From assembly GCA_051362555.1 (NCBI GenBank), contig CM120644.1, positions 22,156,534 through 22,220,533 on the forward strand: a stretch of DNA of 64,000 nt, read 5' to 3'. Shown here one piece after another: positions 1 through 64,000 of the stretch (positions within the stretch are counted from its first letter, which is position 1; each line of letters opens with the position of its first letter). A program made the translations under genes and the position numbers. Source of the DNA: Lingula anatina. Taxonomy: Eukaryota; Animalia; Brachiopoda. The notes beneath the pieces were generated by a model that made no database searches, was not told where the DNA came from, and saw only the letters and a list, made by a program, of their open reading frames with translations.

Positions 1-170
1 AAAAAATGACAGAACTAGACTTGAATTTAAATATCATGTGGTTATGAATTACGATTGGCAAGTTTATGATCTTTTGTGTCTGAAGATTGGTTTCATCAAG
101 GTCAAGGCTGTTCATCTCCCAGGAAGCTCATTTAAAATAAAAACATTCCCTACTTGATATTGGCAGAAAT

Positions 171-247
171 ATGGCAGAGAGGCAGTATCACCTTAAATTC
201 GGCGGAAACGCTGCAGCGTCCGTTGACGCTTATTTGGAGTACAAGAG
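171..247 (+). CDS. FAM221A: FAM221A coding exon 1 of 8
   Basis: ATG at 171; MAERQYHLKFGGNAAASVDAYLEYKR resembles the FAM221A N-terminus (GGAAAVDEYLEYRR); GT donor at 248. Full join 171-247, 629-707, 971-1065, 1529-1719, 2179-2388, 3681-3806, 4052-4155, 5694-5819 = 1008 nt, open frame, 335 aa. Confidence 0.88.
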
Positions 248-628
248 GTACGGACGATGGAGTTTAATTGCTGTTAACTTTGAATTTAACTATTGATTGA
301 ATTAAATTCCTACATTCTGTCCATCGTACTGGATTCCCTGGATTCCTACTGGTAGGCATCGAATAAAGCAAGAAGCACGAGAAAGGAAAACGAAATAAAA
401 TTTGAAATGAAATATATACATATATGGAGAGAGGGGGAGTGAGAGAGAAGGAGATAGAGTTTGATAATTAAAGATAATTTGCATTAGAGTTGATTTGGAC
501 TAAAATTTTAAATTTTGGCCGTAATTTTTTATAAAAATGTAAATATGTACAATCACGTTTACCACTTTCCAACACACCTTCAATATTTATTTATTATTAT
601 ACATATCAGCTTAACTTTGACATTTCAG

Positions 629-707
629 GATAGTTGGGGATGATGATGGGGGCAAGTTGTTCACACCTGAAGAATATGAAGAATACAAGAAGAGAGTTCT
701 GCCTCAA
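629..707 (+). CDS. FAM221A: FAM221A coding exon 2
   Basis: tttcag acceptor; IVGDDDGGKLFTPEEYEEYKKRVLPQ, near-identical to vertebrate FAM221A; gtaaat donor at 708. Confidence 0.92.
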
Positions 708-970
708 GTAAATATGTATTTTATAACATATATATATTATATTTAAAACATCAGGATAAATATTATTTAAATTAATTAGTTTGTGCACATAACTTTATGA
801 AAAATTCATGCATTAGCCCTTCTATGTACTTGTTTTCAGTTGCTAATAACAAAAAAGTACTGTACATGTAAAATCCAATGTGATATGTTTATGGAATTTT
901 GATTTATAGATCGATGGGTGCCTATTTGCCCAGGTATAACCTAAATATTAGTTTTTTTTTTTTTCAACAG

Positions 971-1065
971 CGTCTTGAGAACAGAGTCTACACAGCGTGG
1001 ACAGCACCAAGTGGCATGGACTGCAAGCTGATTGGTCCAGAAACACCCTGCTTCTGCACACACAG
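971..1065 (+). CDS. FAM221A: FAM221A coding exon 3
   Basis: Poly-T tract plus caacag acceptor; RLENRVYTAWTAPSGMDCKLIGPETPCFCTHR; GT donor at 1066. Confidence 0.92.
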
Positions 1066-1528
1066 GTAGAATTTACTCTGGCTCAAGATGGTTCAATGAT
1101 CTATAAGGATTATTATTTTGGGGTTTCCATTTTTATCATCATTTTAACAAAGAGCAGACTCTCCAGACCCCCCCCTCCTTTTAACAAGTAGAGGATGTAA
1201 AGCTAAAAACACTGATGAGACTTTCCCAACTTTTGTCATATTTCTGACTTTTTCAGGGTCAATTGGGTCATTCTTGTGAATCGTGTAAATCCCGTGAATT
1301 GTGTAAATGCTACTTTGTCAGTGAGGACTGGTCTCATGCCTGTAAAAAGTTGTTATTTAATTTTCCAAAGCATTCAGAGAGCATTTACTCATCCCCCTGC
1401 GCCCAATTTGAAGACTTGTGAAAATGATGATCAACATGGATGACCCCTTAATTATTTCCTATTGAAGGCACAGAAGACCTTTACAGTACAAACCTAAATA
1501 ATAAGGCATTTCTTTTCTTCGAAACCAG

Positions 1529-1719
1529 GTACAGGCAGCACAAGACAGATTTCCAGACAATTCCTGCTGAGCGTCCTATTCTCCTGCCCTGTAAAGTGAA
1601 GGGCTGCAAGTGCTCGTCATATCACTACGTGCCTCTCAATGGCACTCAGCCCATACGCTGCAGATGTAAACATTTCGCTGATGACCATTCTGAAGTGGGA
1701 GCATATAAGTGTAGAAAAG
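1529..1719 (+). CDS. FAM221A: FAM221A coding exon 4
   Basis: YRQHKTDFQTIP...YVPLNGTQPIRCRCKHFADDHS (FAM221 Cys/His-rich motif); gtgagg donor at 1720. Confidence 0.92.
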
Positions 1720-2178
1720 GTGAGGACTGGTCTTTGAATGCTGGGACTACACACAATATGGGTTGTATAAGAGTTTGGATTATCTTAGAATTTAAATGGG
1801 TTTGCAAGTGACCATAAATGGTAGAGTGCGGATTGTGAATTTTAAAAGTTGAAAATATTTTTTGCTTATTTATTGTTTTTCTGTCAACTTTAGATAGAAA
1901 AAAGGCTACTAATTTATAAATTAGTAAAAAATGCAATAGCGCCTGTTTTATTTTTCTGGAGGATCTGAATGTTTATTTTGAAGTAGTACAAATAGGAATT
2001 ACTAATCATATTATTTCTTCAAATTTTGAGAAATTAATGGAAATATATTAATCAAAGGCACTTTTTACGGAAATTCAAGGCGGAATTAATTGCCCTTAAT
2101 TTAAAGGCTTCTGTCAAAGAAAGCTATCATTCTTACTATTCTTATTTCAATTCATTTATTGCACCATTACTTTTCAAG

Positions 2179-2388
2179 ATGGCTGTAAGTGTCCAGGATT
2201 TAAAAGCTCCTTTACATGTGGCTGTGGGGAGCCCACATATGTCCACCAGATGGTCACTGAGACCAAGGAGGAGAGACTGGCCAGAGGTCACCCCGTGGGG
2301 GAGGACGTACCCTATCAGGCCATGGGGGGCCTCACAGGATTCTCCTCACTCATGGATGGCTACATGAGGCTGGACCCCAGTGGCGCAG
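2179..2388 (+). CDS. FAM221A: FAM221A coding exon 5
   Basis: GCKCPGFKSSFTCGCGEP...ETKEERLARGHPVGEDVPYQAMGGLTGFSSLMDGYMRLDPSG; gtgagg donor at 2389. Confidence 0.93.
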
Positions 2389-2419
2389 GTGAGGTTGGAG
2401 AGTATTTGAAGACATGCAG

Positions 2420-2587
2420 CAGGCCCGTAGCCAGCAATTTCAAAAGGGGGGTTCTTTTTCTGAAAAAGTGGACCTTTTTCCATAAAAACTTCATGTACCT
2501 AGATCAAATTTTACCCAGAGTGTACCTTTTCCCAGCAAAAGGGGCAGTTCTTTCGAACCCCCCGAACCCCCCCTGGCTACGGGCCTG
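2420..2587. mobile_element. MITE with 15-bp TIRs (CAGGCCCGTAGCCAG), copy 1, in a FAM221A intron
   Basis: Terminal inverted repeats caggcccgtagccag / ctggctacgggcctg; a second copy in opposite orientation lies at 11081-11253. Confidence 0.8.
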
Positions 2588-2750
2588 TGACAACAGTGTG
2601 TGTATGGGAACTGTATAACAGCTGAGAAATGACTTTGTTTGGAAATATCTGCCATTTTCCCTTCATCAATGTCACAATTCAAAACTATTGAGGATATTTT
2701 GAACTGATAGCTTTTTAGCACTTAATTTCATCTTTACAGGAGTTGCTTAA

Positions 2751-3389
2751 AGTCATAATAACTCTTCGTTTTGGCCAAAAATTGGATTTTCCTGGCGTAA
2801 ACGGCAATTTTCCCATACTTACCAATGGTCAACAACCCCATTCCTGCATTCAAAGTTAGTACAGGGTTTTTTTCCTAAACGCCTGGTTTTTTGTTAAAAT
2901 CTCTTAAGTGCTCTTAAGAGATTTTAACTGACGGAGCTCTCTCTGACATTGCAAAGTCACTGGTGACCTACTTAAAACCGCGGGAAAAGCAGACAACAAC
3001 AACACTATATAAGATTCATGAGATATATTCGTCTTTTTGTTAAAAATGCATTTATATCCACAATGTGTGCCATTCTGGGCTTTTCGTTATCCGACTCACT
3101 GTACAAAAACTCGCAACTTACGTCTGCGTCTGCATTAATGCGTTTGGCGCCATGTTATTTTGGTCTTGAATGAACGCAAGAATCCGCGTGACACCATTAC
3201 GTCATTCGCAACGAATGCCTTGACGACCGGGAAGAAAGGCATCGAAAGCCCTATTGACAAGCACAGATTTTAGTTTTACTACAATAACGGCCGTTTTAGT
3301 GGTAAAATACAATAGAATATATTTCCATGCGTTGTTTACAATGTATTTCATGCGGAATTTTGAATCTCAAAGGAAGAGTTATTATTGCT
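2751..3389. mobile_element. Non-autonomous DNA transposon with TTAA TSD (Kolobok-like)
   Basis: ttaa|agtcataataactctt ... aagagttattattgct|ttaa; an internally deleted sibling lies at 10704-10935. Confidence 0.75.
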
Positions 3390-3680
3390 TTAATAATGAG
3401 AAAACTTAGAACCCAACTCTCTGAATAGATCATAAATTTTGTGAACAGTTTTGGAAATGTTATACTTAGGTAATAAATGGAAAAATACTAAAATTTCCAG
3501 GAAATATTGTTTGTATTCAGACAGAATTCCCATCTATTTATTCCAATTTAGCAATATGTGGTATTTTTGATTGGCACTCATGTCCTCAGAGTAACATTTT
3601 TTAACCAACCAGATTTTGCTTTACATACAATTGCCCCTCCCACCTTCATCCGACCTATCATATTTTCTATTACATTTCAG

Positions 3681-3806
3681 GTGCCCCTCCCATTGAGTTC
3701 TTGGACCAGCCCATCACATCAGCTGACCACCCATTCCTGAAGGCCAATGTCCAGTCCATAAAGGCACATCAGCTGGCCAGGGGGTCCGTAAGGAAAGCGA
3801 TACAAG
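3681..3806 (+). CDS. FAM221A: FAM221A coding exon 6
   Basis: tttcag acceptor; APPIEFLDQPITSADHPFLKA. The phase-1 donor gtcaga at 3807 was chosen to keep frame, so the 3' boundary is less certain. Confidence 0.8.
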
Positions 3807-4051
3807 GTCAGAAACCACAACTGTTAATACCATGATGTTAAGGCATTTTTTTCTTATTAATTAGTTATTTATTTCTGTCCTAAGAGTGCTTTGGTAGAGT
3901 GTGATGATTTCCTTTTTTAAAGCTGAACAATACATAATATAATTATAGCTACGTCTAAAATGTTAGTGTAAATGTTATTCCAAGTTAACCACTAATGATT
4001 TTCTGCTTTGAATTTTAACATTATTGACCTTGAAATTTGTCTCTCCACCAG

Positions 4052-4155
4052 GTGGCAGTGCTGAAGTTGACCATGACCTTGCTGAGAGGATGTCTGCCAT
4101 GCGCAGGCCTGGGGAGTCGGATATGGACTATTTTGAGAGGAGATATCAAGAGAGG
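4052..4155 (+). CDS. FAM221A: FAM221A coding exon 7
   Basis: SAMRRPGESDMDYFERRYQER matches FAM221A RRPEEDDMAFFERRYQER; gtaagg donor at 4156. Confidence 0.9.
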
Positions 4156-4545
4156 GTAAGGCCTATGCTATTACCTCCTGCCCCACTTTTTAATGCCAAG
4201 CATTAAGTTAATGGGGCAATTTTAATGAAATATGGGCAGAACTAATGCAGCCCAAATTGGCCAACAATTTATTCAAATTCACCCCTTCATCGATAACATT
4301 GCAGCGGCCAATAAGCCATCTCCATTTTTTTAAATAAAATTTAATACTGTGGTTGTCCAAATGAATTTCTGTTGAAGCAAAAGAGTTAAAATGCATGCAT
4401 GAATATAAGGCTCTGACACCATGAATGAATAATGCCTTTGAAAAATATTTTGGCCTGTAATCTCTAGATTTCAGCAGATCCGTTAGTTTGTTATATCTTT
4501 ACACTTTGCCAGTACTTGTGTTTGGTTGTTCCAGGCATTGCTCTA

Positions 4546-5494
4546 CACCTAACACACTGTCACAATATTTGCCTGGTGAGCTCTGTCACAAATAACACAA
4601 TATTTGCCTGGTGAGCTCTGTCACAACTAACACACTGACACAATATTTGCCTGGTGAGCTCTGTCACACCTAACACACTGACACAATATTTGCCTGGTGA
4701 GCTGTGTCACAACTAACACACTGACACAATATTTGCCTGGTGAGCTGTGTCACAACTAACACACTGTCACAATATTTGCCTGGTGAGCTCTGTCACACCT
4801 AACACACTGACACAATATTTGCCTGGTGAGCTGTGTCACAACTAACACACTGTCACAATATTTGCCTGGAGAGCTGTGTCACACCTAACACACTGACACA
4901 ATATTTGCCTGGAGAGCTGTGTCACACCTAACACACTGACACAATATTTGCCTGGTGAGCTGTGTCACACTTAACACACTGACACAATATTTGCCTGGTG
5001 AGCTGTGTCACACCTAACACACTGACACAATATTTGCCTGGTGAGCTGTGTCACAACTAACACACTGTCACAATATTTGCCTGGAGAGCCGTGTCACACC
5101 TAACACACTGACACAATATTTGCCTGGTGAGCTGTGTCACAACTAACACACTGTCACAATATTTGCCTTGAGAGCTGTGTCACACCTAACACACTGACAC
5201 AATATTTGCCTGGAGAGCTGTGTCACACCTAACACACTGACACAATATTTGTCTGGTGAGCTGTGTCACACCTAACACACTGACACAATATTTGCCTGGA
5301 GAGCTGTGTCACACCTAACACACTGACACAATATTTGCCTGGTGAGCTGTGTCACAACTAACACACTGTCACAATATTTGCCTGGAGAGCCGTGTCACAC
5401 CTAACACACTGACACAATATTTGCCTGGTGAGCTGTGTCACAACTAACACACTGACACAATATTTGCCTGGTGAGCTGTGTCACAACTAACACA
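4546..5494. repeat. 43-bp minisatellite, ~22 copies, FAM221A intron 7
   Basis: Unit cacctaacacactgacacaatatttgcctggtgagctgtgtca repeated head-to-tail with few variant positions. Confidence 0.95.
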
Positions 5495-5693
5495 ATCATA
5501 CAGCAAGCACTGTAATCACATATACTCCTAATAATCTGTCTAATCCAGACATGCCTTGAAGTTGAAGATTTTCAAAATTGCTCTGTTTCATGTTTAAAGC
5601 TGGAAAAGAGATGTGAGGGCACTGTTAATTCATAACAAAAAGATTACAAATTCTTAAAACTTTTGGTTGACATGTTTCTCTCTTTCTCAACAG

Positions 5694-5819
5694 CAAAAAG
5701 CAGAACGCATGAAGTCCCGAGGTGCAATAGCGGCGCCTGGCAGCTCAAAGCTACAGACTGGTGTACGGAAAACCGCAACAGGGTCCAGCAAAGGAAGAGC
5801 AGCATCAGGAGGGAAGTGA
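5694..5819 (+). CDS. FAM221A: FAM221A terminal coding exon 8
   Basis: Pyrimidine tract plus caacag acceptor; QKAERMKSRG...GGK then TGA at 5817-5819; AATAAA at 6126 and 6214 downstream. Confidence 0.8.
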   Translation, partial: QKAERMKSRGAIAAPGSSKLQTGVRKTATGSSKGRAASGGK

Positions 5820-6862
5820 GCTCTTTGCAGCTACAGCCATAAATATGTCGTCCACGACTTGAAAGAGAAAAGATCTGTTCATATTTCAGTTCCTCCAGTA
5901 CTTAGTGTGATAATTGGTCTAAGTCTATTAAGACATGAAAAACTGGCTTGATTACTAATGAGCGAGAGTAACCATGGCAGAGGGAAAACATTTACAGTGA
6001 TAATTAGATGTTAAAAAGTACTATATATTTGTAAAAGATGGCCATTAATCGTGACGTAGTCTCTGAAAGCAGTCTACATTTATCCCATTCCGTCCAGTCC
6101 ATATCTGTGATTTAGTTCCACATTGAATAAACTGTGGAGAATTTTTTTAATGAATTTTTTCTTTTTTGAAACATTCTGTCTGTGGAGTCGGTTATGCATT
6201 TTTTGTTTGCTGTAATAAACTTGCTCAATTTGTGTTGTGTAACATTTCTATTTGTATCCACTTTGTTAGGTTTGTACCGGAAGTTGCTGATACAGGATAT
6301 AAATTGCTCCTTGAAAGATGATTTGTCTGAGTGAATTTATTATTTATCGGAGTGAATTTACAATATATTTCATTTTATGCTTCACCTCTGTAAGAATCTT
6401 TAACTCAGGTCCATGTAACTGAGCCTGAAGAATTTTAAAGGAGTTGTAATACAAAACTAATTGTGTGAATAGCAGAGACATTTTAATGATTAAAATCAAA
6501 ATCTCCACTGCATTAAATTCAGATAAAAACAAGGTGCATACTGCGTAAATGCTACAAAGTGTTGAAATTCCCAGAAAATCCAATTTTCACTGTTTTACAA
6601 ATTCATATATATCTACAGCTCGCCTTGGTAGATTACTTTGGAGATACATACAATGTGATAATTGTAGTAACAGGCCTCTGACCTAAAATACATAACAATC
6701 TGCACTTATACAGAAGACGTTCAATCGAGGTTTTGTGGGTACATAAAGAAATCAATTATGAACGTAAAATACAATTATTTCATTTATGGGCAAGTTTAAT
6801 AGTCCTAGGATCCAAGGTACCATCTGTGTCCGCCAAGGGATGACGCCTTGTTCTATACTTTA

Positions 6863-7051
6863 GGACCGTTCACACGAAAAATCTTTTTTTTCTAAAAATC
6901 TAAAAATCTATTTGCAGTATATTGTGATCACGGTCTGTGCCCTGAATACCCCACGCCGTATTTACTGGCAGCGCGAGCCAGTTGCTTCCAAAGCTGTAAT
7001 TAATACTCGGCGCTGCCAGTAATTACACCGCGGGGTATCCAGGGTACCGTG

Positions 7052-7092
<41 letters not shown>

Positions 7093-8657
7093 TTATTTTT
7101 CTATGGCGCATTCCATTAAAAATCTCAATGCGCCTTACAACATTCACTTAAAAGAGCTAAATAACACAATACTAATATAAGAACACATTACAATTTTAAA
7201 GGACTAAGAACTAATTTAAAGAACCAATTATTCATATTCTAAAATGATAAGAACCTAAAGTGACAACATTTAAAATTAATCATAAAATTACAGTACACCT
7301 TATTAAAAACTAAAATGAACTATATGATATTTACTGATAGGCTATTCTAAAAATATGAGTTTTCAAAAGCTTTTTAAAAGTATCTATGTCACCTGCTGCT
7401 CGTATTTCAGAGGGTAAGGTGTTCCAAACTTTGGGTGCATATATCATAAATGCCCTTTCACCGTAAAATTTACCAGCTTTTTTCTCTAAGACACTGTGTT
7501 CTAAAAGTAAATGGCTAAAAGTTGAAGACCTGGTAACTCTTCCATGCTGATGTTGCTTCATAAGTTCTGAGATATAAAGTGGTTTATTCTCAGTGACTGC
7601 TTTAAAAATGACACATAAAATTTTAAATAAAATTCTCTCTCTTACTGGAAGCCAGTGAAGTTCCATCAAAACAGGTGTAATATGCTCTCGGCTGTTCCAT
7701 CCCATTTTAGTTACCAGCCTAGCTGCAGAATTTTGAATTAATTGAAGTTTGTTCAGATGATTTTTGCCTAAACCATATAAGAGACTGTTGCAATAATCAA
7801 GCTTAGAAGTAATGAAAGCATGGACTAGTTTTTCAGTTGAAGTTTTGTCCAGTAAGTCACGTATCTTACTAATTCGCCAAAGTGAGTATGATGCCGATTT
7901 GCAAATTTCAGAGATCCGTCTATCCATAGTTGCATACTGATCAAAGGTGACACCTAAATCTTTCACATAGCTAGATGGATTGATGTTGACACCACCGATA
8001 CAAATATCAGATTTCATTGCATTTCCCCTGTCTGGCTTAGACCTTGATGTAAACCATATTAGTTCAGTTTTTCCATCATTTAGTGCTAGCATGTTTGTTT
8101 TCATCCAATTTCGGATCTCAACTAGACAAGTTTCTATTGAGGTGATAGCCATGGAGCGATTACTTTCACTTGTGACATAAATTTGAGTGTCATCAGCAAA
8201 AATGACAGTGTTGAGACCATGTTTAACTATAATGTCTTCTACTGGTAGCATATACAATGAAAAGAGCAATGGACCTAGCACAGACCCCTGAGGGACACCA
8301 TACTCTAAAATAGTGGGCTCTGATAGCAACGACTCAATTGACACCTTTTGTGTTCGATCTTTTAGATATGAGGTTAACCAATTAAGTGCTAAATCTTTTA
8401 CTCCAAATCGGTACTGTAGTCTGTGCAGAAGTATGTTGTGGTCAATGGTGTCGAATGCAGCAGACAGATCTAAAAGGACTAAAATAACATCTTTTTGTTT
8501 GTCTAAAGAAAGCATGATGTCATTATGAACCCTTAGGAGAGCTGTTACTGTGCTATGTCCTTCTCTATAAGCTGATTGAAACTTGCCATATAGACTATAG
8601 ATCACAAGATACCGAAAATAGATTTTTAGAAAATAGATTTTCCATGTGAACGCAGCC
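6863..8657. mobile_element. Palindromic Tourist/PIF-Harbinger-like MITE (TTA TSD) split by a LINE insertion
   Basis: tta|ggaccgttcacac ... gtgaacgcagcc|tta; the two halves match the intact MITE at 25118-25376. Confidence 0.75.
7054..8599 (-). mobile_element. 5'-truncated non-LTR retrotransposon (L2/Crack-like, CR1 group); RT C-terminal ORF 7331-~8590
   Basis: RT motifs QSAYR..HST.TAL, LLDLSAAFDTIDH, GVPQGSVLGPLLF, FADD, QNSAARLV, LHWLPV; (TTA)n 3' tail on the minus strand at 7053-7091. Confidence 0.92.
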
Positions 8658-9245
8658 TTAATCTGTGACCTGTGATGACTTTAAAGCATTCTCTGTCCTC
8701 CAAGGGATGATGCCTTGTTCAATACTTAATCTGTGACCTGTAATGACTTTAAGGTACTTTGTTGGAGGCAACGTTCGCGTCCGTTAGCAAGTTAGCACAT
8801 TTTTACATTTAAGTCATCTCATTGGCGTGTTGACTTTACTTTACATCTGAATCATACGATGTCGCTTACAAACAATGTGACAAATATTAAATGCGCATAA
8901 GTTCAATTCGGATTTTCTTTCGGATACTTCGTTTTTCTTCAATAAAATATATCTGCACGTCCACGCTACTGGCTAACAGCAGGGGGTGATCATCTTTGAA
9001 AGTCTGTCAAAATATTCCTATGCTTTGGATTACAATCGGGGGGGGGGGGGGGGGGGGGGGTGTTCATGTGAAAGGGGGTGGATTTGCGTTATTATAACAG
9101 ACAATTTTATGTTTCCAAACATTGCTGTGTATTTTAAACTTTTTTAATTCTTAGCCGAAAATAACACTAAAACAGCGCTTAAATGTGGGACATAGACATA
9201 TACCAACCCGTTTTGAGCTGTATATTATGGAAAAGAAAATTATTG

Positions 9246-9284
<39 letters not shown>

Positions 9285-10703
9285 TTTTGCCACAGGGATC
9301 ATCTAGGGCAAACACACTACATAAAAACAAAAACTGCAGATCTTTGTCGCAAATTTTGATGGGGGACGAAAACGGGTTGTTGTGCGTTACTATCTTGTCC
9401 GTTTTCAGCTTCAGTACAAAGTATTATCTCCCATACACGTGTACGTGAATTATACATATTGTTCAATTTCAGAGTTTAAATATCGGAAATACAGTCTGCT
9501 TTTCATTAAACAGAGTGTAAGGAAATCCTGTCATCTGAGTTTGTAATCACAGATGTTATGACCCAATCCTGTTTCTTGTCCTCCAGACTCGCACGAAAAC
9601 GAAACCACAGCTAGTGCGTAGTTTCGTTTCCCCATTCAGATCCGGCCCTTGGCGTAAAAAGTGGATATTTTCACTGATGACATTATGACCCGGTCAAATG
9701 AATGTTAAATAAGACTAATTAAATTAGCTATACCTGGCCCTTACTTTTTGGCGTGTAACTCATGAAAACCGACTTCATGTCATCGCTGTTTAACCGCGCG
9801 CGTCGATTCAGGATCGCAGCGAGCTTTCCCAACTGTGTGAAGTTAATTGTACTCTTCCCTGATAATCTTTTTATGTGTACATTGTTATATTTTCCAAACT
9901 TTATGAATATGGAGCAAAATACGATGATACTAGTATGTATATTATACAAATACGATTATATGTATATTAGCGTGCTTTCCCAACTCTTTGAAGTTAAATG
10001 TACAGTTTCCTGATAATCTTTGAATGTGTTTAATGTTACATTTTCCAAAATTTATGAACATAAAGCACAATACAAAGAAGACTGTCTGAAAATGTCTCTA
10101 GATCTGCCCCTGAATTTTGCACTTAAAGTTGTTTCAAGGTTAATTTAGGAATACATCTTGTTTAAAGAAATTGATCCCTCCCCCTTCACACGATCTTAGC
10201 TTTCCAACCGCGTCAGCCATTTATGAGCACACGACGTTAACGTTACAGGTTGACACGAGAGAAAAGTTCACAGCACGTTCGTTGGGGTTGACTTTTCTAA
10301 AACTCACATAGTTGAACACCCATACGCACCCAAACACATAAAAAATCTGAAATCATTAATGGCCTTCTACCTTATAATTATCTGCGCGGCTGAAATACAT
10401 CCTCTGTATGTTATCCCAGCTAATGGTGCAGTACTCAGGCGACAACCTCTCACTGCGACGCCAGAGCATTCACCTTCCAAGTCACAGAAGAAATGACATC
10501 ACCAGCTTTTATTAATTCTTAATATGCAACCATAGCAAGCATATTTGTTATTCAAAGCGCATGCGGTAATCATCTACCTGTACATGTAGAAGCTTAATGA
10601 AAGAAAGGGAAGATTCCTCTGATGGAATGAAAGAGTCGAAAGGGGATAATTAACACTTTATACGCACCTGCTTTAATTGAGGTTCCCACTAAAAAAGTGT
10701 TAA

Positions 10704-10935
10704 AGTCATAATAACTCTTCGTTTTGGCCAAAAATTGGATTTTCCTGGAGTAAACGGCAATTTTCCCGTACTTACCAATGGTCAGCGACGCCATTCCTGC
10801 ATTCAAAGTTAATCCAGGGTTTTTTCCTAAACGTTTGGTTTTTTGTGGTAAAATGCAATAGAATATATTTCCATGCGTTGTTTACAATGTATTTCTTGCG
10901 GAATTTTGAATCTCAAATTAAGAGTTATTATTGCT
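10704..10935. mobile_element. Internally deleted copy of the TTAA-TSD element at 2751-3389
   Basis: Same TIRs and TTAA flanks; about 400 bp of internal sequence is missing. Confidence 0.75.
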
Positions 10936-11080
10936 TTAACTTCTTACCTGCATCATGCCATGACGTACGTATTACGACGGCGTCGCCCGTAGTTGTCACA
11001 CATCGAACTGCTATCAACGCCATCGTACAGATCTACATATGACTTAGGCCCTACGTGAGCACACTTTCTATATACTGAAC

Positions 11081-11253
11081 CAGGCCCGTAGCCAGAAGGG
11101 GTACGGGGCGTTCGAAAGAACCGCCCCTTTTGCTGGGAAAAGGTCCACTGTGGGTAAAATTTGATCTAGGTACATGAAGTTTTTTATGGGAAAAGGTCCA
11201 CTTTTTCAGAAAAAGAACCCGAACCCCTTTTGAAATTGCTGGCTACGGGCCTG
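11081..11253. mobile_element. MITE (CAGGCCCGTAGCCAG TIRs), copy 2, inverted relative to 2420-2587
   Basis: Reverse-complement match to 2420-2587. Confidence 0.8.
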
Positions 11254-12088
11254 TGAAGTATCAGCACGGTTAACTTAAATTTTATAGATCCAGTATTTAC
11301 CTGACTTAAAAATATTAAATGGTTATTTAGCACTTAGGGTCTACTTTGAGACATTCTCTCCGCGTTTGAGGCGTCTCAAAGTCACATATACTGTATATAT
11401 TCTCTTTACCTACATATATATCCTGCGCTACTTTTCATGGTTGTGAAATTCCCTTTTGGGCCTGCCAGGGACCCCAAAACGTTTGTAATGTACTATTTGG
11501 GACTACTTACGTAACAGTACAGGTATGATTTTATTTTTGAATTTCATTGTCTTTGACGTTGCTTTTTCAGCCAGTTGAACTGGATATGATGGTGATAAAG
11601 TGACCCCTTATTTCATTAAGGACCGGAATACTGAGTGACCTTTAATTTGATAAGAAACAAGTGTAAAATTATGTTATATTGGACTGAGCTCGGAAGATCT
11701 GTAGGCTACGTGCTAAAACTCTTTGAGACCCGACGATTGTATTATATATGCTCTATGTCACGAGTAAATGTCAGGTTATAGTTGAAAAATTAATTTGAAT
11801 AAGATTTGAATAAGCTCTCTTCACAGGTTTACTTTCGCATAGACACCGAGCCGTGAACTAGCTTCTAATAGTATCGTGATCAACCAGAGAATCCTGGTAT
11901 TAGGCACAGTTTTGTTTAACTGATCAGGGTGATACCTGAAAACGCGAGATATAATACGTTTTAGAAGACATTTTCTTTTATTTCAAGCAAAAAAAGATGT
12001 GGCGCGAAAATCATGTAAAGAATACATTTCATTGAATTAATCATCGACAGATTATTCAAACATGACTACACTTGTAAGTTAAATACTA

Positions 12089-13125
12089 CCATGGCCCATA
12101 GGAGCCTATACGCGTGCGTCTTTTAGACGCCCCTTTACATGCGAAAACGACAAGGCCTATGCCGAGTTCGTCTTTTACTACAGAGCTTTGAGAGCCGAAA
12201 ATGGCATGGCTGTGTCTCTTTCGCCACTTACTGAACTCCACAGATGCGAGATTAACACGACCCATGTTGCGTTTGTCTCTCAAAAGACACTGTTATAAAA
12301 CATGAAATAGGCATTACGTGTGATTTTCGCAGCTGAATAAGTAGACCCTTATAAACGAAGTTGACGTGACCTTAGAGTCATGTCGCTTTCAACTTTTACA
12401 AACCTCAAACAAAATCTATCTCCACACAGACGCGCGCGACATGTACTATTGGACATGGGTCAGTTGAAAGCGACATTAACCTAAATGGCTCATGTTACTT
12501 TCAGCCAATTAATTTGAAACAGAAGGACCGTCTTAAAACCCTTTTTATTTGAATCCTTGAAAATAAAAATATGAGTCCATATAATTATTACAAGCAATTA
12601 GCCTCACTGTTATCTAGATAGCACTAAATTATGATGGGATTCAAATGAAAAAAATGTTTTGGGACAGCACAACACTGTTTCAAATTAATTGGATTTGACA
12701 TATAAGAGTTGGCTGAAAGTAACATGAGCCCTTTGGGTTAATAGGGTTTCAACTGACCCATGTCCAATAGTACATGTCGCGCGCGTCTGTGTGGAGATAG
12801 ATTTTGTTGGAGGTTTGTAAGAGTTGAAAGCGACATGACTCTCAAGTTACGTCAACTTCGTTTATAAGGGTCTACTTATTCAGCTGCGAAAATCACACGT
12901 TATGCCTATTTCATGTTTTATAACAGTGTCATTTGAGAGACGAACGCGACATGGGTCGTGTTAATCTCGCATCTGTGGAGTTCAGTAAGTGGCGAAAGAG
13001 ACACAGCCATGTCATTTTCGGCTCTCAAAGCTCTGTAGTAAAAGACGAACTCGGCATAGGCCTTGTCGTTTTCGCATGTAAAGGGGCGTCTAAAAGACGC
13101 ACGCGTAGGCTGCTATGGGCCATGG
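12089..13125. mobile_element. ~1 kb foldback element with ~430-bp inverted arms and TA flanks
   Basis: ta|ccatggcccata ... tatgggccatgg|ta; arms at about 12089-12520 and 12680-13125; mirror ORFs at 12086-12283(-) and 12933-13178(+). Confidence 0.88.
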
Positions 13126-14339
13126 TAAAATACAACCATCATGTATTGTGTCCAAGTAAAACGTTTCCATGCAATTGATCCTTAGAGAATTAGCATTTTA
13201 CCTTAATTAAAAACCGATAATTACAAAGTGTTCCCATTTTCCGTAATGTATATAAAGCATATTATTCAATGAATATAAGCAAAGTTACTAAATACAACGT
13301 GCGCAATTTTAAACCCCATTTATCGGTGATTTATCTTTGACAATTTCCGATTGAGGCAGTAGGTGGCGACACATGTGAAGGTCGTAAAAAATTCTGACTA
13401 TTGTGCATTCGTCTTTTAATTCCTTAAAATGAGTAAAAACGCTTGTACTACTACTACTACTACTACTAAATGATAGGCCTAATTAATTCATATTTAAAAT
13501 GTCAATCTTAATTATTTAAAAGAGGAATAATGTATAGGCCTACTATTATTATCAAGGATTAGCATGTATTTTGTCAATTAATTTCATGGTTTTTCGTAAA
13601 TAACACTTATTGTTAAGTTTACATCTGTCACATACTCAAAATCCCGAAAGTCGACTGAAAAGTGAAAGTGACCAAAGCGAGGATATGCATATGTCCAGTA
13701 GGCCTACATAGGCTACATATAGGCCCTATAGGCCTATCACTTACAATTAAACATCTACAAATCTGACTTCCAGTAGCAATAATTATAAAGAGGTAGTGTC
13801 TCTAGAACTCAGTTAGCTAGCAGTCAAGATTGGACTGTTGCTATCAGTTAGTGTTTCTGTGTGTGTGTGGGGAGGGGGGGGGGGGGGGTGCAGGGTCCAG
13901 CATGCATGGGCACTTAATTAATTCTGATGCCTTCATTTATGTCAAAATTCACGTGTTAAATAATATGAAGAGAGAAAAAATTTTTGGAAGCCATGGAAAA
14001 CAGTGCGACGACCATACTCGATCAAACTTTGCACAATCCGTCGCTCTCTTTTTTTTTTCTCAGTTCCAAGAATATCTCTGCAGGAGCGATCAAAGGCAAT
14101 GACTCATTAATCGACCCACTCCCTTGAGAAATGAACATCCTGTGTTCATGTAGTGTAAGCACGCAGGAAAAAGTAATCCGAGAACTACGCATTACATTTG
14201 CCACACTTAGATAAATCAAAATTGATATAATACTTTATGCCTGCTAATTTTGGATAAAGAGCGATATTTTGAGTGGTCTTATGGCTGATATAATATGTTC
14301 TGATAAGGTTGTAAAACCAGGCATCAAGTAGTTCAGTTA

Positions 14340-14610
14340 TTTGGGACACAAATGACGCCAATGCTATTTCTGACCAATCACGGCGTAAGAAACTGGGTCA
14401 AAACGCAATGATATTGCGAGTGAAATCAGTGGTGCGCCGCTGTTGTTTGTAGCTGTGACGCTTTTCGTGTACCTTTGACGTGGCCACTACGTATTCCACA
14501 GAATTATCCAGTCCGATTGCGGCAAGTTTGGTGACGAAAAGTGCGTAACTGGTAAGTACTCCATTGAGTAATATCAACAGAACAACATGAAGTTCGGCAC
14601 GGTGAGTACT
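14340..14610 (+). promoter_or_regulatory. Probable CREB promoter and non-coding first exon(s) with clustered CRE half-sites
   Basis: CpG-enriched patch; TGACG at 14353, 14456, 14476 and 14532; CCAAT at 14358 and 14374; strong donors G|GTAAGT (14552) and G|GTGAGT (14602). Confidence 0.55.
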
Positions 14611-16952
14611 TTTCGGGTATTTTGTGCTGATTTTCGTTCACAGAAATGAGAAAAAATCTTATCATGGCTCCTGAATAGAGCATTTTGAGGGAGTGCATTT
14701 GGGACATTTCCTAAGAAAAATAAATTCAGTGTTAACCTGCTTTGCCTGCATGATTGTGCTAACTTTGTATATGTTTGTACCTTCAGTGCGTCCCGGTAAA
14801 TTTAAATTAGATTAAACTTGACAGAAACGAGACATTGCCGTAAAAAAATTAAATCAAGAGATTTTTTTCTATTTGTTGAATGAGAAGAAAAAAACAACAA
14901 AATAAAATAAAACAGAAAAGGATCGTATTAAAGTAAGAAAAATTAATTTGTCACCTCATTACTTATTATGTTAACTGATCAGCTGTAACAACGGACAGAC
15001 CCCCTCCCCCACTACCAATGTTGTTGTATAATGTTTGACACTGAACTACTAGTAAGCTTATGATATATTTGTCTGTGATACAAAACACTTTTCACTGCAT
15101 CGATATTTGCACAAGTGATTTTTAAAATTAATTACTTAAAGGAAGCCAGATGTATTTGTTCTGTAGCCATTTTTTCATCATTTACATTGTGTTAAACTGC
15201 AGTTTTATCTGTAATGGTGATGACCTTTTTTCGGTTGAAGTTGACATAAATTTAGACAAAAGAAAAAAATTCACCAAAATTGTCTGTAATATGAAAAAAT
15301 ACTTACATTCCACTGAAAAAAATCTTATTTAAGTTGATAGTTGTAGGATGGAAGTGTGCAAAAACATTTTGAGTAAATTACAACGTAAGCCTATGTTGTG
15401 GTCCCTGTTATTTTCTTGTTGATTTATAAAAAAAGCAATGAATCATTTGACATTGATTTTATAGAATTAGATTTTGCTGAATGAGCAAAAAACATCTTTG
15501 AATGTGATTTACGTCAGAACCTCTTATATTATATAGTTTGTGCATTATTAACCAAAAGTAGCAGTAACAAGGACAAGCTAGAGAGGAAATAAATGGAGAA
15601 CAAAGAAATCGGCTTAAAATTAGGTATTGATTTCTGTAGGTTGCGTAATTGTGTAGGTAGTGGTAAGTATTGTTTTGATTCTGTTTATTCCAGTAAGACC
15701 CTTATGTCTGACTGTTGATTATGACACATAATTAAAGTAGTATTAATAGAATGCCCATGCAAGTAAAGCCATATAAAGTTGTATTTAAAACCCATTCTAA
15801 GTGCATGGATCTCTTCTATTGAACTAATCTCAGGACAGTTATAACTTTTAAAACATTAAATGACAGATAAATGGCCTTAATCGATATCCGATAATTGCAA
15901 AAAATAAATAAATAAATAAATAAACAAATAATAATAATAATCACAATACCTTGTAGACGAGTCATTGGAAATGAATGGCTTTTTGGAAAACCTCTAATGT
16001 GCAAGTTTAAATCTTTGGCTTTATTCCAGAATTATTACAGAGTTATGGCAAGTGTCAGGAAAGGCAGATTACAGGTTTGAAAATCAGGAGAAATTAAATA
16101 CCATTTACCCCAGGATAATTTGTTAGATATAAATGGGACCAAAATCCTCCTTTGTGTACCTCTAATTGTGAGGAAAACGCCATAATATATTAATAATTAA
16201 AAATTATTAATTCAATATATATTTTACAAAACATGTCTTGTTCATTTTAATGGGCAGATATGACAGCTATTTTTCAAATAATGCAAAAATAAGATTGTAC
16301 CCAAAGGGTTTGCCTAAAGGGTCAATGACCCATGAATGGACACCCCCCAATGATATACAAATAATAAAAAAAAATAAATAAATAAAAACTCTACTTTAGT
16401 ACTAAAAATGACAATGTGTACATCTAAAAACGACAATGTGTACATCTGCAACGACCCACCCAAGTGCAAACGTTCTCGGGGTCAAAGCGCTCTACCAGAA
16501 GAGTACCATAGTGCTCTCTGACAGATCGTCTAAACATTGATCTGCCAACCCCTGAACGTGTGCAAATGGGAAGGGCGTTCAAGATGGGAACAACGTGTTT
16601 GAAAAAAGACTGGCAAAACATTTCGGTTCCACAGAAGTTGGCACTGTGGATGATAAAATGATCTCCCCTTCTTTCTCTAAAATACAAATACTTCATATGA
16701 TCAAGTTCAGCCCTGCCATTTCAAGCATTACTACCTGTACAATTGTTTCGAATTTAAATACAATAATCATGTTTAATTTTTTTTTTTTTTCATTTTTAGT
16801 TGCTCACAATGTTCTCAGGCATGAAGAAAGTAACATGATGTTTAAACTTCTCAAAATTTATGAGTTTAGGGCCCTTGGAGAAATTTCTTAATTAATATCA
16901 TATGAGTTTAGAGATATGTTGTCTTACCTGGTGGCTGTTCTGTTGCAGAGCT

Positions 16953-17063
16953 ATGGACATGGTCAACGACAGTGAAGTGACCCCAGGCCAACAGACTGAC
17001 CTTGGAGACACAGGACAAAATATCTCAGTAGTTCACGTAGCTATCCCCAACCAGGCTGTACAG
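16953..17063 (+). CDS. CREB1: CREB1/CREM-family transcription factor, first coding exon (Q1 region)
   Basis: ttgcag acceptor ending 16948, ATG at 16953, MDMVNDSEV...VVHVAIPNQAVQ, donor at 17064. Join 16953-17063, 18176-18324, 18875-19092, 20865-21026, 21300-21438, 22124-22268 = 924 nt, 307 aa. Confidence 0.75.
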
Positions 17064-17808
17064 GTAGGTAACACATGACAAAATATCTCAGTAGTTCATG
17101 AAGCTATCCCTAACCAGGCTGTACAGGTAGGTAACACAGGACAAAATATCTCAGTAGTTCATGTAGCTATCCCTAACCAGGCTGTACAGGTAGGTAACAC
17201 AGGACAAAATATCTCTGTAGTTCATGTAGCTATCCCTAACCAGGCTGTACAGGTAGGTAACACAGGACAAAATATCTCTGTAGTTCATGTAGCTATCCCT
17301 AACCAGGCTGTACAGGTAGGTAACACAGGACAAAATATCTTAGTAGTTCATGTAGCTATCCGTAACCAGGCTGTACAGGTAGGTAACACAGGACAAAATA
17401 TCTCAGTAGTTCATGTAGCTATCCCTAACCAGGCTGTACAGGTAGGTAACACAGGTCAAATATCTCAGTAGTTCATGTAGCTATCCCTAACCAGGCTGTA
17501 CAGGTAGGTAACACAGGACAAAATATCTCAGTAATTCATGTAGCTATCCCCAACCAGGCTGTACAGGTAGGTAACACAGGTCAAAATATCTCAGTAGTTC
17601 ATGTAGCTATCCGTAACCAGGCTGTACAGGTAGGTAACACAGGTCAAAATATCTCAGTAGTTCATGTAGCTATCCCTAACCAGGCTGTACAGGTAGGTAA
17701 CACAGGTCAAAATATCTCAGTAGTTCATGTAGCTATCCCTAACCAGGCTGTACAGGTAGGTAACACAGGACAAAATATCTTAGTAGTTCACGTAGCTATC
17801 CCCAACCA
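17008..17808. repeat. 63-bp minisatellite (~12.7 copies) derived from a CREB exon 3' end plus its 5' splice site
   Basis: Unit acacaggacaaaatatctcagtagttcatgtagctatccctaaccaggctgtacaggtaggta; the first copy overlaps the coding exon. Confidence 0.95.
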
Positions 17809-17967
17809 TGTTTGAATGTACTTAGATCAGAATTGTAATACTACAGTCATCCAAGAAAAATGTTTAAAAGCATAATTCAAGCTTTACAAAGTCAGAGAAG
17901 CCTGCAATTTGTTCCCTTGTTTAATGCTATAATAACACAGTGTTGACAATTAAATAAGTGACATAAG

Positions 17968-18125
17968 CAGGGCTTGACATTAAGGGTGGTCCACTGGCCC
18001 TGGGCCACTGAAAACCAACCTGGGGCCATTGAATCACTGGGGTCGCTGGCCCAAAGAGCAAGAAAAATGGCATGTGTCAAATCATCCTTGCAATATTTAT
18101 CGGAAAAAGTTAGTGTCAAGCCCTG
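17968..18125. mobile_element. Short MITE with hAT-like TIRs
   Basis: cagggcttgacattaa ... ttagtgtcaagccctg; no clear TSD. Confidence 0.65.
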
Positions 18126-18175
18126 ATATGATAGTCACCCCCTGATATAAACTGTCAGTGTATTTTCCGTCTTAG

Positions 18176-18324
18176 GTGCAGTCAGTGATTCAGCCCACCA
18201 GTCAACCTTCTGTGATTCACACGACGCATCAAGGCAACACAATCCACGTGGTCACGGAAGACGAGTTTGAAGAGGCCGAGGGAAAGAAGAGAAGAGAAAT
18301 ATTAAACAGGCGTCCATCATACAG
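18176..18324 (+). CDS. CREB1: CREB exon: Q1 end and KID N-terminal half with the PKA site
   Basis: VQSVIQP...KKRREILNRRPSYR (RRPSY, Ser133-equivalent); gtatgg donor. Confidence 0.95.
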
Positions 18325-18874
18325 GTATGGTGTACAGAAATGTTGATGCATTAGCCGTTCAACTTTGTTGTAATAAGTGTCATTTATATTAAAAAGGCAT
18401 TAATATTATAATGGGCAGAGAAACAAAGAGAAAAACTGCATTTTTCACCTGTCAACTGAAGTGAAAATAGTAGAAATTCCTATATCAGCTAATTCAGCTG
18501 GAGTTCTAAGTTAGGAAGAAGTTGTCCCTATTTTAGTTTGAACCTAGATAGGCTGACAGGGGGTTTCCAAGGAATGGGGGGTGGGGGGTCCAAAGTGTAA
18601 ATCTGAAATTTTGTTCATGTATTTATAGGGAGTCCAAACCAAACAAGCCCAACCCAAAAAAATTTTTCTTTGAGGGAAACTTTGTAGGCTTCTGATTTTT
18701 TGAGCTGTTTACAAAAAGAAAAAAAGTGTTCAGATCTCATCAACAGTTGTCTTAACCCTACAGCAATCTGATAATATTTTCCAAGTTTTGAATATTGAAA
18801 AACTGATATTTCTTATTGCATCATGGCTATTTTGGTTGAGAGACTTTTAAACATGATATCCTTTTTCCATTCAG

Positions 18875-19092
18875 AAAAATCCTGAACGAGCTGTCATCAG
18901 ACACGGGCGGCATCAGCGGGATGACGAAGATCACGGAGGAGGACTCCAACAGCAGTCAGGAGGGTATGGAAGCCGCGGACGGGGCTAGCAATCTCAGTAC
19001 GTCACAACAACAGAATGTGGTTGTGTCGGCGACGTCTGTCGCAGCGGCTGGTAATACTGTTCAGTACCAGCAGGCAGGCGGCACTGTCACAG
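18875..19092 (+). CDS. CREB1: CREB exon: KID C-terminal half
   Basis: KILNELSSD continues the KID motif in frame; phases are consistent; donor at 19093. Confidence 0.88.
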
Positions 19093-20864
19093 GTAGTCAC
19101 CCGTCTGTCCCTCCCTAGGGGGGGTGGGGCTCTTATCTGTAGGTGCTCCACACATTTCGTAGACTTGATCATGTCAGTCCTCCATAGTGCTCTTGTCTGG
19201 AAGCTGTGTATGAAGATGGTAGTTTGATCAGGTCTTTATTTTGGGGACTATGAACATTTTTAAACAAGCTACTATCTAGTAGAAGTGGAAATGTTAGGCA
19301 AGACTTCTCTTATGTATATTGTCATTATGAATGCTGTCCAGCTTTCCTGTATATATAGAAGATGTCTTCAGTTTTTGCTGGCTCTGCACTTATATAGTTG
19401 ATGATACTGCTGTGTCTAGCACTGACTGTTGTTGATGTTGTCATCATTGTTACTGTAATGATTATCATCAGGGTAGAAGATGTTTGTTTCTCAGAGTCAT
19501 TTCTTCTGTTTAGTATGCATGTCTGTGTGCCTGCCCATTGCAAACAATTTGCCTTCTTAGTAGAAACAGTCAATTTTTTTGGAGGGAGATTTTGTTCTGC
19601 TGTATTCTGTATATTGTTTTAATTCAAATTTTTATTTTGCCATTATTTGTTTTTAATTAAGTTGATGTGTGCAGTTTTTGTCTGGTGGCATTGTGGGACA
19701 TTGACTGAGACTGACTTCACATCAGTTTCAACTGAAAACAGCTCAGCTTTAGAAATGGACAAACCACTTAATCAGTTGTAAAATTAAGTCACTATTGAAG
19801 ATGATTCTTTGGGGTTGGAAACTGTTCAGAGGGACACCTTAGTCAGTGGAAAGCAATTGTTAATGGTTTTGTTTGGTGACTGCCTTATTTTAAGCTCAAG
19901 GTTTTTATTCAGCTTGATATGAACATAGTCACCTAGCTCTGTTGAAAGCACTATCAGCCCATCTGTTTGTGGTAGCTGAACAGTGGAAAGTCCGATTCAC
20001 ACCAAGTCCTATAGTCATGCCAATGAGGAAGAAGTTAGCACAGCTTTGTACTGTCTGATAGAACACTGTATAATCTGTGGCAGAGGATTGTTTGTTACCT
20101 TGTGCTACAGCCACAGAGGACTGGCTGCTGTGTTGATATAGCTTCCTCATTGCTGTGGCGTTAGTTCAGCTGGATAAAAACTGCTATATCTCCATGGTAA
20201 CACAGCCACAGTTTTGTGCAGTTGTCTAGCCATGTTATGTCTGCCTGGTGTAGTGTGGTCACAAAGCAAAAGTGGCTTTTTTTTTTTTTCTCATTTATTT
20301 CTCCCCCAGTCCTGTAGATATGTGTAGAAATACAAAGGTACAATACTGAGGTTGCATGCTTAGCTGTCCCCACACTTAAAGTAAACTTGATAAATAACGA
20401 TGAAAGCTCTTGACATGTTAAAAACGAGCTTTCTTGAGTAAGCAGAGTAACATTAATGTCCATTACTAGTATTTAACAAAAATTTTAAAAGTTCTTTTAA
20501 CCTATGTGATAAATAACTTATGATGAGTAGGTTACTAAGTGCAGTGCAAGTTGTATTCAATTTTGTTTGTTAAAAAGGAACTCTTGAGTTGGTACAGAAC
20601 CTTTGAAATCCATTGGATTAATTACCAAATTTAAGGGACAACAGTGCTGGGTTAACAACAACAGGCATTTTAAAGCAAATTAATGGAAAACTCCATATTT
20701 TTTTGCCAAAATTGGTCAGTTGAGAGAAAAAAGAGAGAAAAAAAGAAAAAAAAAACAAACAAAGTGAAATACATCTTTGCACATCCAAAGCACAGTGTGT
20801 ATTTTAGTTAATGTTTTAGCTGTGAGTGAAGTGAAGTACTTGTATTTGTCCCGTTGTGTTCCAG

Positions 20865-21026
20865 TAGTTCCCACCCATACTATCCAGATAGCCTCCCACG
20901 GTGACGGGATACCACACACGGGTGTCCAGACACTGACCATGTCCAACACTGGCCTGGTCACCTCACCAGGGGGAGCCACTATTGTCCAGTATGCACAGGG
21001 GCCAGATGGACAGTTTTTTATACCAG
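20865..21026 (+). CDS. CREB1: CREB exon: Q2 domain
   Basis: IQIASHGDG...GVQTLTMSN...TIVQYAQGPDGQFFIP, typical of CREB Q2; CAGTAG (NAGNAG) acceptor. Confidence 0.92.
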
Positions 21027-21299
21027 GTAAAGACGGTCATCCAAATTTCCTATTACTGTTTTCTCCAAGGTTTTATTGTTTGTTTGTTTTTTCTGTATCT
21101 GAGCAGAACTAAAGTCATTTGTAGAGATGAGAGTTTTGATACTTCATTTAAAATTGATAAAAATAATAACACCATGATTTACTGATAAAAATGCTCCAAC
21201 GCCAGTGACATTGTTGGCCAAAGATCTAAAACCAGTAAATATGATATTCTCCATGCATTCAATAACCTCCTGATGCTGATCCCACTGCTTTGATTTCAG

Positions 21300-21438
21300 C
21301 CACCAATGTCCAGGCCTATCAGATAGCCACGCCCACCTCGCTCCCCCAGGGTGTCGTCATGACAACAGCCATGGGGAGTCCCCAGGGGGTGGGAGAGGAG
21401 GCCTCCAGGAAGAGGGAACTGAGGTTACTGAAAAACAG
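21300..21438 (+). CDS. CREB1: CREB exon: Q2 end and start of the basic region
   Basis: VQAYQIATPTSLPQGVVM...EEASRKRELRLLKNR; gtatgt donor at 21439. Confidence 0.95.
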
Positions 21439-21913
21439 GTATGTGTTTTATTAGTGTGTGCTTGTGCATATTTGTAGTCTGACAAGGCAGGCTTGGGTCA
21501 AGATAGCGCATTGAATTTTTTGATCATAAGGCATGAATGATTTCCTTTGGCAAAAAAAAAAAAAAAAAAGAATCTCAAATTATTCTTTTAATTTTGATTT
21601 TCCAAAAAAAAAAAAAAAAATGTGTAGGTGTAAATCTTACCCTTTTAATGTAGATAATGTTGATTTAGATTTGTCTGCACTTCATGACCAGCTGTAGCCT
21701 TGCTGCTTGTTGTTGATTAGTTGCTTCTAGAGTAGTGCTGTAGATAAGCTTGATCACACAAAAAAGATGTGAAATATGCCTGTATTTTTTCTTGCGACGA
21801 AACCCAGAGGTTGTTAAATGATTAGTTATTTGATTTTGGAAAGTTATGGTTGTGTAAAGATGTCATGGTCAATTCAAAATGAATAAATCTCGTCTTAACT
21901 TTGATTTCTTCAG

Positions 21914-22058
21914 AGAGGCAGCCTCTGAATGTCGTCGGAAGAAGAAAGAATACATCAAGTGTTTAGAGAACCGTGTGGCAGTGCTCGAAAATCAGAATAA
22001 AACGCTTATGGAGGAGTTGAAATCTTTGAAAGAACTCTACTGCCAGAAAGATGCATGA
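21914..22058 (+). CDS. CREB1: CREB alternative terminal bZIP exon A (EAASECRR variant)
   Basis: ttcttcag acceptor; EAASECRRKKKEYIKCLENRVAVLENQNKTLMEELKSLKELYCQKDA then TGA; intact and in the correct phase. Confidence 0.85.
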
Positions 22059-22123
22059 ATGAATGAAATTCCAGCAAACCATCGTCTAATAGATGCTAAT
22101 TGTTATCTATTTTGGTTCTTCAG

Positions 22124-22268
22124 AGAAGCTGCTCGTGAGTGTCGGCGGAAGAAGAAAGAGTACATCAAGTGTTTAGAAAATCGTGTTGCGGTGCTTGAAA
22201 ATCAGAATAAGACTCTCATGGAGGAATTGAAATCTTTAAAAGAACTCTATTGTCAAAAGGATGCTTGA
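22124..22268 (+). CDS. CREB1: CREB alternative terminal bZIP exon B (canonical EAARECRR)
   Basis: ttcttcag acceptor; EAARECRRKKKEYIKCLENRVAVLENQNKTLMEELKSLKELYCQKDA then TGA. Confidence 0.93.
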
Positions 22269-22329
22269 GACAGTTCAGTTTGTGCTGGAAGGCAAGTTTC
22301 CAATGGCAAGAAGATAAATCATACTCGGG

Positions 22330-25300
22330 GACAACTCCCAGTTCTGGAGGCAGAGACACTCGGCTGCTAGAACTGATGTCCTGTCCTAGATGTAAACATT
22401 GGGATGTACGTGTATTGTATTACAACAGCAATACAAGGAGAGAGACAGTCTCTGCCCCCGCAGTCTTTTAGCCAATAGAGACAATTCAGTTTTTGCTCCT
22501 GCTGTAGATCTACCATTTGAACACCACCAAAATTGATTTTATTGTAAAGGATGGTAGTTTACCCACTTTATTAAACACATTATCAAAGTATTGTCACATT
22601 TGAGGAAATATTGACCTTATTTTATTTATTTTTTTCTCTTGTAAATTTATTTACAGGAGTGCTAAGTTCATTTATTTAGACTGGTCAACAAGATCACAGA
22701 TTGAAGAAGTGACATTGGCGAGCAGTTTCTCTGTATATTACCCCATCATTATATTATGTTTGTGTATAGCCTGTCAGTACCTCTATTGTAACATAGTGTA
22801 CATGTTTTGATATTGTATATTCATCTTTTGGTTCATATATTAGTAATTCATTAATCTTGCATCATCAGTATATTGTGTATATAAGATAAGTCATATCACC
22901 CATCCATCCCAGATTTTACTAGTGAATTAAAACATATATTTATATTATAACATCAAAACAACTGTACAGCCTTTGAGATGTTTACAGACTTTTTGCCTCT
23001 ATTGTATTGCCAATTTAGATTTCAGTTTAATTGCTTGTGGCTGGCAAAGATGTAAGGATATGAAAACATGAATGATCAATGTATATGAGACTATTTGCCA
23101 CAATTTTCTCAGTGTGTACTGGACAACTTATTGACTTACACAGTGAATGTGAACCAAACAACTAAGATGAAATATATGGGAGTCCTCCATGTATATAAAC
23201 GAAGTCTTCAGTCCATCGTTGACACATATTCACGACATGTTTTCAATCAGACTTATAAAGCAGACAGACTCTTTGAGTTTCTGGAAATTAACCTCCCAAA
23301 CCAGCATACCCACCCAGAAATGGGCTGCTAACCCCTGAAACTTATGACAATTCAAAAAAGCAGCCTGGGTTTACATAAGTCTCTGTCAATAATTAATGTG
23401 TTGATATTAATCTGTTTGTAAACATATGTCTGCAAAAATAATCCCAAAATATGGTGCTTTTGTTGCCATGTTGTAAACTGTCTTTGTATTGCACCTTTTA
23501 TTATTATTATTAAATTAAATCTATAAGATGCTCAGATGTTCTTTTCAGAGACCACATTTAGGTGGTAAGTTAATTTAATAGCATTAATAATTCCAGCAGT
23601 GTTCCAAACGCCGTCTACAATATTGACATGTACATAAGCTTTCTGCTATCATTGTAGAAGTCATTATTTTTGCCTTCCCCCCCCAAATCCCTACTGATAG
23701 AGGGGTTGACAAATTGATTAGAATGATTAAAGTTGGTGTCAGAGTTAGTGACTAAGGTTTTATTATCCGATTGTGGAAATTTATCGTCACAGTTATGGAT
23801 ATTTTATGGATAAATAACCAAAATTAAAAAGTGTATTACTTTGTAAGTAAACCAGTCAGAAAATTTGAGTTTTAACCATTTTAAAGACGTAAGGTATAAT
23901 TCTGTGTCAAATATGGTAAGATTAAGATGTTAAACCATTTATTCTTTGAAAAACTTCACTTGACCTGTTCATCTTAATAACCTTTATTCTATCCCTCTGT
24001 GTAGTAGAAATGCAGATCTATTTTGGAATAAATTTTATAAACAAAGGTAATGTTTTTTGTTAGTCATTTAGAAAAGGATAAACTTTACATTTATTTTAAA
24101 TTTGAAGAAACATTAACAAATCCAACTTTCTTTCAAAGTTCCATAGGCGTTGTGTCCCAAAAATAAATACAACGAAAAGCAAAATCTTCAATTATAAGAA
24201 ATGTGTCTACCATGCCATGTGTCACCCTTGCAAGGATTTAAAAAAATCTAATATAAGTCCATGTATATTAGCATAAGCCATACATAGGCTCTTAACTCAT
24301 TTCTACCCAGGAGCAGTCATAGTCCTAGATTTGGATGTATAGCTAGGTCATTGGGTGTCGACTTTATATACTTTTTGGACGTTCATCCAATGCATTCAGA
24401 TATTTTTTTAATGTAATAAAGTTGTACACATTTTCCAAACTCAGAAACTGATTTCATCTTACTCATAAAAATGAGCAGGTGTCCTTTATTTCAACATTAG
24501 CCAAATAAATAAATTAACAAATATGAATAAAATATATTTTAAACGGTGACTACATTTGCAAACATTTCATTAACATTAGAAACACTTCAGAGGTCCACTT
24601 ACCAAGCTGACTTTCAAGCGAGTTTCACTCCAAGATCCCCGACTTAAATGCCATGGAAAACGTGCTTGAGATGGTGAAGTAAACCATATTCTCTGAATTC
24701 AATTGCATCAGCAGTACTCGTCACCGCTATCGCAATCCGCACGTTGCTGAAATGCATTGTGTCTACCATTAACGATGACAAGTCCAAAACGGACAATGTA
24801 GATAATTCCATTTTCAAATTTCTAGTTTTATTAATGTGAAATGTGCAAACCCATTGTCAAACGCTATCCTACTAGAATTTGCTGTCAAATTCCTTGTACC
24901 ACAACAGAACCAAAGAGTTCAGATCACAAATATAATCCCTAAACTTGTAAATTAATTTTAAGGAGTGTTTTAAGCATTCGTCTCGTTTTATGACTTTATG
25001 GCCTCACATGTTATTATATATCGCAACTTGAACCGTGAAATTTGAGTAATTGAGATTTGTATGCACTGCGCAATAGTGCAACACAGGATCCACCTAAGAT
25101 TAAAAATTGGGATATAAGGCTTCGTTCACATGCAATGTCTATTTTCTAATTTCTAATTTCTATTTGCGCTATCTTATGATCACGGTCTGTGTACTGAATA
25201 TCCCGCCGCGTAATTACTGGCAGCGCTAGCCAGTTCCTTATATAGTAACTTATAGTAACTGGCTCGCGCTGCCAGTAATTACGCCGCGGGATATTCAGGC

Positions 25301-25452
25301 CACAGACCGTGATCATAAGACATACCGCAAATAGAAAATAGAATTTAGAAAATAGACATTGCATGTGAACGAAGCCTAAGTCTTCTGAATAAGAATCTAG
25401 AGAGCAAACCTTTAGAAAGGCCACTTGGGAGAGCTAACAACTCGGACGCCAG
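22330..25452 (+). repeat. Segmental duplication block, copy 1 (CREB 3' UTR and downstream flank)
   Basis: Colinear similarity to about 45300-51820 and 60001-64000, e.g. the shared strings cacccatccatcccagattttactagtgaatt and gtgtagtagaaatgcagatctattttggaataaatttt. Confidence 0.9.
25118..25376. mobile_element. Palindromic Tourist/PIF-Harbinger-like MITE, TAA TSD
   Basis: taa|ggcttcgttcacatgc ... gcatgtgaacgaagcc|taa; the empty site is visible in the paralogous block near 63921-63940. Confidence 0.88.
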
Positions 25453-28400
25453 TTATAGGAGAGGGTTGAGAAGTTGGACACCTCACGCAGATCATGTAGT
25501 TAGGGAGCGTAAACAAAATAAACCGTTAAACTGGTCATTATGTGTCCTTGGGTTTTCTTTGAGCGAGTTTACGTAAATATGACACGGACCTTGGAATTTC
25601 GAATTGCGTTTTGCGCAGTATAAAAGTTACCATTGCAATAGGTTGACAGGTGTGTCTTTTATTTGATTGTTATGTGTCTAATTATCGAGTTTCATCAATT
25701 GATTCTGGTGAAACGCTGCATTTTCACTTACGTTGGTTATTGGCAGTATTTCCTTGTTCGCCGTACATTCGATCAACAATCTGGATAGCTTCAAGAATAA
25801 GGTCCATGTAACAACCATTAAGCCGGAATATATTTTATAAAATACAGGTAATTTAGGAAATAGCTACAAAAGAGAGTTCTGATGATGAAAAAGAAATAAG
25901 GAACTTTGTATTAGCCACACGCATTTTCCTGTATGTGGTGGCAGTTTTCACAAGAACGTATATTGGAAATAATATGCGGGTGCCGTTCTTTGTCTCGTTT
26001 TACCACTGCTGAGAAGTCATTGTATTGATTTCTTAAGGCCCGTGACTGAAAAATTCAGAACAAACATTACTGCATTATGCACAAGAACAACTAAATGGAT
26101 ACATGTCGGGACTGATCTTAATACAAAGATTGTTTTCATTCGCGTCCCCTGTTAATCGCAAAGTAAACTTATTTCAGTTTGATATGCGAAGGGTAAATGA
26201 AATCCCGCTGTACAGCTTCTGTGTCGGGGGGGAGGGGGGGGGGGGGATTTTCTGCAGAAAGATATTTGTTTGTGCCAATTTTCAGAAACTAAATTTTCAG
26301 ACCTAAGCTCTCATATTATAGTGAGGGATTACAATCAGGAACTTCTTTCATCTTCGGGAGTTTGGGGTCAGTCGGTTCATCCTTTAGACACCGAAGCTGA
26401 AAACTCACTCAAATTCTTAAACCGTAAATGCTAGAGACCTCTGCTTTTTCCTTTTTGTAGGGCCTTTAAAGCACAATTCTGGAGGCACTGTTTTTTATGT
26501 ACAGACACAGGATAACACAATAAGTGAAAAACAGATTTAACCTTTGTCTTTTAACTCACAAAACGGATGATTATTCATAAAATACAGGTCGAGTTCGCAA
26601 ATCAGCATGATGGGGTCATTTTTTTCAAAAGAGATGCTGTTTTCTCTCTTTTTTCAGCATATATATGCAGCACTGATAACACATATCAAGGACAACCTAT
26701 TGTTTTGAAGATCACTGGAGTGATCAGTGTTGCGAGAATAAAGGTCGAGTTCTAAAATCAGCTTGATCGGACCGTTTTTACAAAAGTTGTGTCGTATTTA
26801 TATATTCTGAGAACTTTTGTTTAATGCATTTTGTAGTGTCCCTTTTGTTGGTGTCCCTTTTTTGGTTTTCAATACTGGCATAAAAAGGTGTTTCGATCTG
26901 TAGAAAAACATATGTGACTCAAAGCTTTTAACTTTTACAAATACATAAGCTAATATCCCTTGTGAAAATACTTGTGTACGGGGACCACTTGGGAGAGCTA
27001 ACAACTCGGACGCCAGTTATAGGAGAGGGTTGAGAAGTTGGACACCTCACGCAGATCATGTAGTTAGGGAGCGTAAACAAAATAAACCGTTAAACTGGTC
27101 ATTATGTGTCCTTGGGTTTTCTTTGAGCGAGTTTACGTAAATATGACACGGACCTTGGAATTTCGAATTGCGTTTTGAGCAGTATAAAAGTTATCATTGC
27201 AATAGGTCTCCTCACACTAATATATTTTTTTCATACGGGATATGAGCTTGGGTGACAAAAATATTGGACGTGTATATATCGATATGCTTCTCTACAGATC
27301 GAAACCATTTTCATAGCAGTGTTTCATAACATTGACTCATTCTTTGTCAAATGGAACATTTTTCTCTGTAGTCGTCAATTTTTCATGTGCGCCTTTTATG
27401 TGATTGTTTTGTGTCTAATTATCGAGTTTGATCCATTGATTCTGGTGAACTCTGTATTTTCACTTATGTTGGTTATCGACAATATTTCCTTGTTCTCTGT
27501 ATAGTCGATCAATAATTTAGGTAGCTCTAAGAATAAGGTCCATGTAACAACCATAAACCGGAATGTATTTCATAATATACAGGTAATTTAGGAAATAGCT
27601 ACAAAAGAGAGTTCTGATGATGAAAAAGAAATAAGGAACTTTGTAATTAGCAGGGGCGTAACCAGACCTTTTAAAATTGTACGCACAGAATTTCAAAATT
27701 CCCAGGTATAGCTAAATGTAGATCGACTTACGCAAAAGATGAAGGGCAGTTTAAATTATATGTGCCAAATATAATAGCTTAGTTTTCACCGTTTATAAAA
27801 TCATTACTTAAAGTTTAAAATATTCCCACAGTATAATTAAGTTCCAGTAAATTATTTCACCCAGAACCAACGCTTTTTCCGGCATTGGGGTGCAGGCCGT
27901 CCATAATTGCCATCTGTATCTTACTTCAAAATTTCAGGGCCTCACACTTTTCCAAAAGCCGTGAGCGGGGGTGGGGGTGGGGTACAAATTAATGGAGTCT
28001 TTTTTTAATAATAAATTTCATTGGGAAAGGGGGTTAAAAATAATTGATACCGATCTCCCGTCACGCTCTTCCACGAAAGACCGCCCTTGTATGAATATAA
28101 AAATTGCCTTCTCGTCTCGCTCGGATCGCGAACGATCTCTGGCTGACAATCTTCTGCGAACGAAGTCCATTGAATGTGAAAATCGCTTTCTCTTTTCGCT
28201 CAGATCACGCTCGATCTCCCGCTGAAGATACAAAAATTGGCTTCTTGTCTCGCTGCGGTCGGTAACTATCTCTTGTTAACGAAGTCTCTTGAACAAATAT
28301 GAAAATTGCCTTCTAGTCTGTTTCGGATTGCGAAGATTCTCTCGCCGAAGATATAAAAATTGCCTTTCTTATGCATTAGCTTTGTCAGATGCCATACGTA

Positions 28401-29940
28401 TAAAGATCCGAAAGGTGTCCTCTTTCATAATTTGGCGGCAAGTTAGGTCATATTTCATTTAGGGCCTACACGTGTTTTGTACCGAATGTAGATCATTCTT
28501 GTCACTTCTGCATTATGTATTTTAAAGTTAATGGAAACATTTTATTGTGTTTTGTAAGCTTAAGGTAGTAGTTACGTCGTGACTGAAAAACACCGTGCAC
28601 TAGAAAGAAGTTTAATATTCATACGTCAAATTACTGCAATGAATTTTCATACGACGTCCACAGCTGCCCCGACAAGTTAAGACTTTTTTAATCAGCTGCC
28701 GCCCATTGGCAGCTGGAGGACTCGCTGAAAAAAGCCTTGCTTAGAATGGTATATTTATTGAACTACGGGCTTACTGACACAAACTATGAAAACATATGCA
28801 AATTATGCCCGCTTGTATCAAGCTAAATTCTTAATAACGGTGAGGCACCTTTGTTCGATATGGTTTGTTGCGGTTATCCCGAGTTGTCAGAAAATAATCT
28901 TAAGAACAGTTGATCGTTGTAGGATTCTTACACCTTCTTGCTATATTATTCGTCATGTCCATGGTCAGCTTAAAGATGAATCTTCTAAAAGTTGAACTTA
29001 TATATGGTATCATCCAAAATCAACCAATTATATTACAGGATAAAGCTCTGTTTGTTTGTGAAAATTGCCCATATCACCCTGTTAGTTTAGAGGGTTAAGC
29101 TGGGTCAAGTCCGTGTCAAAATTCTTTACAGTTTTGCAGGAAATATTTTTTTTTTGTTTCTCTGGCTCCTTATAAAGCCCGTTGTCCAGATTTTATCTAG
29201 TGTCCTCAGGTCTGCTGGAGCTGCTGTTTGAAAATAACACAGGTAGATTTTTATCTGAGATAAATATCGCCATCGAGTGAGCATTCGACACACTTAAGAC
29301 AAAGGCTACCTGAGAGTTGAAGGGCATTCAAACTTCCAATTAAGAGGTAAAGGAAGTTCCAGCTAGATGGACGATTTACCTCAGTTCTGTGAAAGCAAAC
29401 GAGACGGGGGGGCGTCAGAACAATGGTGCGTATACGATTCATACAGAAGATTTGTACATTCAGGTGACTCTAACTTGCAATCGAAGAGGATTTTTCGTGA
29501 AAATACACTAAATTTATAGAGAATAATATCATGATTGGCTCAAAAAAATTGTACGCACAGTGCATCCGTGCGTATGCCTAGTTACGCCCATGATTAGTCA
29601 CATGCACTTCCCTTAATGTGGTGGCAATTTTCACAAGCACGTATAAGGCAATAATATTCGGGTGCCGTTCTTTGTCTCGTTTTACTACTGCTGAGATGTC
29701 ATTGTATTGATTTCTTAAGGTCTGTGACCTAAAAATTCATGGCAAACATTACTGCAATATGCACAACAGCAAATAAATGAATAAAGGGCAAATACGGAGA
29801 GGAGCATTTTTGTCGGAATGGTCCTTAATACAAAAATTGTTTTCATTCGCGTCCCTCTTTTAAGCGCCAAGCAAACTTATTTCAGCTTGATTTGCGAGGG
29901 GTAAATGAAACCTCGCTATACGGCTTTTGTGTCTGGGGGG
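25421..29940 (+). repeat. Local tandem duplication: 25421-~26230 versus 26985-~29940 (second copy interrupted by insertions)
   Basis: About 220 bp near-identical starting ccacttgggagagctaacaactcgg at 25421 and 26985, then diverged colinear sequence. Confidence 0.8.
27651..29592. mobile_element. 1.9-kb non-autonomous DNA transposon, 5-bp TSD ATTAG
   Basis: attag|caggggcgtaac ... gttacgcccatg|attag; empty site in the paralogue at about 25905-25920; a diverged relative lies at about 57200-57850. Confidence 0.85.
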
Positions 29941-30923
29941 TATTTTTAACTTTTGTTCACCTGACGGGGTTTCCAGTATTGTTTGCTGTATCGAGAAATT
30001 GCGCATTTATCAGAGACTAGCCCCAGCGAGACGACGTGAGAGGGGAGCAAGACATGCCAAATTATCTCCTAGGTAAAACAGACATGTTTGGCCTGTGTTT
30101 TTGCTCATCCATGATGCCTTAAATATTGAGGTGAATTCATAGACTATTTGATGCCCTGGATACGCAGAACTGTTTATTTAGCGGTTTATTATGGCGACAC
30201 TGTTTTGGCGATGTTCAATTTTGACAAATTAAGTGACACAAATAGGTATACGAAGTTAAATACTATTAATCAAAACCAAACAGAAGCTACCGTTTGTTCA
30301 GTATAAGTGTAGGACAAGACCTCAAACGAAGAATTTGGGCGGCGCTAGACCCACATCCGGGGATCTATTAACGCCATTTGTCCTACCGAAGTCTAAGGCA
30401 CAGGGCGTGGCTGATCTACGTTTATGTTGTGACTTTTCTGACAGGAAAACGGGTTATATCACAGACACACTGAGAATGTCCATGACACAATTTCCACGCA
30501 CAGTAAATGCCATCTTTGATAACCACTGCTACAACAAGAATAGCAAGGTAAGTAAAAATTCCAAACAAACAAACAAAGAACAAAAAATATTGCATTTCCA
30601 CGATTTTTCCATTCATTTACTCAGACAAATAATTCATCAACTTAAGGACAGGCCATTATTTAAGTCCTAGGGGTTGGGGGAGAAAAATGCCTATGACCCA
30701 AAAATAAATTGAGATTCCCCCACCCCATCCCGAAAGCATTATTTTTCCCGCCCCCCCCCACTTCCGGATTGATTGAAAAATTCAGAACCCTGCTCAATTA
30801 AAAAAAAAAATGGGATCTGTGGAAGATTTATATTTTTCACTATGGGATAAACAGTATGTCAAAACCACTCCACTTGGTTCTAAGATGGGTCATGTAAAAA
30901 TCGAATGGTTTCCCCCCCCCCCC

Positions 30924-30977
<54 letters not shown>

Positions 30978-31610
30978 TGTAAGAACATTGTTGATTTTTC
31001 TCTTCAGTGTAGACACTCAAGAAAGAATTTAAGTGTATATAAATAATACAAAATTTATACTATACATTCTTATAAAAGAAAACTAGTAGCAAAAAAGTAA
31101 AGTCGAAAGATATAATAACATTTTATCAGACAAGGCTTGTTGATATTTTATACATACACTGTAAAACAGCGTTTAGCTCCTAAACAAATTTCTAAGCCAC
31201 TGCTTTGTCTCATTTTTTTCCATTGGTTCAGCTCCTAAGCATGTTACACGCGTTAAGCCTGAATATGTTTGGCAATATGGTAAAATTAATACCGCTACGT
31301 GTCTGCTGGACTGCAGTCTATCCAGCAAACACATAACGTATTTATAACGTAACCATAACGATAATTTTACCAAGAAGCGCTACGACCACGTTATGGTAAC
31401 GTTATAAACGTTCTCTGTTTACCGGGAGGGATAAAATTTCTGGTCTGGCAGAGAAATATATTTTAGTTTGCTACCTTTCACCACCTCATACGGCATACTG
31501 GGCTACATGTATGTCCCCCAAGAAACCCATAGCGCCAACACCCAGTTTGTATCAGGGCCCGTAAACTGCACTGAGACGCATCAGAAGTGTGGTATATAAC
31601 AAGTGAACTT

Positions 31611-32420
31611 TCTTTTTTTAATTTTTTTAAATTTTTTTCATGAACTTTAGAAATGTAAATTACAGTTTACAATACTTCTTTGTTACCCCTCGCTTACTTC
31701 TTTCTCTCTCACACACACATACATACACACATAACTAGTACTGATAAGCACATTTTTTCTAACACAGATAGCATTCAATGTCCCTGGTGGACAGATGTCC
31801 CCCTTTTTTGATTTACTGTAAATGTAATATTTTACCTGGGAAATTAATAAATTCAATTTCTCATCATTGTTTCCAAGAATAATATCCGATGCAGAAATGT
31901 GAATATTGGCTCCCTTTTCTTCCCTAAACCAGTTTTCGATTTGCTTCCACAAGTTTTTTTGCGAGATCACAATCTACGAAATGTTTAATAATTTCCATCC
32001 TTGTGCTACATAAATTGCAATGAGGATTATTAACTATTTTATATTTGAACAATAAGTATTTTGTCCCTAGAATTCTACGAATACATCTAAAATTAAACCA
32101 TCTGAGTTTGGATTCTTTTGTCAGGAGACAATTGTAGCTAAGATTCCATGTTATTGCATTATTAAAGAACCTTTCTCATTTAATTTAATTTTTTTTGTGG
32201 TTTCGTACAGTTTTTTTATAAACGTATCATAAATCGATTTACAGCCTTTTTTGTTTTTCCATATAATCATAAGCGGTTTGGGTATTTTCAGGTTATAAGT
32301 TTTCTGTGTAACAGTTATTTCTTTTAAATTGGGCAATGCATTATAGATAGCATTTCTTAGGCCAAAATATTTTGTAAATGGGAGGCGTATTTTGTATGCA
32401 TCCGTGATTTCTCTATTTTT
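31611..32420 (-). mobile_element. Degenerate 3' fragment of an L1/Tx1-like LINE (zf-RVT region)
   Basis: Minus-strand remnants such as KWFNFRCIRRILGTKYLLFKYKIVNNPHCNLC and LWKQIENWF...DIILG...KYYIY; T-rich tail at 31611-31640; frameshifted. Confidence 0.65.
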
Positions 32421-32522
32421 TTTATTTATTACATGTATATTGTATTACTGATATGTTTTGGCCTGTTTCAATAAATTTCACATCTCCCCGAAATGCTTCA
32501 TATTGCCAAACGTATACTTATC

Positions 32523-32590
32523 GGATGGCCTAGTGGTTAGAATGTTGGTCTACTAAGCCAAAGAACATTGGTTTGACTCCGTTTGTGGAC
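32523..32590 (+). mobile_element. tRNA-derived SINE head or tRNA pseudogene
   Basis: A-box TGGCCTAGTGG and B-box-like GGTTTGACTCC at tRNA spacing, but the cloverleaf stems do not pair well. Confidence 0.5.
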
Positions 32591-32824
32591 ATAATAAAAC
32601 AAAACACACATCCCAGAGAAGAGAGGGAGAGCGTGGTGTACTATGGCATTTTCTCACAGAAACCATCACTAATTTCTCTTCACAGTATAAAAGTCTTGTA
32701 ACTAGGACAACTTGTTTCAGCATATTTATCCATTTTATGTAACTTTTCTCCTAGACCAGCACGTGTTGCTGTAAATAATTGCATTGATGACCAATGCACG
32801 TTTTGTACAAGGACCTGTTATTAA

Positions 32825-35800
32825 TAGACTAGTAAACTGAGCTAAAAAAATGGCCTAACCCAGGACTAATTTTAAAAAAATTGTAATGATGTTTTTTAGA
32901 AAGCTAAATATCGAAATTTTAACATATTAAAAATCTAGAAAAATCTAAGTAGTGGAAAAAGGTTTTTAAGGCAGTTTTCCAAGATGGCCGCCAATATATT
33001 AAGTCTCTATAGGTAAAGGGGGTCTTAAAATTTTGGGAGTATTTTTGCTAGAATAAATGGGGTTAAGACCTTGAAATATATCCAGACTTAGAGACAAAGA
33101 CCTATTTGTTGAAAAGAAAATTTTGGTGTTTATAACAATTATTCCATCACTCAATGTTAAATATAATCATTATATCATTCACAACGACTCTGTGAGGTTT
33201 GGCTGCAAATATGGCTCTTTAGGAGAAATCTTAGAGTCTTAGTGTGAAAAATCTGACCAATAAGGTTTCTGAATAAGTGGACAGGATAGGACTTCTTTTC
33301 ATTCTGGGGACAAATATTTCTTTGCTAATATCATAAATATATGATATATGGAAAACACTTTTTTTTGTATTATTTATTATACCCATCTATGTACCTGTTC
33401 AAAGCATTTTCCAATATGGCTATCAGCAAGATTATTCATAAGGCTTTATAAATTAAAAAAAGACAAACAGTGTCTTCAGTAAATATTCCACTCAAGAATG
33501 TGTCCTTACCCCCTTTTCTTAATTATATTGATGAATAAGTAATGGAGGTAAAAAGTTGTACAGTCATCAGTGGCACCAAACACAATGTCAGTCTTTTTTC
33601 TAAGACAGACTGAAATGTTGCATTAATTGGACAAGCAATCATATAATCAGCCAGGCCAAATGTATTGCTGGCCTGTCCAAATAGGTTTGGGTGTCCAACT
33701 GCATAAACATTTTGGAAACAGATTCCTAATTGCATGGATTCTGTGGCTCCTACTCCTAATAGTAAGATATGAGAGGGACTCCAGAGCCACACAAGGGACA
33801 GAATCCTAGAGTATTTGTTGCTACATTTACCAACATGGAAAACCCCAATATCTAGGAATCAGATCCTGTCAGAAAACCAACTTTTTGTGGAAACTGTCCT
33901 TGCCTGCTTTCCAGCCACAGCCCAAACAACTATGGAATGGTTACATGGGCAAATGGTGACTAGAGGGAATCACCCAGCAAAAGCATCTGTTATGTCTCTT
34001 TCTCTGGTAGATATGGATCTACAGAAAGAACTGTCATGCATCTACTCCACTTAATTTAATTTATTTACGTGTTCAACAGTTCAGAGCAACCCCCAATAAT
34101 TACCTTTGATCAACCACTCTGGTGGAAGGACCAGACTACTGTTGAAAGTGAACCAGAATCCAATATACTGCCATCTACAGTTGCAAGGCTTGGTGGCTTC
34201 CACACAGAGATGAGCTACCTTTGGTGCATATGTCAGCTCATGACAGGGTCAGAACTTTGAGAACTTCTTGAAACTATATTTGTTGTCAATACAGTAAGCC
34301 ACATGATTCCCAGGGAATGCTCTGGCTAGGGCAATGAGGGCCCAGCTGTGTACTTGATCTAACCCTCATGGCACTTCTCATCTTCAAGCTTTTGCAGGAT
34401 AATGTGCCAGCCACTGGTACTCAACAACATGAAGCACATCACAGTGAAACACACTGCACAGATGTCATTGCAGGTACATGCATGCATTGTCTGGGTGATT
34501 TCCAATTGATGGAGACAGAGCAGACATCCAGATCTCCATGACCCGGACCATGGTAACATTAGATGTGGCAGAGAGTGACAAAGATAGACCAGCAACTGGC
34601 TGTTGAGAAAGCCACTTCGAAAAGTCAAAGAATTGCAAGGCTCAGGGTACAATGTATGGACATTTCCTCTTTGCTAGAGCAGGCAATATAGTCAGATGGG
34701 TTTGAAAGTGAAGGTGAGGTCCAGTACATTTTAGATGGTGTGGCACTCCTTCATCACACACATTGGACTGTTGGAATGTCTTGCACACTAGGGAGATATA
34801 GGAGAGCTATAGTGTAGCATTATAAAGGGATCATCTTGGATGTCCCCTCTACTGAGCTATGGTTCTGCACACCTAGTAAGATCCAATTAACAGTATGAGC
34901 ACAGCTATTGTCTTCACAGATGAGACGAAGCTGCAGAGTAGAAAAGAAAAAGATTCTTATCAACAAAGAAAACAAAAAGGTTCATTTATTTGCTTGGAGA
35001 GAAGTTGGAAGGTGTTGGAGTTGAAGTAATCCAAGTTCCAGGTGATGCAGACCTCCATATTTCATTTAAATAAAGAAGTTTATCTGAAGCACACATCACA
35101 TGATCATAATCTTCTGAGCCTTGTCCCGAAGCCATAATTGCTCGCAACGTCATTTTCTTGTGTTTGAAGTGAAACTTAGGTCATCCCTGGTGAAGGCAGT
35201 TAGGTTCTAATTGACTAGTCAGTTATTTATAACTAAGATTCAGATGGAATAAGACATTGAATTAAGTGAAGGGACAGGTTTAGAATACATTTTAAGTAGG
35301 AAATAATGTCATTTACCTCAGGCAAGTTTATTTTGGTGCATGAATTGGATAAAGAGCACCTTTAAAATCATTTTATTTAAGTGATTATGTCCAGGCCAAT
35401 CTAATACTACAACAGAAAGTGGTAAAGGACCATAAATGTACTTTTGAGCTTATTTTTTATTCAATTTTTTACTTCAAATTTGGTAATTTGTAGCTGCCAT
35501 TTTAGTTTTGGCAGCCATTTTGTATATTGTTGAGGCTATCTGCCTTTGATTTATTTGGAGAGAAGAGGCACAACATCCCTTTATGCATTTTGTACCATTT
35601 TAACAAGCTTTTGTTGAAACCACCTGGAGCAAATTTGCACCTATGTACTGACTGTAGATCTCTGTGCTGGCAGCCATTTTGGATTTTCCCCAAAAAATAC
35701 CTATTCCACTACTTGAATTTTTCTAGATTTTTAATAAGATCATATGGACCACTCAAAGACTCAAAAAAAAAAAAAAAAAAAAAAAAAACATACTACAATT

Positions 35801-35845
35801 TTTTTGCAATTAGTCCTGGGTTAAACCATTTTTTTTCTTAGACTA
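32825..35845 (+). mobile_element. Decayed Academ-superfamily DNA transposon (TAG...CTA ends, TAA TSD, long TIRs)
   Basis: taa|tagact... and ...agacta|taa; long imperfect TIRs containing aacccaggactaatt; broken transposase-like peptides ITFDQPLWWK, RLGGFHTEMSYL, HKHFGNRFLI and YILDGVALLH. Confidence 0.78.
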
Positions 35846-36710
35846 TAATAGTAACAAAAAATGCTGAAAGCAAAATACTGTTACAGTAACAAGAAATATT
35901 TGTAAAAGCACTTTAAATAGATGTTTGGAATGTTTTCATTAACCATAAAATAAACAGGTATAAATTGTCCCAAGATAATGATAACGTAAAATTTAAAAAC
36001 TTGGATGACAATATAGTGTACATAGTAACAGTTATGGCCAATAATAGGTATGACATAATAATCATATGAAGTACTTTTTAGGTGACTTGGCTATTTGTGC
36101 CACACCACAAGTATTTAACATATTACTCCTTTTTACACCACAGGACATGCTTCAATAAAAAAATCATGTATGTAATATTTATGCTGAAAGAAGTGTCTCT
36201 GATTCATTAGACGGCATACAACAGGTAAATCTGGCTGCCCCCCCCCCCACATATAACTCATTAAAAATACCAAGTAACGATGCCTTAAACCAAATAATAT
36301 TTTTTTCACGCAACAAATATATGCATAAACTTTATAATAGCAAATTATTAAAAAAAATGACGATGGGCACTTTGCAAATAGTTACCAGCACTCATCTTTT
36401 ATGAATAAAACATGTCTATGGTAATATGCTATAGATCAAGAAGTTAAGGGGCTGTATGAGACACATTTATGTTGAAGTCAAATGAGAGCGGAATATATAC
36501 TATATTAACTGTGTGGCCAAACTGGTGCTCTCCAAGAAAAACAATTTTAATTAAATTTTTTTAAATAGAATTTAAATTAGAAAAAAAAATAGAATTAAAC
36601 ATTTGAAAGTTTCTAACATCATAATCCTCGTGTTGATCTTCTATAAAAAATTAAAAAAATCAATCAAATCAACTATGCTTGGGTACTTTTTACCAATCAT
36701 AGACGCCATT

Positions 36711-36846
36711 TCCCTGGGAGTTCACGCTAAATAGCTGTCAGCCGAGCGGACACGAAAGTTAATTACCCCCTTACAGCTTGTAGTAGGCGGGACGGACATT
36801 TAAGCCGGATTATCTGACAGTAATCTATTTAGACTCCCCGAGGGGA
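36711..36846. mobile_element. Small degenerate palindromic MITE upstream of the Roco gene
   Basis: ccctgggag..ctaaatag..ctgtcag mirrored by ctgacag..ctatttag..actccccgaggg; partial relative at about 62546-62600. Confidence 0.5.
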
Positions 36847-37232
36847 AAGATCGATCTAAAAGCTCTGGGAATACAGCCATAGTTGATCTTAAGAGATATG
36901 TTTTCATCCTAAAATGGACAGACCCACGACTAGTCATTTCAGCTCGAAATCCTGAACGTGTGAGGGTTTATGCATATCTCTAATTATGTACATTTCAATC
37001 CCCATAGAACAAATTAAATTCCGAACTGCATTTTGTGTCTGTAATGTTTACTTTATGTGGCATGAACGGGTATAATTTGTATGAAAACAGCACTGTCGAT
37101 CACAAGCTATTGGTCAAGATATATCTGATGTATTGGCGTTGTGAATATGAGGCATACATTGACTAAGATAAAGTCTCTCTTACCTTCTATTACATTTCAG
37201 TAGAGACGAGAGATGAAGTAGTGGCGGTAACC

Positions 37233-38091
37233 ATGGCAACAGCAATAACACAGCCCGACTCTGAACAGGAAGACAATTTTTTTCGCATGACCATTCTAAT
37301 TGTCGATTATGGTTTGAAGGTCTTGCGAGATGTTCTTCGGGAAGAGCTAACAAAAGCGTATTCCAATTTATTTGACCCCCAGTCTGGGTTGTTAAGTGAT
37401 GTGCTTGGTGATGGAACTGTCAGGAAAAAACTGTTTAAACTGTCACCTAGGGTATTTAATGTACATCAACAAAACCAGCTGTATCCTGGTGGAAACCCCT
37501 CCAAAGAAGAGACTGTTGGTAATTTAGACATCACACTGACTGTGCTTTTACTGAGAAATATCACAACATTGACTGCACATCCAGGGTCAAATGCATGGGA
37601 TGACCCCTTAGACATAGACACATCAACAGTAGCCAAGATTGGGCGAGTTAAAAGATACCGAAATGTTGTGTATGCACATGCAAAAAAGTCAGCAATTAGC
37701 GATCAAGAATTCAGTGCACATTTCTCAGGGCTCAAGTCCAACCTCCTGTCTCTCTCTAGTACGTACACAAGTGAGGACTATGATGAAATCTTGACTAGAC
37801 CCCTTGATGCTACTTTACTGAAGGAAAAACGAGACATTCTGATAAAATGGTATGATTATGACAACGATGTGAAAGAGCAGATGAGGTCTCTGGAAAAAAA
37901 CGTTCTTGGGGAGATAAAAAATGGCACACAGCATACACATAATAAACTTGATGAAATCTCGGAAGGAATCACACAGGTGACCCACCAAGTCAGACAGCTA
38001 CAGATGTGCGTGGAAGAGGTCAAAGGTGCACAGAATCGAGATTCACAAAGATGGTCTCTAGATCAGCAAGCTCAGCTGACCAAAGGTACAG
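37233..38091 (+). CDS. Roco protein coding exon 1: DZIP3/hRUL138-type HEPN domain plus coiled coil
   Basis: Acceptor ending 37200, Kozak ACCATGG at 37233; LDITLTVLLLRNIT...WDDP...RVKRYRNVVYAH (Rx5H HEPN motif); phase-1 donor gtatgt at 38092. Join 37233-38091, 39207-39455, 40076-43384, 43660-44000 = 4758 nt, 1585 aa. Confidence 0.8.
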
Positions 38092-39206
38092 GTATGTATT
38101 TTATGCATTTAGATATTTTTTTCTTAAGAGCAGTAAATATTGGGGCCATCATTAATGAAGTACATAATATAAAACTATCATTTCAGGATATGTCGATTGT
38201 GTTCAATTTTGCTCTTAGTTAGAATGAACTGAAATAGTCTTCAGTGACAGATATGTGTACGTGAAGGTCTGATGGCTATTACAAGAAAACTTCCGTTTTC
38301 TTTAATGTTGTATTGAAAGGAAATGTTTAAAACCTAAAAACGTTCACATTATTAACCAATTTAATTTTGCGAGTTACATGTATGAAGGGAACTAGCTGCC
38401 AATGAGAGTTCAGTAAAGTCACGTTTCCCACGCCCTTGAAGCATCTTAAGAGTGTAATAAAACCTAAGTAAAATTATCAAGCAAATGAAATGTAATAGAA
38501 AATGTTCACGGTCTTTTAAAGAGAAAAAATGAAAATTTGCATGGAAAAAACTTCATGTACCACTTATTAAATACGTGTACAGTTTAGTTTCACATAAAAG
38601 AGTTATTTTAAGGGCTATTTTAAGCATTTTTACTACTCTAAACAAGAAATGACAATTATAATATATACTCCATAAGCAGTTATATATATTTCTTTCCACA
38701 AAGCTTTGAAAAAAAACTTCTTCATATGAAAGACTTCCATCACAAACATTCCAACTTTGTTATTAATGAAACAATTCTTTCATATACTGTAGTCGCAATT
38801 CTATTTCGTGTTTCTATTTATTGCCATGGTGGATCACGTTTTACTTTCAGATGCAACTAATATTTTGAAATTTTTGTTGAGTGTACTAATATTAGTTGGA
38901 AAGGAGGAAATTGTCAGAAACAATGCTTATGTACAACAATCTCCCATCATACCATCAGAGATAAATTAAATTTCCACACATATTTAGACATTTGTGTATT
39001 TTGTTTACAGAAATTCAAGAAACTGAACATCGTTTTCTTGTGCAGCTTTCGTGGAAGGAACTCCGCGGATTCAGCTGGCAAAATACTCCATTATATTAGT
39101 TCTGAATCGACCTTCTAGCTGCGTGATGTGAGAGTTAAACGACATTTCTCGTGCTTCATATTACGGCCTATATGTCTAGATTTTTTTTCTTTATTCTGAA
39201 TTCCAG

Positions 39207-39455
39207 ACTCAGTGAACAGTGAAGTTTCGGTCATGGTCACTGGCAGTGGGAGTAACAGAGATCAGAGCGCTGTTACACCGTCTCATATGGATGTACAATC
39301 AAGCAAGGACCTTACTCAGACCCTGATCTTGAAAGCCTCTGATGAACCATCATGTGTCTCAACTTCACCTCATCCAGATGTCACCACCCCCCTGTGTGAA
39401 GCCAGAGACATACACGACGTGAACACCAGTGAAACTATAATGTCAGGGGCAACAG
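39207..39455 (+). CDS. Roco protein exon 2: S/T/P-rich linker
   Basis: Poly-pyrimidine tract plus ttccag acceptor, open frame, phase 1-1, gtaatc donor at 39456. Confidence 0.65.
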
Positions 39456-40075
39456 GTAATCATCCAAAAATATCCGTTCGAGGAACTACATGTACCCGTA
39501 ACTGACACTTTATTTGATTGATATTTCTGTTTGAAAACTTGTAATTGTGATTGTGATTATGATTGTAATTATTGTAATTATGTTTTATAAGTTACCTATG
39601 TACTCAGAAAAATTCAGCCTGATCTTTGTCTAAAGTTTTAAAGTTCTGTGGAATTTATTTTACTTTTATAGGTGTCGAGTAGTCAAAAACGGTACAAGCA
39701 CATTGTATGATGTGTTTTATTCTTTTGATGATCAACAATTAGCTAAGTAAGGATAATAGAAACCATTTGAAAAAAAGTATTATTAAGACGATAAATGATA
39801 AATAAAATGATAAATATATAATATATAAATATATAATAGGGACAAGGGGTAATATTTCTCTTTTCGCTTAAACCACACTGAGAAGAATTCACAAAAAAAA
39901 AAAAGGAACTGACTTTCATGTAGTTTTATGGCAGGTTTGTCAAATATTAATTAGAAAGCTGTTGGGATGAATTAATTTAGATTTTTGAAAGAGTCAGGAT
40001 AGGACTGCCATCCCGCTTTCCTATATCCGATAACCAAATTATATAATATAAGAACTTCAAATATATCCCTTTCAG

Positions 40076-43000
40076 TTATGCAAAGCGCACATGACTATCC
40101 GTGCATAAAAGAGGACACAATGGCTGAAGAAGTTATAGGAGGCGTGGAGGTGTTAGACCTTCTAAAAGATTTGGAGAAAAGACCAGCAGACGACCAGACA
40201 CCAATACCAGACATGATCACCCAGTGTACTGTGCTGGAGCTAACATGTAAGAACATTGAACACATCCCTGACACCATATGTAGATGTATCAATGTGAAGA
40301 AGATCAATCTTGCAGGGAACAAACTTTCGTCACTTCCTCGGTCGTTGCACAAGTTAAAAAATCTCACAAATCTTAACCTTAGTTGGAATATGTTATCAGA
40401 GCTCCCAGCCTCGGTGTCTGCCTTACAACATATAGAGGGCCTAAACCTACAGGCTAACAAGCTATCCAGCCTCCCTTCTGATGTCAGTAACATGACCACA
40501 CTGAAGAGTTTAAACCTCGGGTGGAATCAATTCACAGAGCTCCCAGCCTCAGTGTGTGAGCTACCACATATAGAGAACCTGGACTTAAGCCATAACGAGC
40601 TATCCAGTCTCCAACCTGATATTGGTAATTTGACCACACTGAAGACTTTAAACCTCGGGTGGAATCAGTTCATGGAGCTGCCGGACTCAGTGTGTGCTCT
40701 ACCACATATAGAGAATCTGGACCTTAGCCATAACAAACTATTCCGTCTCCCTCCTGATGTCAGTAACATGGCCACACTGAAACATTTAAACCTCAGAAGA
40801 AATCAGTTCACAGATTTTCCAGCCTCATTGTGTGCTCTACCTCATGTACAGAACCTGGACCTAGAGGTTAACAAGCTATCAAGTCTCCCTCCTGAGGTCA
40901 GTAACATGACCACATTGAAGAGTTTAAACCTAGGGTGGAATCAATTCACAGAGCTCCCAACCTCAATGTGTTCTCTACCACATATAGAGAACCTGCAACT
41001 ACAGCATAACAACCTATCCAGTCTCCCTCCTGATTTTAGTGAGATGACCACACTGAAGAGTTTAAACCTAGGGTGGAATCAATTTACAGAGCTCCCAGCC
41101 TCAGTGTGTGCTCTACCAAATATAGAGAACCTGCAACTACAGTGGAACAAGCTTTCCAGTCTCCCTCCTAATGTCAGTAAGATGACAATACTGAAGAGTT
41201 TAAACCTCAGAAGGAATCAGTTGACAGAGCTCCCAGCCTCATTGTGTGTTCTACCACATATAGAGAACCTAAATCTACAGCATAACATGCTATCCAGTCT
41301 CCCTCCTGGTGTCAGTAAGATGACCACACTGATGAGTTTGAATCTCGGGTGGAATCAGTTCACAGAGCTCCCAGCCTCAGTGTGTGCTCTACCACATATA
41401 GAAAACCTGGACCTACAGCATAACAGGCTATCCACACTTTCTTGTGATGTCAGAAGAATACTCTCACTGAAGAGTGTGAATATTTCCAGTAATAATATCA
41501 CACATTTACCCCACCAGCTTGCCTCGCTGACACTCCATGCTCTGAACGTGGGCGATAATCCTATTCAGCAACCACCCATGTCAGTATGTGAGGCAGGACA
41601 AGAGGCAATATTCAGACACTTAGTAGAACTAAGAGAATCAAAAGCAGTCAAGTCTTGTAGAGTGCAAGTAAACCTCCTGGGAGAAACAAAAAGTGGGAAA
41701 ACCAGTTTAGCACGCTCCCTCAGACGTGGGATACCGATACTCACTGATGAAGCAGATAGAACTAGAGTGGTGGAGCAATCACTGTGGGAAATTGAAAGGG
41801 ACATAAGTTTTAACATCAATGACTTTGGGGGTCATGACGTGTACAGAGTTGGACACCGTATTTTCATCTCACATAACAGTATAGTTCTTGTCACCTTTGA
41901 CCTGTCGACCTATGACCCCCGCAGCACATCACATTTCAAAGAACATATCGGAATCTGGATAGATATGGTGCAGTCCCATAATCCAGGGGTGACAATTGCG
42001 TTGGTTGGTACACATCTCGATAAAACTAATGCAGCAACCAGCAGGGCTGTGTGTGCATCTATTCAACAAGCAATTGCTGATAAAATAAGAAACAGAAAAG
42101 AGTGGTATAATGAGAAAACAAGAAATCAAAAAGTAATAACACAATCCTTACAGAGAGCCGAAGACAGAGGTCTGATTTCAGCATACAGGAATAAGCAAGA
42201 ATCACTGGACGAAATAAGAAGATGTGAGGAATCCAAAATTCATCCTGACATTTTTTTAGTGAGTTCAAAGAATAATGCAGGTTTAGAGAAACTCAAAGGT
42301 TATCTTGCTACCCTAGCGACGAAAAGAAACGTTACCTTACCACAGACCTGGCATGAGGCAGCAAAGAGCATCTGCTCAAGAAAGGAGGATCAAACTAAAA
42401 ACACACTTAGTTGGAATACTGTGAAGCTAGATGTTGAAAGATGTGGACAGCAAAAGCATCACCAAATCACTTATGACAATGTAGATAATATTCTTGCTTT
42501 TCTTGCAAGCAGAGGTGACATCATCTGGTATCCAAACAGTCCAATCCTTAGAAACACCATCTTCCACAGACAGGAAGTTTTAGTTAATCTCTTAAAGGGA
42601 GTGCTCAACCGCAACAATGATGGTTTTCAGTTTTTAACACAAATCATTGTCAGTGAGGCCAAGAAAAAGATAATTAGAGACGAATTCCGCAAGAGGGGAG
42701 TTTTCTCTGTGCAGGTGATTGGCGCCCTTTGGAAACCATTTGGTGTGACAGCCAGGGAAGCCAGTGCAATGGTGGAGCTCATGCAGAGGCTGGAGTTATG
42801 CTTCATGGTGAACAAAGGCAAAGATGGCGCCACATTTCACTTTCCATGGCTACTTAAACAAAGCCGCCCATCAAAAATCAAGTCCAAATGGCCACAATCC
42901 GTACCAAAGGACATTACACAGCTTACCCTGAAAGTGTATTTCCCATACCGCTGTCCTGATGGTCTCTATGAGAAATTGTCTGTGCGCCTTCATTCAACCC

Positions 43001-43384
43001 TTGGACTCTATCAGCCTATGAGGAGAGACTGGAGAGATGGGGTATTTGTGGACATGGCATCACACTGCATGCAAATGACCAGAAGCCAGACGGACAGAGA
43101 CTGGGTGATCACCATTGCTGTCAGAGGTCAACATCTCCCAGACCTGTGGAAAACACTACTCCAAAACCATGATCACCTTATGAACATCATGGAGGAAGAT
43201 TGGCCTGGCTTACCATGTGACAAGTACCTGGTGTGTCCTCATTGTACAAGTCTAGACGCAGAGACTCCAACCGAGTTTCCAGCTGAAATGATTGGCCAGC
43301 CCCCTGACATGAAGGTTACCAGCGTACCATGTTGGGAAACTGGGGAAATGATATCGGCAAACTTAATATATCCTTATATGCCAG
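40076..43384 (+). CDS. Roco protein exon 3: ~20 LRRs, Roc GTPase and COR (MFHAS1-like)
   Basis: 23-aa LRRs; P-loop GETKSGKTS at 41680, G3 DFGG, G4 THLD, G5 VSS; COR-like region with FPWLL and a C-terminal CPHC; donor gtaaaa at 43385. Confidence 0.93.
40360..41470 (+). repeat. 138-bp coding tandem repeat (paired 23-aa LRRs, ~8 units)
   Basis: Recurrent DNA aacctcgggtggaatcagttcacagagctcccagcctcagtgtgtgctctaccacatatagagaacctg at 138-nt period. Confidence 0.9.
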
Positions 43385-43659
43385 GTAAAACTATTTTAAT
43401 ATTAATTAATACATATGATGTCTGTTCTGAAATCATGCTGCTTCTACTACCATCCACATCTCCCAATGAAAATGTAGGAGTTGAATTAATTTTCGGGAAT
43501 CACTGTTTAAAATGATATTTCCATTTCGGATTGGTCAGAAATTCAAGATAGAAAATTGCTATTTGAAATGTGCTTTGTATTTTAAAAGTACATGCAAACA
43601 CAGCCAATCTGCACCCTGACTTGTTACTTTAAAATTTTAACTTTGTTTTGTATTAACAG

Positions 43660-44000
43660 GTTTCGCAGCCATGAAACCCCACCAGAAACGTGCTGTGTTT
43701 CAGAAAAAGGACCTCCTGGTCAGCGAAATAACCATGCCAAATCTGAGTTATCTGCTGGACAAGCTGATAGAGAAAGGAATCATCACTGACAGAGAGAAGG
43801 AGTATGTATGTTCAGTGCCAATTACTGGGGACACAGAGGAGGCTGAAGGGGCAGCAGTAGCAGCTAGTGTGGTGTCTCCTGGACGGACAAGAACACTGCT
43901 CGACATACTGCTCACCAAAGAAGAGAGGGCATTCGAATATCTGTGTGAATTCCTGGTGGAGAATGGGCAGGGCTTTCTAGAAGAACAGCTGAAAAGGTAA
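43660..44000 (+). CDS. Roco protein terminal exon: CARD (death-fold) domain
   Basis: taacag acceptor in phase 1; LVSEIT...LLDKLIEKGIITDREKEYV...RTRTLLDILLTKEERAFEYLCEFLVENGQGFLEEQL fits the CARD helix pattern; TAA ends at 44000; AATAAA at 44088. Confidence 0.82.
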
Positions 44001-44523
44001 TGAGCTCTTACTCGGCTGCTAAGTGAAAAAAAAAGTTATATATATTTAAATGAACGTCGCGGTTTATGCATTAAGGTTTTCCAATCTAATAAAATGTTTT
44101 ACTCTTATAAAGCATTTACAGCTTTGAAGGATAACATATTTCGGTTCAAAATTTTTGTAATATTCGTACAGAAAAGAACCAAATGCTGCTATAAAACGCC
44201 GTTGTCCGGCTAGAATTATTTAAATTTCTAATAGCAGCTCCTGGTTTCTCCCAGGTCGGAAGACGCCTGTCTACATTCAGCTACTACCATTCACTTCTCA
44301 TGGTAAAATGCGGATGTTAAATTAACCAGGTATCAAATTTGAAAATTGCATCTCTCTTTTGGGATGAGTAGTAAATTGTGGTATTTGAATGAGACTGTTG
44401 CTATTGTGTATTTGAAAAAGCATTTTAAAAGAATCTTTAAAGAATACATCAAAACCTTCAGCAGCTGCTTTGATCCACACACACACAGCTAGTCTATACC
44501 TAACAATAACTTGTTATTCACTT

Positions 44524-44784
44524 CAAAAGCGTGACCTGAAACAGCACATAGAGCTCTGCTGGACGAGCTGAGATATCATCACTGACAGAGAGAAGGAGTA
44601 TGTGCGTACTCTGTCGTCTAGTGAAGACACAGATGAGGTTGAGGGGGCAGCAGCAACCACCAGTGTGGTGTCTCCTGAGCAGACAAGAACATTGCTTACC
44701 AAAGAAGACAGGACATTACAGTGTCTATGTAAATGTCTGTAGAAGAATGGGCAGGGCTCTCTAGCAGAAAAGCTGAAAAGATAA
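44524..44784 (+). pseudogene. Decayed tandem copy of the CARD exon
   Basis: Shares atcatcactgacagagagaaggagtatgt, agtgtggtgtctcctg and gaatgggcagggct with 43660-44000, but has deletions and a TAG near 44739. Confidence 0.82.
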
Positions 44785-46386
44785 TGAATTGTCACTTGGC
44801 TGTTATTATTTGTATTTCTTGTAACTCAAGAATCATGCTTTGAGATCCTTAGATGTTGCAAAATTTTGCTCCTTAAAGGCTCTTTACTTCTGAAGCTGAA
44901 GTTAGTGAACCTTTTGTATATTTAAAAGTCTTAACCTACCGATATTGCCATGCTTTGCATTGAGAAGACGGAAAAACAACAACAACGCTGTTGTAAAACG
45001 AAATGACAACCAGTATTTTTTAAAAATTCCAGACATTGGTGTGATATTGTTTACGTTTTCAAGATTCTGATTCCCGTTGCTCAGTCTGAGGAAGGCTGCC
45101 CCGGCTGTCTGCGAACTTCACTCCACTGAGTTGACAATGCTGATGACATTGACTAACACGTCAGATATATCCATTACATGGATGATGATATACTGATGGT
45201 ATGATATGACAATGACATACTTTGTATATGTAATATGCTTCTAATCTGTCTTATTCTAAATGATCTTGGATCCTAGATATAATCAACTGATGACAATTGG
45301 ACAATTTTCCGTTCTGGAGGCAGAGACACACAGCTGATGTTCTGTGCTAGATACATTTGGATGTACCTATACATGTATTACAAAGAGTTATACATGAATA
45401 TCTACCTTTTCTGCATTTGAGCTATAAACACCAACAAAACGGATTGTTTAAAGGATGGTGGTCCACCCATTTTATTAAACACATTATCAAAGTTTTTTCA
45501 CATTTGAGGGATCATTGATGTTACTTTTTTCTCGAGTGAATGCATTTTCAGGAGTGCTAAGTTCATTTTTTAGACTTGCAAACAAAATCACACATTAGTT
45601 AGCACTTCATCTGTATATTACCCCATGCTTATACTATGTTTGTATCAGTACCTTTATTGTAACATAGTGTGCAAGTTTTGATATTGTATATTCATCTCTT
45701 GGTTCATATATTATCAATTAATTAATCTTGCATCATCAGTATATTGTGTATATAAGGTAAGTCATATCACCCATCCATCCCAGATTTTACTAGTGAATTC
45801 AACAAGATATTTACATTATAACATCAAAACAACTGTACAGGCTTTGAGATGTTTACAGACTTTTTGCCTCTGCTATATTGCCAATTTAGATTTCAGTTTA
45901 ATTGCTTGTGGCTGGCAAAGATTTAAGGATATGGAAACATAAATGATCAATGTATATGCAACCATTTTGCCACAACTTTCTCAGTTTGTACTAGACAACT
46001 TCTTGACTTACGCCGTGAATGTGAACCAAAAACCTAAGGTGAAATATATGGAGAGATATCATAGGAAGTCCTCCATGTACATAAACGAAGTCTTCAGTCC
46101 TTCGTCAACACATATTTACGACATATTTTCAATCAGACTTATATGGCAGACGGATTCTTGGAGTTTCTGGGAATTAACCTCCTAAACCAGCATACCCACC
46201 CAGAAATGGGTTGCTAACCCCTAAAACTTATGACAGTTCAAAAAAGCAGCCTGGGTTCACATAAGTCTCTGTCAGTAATTTAATGTGTTGATATTAATCT
46301 GTTTGTAAACATATGTCTGCAAAAATAATCCCAAAATATGGTGCTTTTTGTTGCCATGTTGTAAACTGTCTTTGTATTGCACCTTT

Positions 46387-48878
46387 TATTGTACCACCAG
46401 CGTTAGCGCTGGCGGTACACATGGTTTCGGTCCCGTCCGGATCGTTCCGCCGGCTCCGCCGGCTCCGTTGGCTCCGCCGGCTCCGCCGGCTCCGCCGGAC
46501 GGCTACCGTTACCGCTTCTCCTCCTAGACGGTAAGGGCCCCCGTACCCATCTCATGGATTTAGGTCACCTATAATCTCAACTCGTTCCACGTAAAATTTG
46601 GGCTTTGTCGGTATTGGGGTCTGGGTGTGGCACTCATTGCAATGCACCCTTGTCTAAAAATGGCAAAATTAAATGCTAATTATCTACCCTACGGAAGGAG
46701 TTATGGGAAAAATTTCTATAGACGGCTTTCCAAAAGTCATATGTGTAGATTTCAAATATACCCTTGGATTTGACCTTTGACCTTTACTTCAAGGTCAAAT
46801 GGGCCAAAATTTTCAAAAAAATGAAATTTTTTACGAAAAAAATTTTTTTTTGCCCTGTTATTCAGACACCACACAGACTTAACCAATAATATTATTGGAA
46901 GGTGTTACCCTTCAGGTCATCTTTCATCTCCATGAATTTGGGGTCAATCGGTGCATTTTCACGGGAGTAGCGGCCATAAGATACCGAAACTGAAAACTGT
47001 CTCTAATTCGGGAACCGTTAATGCTAGAGACCCATTCTTTTTTGCATTTTGTAGAGCATGTAAAGCCCAACACTAAAGGTGGTCTCGGTTTTTTTGTATT
47101 CCATACGGTTTTCGAGTTACGCTGTATCAAAAAGTACATATTGGTGGTAAAAGCAAAATGTGCAGTACGGTAATGGATAATAAATTTTGAACTCTGGAAA
47201 AATAAAACATAAGGCTTGGCAAAGCAGACAACTTGTGTTCAAAAATGACATTATTTCAGCAAATTTGAACTTCTGAAACTTCACAGCACCTCCTATTTCA
47301 AGAATTTTGACCAAAATGACATTTTCTTTATTTTAATTATTTTTTTCTGTACGAAATTTAAGGCACATTATGGTAACTCCAAAATTATAACATTTAGTCC
47401 CTTATATCTCCAAAACTGGCAGAGATAGGTCCATAGTTACTATTGAAGTTGAATAGGAAGTCATATACTGGCAATCTTACTATGACCTTGAAAGTGACCT
47501 TTGACCTACTTTTCACCATGAACTGAACTTTGCAAATTTTTCTTCCCTTTTATCTCCAAAACTGGCAGAGATAGGTCCATAGTTACTATTGAAGTTGAAT
47601 AGGAAGTCATATACTGGCAATCTTACTATTACCTTGAAAGTGACCTTTGACCTACTTTTCACCATGAACTGAACTTTGCAAATTTTTCTTCCCTTTTATC
47701 TCCAAAACTGGCTGAGATAGGTCCGTAGTTACTATTGAACTTGAATAGGAAGTCATATACTGGCAATCTAAATGTGACCTTAAAATTGACCTTTGACCTA
47801 CTTTACACCATGAACTGAATTTTGCAAATTTTGCTTTCCTTTTATCTCCAAAACTGGCTGAGATAGGTCCGTAGTTACTATTGAACTTGAATAGGAAGTC
47901 ATATACTGGCAATCTAAATGTGACCTCAAAATTGACCTTTGACCTACTTTTCACCATAAACTGAACTTTGCAAATTTTGCTTCCCTTTTATCTCCAAAAC
48001 TGGCAGAGATAGGTCCATAGTTACTATTGAACTTGAATAGGAAGTCATATACTGGCAATCTAAATGTGACCTCAAAATTGACCTTTAACCTACTTTTCAC
48101 CATGAACTGAACTTTGCAAATTTTGCTTCCCTATTATCTCCAAAACTGGCTGAGATAGGTCCATAGTTACTATTGAACTTGAATAGGAAGTCATATACTG
48201 GCAATCTAAATGTGACCTTGAAATTGACCTTTGACCTACTTTTCACCATGAACTGAACTTTGCAAATTTTGCTTTCCTTTTATCTCCAAAACTGGCAGAG
48301 ATAGGTCCGTAGTTACTATTGAACTTGAATAGGAAGTCATATACTGGCATCATAAATGTGACATTAAAATTGACCTTTGTCCTACTTTTCACCATAAACT
48401 GAACTTTGCAAATTTTGCTTTCCTTTTATCTCCAAAACTGGCAGAGATAGGTCCATAGTTACTATTGAACTTGAATAGAAAGTCATATACTGGCAATCTA
48501 AATGTGACCTTGAAATTGACCTTTGACCTACTTTTTATCTTGAACTGAACTCTGCTAATTTCTTTCTCTTTTAACTTCAAATTTGACAGAGATAGGTCCA
48601 TAGTTACTCTTGAACTTGAATAGGAAGTCATATACTGGCAATTTACTGTGACCTTGAAATTGACCCTTGACCTACCTTACAAAGAACTTAAATTTGATTG
48701 TACCATATATATTTTTTGCAATAGTTTAAAAATTCTTGTTGATTGCATTTTTACAGCTTGTCAAGCACAAAACTGGTGGCTGTGTCCCTTATTTTGTGTA
48801 TGTGGGGGTCTATACGAATGCGCTTGCTCCAGCTGGTGGTACAATATTCGGAGGCGGTATCGCCTCTCTGATCCTCTA

Positions 48879-48881
<3 letters not shown>
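46387..48881 (+). mobile_element. Non-autonomous Helentron-associated element (HINE/DINE-1-like) carrying a satellite array
   Basis: 5' subTIR tattgtaccaccagc plus adjacent inverted repeat (gctggcggtac), (CCGGCTCCG)n microsatellite, internal tandem array, 3' subTIR gctggtggtacaata, hairpin gaggcg-gtat-cgcctc and CTAG end; inserted in a T/TTA tract; empty site at about 23495-23512. Confidence 0.85.
47404..48677. repeat. 146-bp satellite, ~8.7 copies
   Basis: ctccaaaactggc recurs at 47408, 47554, 47700, 47846, 47992, 48138, 48284 and 48430. Confidence 0.95.
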
Positions 48882-48937
<56 letters not shown>

Positions 48938-49106
48938 TGAATTAAATTAAATCTATAAGATGCTCAGATGTTCTTTCCAGAGACCAAATTTAGGTGGTAA
49001 GTTAATTTAATAGCATTAAATTAATAGTGTTCCAAACACTGTAAATTTTTGACATGTACATAGGCTTTTTGCTGTTATTGTAGATGCCATTATCTTTGCC
49101 CCATCT

Positions 49107-51727
49107 CCCCCCCCCCCCCTCCGAATAATTCCTTATTACTGATGGAGGGGTTGGCAAATTGAATTAAAAGTCAGTGTCAGAGTTAATGACTAAGGTTTTA
49201 TTATCCAATTGTGCAAATATGTCATCACAGTTGTGGATGTTTTATTTTAACCAAAACTTAAAAGTGTATTACTTTGTAAGTAAACAAGTCAGACAATTTG
49301 AGTTTTTACCATTTTAAAGACGTAAGGGTAAAATTTTGTGTCAAATATGCTAAGATTAAGATGTTAAACCATTTATTCTTTGAAAGACTTCACTTGACCT
49401 GTTCATCTTAATAACCTTTATTCTATCCATCTGTGTAGTAGAAATGCAGATCTATTTTGGAATAAATTTTATAAGCAAAGGTAATGTTTTTTGTTAGTCA
49501 TTTAGAAAAGGATAAAGTTTACATTTATTTCAAATTTGAAGAAACATTTACCAATCCAACTTTTTTTCAAAGTTCCATAGACGTTGTGTCTCAAAAATAA
49601 ATACAACGAAAAGCAAAATCTTCAATTATAAGAAATGTGTCCACCATGCCGCGTGTAACCCTTGTAAGGATTGAAAAAAAATCTAAGTCAGTATTTATTA
49701 GCATAAGCGATGCATAGGCCTTGGTTCTTGTCTCACTTCTATCCAGGAGCAGTCACAATCTACCCTAGGTTCTAGATTCCGGTATTTCCAGCTCGATCTT
49801 GATTTCATATATAACCCATATCAGCAATACCTAGTAAAAATGACTCCAAGGTATATATTTAATATTTACAAGCTAATTTTTACGTTGCCCTAACACTCAG
49901 GGTATCATAATCCCACATTTGGATGTATATAGCTAGGTCATTGGGTGTCGACTTTATATACTTTTTCATTCAATGCATTCACACATTTTTTAAATAATAT
50001 AAAATGAATATTAAATGAACAGGTATCTTTTGTTTCAACATCAGCAAAAAACTTACATGTATAGTTTTGAATAAAAGGTGTTTAAACGATGACTGTATTT
50101 ACAAACATTTTATTAAAGATAACATTAGAAACACTTAAGATGTCCACCTACCAAGCTGACTTTCAAAACCGATCCGCTCCCCCCCCCACCCCCTCCAAAT
50201 TGACGTGGGGTTCGGGACCTGCTGCTGGACCCCGAAAATTTTTGTTATTTAAGGGGGCGAACGGTGCCATTTGGTATGGTTTAAAACTATGATTCAGCTA
50301 GTCAAAATTCTAATTACAAGAGGGGACCAGAAATGGAAAAAAATCTTATTACATGAGGGGGGCCAGAAATCTAAATCCGCCACTGCCCTGAGATTCCCGA
50401 CATAAATGCCACGGAGGCCCCCCCCCCCCTCCGAATAATTCCTTATTACTGATGGAGGGGTTGGCAAATTGAATTAAAAGTCAGTGTCAGAGTTAATGAC
50501 TAAGGTTTTATTATCCAATTGTGCAAATATGTCATCACAGTTGTGGATGTTTTATTTTAACCAAAACTTAAAAGTGTATTACTTTGTAAGTAAACAAGTC
50601 AGACAATTTGAGTTTTTACCATTTTAAAGACGTAAGGGTAAAATTTTGTGTCAAATATGCTAAGATTAAGATGTTAAACCATTTATTCTTTGAAAGACTT
50701 CACTTGACCTGTTCATCTTAATAACCTTTATTCTATCCATCTGTGTAGTAGAAATGCAGATCTATTTTGGAATAAATTTTATAAGCAAAGGTAATGTTTT
50801 TTGTTAGTCATTTAGAAAAGGATAAAGTTTACATTTATTTCAAATTTGAAGAAACATTTACCAATCCAACTTTTTTTCAAAGTTCCATAGACGTTGTGTC
50901 TCAAAAATAAATACAACGAAAAGCAAAATCTTCAATTATAAGAAATGTGTCCACCATGCCGCGTGTAACCCTTGTAAGGATTGAAAAAAAATCTAAGTCA
51001 GTATTTATTAGCATAAGCGATGCATAGGCCTTGGTTCTTGTCTCACTTCTATCCAGGAGCAGTCACAATCTACCCTAGGTTCTAGATTCCGGTATTTCCA
51101 GCTCGATCTTGATTTCATATATAACCCATATCAGCAATACCTAGTAAAAATGACTCCAAGGTATATATTTAATATTTACAAGCTAATTTTTACGTTGCCC
51201 TAACACTCAGGGTATCATAATCCCACATTTGGATGTATATAGCTAGGTCATTGGGTGTCGACTTTATATACTTTTTCATTCAATGCATTCACACATTTTT
51301 TAAATAATATAAAATGAATATTAAATGAACAGGTATCTTTTGTTTCAACATCAGCAAAAAACTTACATGTATAGTTTTGAATAAAAGGTGTTTAAACGAT
51401 GACTGTATTTACAAACATTTTATTAAAGATAACATTAGAAACACTTAAGATGTCCACCTACCAAGCTGACTTTCAAAACCGATCCGCTCCCCCCCCCACC
51501 CCCTCCAAATTGACGTGGGGTTCGGGACCTGCTGCTGGACCCCGAAAATTTTTGTTATTTAAGGGGGCGAACGGTGCCATTTGGTATGGTTTAAAACTAT
51601 GATTCAGCTAGTCAAAATTCTAATTACAAGAGGGGACCAGAAATGGAAAAAAATCTTATTACATGAGGGGGGCCAGAAATCTAAATCCGCCACTGCCCTG
51701 AGATTCCCGACATAAATGCCACGGAGG
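49107..51727 (+). repeat. Apparently identical 1310-bp direct tandem duplication
   Basis: Lines match at offset 1310; ORFs at 50089 and 51399 are identical; the junction is in a poly-C run at about 50418. Confidence 0.92.
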
Positions 51728-51864
51728 CAGCATGAGATGATAAAGTACACCGTCTTCTGATTTCAATTGCATCAGCAGTACTTGGCACCGCTATCGCAAT
51801 CCTTATGTTACTGAAATGCGCAGCGAACACAATGGTCAATCTACTGTAAACTATCCACCAATTA

Positions 51865-53493
51865 CCGGTGTGAACGGAATGCAGGTCCGCCCGGAACCGC
51901 GGTCCTACGGACCTTGGTTCCTACGGACCACCGTTCCTGAGGAATAGTAGTCCTAATTGGACCTACATTCCTGATATAATAAAGGGTAGGACTTCTATTC
52001 CTGGCGGACCTGCATGACGTTTACAGTAGTCAACGGAATGGGGGTCCGCCCTATAACTATGTCCGACCATTAAAATTAGCAGCTAGTGGATAATGACTAC
52101 TGGCAGTAATATTATGCTTTAATGAGCACATAAAAGTACTCCGTAAAATCGACGGTTTGGCAGTTCGTCTCCCTGGTGTAGTGGTAAGGCTCAGTATAAT
52201 GGATGCTATACAGAATAATTGTGAATAATTGTGTGAGTGGATGTAGGTTCGAATTTCGTTTACAGAAATAAAATTATGTTTACTTTTCGTGTGAATTTTT
52301 TTCTTTAGTTTTATCCTGGTCGTCATTTTTGCCACGTAGCAAATTTATTGATTGGTTACAGACATAACCAGATGTCACACGCGACCTTGTTCTTAAATAC
52401 CGCTCATATATGAATACCACACCCTCACTAGACGTTTAATATGGAAGGGACAAGCAGCATCCGAACCAGGCCCGAAGTTGAAGTTATTTTCCAATATCTT
52501 GAGGAGGGCACGTATCCTATCGAGACAACACCAACACAGAAAAGAGTTATTCGGAGAACAAGCAAGTCTGATTATAAAGTAATAAGCTTTCAATTTTCAT
52601 GATGTTAAATATGCAATATTATTAGAGGTCACACTACGTTATACGCAGATATACAATTCCAGGGATGTGTGTCCAATGGACCTATGTACCTTGAATAAAT
52701 GTCCTGCAGGGGATTACTATTTCATGGGTATTTATGCCCGGGGGACTACAATTCCTGGGATTTTAGGTCCGGGGGACTACCATTTCTAGGATTTTAGGTC
52801 CAGGGGACTACCATTTCCAGGATTTTAGGTCCGGGGGACTACCATTTCTGGGATTTTAGGTCCGGGAACTACCATTTCTGGGATTTTAGGTCCGGGGGAC
52901 TACCATTTCTGGGATTTTAGGTCCGGGCACTACCATTTCTGGGATTTTAGGTCCGGGGGACTACCATTTCTGGGATTTTAGGTCCGGGGGACTACCATTT
53001 CTAGGATTTTAGGTCCGGGGACTACCATTTCTGGGATTTTAGGTCCGGGGGACTACCATTTCTAGGATTTTAGGTCCGGGGGACTACCATTTCTGGGATT
53101 TTAGGTCCAGGGGACTACCATTTCTGGGATTTTAGGTCCGGGGACAGCTGCTTACGATTCCTTTTCTCAGTTTTAAACTCGAACAAAATAACATTAGTAT
53201 ATGTCAATAATTCCTTTAACATCATGAGTACACATACATGCATATTGTAATGCTTATTTCAGATTGAACAAGGCAAGCTCTATTACAGAGTTAGCAAGAG
53301 GAAAGTGAGGGACGTAGCAGATGAATGACATGCATTCCTTGGTAACTGTTGTCCTACGGACGTTAAATCCTAGTAACGTATGTCCTACATGTAGGACCTC
53401 CATTCCGAGCAACGCTAGACCTAGGACTTGCGTTCCCAGGACTTAGTGTCCGGTCGGACTTGCGTTACTAGGACTACCATTCCGTTCACACGG
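51865..53493. mobile_element. Non-autonomous TIR element containing a 31-bp minisatellite
   Basis: ccggtgtgaacggaatg ... cattccgttcacacgg inverted termini; subterminal GGACC/GTCC-rich motifs. Confidence 0.6.
52740..53144. repeat. 31-bp minisatellite, ~13 copies
   Basis: Unit gggggactaccatttctgggattttaggtcc. Confidence 0.93.
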
Positions 53494-55746
53494 CATGCTT
53501 ACTTTTGATTGATAAAGATGACGATAGAAATGTGTCCTTAACCTTACTGGCTCTTTATACATGTAGAATTAACTAACAACCCACTATCTTCAAAGTGTCA
53601 AAGCCTCAAAGTGTACTACAGAATGGGTTTTTATTTTATACATCCTTTCACCAACACTTTAAACGAATAAAAGAGAGTAGAAAGTTGTTGTTTTCCCTAC
53701 ATCAGTGGCAGTAATAAATGTAATTCTATAAGGAACTTTGTTGCATTCCGGGTTGGAAAATCCAGTCCCAAAGTAACAGCTAGCTAGGACACTCTTATCT
53801 TATTTTGATTTAATACAGCCCATCTGCACGTAAACCATTTGCGCATTAATGTCATGAGCAACGGAATAGCCAGCCTTTGTAAATTTAACAGGATCAAATT
53901 AAAAAACATCCTGTTTGTCAAATGCAACAGTCTGCTTTTTAATACATTTAACGAGGATTCCTGTTCATGCTGTTAATGTGGGCTGAGAAAGTTTTCGGGA
54001 ACAGTTATTAAATTCATAGAATATCCATTCACACCGTTAATCTATGCCGCATGTGGTTCTCATCGGGTCGTTGACTTAAGGGGAAGTATGACGGTTGATG
54101 GAGTAAGATAAGGAAAAGGCATTATATAGAAAAGCAGAACTATTTCTCTACAATCCGCCCCTGCATGTCCCCCCCCTCCCACCCGGAAGGCTACGACACA
54201 TTAATGTGAGCGTAAATGTTGGCCCTGATTTCCCCCCCATACAGACGCACTTATCAGCTTATACTGCATTTTGACCTAAGCTGAGCTGGAATTTGTTTAC
54301 TTTTGATTGATAAAGATGACGTTAGAAATGTGGCCTTGACCTTATTGGCTCTTGATAGAATTAACCGACTTCCCTCCTTCGTACATTCTGTTCGACTCAA
54401 ATATTGCACTACTTGAGTTTTGATTTCATTTACAATTCCATCCACATTGTCACCAAATAAAATGAAAGGACACAGTTTGTTTTCCCCATATATGCGACAG
54501 TAGCAGTTGTGATTCTTCAAGGATTCTTTATGGCATTCTGGGGTTGAAAACCTAGTCACAAGGTAACAGCTAGGACACTCTTATCTTATTTTATGATTTA
54601 ATTTTAGAAATGCCACAGTGCCGTTCTGCACGAAGACCATTTCGACATTAATGACATTAGGTTGCACGAAGAGCATTGGGTTATTGAGATTTGTTCACCT
54701 GAGGAATTAAAAATACGGTTGTTCTCCCAAGTGCATAGAAAATGGAAACAAGCAAGATGTGGTAAAACAAGGGGATTCTGCCTATGAAAAGAAAAGAGAA
54801 ACTACGTGATTAATCACCTATCCTCCACTTTATGTGGTGACATTTTTCAAAGACAAGGGGATTTTTTAATCAAAGACATAAACTAGACATAAACTCCTGT
54901 TAATGACACAAATTCCACCTACAGGTATCCGCACTCAACTGATGATCACTACTACAACCCTCGGCGTCAAGGTAAGTAAATAAAAAAGTCAAATTGTCGT
55001 GTAGCCTACCATAAATCTGCGTTGGTAGCTCGTTCTTTTCAATGGGCAAAATATCAGATACATGTACATAATTTGGGTATACTGATATATGTTTTTCTGT
55101 ATAGCATTTGTCATTAATTTATTAAAGATAAGCATGAATAGGCTATATTGGAATGACGGACAAGCAGGATAACATGGCTCCATCCCTTATGTTAATAAGA
55201 AAAATGGGGATGAATATACGGATGAAATAACCTAATACAAATTTCCATTTCAAGACCAGAGTTTTAAATATTTGCATATAAATTCTGTAAAGATAAAACA
55301 GCTGGATAATGGGATACCTTGGGATAAAGTGTGTGTGGGCGGGGTTGTAGATGTGACCATCTAAAAATTTGCATCTCTGTAATGTAGTATAATAAAAGAG
55401 TGGGGCATTTAGCAAAAGTCATGTAACATGAAAGATGCATCTTGTCATTTTAAAAAAAGTATTACTACAGATAACAAAACGTCTCTAAATGCTGAAATTA
55501 ACAGATTGACAGGCAGACTGAATAACATGAACCCTGACATTTCTATTTATTGTCCTATGCACCATAAGTAAGCAAGCAAATGTGACATAATTAAATTCAA
55601 CATCGCCCTCCCTGTGTCAAAGTCATCTTTCTTCTGTAATTCTTCCTCTAATACTGCAATTGCATCATAAAAATATGATCCATTAGTTTACCCCAATACT
55701 GTTTAATTGCGGACAATCTAGCTAGATCCTCTGTAAATATATAAAA

Positions 55747-55747
<1 letters not shown>

Positions 55748-55809
<62 letters not shown>
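55748..55809. repeat. (TA)n microsatellite
   Basis: Pure TA run. Confidence 0.95.
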
Positions 55810-55810
<1 letters not shown>

Positions 55811-56840
55811 TTTTAATCTTCGAGTTTGATATATATATAAGTCACATCTTAAAGGACAATGTTCATGTAAAAATCCATTTCTCGAATTTTGAAGATACAG
55901 CACTCAATCTATACACTAGAGGTATGTTTTAATCGATCCCCGCCATTTAAAAATTATAAAAACAATCTATTAGTAGAAAAAAAGCGTTTTAGTAAACCTC
56001 ACCTCAATATGCAAAAATGAAGCAACAGATCTGGGTCACGTGGTACTGTGACGACAATCACGATAAAGGTCTATGAGACTCAACTGAGCTCCATGGTGCA
56101 TACAGACGGAGAAGTTAATGAAAGTTGTGTTGAACGGAGTTGAGGAATTTTCGTTATGCCTCGGTGTGTTGCCGTGGGATTCACCAAAATTGCAGCTCTC
56201 GTTGACAATCTTTCTTTGTCTGTGACGGTCTTCCGTGACTTACTTACTAACTTCGGTGACAATAGTTGCGATGCTCTAGATCATGGTCACCTCAGGTGGT
56301 TTAGATCATATCAAGAGCTGGTAGTCTTTCAGATTAACTGTCGTCAGTTGGCAAACTTACTGATTGCTGATGCATTTTAAATGCATTGTAGTTGACCAAA
56401 AGCTCGTTTACAACAAACCTGTTAATTATGCACCGCTGCAATTCCCAAGCCAGGTAATAACAGGTATGAAACTCGTCTTGTGGGCTTTGATATTTTTCAA
56501 TATATCTCCTTTATTTCATGGGGTTATTTTATTGGTATTTGTAAATGACGTTAAATATCAATACTTAAACAATTAAGTTCAAACACGGTCGCGAACATTA
56601 ATAAAAGAAATTGCTCTCAGGGTATCTTGAAGCTTCCGTGGAAGAAAACGTGTTGAGGAAAAACAGGAAAAAGAGCGTTATATTAAAGAAAAAATGGGAA
56701 CTGCTATAATAAAATGGTTCGTTATCCTAATTCGTTTATGCTTTGAGGATTTGTTTCTGAAGATTATTTCACCTGAAATATTAAATAATTTAAAAGATTG
56801 ATCATTTTATAACTTGAAACGCAAATTCTGCGTCAGTACG

Positions 56841-56888
<48 letters not shown>

Positions 56889-57199
56889 AAATTTGTAAGC
56901 TTATAACACCGTGCTATAAAGATCTACTCAAGAAAAAAATTTGCTTGGGTAAAATTGAGTACGGAATGAACTGGAGACACTTGGCTTGTCGTTAAGTTTA
57001 CACGAAAATATGTCAGGTAACTTTATACTGTCTTTGAAAGAGTAAAGATTGAAAGATAATTTTAGACAAACTTTGACGGGGGAAATACCTACAAAGAGTA
57101 ATGGGCTATTTCGCCAACATCTTGTTGAAAATTTTACACTGCAATTCTATTCAAATAAGCTAAGGAACTAATTGCCAAATTAATACTCTCATCACATAA

Positions 57200-57850
57200 C
57201 AGGGGGGGTAACCAGACCTGCAAAAATTGTACGCACATATTTAAAAAGATTACAAGCACATACAGCAAAATGTAGACCTACGCAAAACATGAAGGACAGC
57301 GTAATCACAGCAAATGTACCTCATATAGTAGCTTTATTTCCATTAATAATAAAATCATCATTTAAGTCAAAAATATTCTTGCAATTTAATAACTATTTTA
57401 ATTTACCCAGAACGGTATTTTTATTTTAAAGGCGGTTAACTGAAATATAGTTTTATGATTTGTTTGTGAAAATTGCCCATGTCACCCTGTTAGTTTGGAG
57501 GTCTAAGCTGGATCAAGTCCGTGTTAAAATTCCTATGAAGTTGTGCAGGAAAAATTCTTCCTTTCTTTCTCTAGCTCCTCGATAAACCTGGTGTTCAGAT
57601 TTTATCTAGTACCCCCAGGTCTACGGGAGCTGCGCTTTGTAACTAACGCACAGGTAGATTTTTACCTGAGATAACTGGAGTAAAGCTTAGATAGAGAGTG
57701 CGTTCGATACAAGCAAGACAAATTGAATGCCATTTAACCCTCTAATTAAGAGGTAAAGGAAGTTCCAGTTAGATGGATGATTAAGATAGGACTTGTAAAG
57801 GTAACGGGCATTGTTTACCTCAGTTTAATAAAAGTATGCAAGACGGAGTG
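57200..57850 (+). mobile_element. Deleted, diverged copy of the element at 27651-29592
   Basis: cagggggggtaaccagacc...aaaattgtacgcaca start, plus matches to 29050-29415 (tgtgaaaattgcccat, caggtagattttt, aagaggtaaaggaagttccag). Confidence 0.72.
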
Positions 57851-58857
57851 TCAGCGGTTTAATAAAATAAATTGAATTTCACAAATAACATGGACCTCAT
57901 ATGCAATAATCAACATTTCCCTTAACTCATTCAAATGCAGTGTTTTATACAACTTGGGATAACCATAATGAAATGATTGTTAAAGAAATGACTAGACGGG
58001 AAATGGTTTTACACAGCTTCACGAGGATTTAGACCCCTCGGGTAAGAGATTTGAATGAGTATTAACTTTTATCAGAAGTCAGAGAAGTCATCTTACATGT
58101 AGACAACGCAGCTCAGTTTGACAGCTAAGCACGCTCTGTTCTCCAGTGGCTCGATTGTCGTCATCGGACCACGTGACCACGTAGCTCATTAACTCCCATG
58201 CCGAGCAAATAGGACGTTTTTTAAAGCCAAAAATTTACAAAATGAGCTTTTAATTTGTGTATTTGGATAAAGATATCGTTTGTTGAGCATGTTTTCTGAA
58301 GAATATGTCCCGTTCAGGCCATTCTGACGGCATGAAGCAAACCCTTTAAGAAAAGCACAAAACAATAATGCACAAAATAGGAGACTACCAAGTCTGATGC
58401 AATAATACATTATGTTTAACTGCACAGTCAACATCAAATTTTAATTATGCACAACAGGTAACACCGACGAAAGTAAAAGCATAAGGCTTCAGGCCCATCA
58501 GAGTTCAAGTTTATACTTTGAAAGTGCCAGACTGAGAAAAATGAAAATTTCACACAAAATTGCATACATTCAATAATAAAAGATAACCCAATTGACCTGG
58601 TTTTCTAATTTGAACTGCATGCCAATCCTAAAAATCATACTTGTAAGTTAAAAATAATAATAAGTAACACAGTTTTCTTTTCATAATGTTTGCAGAAGCA
58701 GTGCAAAAAGATTTTTGTCAATTTTGATGTAACATTACATAATATATTAGAATAATTATCACCAAAGTAACAGCTAGTAAATCATTATCTCATCTTATGA
58801 TTTACCATGACTTTTGTGCACGTAGTCCATTTGGACATTGATAGCCGGGATCCACCC

Positions 58858-58860
<3 letters not shown>

Positions 58861-58930
<70 letters not shown>
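58861..58930. repeat. (TA)n microsatellite
   Basis: Pure TA run. Confidence 0.95.
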
Positions 58931-58931
<1 letters not shown>

Positions 58932-60000
58932 CTGGAAATGGGATAACAAATTAATAGAATCCTTATGATGAAAGGAAAATAAAGTCGGTGTTTAGCCAAA
59001 TTGATGTATGAAATATTGTGACATTTTTCCACAACAGTTAGACTGATATTTTGATTCTGTACCTTATATAGGAAGCTGTCTTTGATACAAGTCCAACCCT
59101 CATTAGTTGATGCCACTGTGATATCAAGCAGAATTCACGGATAACCAGGTAGGTTAAGGTTTAGAAAAACTAGTGGATCAGAAAAAGATCTTATAAATAG
59201 ACATAACAGTATCATATTTACAAATATATATTACCATGTATTTACTATTGGGAGAATGTTGTCATGTTTTAGAGCTCTGAATTCTGAAGTTACGATTGCA
59301 GGGCCAAATGAACAGATGGACTGGACAACATGACACCCTAACACAGTGTTTCCATTTATTGTCCTATTGTACTAAATGTAAATACACAAGGGTGACATAA
59401 TACATTTCACCATTGCCGTTTCTATGTCATACCGATAAAAACTCCATAAAATATTATCATTCAGTCTACCTGAATCACGTTTAATTTCAAATAATTTAGC
59501 TGGATCATATATTTATTTCATTGTATAACGTTATTGAATCCATTATAAGGTAAAATTTTATCCTTGAGATAAGTTGATAAGATTTATAATAAAAAAAAAT
59601 TAAGTCCCCAACAACTACGAGCGCTGCCTAAAAACATGACCCACTTATGCTCACTTTTAAGGAACCTGTGTTTAAAATATACGGAGTAGTCATTTTCAAG
59701 ATTATGTGAAGTCAATTCACGCTTGACACAGTTTTTAACCCAACAAATTACCTATAATTTATTAATCTCAAACCCCAGTCACTGTTAATGTAGGCTGAGA
59801 AAGTTCTTGGCGGAACATGTGTTGAAGGCTTACAATACACATGCGAATAATTTTTGTGTCACCTGTAGTACTAATCTAGACACTGGCTGAGTAGAAAATA
59901 AAACTTTTGGTGTCTTAGGATGAAAATACACTTCATATAGATCCTCAAAAAATCTTATCAGATCAAACCCCCAGATTGCACCTCCCATAGCAGCACTTAC

Positions 60001-63000
60001 AGCTGGAGGCAGCTAGAACTGAGGTTCTGGATTAGATGTAAACATCGAGATTTACATATATGGTCTTACATCAGCAATACAAGGAGTGAGACGGGCTTTG
60101 CCCATGCATTCCTGTAGATCTTTAATTGATCTACCATATCTGTATTTGGGCTACAAACACCACCAAAATTGATTATGTTGTGACGGATGATAGTTCACTC
60201 ACTTTAGTAAACACATTATTAAAATACTGACGCATTTGAGTGAATATTGATATTACTTTTTTTCTGGAGTGAAGTCATTCACAGGAGTGCTTAGTTCATT
60301 TATTTATACTGCTGAATAACAGCACAGAACGGAGTGACATTAGCGAGCAGTTTCTCTGTATATTCTCCGCAATTATACTTTGTTTGTGTATAGCCTGTCA
60401 GTACCTCTATTGTAACATAGTGTACAAGTTTGATATTGTATATTCATCTCTTGGTTCATATATTAGTAATTAATTAATCTTGCATCATCAGTATATTGTA
60501 TATAAGGTAAGTCAAATCACCCATCCATCCCAGATTTTACTAGTGAATTTAGCAAGATATTTACATTATAACACAAAAAGGGCACAGCCTATATGGCATA
60601 TTTTAGTACTCTTTTCCTCCATTGTATTGCCAATTGAGCCAGGAATCCAGTTTAGTTTACTGTGGCTGGCAAAGATTTTATGATATATAAACATTAATGA
60701 TAAATGTATGCGACCGTTTTACCACAGCTTTCTCAGCTTGCACTGGACAACTTTTTGACAAACACACACACGCTCGGCTGTCACCTTGATTAGATAGTAA
60801 ACGATTGTCGTAAAATCGCTAAATGATATTAAAACTTGGTGCATAAACTTGAAAACCACCTAGGACAACCTTAAATTGCCACATTAATCCAATACAATGC
60901 TAAATAACTATAACAAGTGGTTAAAGCCTTCAAACCGAATGTCGTAAAGTCCCCATATACCTCCATAGAGACAATAAAATAGAGTAAACTTGTGAAACAA
61001 GATTCCACAATTTTAAACATAATAATCGAAATAAAATACTGCCGGGCATCAGAGCGGCCTAAAACTTGGCACGCTTACCGCAAATACTGCAGGCTACATT
61101 ATCCCGTCGCTCGTTTGTAAATTCCGTGCATGGCATACGCACAATCAAACCGTAAATCCAAATTCCCGGTTTGACGTTTAAGTCGGTCCTCTCCACCATC
61201 CAATTTAGGAAATGACGTAACCGCAGAGGTTGTATTGTCCAATGGCATGGCTTCTTTTTCGTAATGGGAGGTTTGAGAGGACTGACGTAAACGTCAAACC
61301 GTGCATACACAGTGAATGTGAACCAAAACCTAAGGTGAAATATATAAAGATATCATAGGAAGTCCTCCATGTATATAAAAGAAGTCTTCAGTCCATCTGT
61401 CAGGAACCACAGTATAGAAAAAAGAGTAATCAGTACTTTTAAGACATTGTTTCATAAAATTCATACATGGGAAGCCATGTTGTACAGTATCTTCAGATAA
61501 TTCTTCACACTCTGCAGTTCAAATTTTAATGTCCTTTGTTTAGAAGCCAGTAATCTGTTACAGGGAGTGATTAACGGTGACCACCAGGAAGAGGTGGCCT
61601 TGTGTATGAAGTAACCAATCAGTTTTTAAGTTATGTGATTGACAGTTTAACTGATTAAGTTTAGCATATAAACATGTAAACTTAAATCTAGAGGGGGAGA
61701 TGAGGGAGAGTAATATGTAGAAAGACTGGATAGAGAAGAGTAAGATATGTAAAAAGAGGGGAGAAAGATGCAGAAAGGGCTGGGAGGGGGAGAGTAAGAT
61801 GAAGAAAGAGAGCAATATGTAGAGGAGATATGTAGAGAGAGGAGGAGAGAGAGGTCATACTTGCGTAATGTATCTTTTAGTGTAGCAAAATATATTCAGT
61901 TGAAGTTACAGCATGGAGTCGTTTCATTCTTTTCCGTGTGCAGACAAGGAACCTGGGAATCTATGTAGCAGCATTGCAGATAACAATAATAATTCATTAA
62001 GCCAATAAAATACAAATGTATAAAATCAGGAATCTTTTGCCCTGTAGTAGCGCCATTGAAATATAAAGAATGAAAATTAAAATTACATGTTAGAGTAAAA
62101 AATAGTTACTGCCGAGGGATAAAAGCTATTTAAAAATCGCTTACTACCCTTAAAAGCTAAGAGTCTCGAATTGCTAGGTAACAATTGAAAAAGGGTAGCG
62201 TTATCCAAAAATGTGAGCCCATTGTGTCGAACCCCTATGGTTATCTTATAAAAAAGTTATTTTATGTAAGGTGGGTTCCCGGGGTGGTCTTAAGGGGGTT
62301 CCCCACACATCGTTGGCATATATGTAAAACACGTTTTTCATCAGACTTCTGGCAGACAGACTCTTGGAATTTCTGAAATTTATAACCCCTACGCCAGAGT
62401 CTCCAACTGTTATGCCCAGTACCCATAAATGGGGTGCTTATTATAGAAGGATTTCCAGGAATCCCTAAAACTATCCAAAAAGCACCCTGGGTCCATACAA
62501 GACTGGGTTCCCATGCCTAGATCAATCCAACAGGATCGGTCTAACCCCATGGGGATTCACGCTAAATTGCTATCAACTTGAGTGGCTTAAATGTCTGTCA
62601 TTTTTTGATAACCAAAACTTTAAAATGTAAGTAAACCAGTCAGATAATTTGCGTTTTTATCATTTTAAGGACAAAGGATAAATTTGTGTCGAATAAGCTA
62701 AGATTAAGATGTTAAAACGTTTATTCTTTGAGAGACTTCACTTGACCTGTTCATCTTAATAACCCTTATTCTATCCCTCTGTGTAGTAGAAATGCAGATC
62801 TATTTTGGAATAAATTTTATAAGCAAAAATTGTTTTTGTTTGTCTTTAAGAAAAGGATAAAAATTAAATTTATTTTAAATATGTAAAACATTTACAGGTG
62901 TAACTTTGTTTCTTTCAAAGTTCCATACACGTTGCGTCTCGAATATAAATACAACGAAGGGTAATTTTTTATAAATATTACAGCTGGGACCGCCATGCCG

Positions 63001-64000
63001 TGTTTAACCCTTGCATGGATTTATTTAATTAAAGCAAAGCGAAGTCCGTGCATATTAGCAGTTCTTTACTCATTTCTATCTAGGGACACTTATAGTCCTA
63101 GTTTTGGATGTATTGCTTGATCATTGGGTGTCGAGTTTATATACTTTTTTTGACGTACATTCAATGCCTTCGCATATTTTAGTATAATAAATATGTACGC
63201 ATTTCACAGACTCATAAACAGATTTTACCTGACTCATAAAAATGAACAGGTGTCCTTTTTCAACATTAGGAAAATAAATAATTAACAATATGAATAAAAT
63301 ATCTTTTAAACGGTGACTACATTTGCAACCATTTCATTAAAAATAACATTACAAACACTTAAGAAGTCCACATACCAAGCTGACTTTCAAGTTAGTCTAG
63401 ATCTCACTCTGAGATCCGCGACATGAATGACGTGGAAAGCGTGCTTGAGATGATGAAGTAAACCGTCTTCTGATTTCTATATCATCAGCAGTACTCGTCA
63501 CCACTATCGCGATCCTTATGTTGCTGAAATGCATCCAAAGAAGAAAGAGATATAACTGTGATGCGCCAATAACTGGTGCGTCTTCCGTTAACGATAACAA
63601 GTCCAAAACGGGCAATGTGGATAATTCCATTTTCAAAATTTTAGTTTTCTTAATGTGAAATGTGCAAACGCTATCCTACTAGAATTTGTTGTCAAATTCC
63701 TTAATAGTACAACAAAAGAACCATAGAGTTCAGATCACAAATATGATCCCTAAACTTGAAAATTAATTTTAAGGAGTTTTTTATGCACTCGACTTGTTTT
63801 ATGACTTCATGACCTTACATGTAATTATATAACACAAGTTGACACGTGCAATTAGAGTAATTGAGATTTGTATGCACCAAGCAATAGTGCAGCACTGGAT
63901 CCACCTAAGATAAAAATTGGGATATAAGCCTGCTGAATAAGTATCTAGGGAGCAAACCTTTAGAGAGACCACTTGGGAGAGCCAACAACTCGGACGCCAG
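60001..64000 (+). repeat. Segmental duplication block, copy 3 (paralogue of 22340-25452), running off the window end
   Basis: Colinear from ctggaggcag/gctagaactga to ccacttgggagagccaacaactcggacgccag; contains insertions at about 60765-61305 and 61398-62307. Confidence 0.88.
61398..62307. mobile_element. Probable solo LTR (TG...CA ends, 4-bp TSD CATC)
   Basis: catc|tgtcaggaacc ... ggttccccaca|catc; the empty site cagtccatcgttg is present at about 23209-23221; 910 bp, non-coding. Confidence 0.75.

Follow-up and report, generated by a model that had tools for sequence, protein, structure and literature searches.

The CREB/CREM gene of the brachiopod Lingula anatina ends in two alternative bZIP exons, here called A and B, that encode identical zippers and differ by one amino acid, a serine or an arginine at the position of CREB residue 298. 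The pair is a CREM-type alternative DNA-binding-domain design, and it is real, expressed and selected. We propose, with moderate confidence, that the splice choice between Ser and Arg at this position would act as a tuner of CREB DNA affinity.

The CREB/CREM gene of Lingula anatina

The exon pair lies within a 64,000-nt stretch of L. anatina DNA (hereafter, the window) and belongs to the CREB/CREM gene of this species. The exon A peptide is a 100% match to Lingula anatina RefSeq isoforms annotated as “cAMP-responsive element modulator”; the protein contains Pfam pKID (E 2.5e-15), the kinase-inducible domain with its RRPSY site; and both isoforms contain Pfam bZIP_1 at E 3e-18, with CREB1 structures as the best PDB matches. 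The parts of the gene are listed in Table 1.

Table 1. Features of the Lingula anatina CREB/CREM gene, in window coordinates.
Feature	Position	Strand	Basis
First coding exon (ATG) of CREB/CREM	16953..17063	+	tblastn of RefSeq P0013; donor read from sequence
Kinase-inducible-domain exon (RRPSY)	18177..18324	+	tblastn of RefSeq P0013; Pfam pKID; RNA joint 18324>18875; start read from sequence
Exon with alternative donors 18963 and 18996 (RNA); longer form to ~19092 (RefSeq model P0013)	18875..19092	+	
Q2-region exon, tandem acceptors 20865/20868	20865..21026	+	RNA joints
Shared exon, first half of basic region; donor joined to A or B	21300..21438	+	RNA joints
bZIP exon A, Ser codon 21924-21926; proximal acceptor, major form	21914..22058	+	149/202 joints; RefSeq isoforms
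65-nt spacer: 3' UTR of A transcripts and exon B acceptor region	22059..22123	+	read depth at least that of exon A
bZIP exon B, ancestral Arg codon 22134-22136; distal acceptor; untranslated 3' UTR if A is used	22124..22268	+	53/202 joints; RefSeq X2 XP_013388330
Common 3' UTR, provisional end	22269..23625	+	read depth; no further joints listed up to 23800

Two Lingula RefSeq clusters hold nine members between them. Six end in the Ser exon (isoform X1, XP_013388327, and isoforms X3-X7), one ends in the Arg exon (isoform X2), and two are truncated models on another scaffold. The window differs from RefSeq protein P0013 at two upstream residues and therefore represents another haplotype; the Ser/Arg pair is the same in both. 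Both ends of the protein are thus already present in the automated RefSeq annotation, from another haplotype. In the second CREB model, found on that other scaffold (P0124, P0127), intron read-through ends the protein short of the bZIP; this model could represent either a haplotig or a partial duplicate.

Several other features of the window were recorded. A 63-nt tandem repeat at 17008-17808 (12.7 copies, 96% matches) is in large part an open frame, and each of its units copies the 3' end of the first coding exon of CREB together with its GT donor, which makes about 12 potential donors. Positions 40003-44000 contain a single frame of 1170 aa that carries LRR, Roc and COR domains and, after it, a CARD-matching frame (43641-44000); this putative Roco-type gene possibly has an immune role. 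The remaining frames are a 351-aa frame with a DZIP3-like HEPN domain (37167-38222), a retroelement reverse-transcriptase frame on the minus strand (7331-8680) and a FAM221-matching frame on the plus strand (2100-2618).

An old duplicate under purifying selection

Exons A and B are 145 nt apiece, share an identical phase and a TGA stop, and are preceded by the same eight nucleotides (TTCTTCAG). Across their 47 sense codons there are 21 synonymous differences and one non-synonymous difference (23 nucleotides changed), the sole amino-acid change being TCT (Ser) in exon A versus CGT (Arg) in exon B. A sequence-only reading of this DNA had described the pair in exactly these terms and had called it an old duplicate with both copies under purifying selection; the analysis supports this. 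Between the exons, dN is approximately 0.018-0.024, while dS is 0.58 (YN00), 1.03 (LWL85) or undefined (NG86); changes fall on 21 of 27 synonymous sites versus 2 of 104 non-synonymous sites (Fisher test, p = 6e-17). Nucleotide divergence is 16% and nearly all synonymous. The Ser/Arg codon change requires at least two non-synonymous steps, whereas the other 46 codons have accumulated none.

The flanks of the two exons are unlike 3' of the stops (13/40) and weakly alike 5' of the acceptors (20/40), and no third copy of the exon occurs within the window. An AATAAA hexamer lies inside the coding part of exon A (21996-22001) and carries a synonymous change in exon B; read depth is not reduced after it.

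Both exons are spliced in RNA

We placed raw RNA reads from eight of nine runs picked by species label (run X3 left out), which derive from three studies. The runs were handled as two sets (X1, X4, X7 and X9; X2, X5, X6 and X8), placed on different stretches with likeness cut-offs of 95 and 92. GT..AG joints lead from the donor at 21438 to both acceptors, 21914 and 22124, with A/B counts of 38/15 (X1), 11/8 (X4), 10/4 (X7) and 10/5 (X9) in the first set and 52/14 (X2), 6/4 (X5), 12/0 (X6) and 10/3 (X8) in the second. Both acceptors are used in seven of the eight runs. Summed over the eight runs, 149 joints enter A and 53 enter B (74% A; 95% interval 67-80%), and the Ser exon is therefore the major form. 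These are the two junctions that the sequence-only reading had named as a check on its proposed splice switch. The two acceptors are really used, as it expected, but a regulated shift between them did not emerge: the A/B ratio is homogeneous over the eight runs, which are of unlabelled tissue (permutation p 0.24).

Reads are continuous across exon A, the spacer and exon B, with no A-to-B or subsequent joint listed. Exon B is therefore part of the 3' UTR in A transcripts, and the final exon contains the stop of either form. In the four runs with a complete variant table (X2, X5, X6 and X8), no read variant occurs at the Ser codon of exon A, and all six coding variants found in exons A and B are synonymous. 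Splicing of the activation region varies as well, with the alternative donors and the tandem acceptors of Table 1, the latter 3 nt apart, all seen in reads.

Position 298 in the basic region

The CREB-CRE structure paper is reportedly Schumacher 2000. Presuming that chain A of PDB 1DH3 starts at K285, the Ser/Arg position is R298, as the sequence-only reading had it; by alignment to CREB structures, it lies five residues after the invariant Asn. With the same start, the CpG-reading arginine becomes 301, which matches PMC6393304, where Arg301 is the CpG reader and the di-alanine provides the methyl contact. In the alignment to CREB structures, the invariant Asn, Ala-Ala, Cys and Arg301 are intact in both exon products, and because Arg301 and the di-alanine are kept, the CpG reader and the methyl contact are untouched by the Ser/Arg change.

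From the numbering and the ungapped alignment ranges, we take the GCN4 residue in register with CREB 298 to be Arg240. This GCN4 residue is given as a phosphate contact in PMC4482085. By analogy, position 298 probably touches the phosphate backbone rather than reading bases; a serine here would lose one backbone contact and leave base reading unchanged. Other bZIP proteins also lack a basic residue at this site. Within the Jun family, JunD has Ser at the equivalent of CREB 298, as does the Lingula Ser form. The residue that follows is Lys in JunD but Glu in CREB, and the Ser form of Lingula therefore shows a net charge loss that JunD does not. A PDB chain that is CREB3-like (a label read from its sequence) has Gln at the same position.

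Comparison with vertebrate CREM and other CREB isoforms

The Lingula gene resembles CREM in that two tandem bZIP segments follow a shared exon, whose donor can be spliced to either of them through alternative 3' splice sites, and in that the second domain is untranslated behind the stop of the first. In PMC3125264, the mRNA of the first CREM/ICER form carries the second domain behind the stop codon, which is the layout of ICER I and II. Mammalian and lizard CREM models have R at position 298 in the first bZIP and K in the second, bearing out an earlier statement to that effect. Both CREM domains are basic at 298, and their zippers differ from each other at many positions, whereas the Lingula pair differs by Ser/Arg only. 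The original CREM paper is said to be Foulkes 1991.

The sequence-only reading had left open whether this was a convergent or an ancestral CREM-like design. The CREM-like layout stands, but ancestral homology with CREM domains I and II does not: in a 47-column exon tree with 5 of 33 branches resolved, Lingula A and B are sisters (98/90) and CREM domain II is far off, so that each exon has the other as its closest relative and the two are not orthologous to DBD I and DBD II. Residues specific to the lineage occur in both exons, whose synonymous sites are unsaturated, with 21 differing codons versus approximately 28 expected under uniform usage and no box switches in 10 six-fold codons. Together, these indicate that the pair arose, or was last homogenized, within the lineage. 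The resemblance to CREM is better explained by convergence than by common descent; gene conversion could, however, hide an older duplication.

As in Lingula, a single CREB1 gene is diversified by alternative splicing in Aplysia, Lymnaea, Drosophila (dCREB2) and honeybee (AmCREB), but the isoforms described in the available parts of these sources drop or add activation-domain exons and include no alternative DNA-binding exon (PMC11333461, PMC1769443). The bZIP of honeybee AmCREB is encoded by one exon pair, E9 and E10. Our literature search, with most subscription papers outside its range, found no account of an invertebrate CREB with two bZIP exons, no contact or mutant data for CREB R298, and no paper discussing the Lingula anatina RefSeq CREM isoforms. 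To our knowledge, alternative DNA-binding domains in the CREB family have been described for vertebrate CREM only.

CREB last exons in other animals

We counted residues in 106 distinct exon peptides drawn from a set of 496 proteins, 14 of which gave no pattern match; because the counting pattern fixes neighboring positions, only columns 298 and 302 were read. Position 298 is R in 66, K in 32, S in 5, and G, M and Q in one each; position 302 is R in 99, K in one, and non-basic or His in 6. Of the two basic-region columns left unconstrained by the pattern, 298 thus varies more. The Gly belongs to a single record, the arthropod-like CREB P0260.

We also compared isoforms of the same length from one gene that differ only after a shared junction. 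Those of the brittle star Amphiura filiformis have M versus K at 298 as their only difference, and those of Haliotis (abalone) have Q versus R at 298 plus three other changes. At or near the second column, Littorina saxatilis (periwinkle) has G299 and I302 versus canonical residues, and Gigantopelta aegis (vent snail) has L302 versus R plus five other changes. Finally, models from Petrolisthes (porcelain crab) join two bZIP segments, the first of which has A302. These protein models suggest duplicated last exons in all five animals.

All bZIP-bearing cephalopod CREBs listed have Ser at 298, including five of seven Octopus cluster members (the other two lack the domain), Argonauta, Sepia and close relatives (records P0096, P0357 and P0463-P0467). 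Patella has I302 in 4/4 and Mytilus L302 in 4/5 (one truncated); unionid mussels have two neighboring CREB genes, one with H302. A single canonical form is listed for scallops (13/13), Liolophura (3/3), Lineus, Asterias and tubeworms, and likewise for Aplysia, save one isoform with an unrelated tail. Of 338 loci in a metagenome scan, 80 were kept; 58 of them are genomic-like, and 46 of those 58 extend at least 300 nt to either side. None of the 80, whose many near-identical peptides probably represent few taxa, has two complete same-strand bZIP exons. In one locus (L062:1113-1342), the bZIP exon is followed downstream by five repeats of its final 13 codons.

The choice of clusters was biased: an odd residue or group was the reason for picking seven of the ten isoform clusters; Littorina, Gigantopelta and Amphiura were included because their representative had an odd residue; and only Haliotis and Petrolisthes surfaced regardless of residue. 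Any exon pair whose peptides are identical would appear as a single record and hence be invisible. The recurrence of charge loss is inflated for both reasons, and its spread across phyla is a strong lead, not a measured rate. We consider it possible, though we stop short of calling it probable, that duplication of the CREB last exon recurred across at least four invertebrate phyla (brachiopods, molluscs, echinoderms and arthropods), each time with one copy losing a basic residue at 298 or 302, which lie on the same helix face. Such a convergent, splice-set affinity dial would have its low-charge Ser state fixed in cephalopods.

How the exon pair may act

We propose that a single donor at 21438, joined to either of the duplicated last exons, yields full-length CREBs identical save for Ser or Arg at 298. 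The Ser form, missing one predicted DNA-backbone contact, would likely have a somewhat lower affinity for the same CRE sites. Identical zippers should let Ser and Arg subunits mix freely; if protein tracks RNA and pairing is random, dimers would be approximately 54% S/S, 39% S/R and 7% R/R. The exon ratio would then set the mean affinity or residence time of CREB, chiefly at weak and half sites, with the motif unchanged. The device would tune the affinity of a KID-bearing activator and would not make a repressor. In support of this reading, the Ser/Arg pair is constant across two haplotypes and three RNA studies, both non-synonymous steps sit in a single codon while the other 46 have none, same-gene isoform pairs in other animals likewise lose a basic residue at 298 or 302, and non-basic residues are scarce among the 106 exon peptides (8/106 at 298, 6/106 at 302). 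The effect may nevertheless be small, because position 298 is variable and JunD binds DNA with Ser there.

A serious, though less likely, rival is tolerated redundancy: after tandem duplication both acceptors would have stayed usable, Ser/Arg at a tolerant site would have little effect, and each exon would be under purifying selection only since a defective translated bZIP would poison dimers. The flat A/B ratio among runs, the variability of position 298 across CREBs and other bZIPs, and the Ser-only cephalopod CREBs listed all fit this account. So do the single forms listed in scallops, Aplysia, Liolophura, Lineus and Asterias, the metagenome loci, and a rough expectation that, at a dS of 0.6-1, an acceptor AG could persist by chance about half the time. 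Such redundancy sits poorly, however, with two non-synonymous steps in one codon and none elsewhere, with a Ser/Arg pair unchanged over two haplotypes and three RNA studies, and with an Amphiura pair that differs at exactly position 298; Haliotis, looked up blind, has Gln there.

The sequence-only reading had offered two further roles for exon A. That its point is a new phosphorylatable serine turning DNA binding off is improbable. The residue does lie in the basic helix, which is flexible when off DNA, and Ser is found in cephalopods too, but the PKA consensus calls for Arg at -2/-3, which the REAAS context does not provide, and Gln, Met and Gly replace Ser in other animals, making charge loss the common feature. 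It is likewise improbable that the Ser form serves as a dominant-negative or strongly attenuated partner in the manner of the engineered KCREB. The KCREB change is at R301, the base-reading arginine, with the zipper intact; Lingula keeps R301 in both exons. An identical zipper with one basic residue lost from the DNA-binding helix is compatible with such a partner, as is the statement in a review that basic-region mutations can abolish binding yet spare dimerization (PMC11333461). Against it, Ser accounts for 74% of joints; the Asn, Ala-Ala, Cys and Arg301 are intact; the bZIP-bearing CREBs of Octopus, Argonauta and Sepia all have Ser, with no Arg form listed; and JunD and the CREB3-like chain have Ser and Gln at the same position. 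Finally, an assembly artifact or dead duplicate, conceivable in a polymorphic animal with a second, truncated RefSeq model on another scaffold, is ruled out by the GT..AG RNA joints to both exons, by reads running unbroken over A, spacer and B, by a second haplotype with both isoforms, and by a 16% divergence that is almost all synonymous.

In vertebrate CREM, the two domains differ at many residues, which has blurred the purpose of the alternative. Lingula and Amphiura are natural single-residue pairs, and with them the binding question has one variable. If the recurrence holds true at the DNA level, the same tuning device evolved repeatedly on CREB, and if the convergent dial is true, affinity control acts on a central cAMP and memory transcription factor. 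The CREB of octopus and cuttlefish, used in learning studies, would then be flagged as having a non-canonical basic region.

What the first reader, a model, noticed from the sequence alone, without database searches (positions are those of the whole stretch)
37233..44000. HEPN, coiled-coil, LRR, Roc, COR, CARD protein: a Roco GTPase with a putative RNase at one end and a death-fold at the other
Seen: four phase-compatible exons give a 1585-aa ORF. It has a DZIP3-type HEPN domain with an intact Rx5H motif (RNVVYAH), a heptad-rich coiled coil, about 20 LRRs, complete Roc G-motifs (GETKSGKTS, DFGG, THLD), a COR region and a C-terminal CARD. Established: HEPN RNases (RNase L/Ire1 KEN, Cas13, toxins) form their active site on dimerisation; Roc-COR modules dimerise in a nucleotide-regulated way; DZIP3-type HEPN domains occur N-terminal to NACHT or ankyrin domains in invertebrate immune proteins; CARDs recruit caspases and adaptors; MFHAS1 acts in innate signalling. 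Inference: an NLR-analogous sensor in which LRR ligand binding drives Roc-COR dimerisation, switching on RNA cleavage and caspase recruitment together. I do not know of this full architecture being characterised, and the exon linkage is predicted, not observed.
Basis: partly seen in the sequence, partly recalled or inferred. Interest (0 to 1): 0.88.

Follow-up and report, generated by a model that had tools for sequence, protein, structure and literature searches.

The report
RNase-tipped Roco GTPase of lamp shells
Four open reading segments, likely from a lamp shell (Lingula), are predicted to splice into one protein that joins a likely RNA-cutting HEPN domain, variable leucine-rich repeats, an LRRK2-type GTP-switch domain and a cell-death adaptor domain; a 72%-identical relative with the same layout already sits in RefSeq under an automatic name, and the protein likely acts as a self-contained immune sensor, though no activity has been tested.

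Summary
Observation confirmed. Four GT-AG, phase-1 exons give 1585 aa with HEPN_DZIP3 (RNVVYAH), a long helix, 19 regular LRRs, Roc, COR-A/B and CARD, each above Pfam's cut-off. Linkage rests on homology, not RNA: Lingula anatina RefSeq XP_013379136.1 (1430 aa, auto-named MFHAS1) has the same architecture, is 72% identical and is colinear across all three junctions. The gene likely arose when a HEPN-helix-linker cassette, also found on Lingula helicases and a GTPase (its HEPN also on NACHT proteins), joined one subclade of a large LRR-Roc-COR-CARD expansion. The HEPN is predicted to homodimerise through its catalytic motif (0.63 against best control 0.01). Precedents: HEPN-Roc-COR(-Death) in anemone and bivalves, bacterial LRR-Roc-COR-HEPN in a published catalogue, Roco-CARD in Trichoplax. 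No paper on the full architecture turned up in 10 searches. This scan earlier noted Roc-COR-CARD proteins without HEPN or LRR in other genomes. Verdict: new variant of a known kind; likely immune sensor-effector.

The parts
37233..38091 (+). Coding exon 1: HEPN_DZIP3 domain plus long helix (aa 1-286)
   Evidence: 76% identical to XP_013379136.1 in both parts
37659..37679 (+). HEPN Rx5H motif RNVVYAH (R143, N144, H149)
   Evidence: Rx4-6H present in 48 of 54 HEPN domains aligned; residues 147-153 lie at the predicted dimer two-fold
37809..38084 (+). Continuous helix aa 193-284, likely coiled coil
   Evidence: AlphaFold2 helix, block pLDDT 81-93 over most of it; best heptad register 0.48 vs 0.28 hydrophobic
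39207..39455 (+). Exon 2: Ser/Thr/Pro-rich linker that travels with the HEPN cassette
   Evidence: no Pfam hit; 39-46% identical to the linker behind HEPN in P0033/P0034/P0035 (E 1e-12 to 5e-15 in a small local set) and 66% to P0007
40076..43384 (+). Exon 3: LRR array, Roc, COR-A, COR-B and C-terminal Cys motif
40120..40122 (+). Internal ATG (Met385, MAEEV) at the position where HEPN-less paralogue models start; possible ancestral or alternative start
40294..41601 (+). 19 canonical 23-aa LRRs, mostly a tandem 138-bp (two-repeat) unit, 7.8 copies, 81% matches
41668..42021 (+). Roc GTPase domain with G1 GETKSGKTS, G3 DFGG, G4 GTHLD
   Evidence: 84% identical to XP_013379136.1
42340..43359 (+). 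COR-A and COR-B
   Evidence: Roc-COR model matches LRRK1 8e05 (E 2e-22) and C. tepidum RocCOR 3dpu (E 5e-18)
43660..44000 (+). Exon 4: CARD, split by an Ala/Glu-rich insert; stop TAA 43998-44000
   Evidence: junction matched by P0005 and P0192
44088..44093 (+). AATAAA, candidate polyadenylation signal
   Evidence: only such hexamer in 44001-45400
44524..44805 (+). Decayed tandem copy of the CARD exon, with stops
   Evidence: 74% DNA identity to 43751-44021; translation

Best explanation
This is a predicted four-exon gene, likely of a Lingula-type brachiopod, whose product likely works as a cytosolic immune sensor-effector: variable LRRs would detect a foreign or damage signal, the Roc-COR GTP switch would gate self-association, and self-association would pair two HEPN domains into an RNA-cutting site while the CARD would recruit death or inflammatory partners. 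Shown here: open exons, domains, intact motifs, and a colinear RefSeq paralogue. Inferred from trees and homology: a HEPN-helix-linker cassette joined, through a phase-1 intron upstream of the old start codon, one subclade of an expanded LRR-Roc-COR-CARD family. Predicted: HEPN homodimer. Inferred only: the cassette is a proximity-triggered plug-in. It hangs on a long helix and a low-complexity linker, and in Lingula related HEPNs sit on helicases, an immunity-type GTPase and NACHT proteins, classes I recall as nucleotide-dependent oligomerisers. Ligand, RNA target, CARD partner and the 'on' nucleotide state are unknown.
For: Same architecture in XP_013379136.1 / A0A1S3H0X8, 72.1% identity over 1398 aligned residues and colinear at all three junctions. 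HEPN (76%) is kept about as well as COR (71%) and CARD (73%). The window and P0192 HEPNs are sisters (SH-aLRT 98), nested among the linker-bearing HEPNs of P0033/P0035/P0034. Their Roc-CORs fall in one six-member subclade (100/100) inside a family that mostly lacks HEPN. HEPN dimer: score 0.63, best of 3 controls 0.01, runs agree in at least 98% of contacts, pLDDT at least 90. The interface is symmetric and includes residues 147-153 (A148-A148', H149). That mark was reached by 21 of 30 solved homodimers and 0 of 23 single chains in microbes, and by 17 of 29 and 0 of 30 in eukaryotes. Canonical HEPN dimerisation makes a composite active site (PMC8266594, passage). LRR number differs among close paralogues (19, 15, 13, 11, 11, 4), and the two positions before the conserved Asn are the most variable (3.0/3.0 and 1.6/3.0 bits vs 1.3/0.9 on the convex side). 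LRR-AP-GTPase-COR proteins with variable effectors are proposed counter-invader systems in bacteria (PMC8195603 section 15).
Against: No spliced read was seen; depth on exon 1 was near zero in 2 of 4 runs, and reads in the other two carried fixed differences, so they come from another allele or paralogue. CtRoco monomerises on GTP, so dimer-equals-on is not given. Positive selection on the LRR face is not shown: concave pN is raised (0.29 vs 0.15, position permutation p 0.009), but concave pS is raised more (0.62 vs 0.17), and the repeats are not independent. The HEPN fold match is weak: Csm6 tops or ties the lists at Z 6.5-6.8, within the range of chance for helical bundles, and Foldseek gives nothing at E<=0.001. 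The dimer pass may come from memory of solved HEPN dimers; only 1 of 7 eukaryotic dimers without an older solved relative reached the mark. I found no paper showing RNase activity for a DZIP3-type HEPN. The CARD search returned only two Roco paralogues.
Confidence: 0.5

Rival explanations
1. Same parts, opposite or different switch. The empty or GDP-bound Roco dimer is the state that pairs the HEPNs, so the protein fires when GTP is lost or hydrolysed (a guard on GTP supply). Alternatively the helix keeps the HEPNs pre-paired in an inactive arrangement that a GTP-driven LRR swing releases.
For: CtRoco is dimeric when empty or GDP-bound and monomeric on GTP, with a large LRR-Roc hinge motion (abstracts). 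Loss of GTP binding raises MASL1/MFHAS1 toxicity in cells (PMC3995007 abstract). RnlA switches between alternative dimers (PMC8266594 passages). The HEPN is predicted to dimerise by itself.
Against: No test here of the Roc-COR oligomer (two copies exceed the tool's size limit). Variable LRRs point to ligand sensing rather than metabolite sensing.
Confidence: 0.22
2. The HEPN is not the output. It serves as an RNA-binding or dimerising module or decoy, and the protein signals only through its CARD like its HEPN-less paralogues.
For: 0 of 28 Roc-COR relatives listed carry PF18738, while 18 of 28 carry a CARD, so the family works without HEPN. 6 of 54 HEPN domains have lost the motif. Some HEPNs are non-catalytic RNA binders (PMC3710099 abstract passage).
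Against: R, N and H are intact in both full-length copies despite 24% HEPN divergence and sit at the predicted dimer axis.
Confidence: 0.14
3. A by-product of rapid domain shuffling: the fusion is tolerated but little used, and the main product starts at the internal MAEEV codon without HEPN.
For: The internal ATG at 40120 matches the start of paralogue models. Little RNA on exons 1-2 in four runs. Shuffling debris is visible: a decayed CARD copy at 44524-44805 and a second, degenerate HEPN-LRR-Roc juxtaposition P0057.
Against: The fusion is intact in two copies that differ at 28% of residues, with three in-frame junctions kept and HEPN conserved as well as COR. Immune genes may be silent in unchallenged tissue (general knowledge).
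Confidence: 0.1
4. Exon 1 (with or without exon 2) is a separate gene beside an LRR-Roc-COR-CARD gene.
For: No spliced read across 38091/39207. Short stand-alone HEPN models exist in L. anatina (P0066, P0067).
Against: XP_013379136.1 joins the same four segments. Exon 2 is tied to HEPN in three proteins and to exon 3 in P0007. The splice sites and phases fit.
Confidence: 0.04

Closest known systems
Lingula anatina XP_013379136.1 / UniProt A0A1S3H0X8 (auto-named MFHAS1), with partial near-copy XP_013405287.2
   Same: Same domain order HEPN-helix-linker-LRR-Roc-COR-CARD, 72% identity, colinear at all junctions
   Different: 11 LRRs instead of 19; only a database model, uncharacterised; not the sister of the window gene in the Roc-COR tree
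MFHAS1/MASL1 (group-1 Roco: LRR-Roc-COR, no kinase)
   Same: LRR-Roc-COR core without kinase (PMC6337361 passages); nearest Atlas clusters are MFHAS1 homologues, 0.92
   Different: MFHAS1 has no HEPN or CARD; here the gene belongs to a lineage-specific expansion (27 L. anatina hits of 28). Orthology not tested with vertebrate sequences
Bacterial LRR+AP-GTPase+COR+effector counter-invader systems (Kaur et al. 2021, PMC8195603)
   Same: Variable LRR, Roc-COR switch and interchangeable effector, including two LRR+AP-GTPase+COR+HEPN proteins of Thioflexothrix (supplement file 6)
   Different: There the HEPN is C-terminal and the only effector; here it is N-terminal, DZIP3-type, and paired with a CARD; likely convergent (inference)
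Invertebrate HEPN_DZIP3-Roc-COR proteins without LRR (Nematostella XP_048578792.1 HEPN-Roc-COR-Death; Pecten XP_033763247.1; Mytilus VDI67110.1; Lingula XP_013395173.1)
   Same: HEPN with Roc-COR in one chain; the Nematostella protein also ends in a death-fold domain
   Different: No LRR in 15 of 15 scanned with Pfam; their HEPNs fall in other branches of the tree
HEPN-NACHT-LRR NLR-like proteins of corals and pearl oyster (PMC9646362, PMC8260672)
   Same: N-terminal DZIP3-type HEPN with Rx4-6H on a nucleotide switch with LRRs; coral relatives carry RNTVYAH
   Different: The switch here is a Roc-COR GTPase, not NACHT; the LRRs precede the switch
Trichoplax Roco repertoire and brown-algal LRR-ROCO candidate receptors (PMC4104024, PMC11378527)
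   Same: Expanded Roco families with CARD/death domains or variable LRRs, proposed to be immune (passages)
   Different: No HEPN reported in the passages read; here the LRRs vary by tandem duplication inside one exon, not by exon shuffling

Membership tests
Roco GTPases | Roc domain followed directly by COR | tested here: met
   Pfam Roc, COR-A and COR-B above cut-off; model matches LRRK1, LRRK2 and CtRoco RocCOR at E down to 2e-22
Roco GTPases | Intact G1 (GxxxxGK[TS]), G3 (DxxG) and G4 motifs | tested here: met
   GETKSGKT, DFGGH, GTHLD; aligned to LRRK2 Roc
Roco GTPases | GTP binding, hydrolysis and nucleotide-dependent oligomer change | not testable with these tools
   needs biochemistry
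Group-1 Roco / MFHAS1-like | N-terminal LRRs before Roc-COR and no kinase domain | tested here: met
   extra HEPN and CARD make it a variant
Group-1 Roco / MFHAS1-like | Orthology to vertebrate MFHAS1 | tested here: inconclusive
   Atlas nearest clusters named MFHAS1 homologues; trees held no vertebrate MFHAS1 and the Haliotis homologue was a long branch
HEPN, DZIP3/hRUL138 family | Match to PF18738 | tested here: met
   E 3e-37, profile positions 3-141 of 144
HEPN RNases | Rx4-6H motif with a polar residue after R | tested here: met
   RNVVYAH; definition in PMC3710099 passage
HEPN RNases | HEPN helical fold | tested here: inconclusive
   Csm6 chains at Z 6.8 (rmsd 3.5, 117 aligned) and Z 6.5 (rmsd 4.0, 126 aligned), tied with unrelated helices
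HEPN RNases | Homodimer that brings the motifs together | tested here: met
   Prediction only: score 0.63 vs best control 0.01, interface includes 147-153 from both copies; may reflect memory of solved HEPN dimers
HEPN RNases | RNA cleavage | not testable with these tools
   needs assay
CARD | Match to PF00619 above the curated cut-off | tested here: met
   41.3 bits vs 23.9, in two stretches around an insert; weak PDB hits are all NOD1 CARD, E 0.2-0.6
CARD | Six-helix fold and homotypic partner | not tested
   no model made; partner search found only Roco paralogues
NLR | NACHT/STAND ATPase | tested here: not met
   no NACHT hit in any exon; it may work like an NLR but is not one

The most novel reading that the evidence does not exclude
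An animal receptor class in which a Roc-COR GTPase replaces the NACHT switch and drives two outputs at once, an RNase and a CARD. It is built from a plug-in, proximity-activated HEPN cassette that brachiopods have attached to several different oligomerising sensors. This would be an animal counterpart of bacterial LRR-Roco-HEPN defence proteins and a Roco with a built-in enzymatic read-out of its GTP cycle.
Probability: 0.35. Interest if true: 0.85.

Novelty: new variant of a known kind. Interest (0 to 1): 0.6.

Why it matters
Two open questions meet in one protein. First, which nucleotide and oligomer state of a Roco protein is 'on' is debated even for LRRK2's family; a Roco carrying a dimer-dependent RNase would report that state directly. 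Second, DZIP3-type HEPN domains are greatly expanded on invertebrate immune proteins, but I found no paper showing their activity. This cassette has an intact motif, a predicted dimer and several natural sensor partners to compare. If true, it would also give the long-proposed immune-receptor role of LRR-Roco expansions a concrete effector. The limits: it is a database-level architecture in one genus, its parts have precedents, and nothing has been assayed.

Tried and rejected
No whole genome is held, so copy number and synteny could not be examined. No RNA holder listed. Reads from 4 of the 9 listed runs (6-25% of each read) on 31000-39790 gave no splice joint at the exons and are inconclusive; junctions 2 and 3 have no read test. 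No extra exon for the roughly 100-aa segment that P0033-35 carry between helix and linker was found in intron 1 by tblastn; P0192 lacks it too. A sequence search of the PDB with exon 1 gave only coiled-coil-type hits, E>=0.047; Foldseek gave nothing at E<=0.001. Positive selection on the LRR face was tested and not shown. A CARD partner search returned 2 hits of 536 candidates, both Roco paralogues. P0057 (XP_013421888.1) was considered as a second full example and rejected: partial HEPN below the Pfam cut-off, motif lost, P-loop altered, other branches in both trees. Rfam: 0 matches in the window. No other immune gene was found among 88 other open frames scanned. Literature: 10 searches gave no paper on this architecture. 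The accession and 'HEPN+LRR', 'HEPN+AP-GTPase' and 'COR+CARD' were absent from the 13 Kaur 2021 supplements, but file 4 is cut in storage and spells the GTPase 'APGTPase', which I did not search with HEPN. Subscription papers, including a Lingula immune-gene survey that I recall (Gerdol et al. 2018, not seen), were not searchable. The scan's own index held nothing like exon 1.
Full report
Observation. All three introns are phase 1. Pfam finds HEPN_DZIP3 in exon 1 (E 3e-37), LRRs, Roc, COR-A and COR-B in exon 3, and CARD in exon 4, each above its curated cut-off; exon 2 has no match. There are 19 canonical LRRs, most from a 138-bp unit present 7.8 times at 81% match. An AlphaFold2 model of exon 1 (pLDDT 89.6) shows a helical domain followed by one helix at 193-284. 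The Roc-COR model matches LRRK1, LRRK2 and C. tepidum Roco.

Source and family. A search with the Roc-COR part gave 28 proteins: 27 from Lingula anatina and 1 from Haliotis, 18 with a CARD and 0 with PF18738. A search with exon 1 gave 22 proteins: 18 L. anatina, 3 corals and 1 unnamed. The window is therefore likely a Lingula-type brachiopod (inference). The best identities are about 70%, so this is a paralogue or another species' copy, not a listed protein.

Are the exons one gene? Reads did not settle it. Four of nine listed runs were laid on 31000-39790. No joint was listed at 38091/39207, exon 1 had depth of about 4-10 in X6 and about 6 in X7 with fixed letter differences, and it was near zero in X1 and X4. 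Homology does settle it to a good degree. Exon 2 resembles a linker that follows HEPN in P0033, P0034 and P0035 and precedes the LRRs in P0007. A cluster look-up then exposed P0192 = XP_013379136.1, a 1430-aa RefSeq model hidden behind P0007, with HEPN, LRR, Roc, COR-A, COR-B and CARD. It aligns to the window model at 72.1% over 1398 residues and runs through all three junctions; identity by part is HEPN 76, helix 76, exon 2 65, LRR 73, Roc 84, COR 71 and CARD 73%. This is an independent gene model, not a measured transcript.

Origin. In a quick tree of 54 HEPN domains, the window and P0192 are sisters (SH-aLRT 98), nested among the HEPNs of P0033, P0063, P0035 and P0034, next to those of the CARD-NACHT proteins P0036 and P0038. 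From their Pfam accessions (names recalled), these partners are a DEAD/DEAH-type helicase, a RIG-I-like helicase, an IIGP-type GTPase and NACHT proteins. Kaur et al. list an isoform of P0033 as HEPN+Ankyrin+TRADDN+SF2-helicase (supplement). In Roc-COR trees (41 rows quick; 19 chosen rows with bootstrap, long branches left out) the window, P0192, P0007, P0005, P0006 and P0008 form one clade (100/100). Models outside it start at a Met equivalent to the window's Met385. The simplest reading is that the HEPN-helix-linker cassette was spliced in upstream of the old start codon in this subclade. Whether P0005, P0006 and P0008 lack HEPN or are truncated models could not be checked. P0057 is a separate, degenerate HEPN-LRR-Roc juxtaposition.

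How common? A profile holding HEPN and Roc-COR was run over 1.84 billion representatives and the best 150 of 7690 hits were taken. Among all 197 proteins held, own profiles found HEPN+LRR+Roc in 2 (P0192, P0057) and HEPN+Roc without LRR in 20, isoforms included. Pfam confirmed no LRR in 15 of 15 of the latter that were scanned. Named examples are from Nematostella (HEPN-Roc-COR-Death), Pecten, Mytilus and Lingula. The sample is biased toward the query, and cluster members can hide, as P0192 did.

Mechanism. The HEPN motif is intact, as in 48 of 54 domains. Two copies of residues 8-202 were predicted to pair: score 0.63, best control 0.01, contacts at least 98% in agreement, pLDDT at least 90, with residues 147-153 on the two-fold. 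The mark was reached by 21 of 30 microbial and 17 of 29 eukaryotic solved homodimers and by 0 of 23 and 0 of 30 single chains; the pass may come from memory of solved HEPN dimers. This placement fits the composite site described for RnlA (PMC8266594 passage). The structural match to solved HEPNs is only suggestive: Csm6 at Z 6.5-6.8. LRR number varies from 4 to 19 in the subclade and the exposed positions before the Asn vary most. Amino-acid changes concentrate on the concave face (p 0.009), but synonymous changes do too, so positive selection is not shown. CtRoco is dimeric when empty or GDP-bound and monomeric on GTP (PMC5714945 and PMC11052575, abstracts), and MASL1 is more toxic when it loses GTP (PMC3995007 abstract). 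I commit to a sensor-effector in which Roc-COR-gated self-association pairs a loosely tethered HEPN and exposes the CARD (0.5); the reversed switch is the main rival (0.22).

Known systems. DZIP3-type HEPNs are known fused to TPR, ankyrin, CARD, NACHT, DEATH and LRR, with no Roc in that table row (PMC3710099, passages), and are expanded on NLR-like proteins of pearl oyster and corals (PMC9646362, PMC8260672 and bioRxiv 2022.05.17.492263, passages). Roco proteins with CARD or death domains are known from Trichoplax, and variable LRR-Rocos from brown algae (PMC4104024, PMC11378527, passages). Aplysia has TIR-bearing Rocos (PMC9334734, passages). Kaur et al. 2021 describe bacterial LRR-AP-GTPase-COR systems with at least 24 effector types (section 15), and their supplement lists two with HEPN. 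MFHAS1 is LRR-Roc-COR only (PMC6337361, passages). Ten searches found no description of the full architecture; subscription papers and the cut part of one supplement were not seen.

Verdict. The feature is real and the protein is a Roco GTPase and a DZIP3-type HEPN protein by the tests that could be run; it is not an NLR. It is a new variant of a known kind, present but unremarked in RefSeq. Interest 0.6: the parts have precedents, but the combination offers a direct test of both Roco switching and DZIP3-HEPN activity.

Noticed in passing
window 36711-36880: A 170-bp element about 350 bp upstream of the start codon draws hundreds to about 2000 RNA reads per site in all four runs, most running on into unlike sequence, so likely an abundant interspersed repeat. 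Single copy in the window, folds as a long hairpin (-48.5 kcal/mol, no shuffle control), no Rfam match.
   Followed up: partly
window 44524-44805: Decayed tandem duplicate of the CARD exon 500 bp downstream of the stop, 74% identical, with stop codons.
   Followed up: yes
window 1452-2615 (+): Two open frames match consecutive parts of Pfam FAM221 (E 2e-28, 8e-30): exons of an ordinary FAM221-like gene.
   Followed up: no
window 7331-8680 (-) and 31927-32175 (-): Retroelement remnants: a 449-aa reverse transcriptase frame and a weak zf-RVT match.
   Followed up: no
window 12087-13127 and 25117-25377: Long self-complementary (inverted-repeat) stretches, about 1 kb at 86% and 260 bp at 91%, likely foldback or MITE-type elements.
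   Followed up: no
window 49108-51728: A 1311-bp direct duplication at 100% identity (49108-50418 and 50418-51728): very recent duplication or assembly artefact.
   Followed up: no
P0033-P0038, P0040 (L. anatina proteins): One HEPN clade sits on helicases, an IIGP-type GTPase, CARD-NACHT and CARD proteins, and a sister clade on TPR and Roc-COR proteins: a mobile effector cassette worth study in itself.
   Followed up: partly
P0069, P0070, P0079, P0092: Other LRR-Roc-COR proteins with C-terminal enzymes: GT4 glycosyltransferase (P0069 from Branchiostoma belcheri, P0092), trypsin-like peptidase (P0070), caspase (P0079), echoing the bacterial effector set of Kaur 2021.
   Followed up: no
window about 43220-43380: A CxxC...C motif after COR-B recurs in many Lingula paralogues, possibly a zinc site; I recall a similar tail in MFHAS1 but did not test it.
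   Followed up: partly
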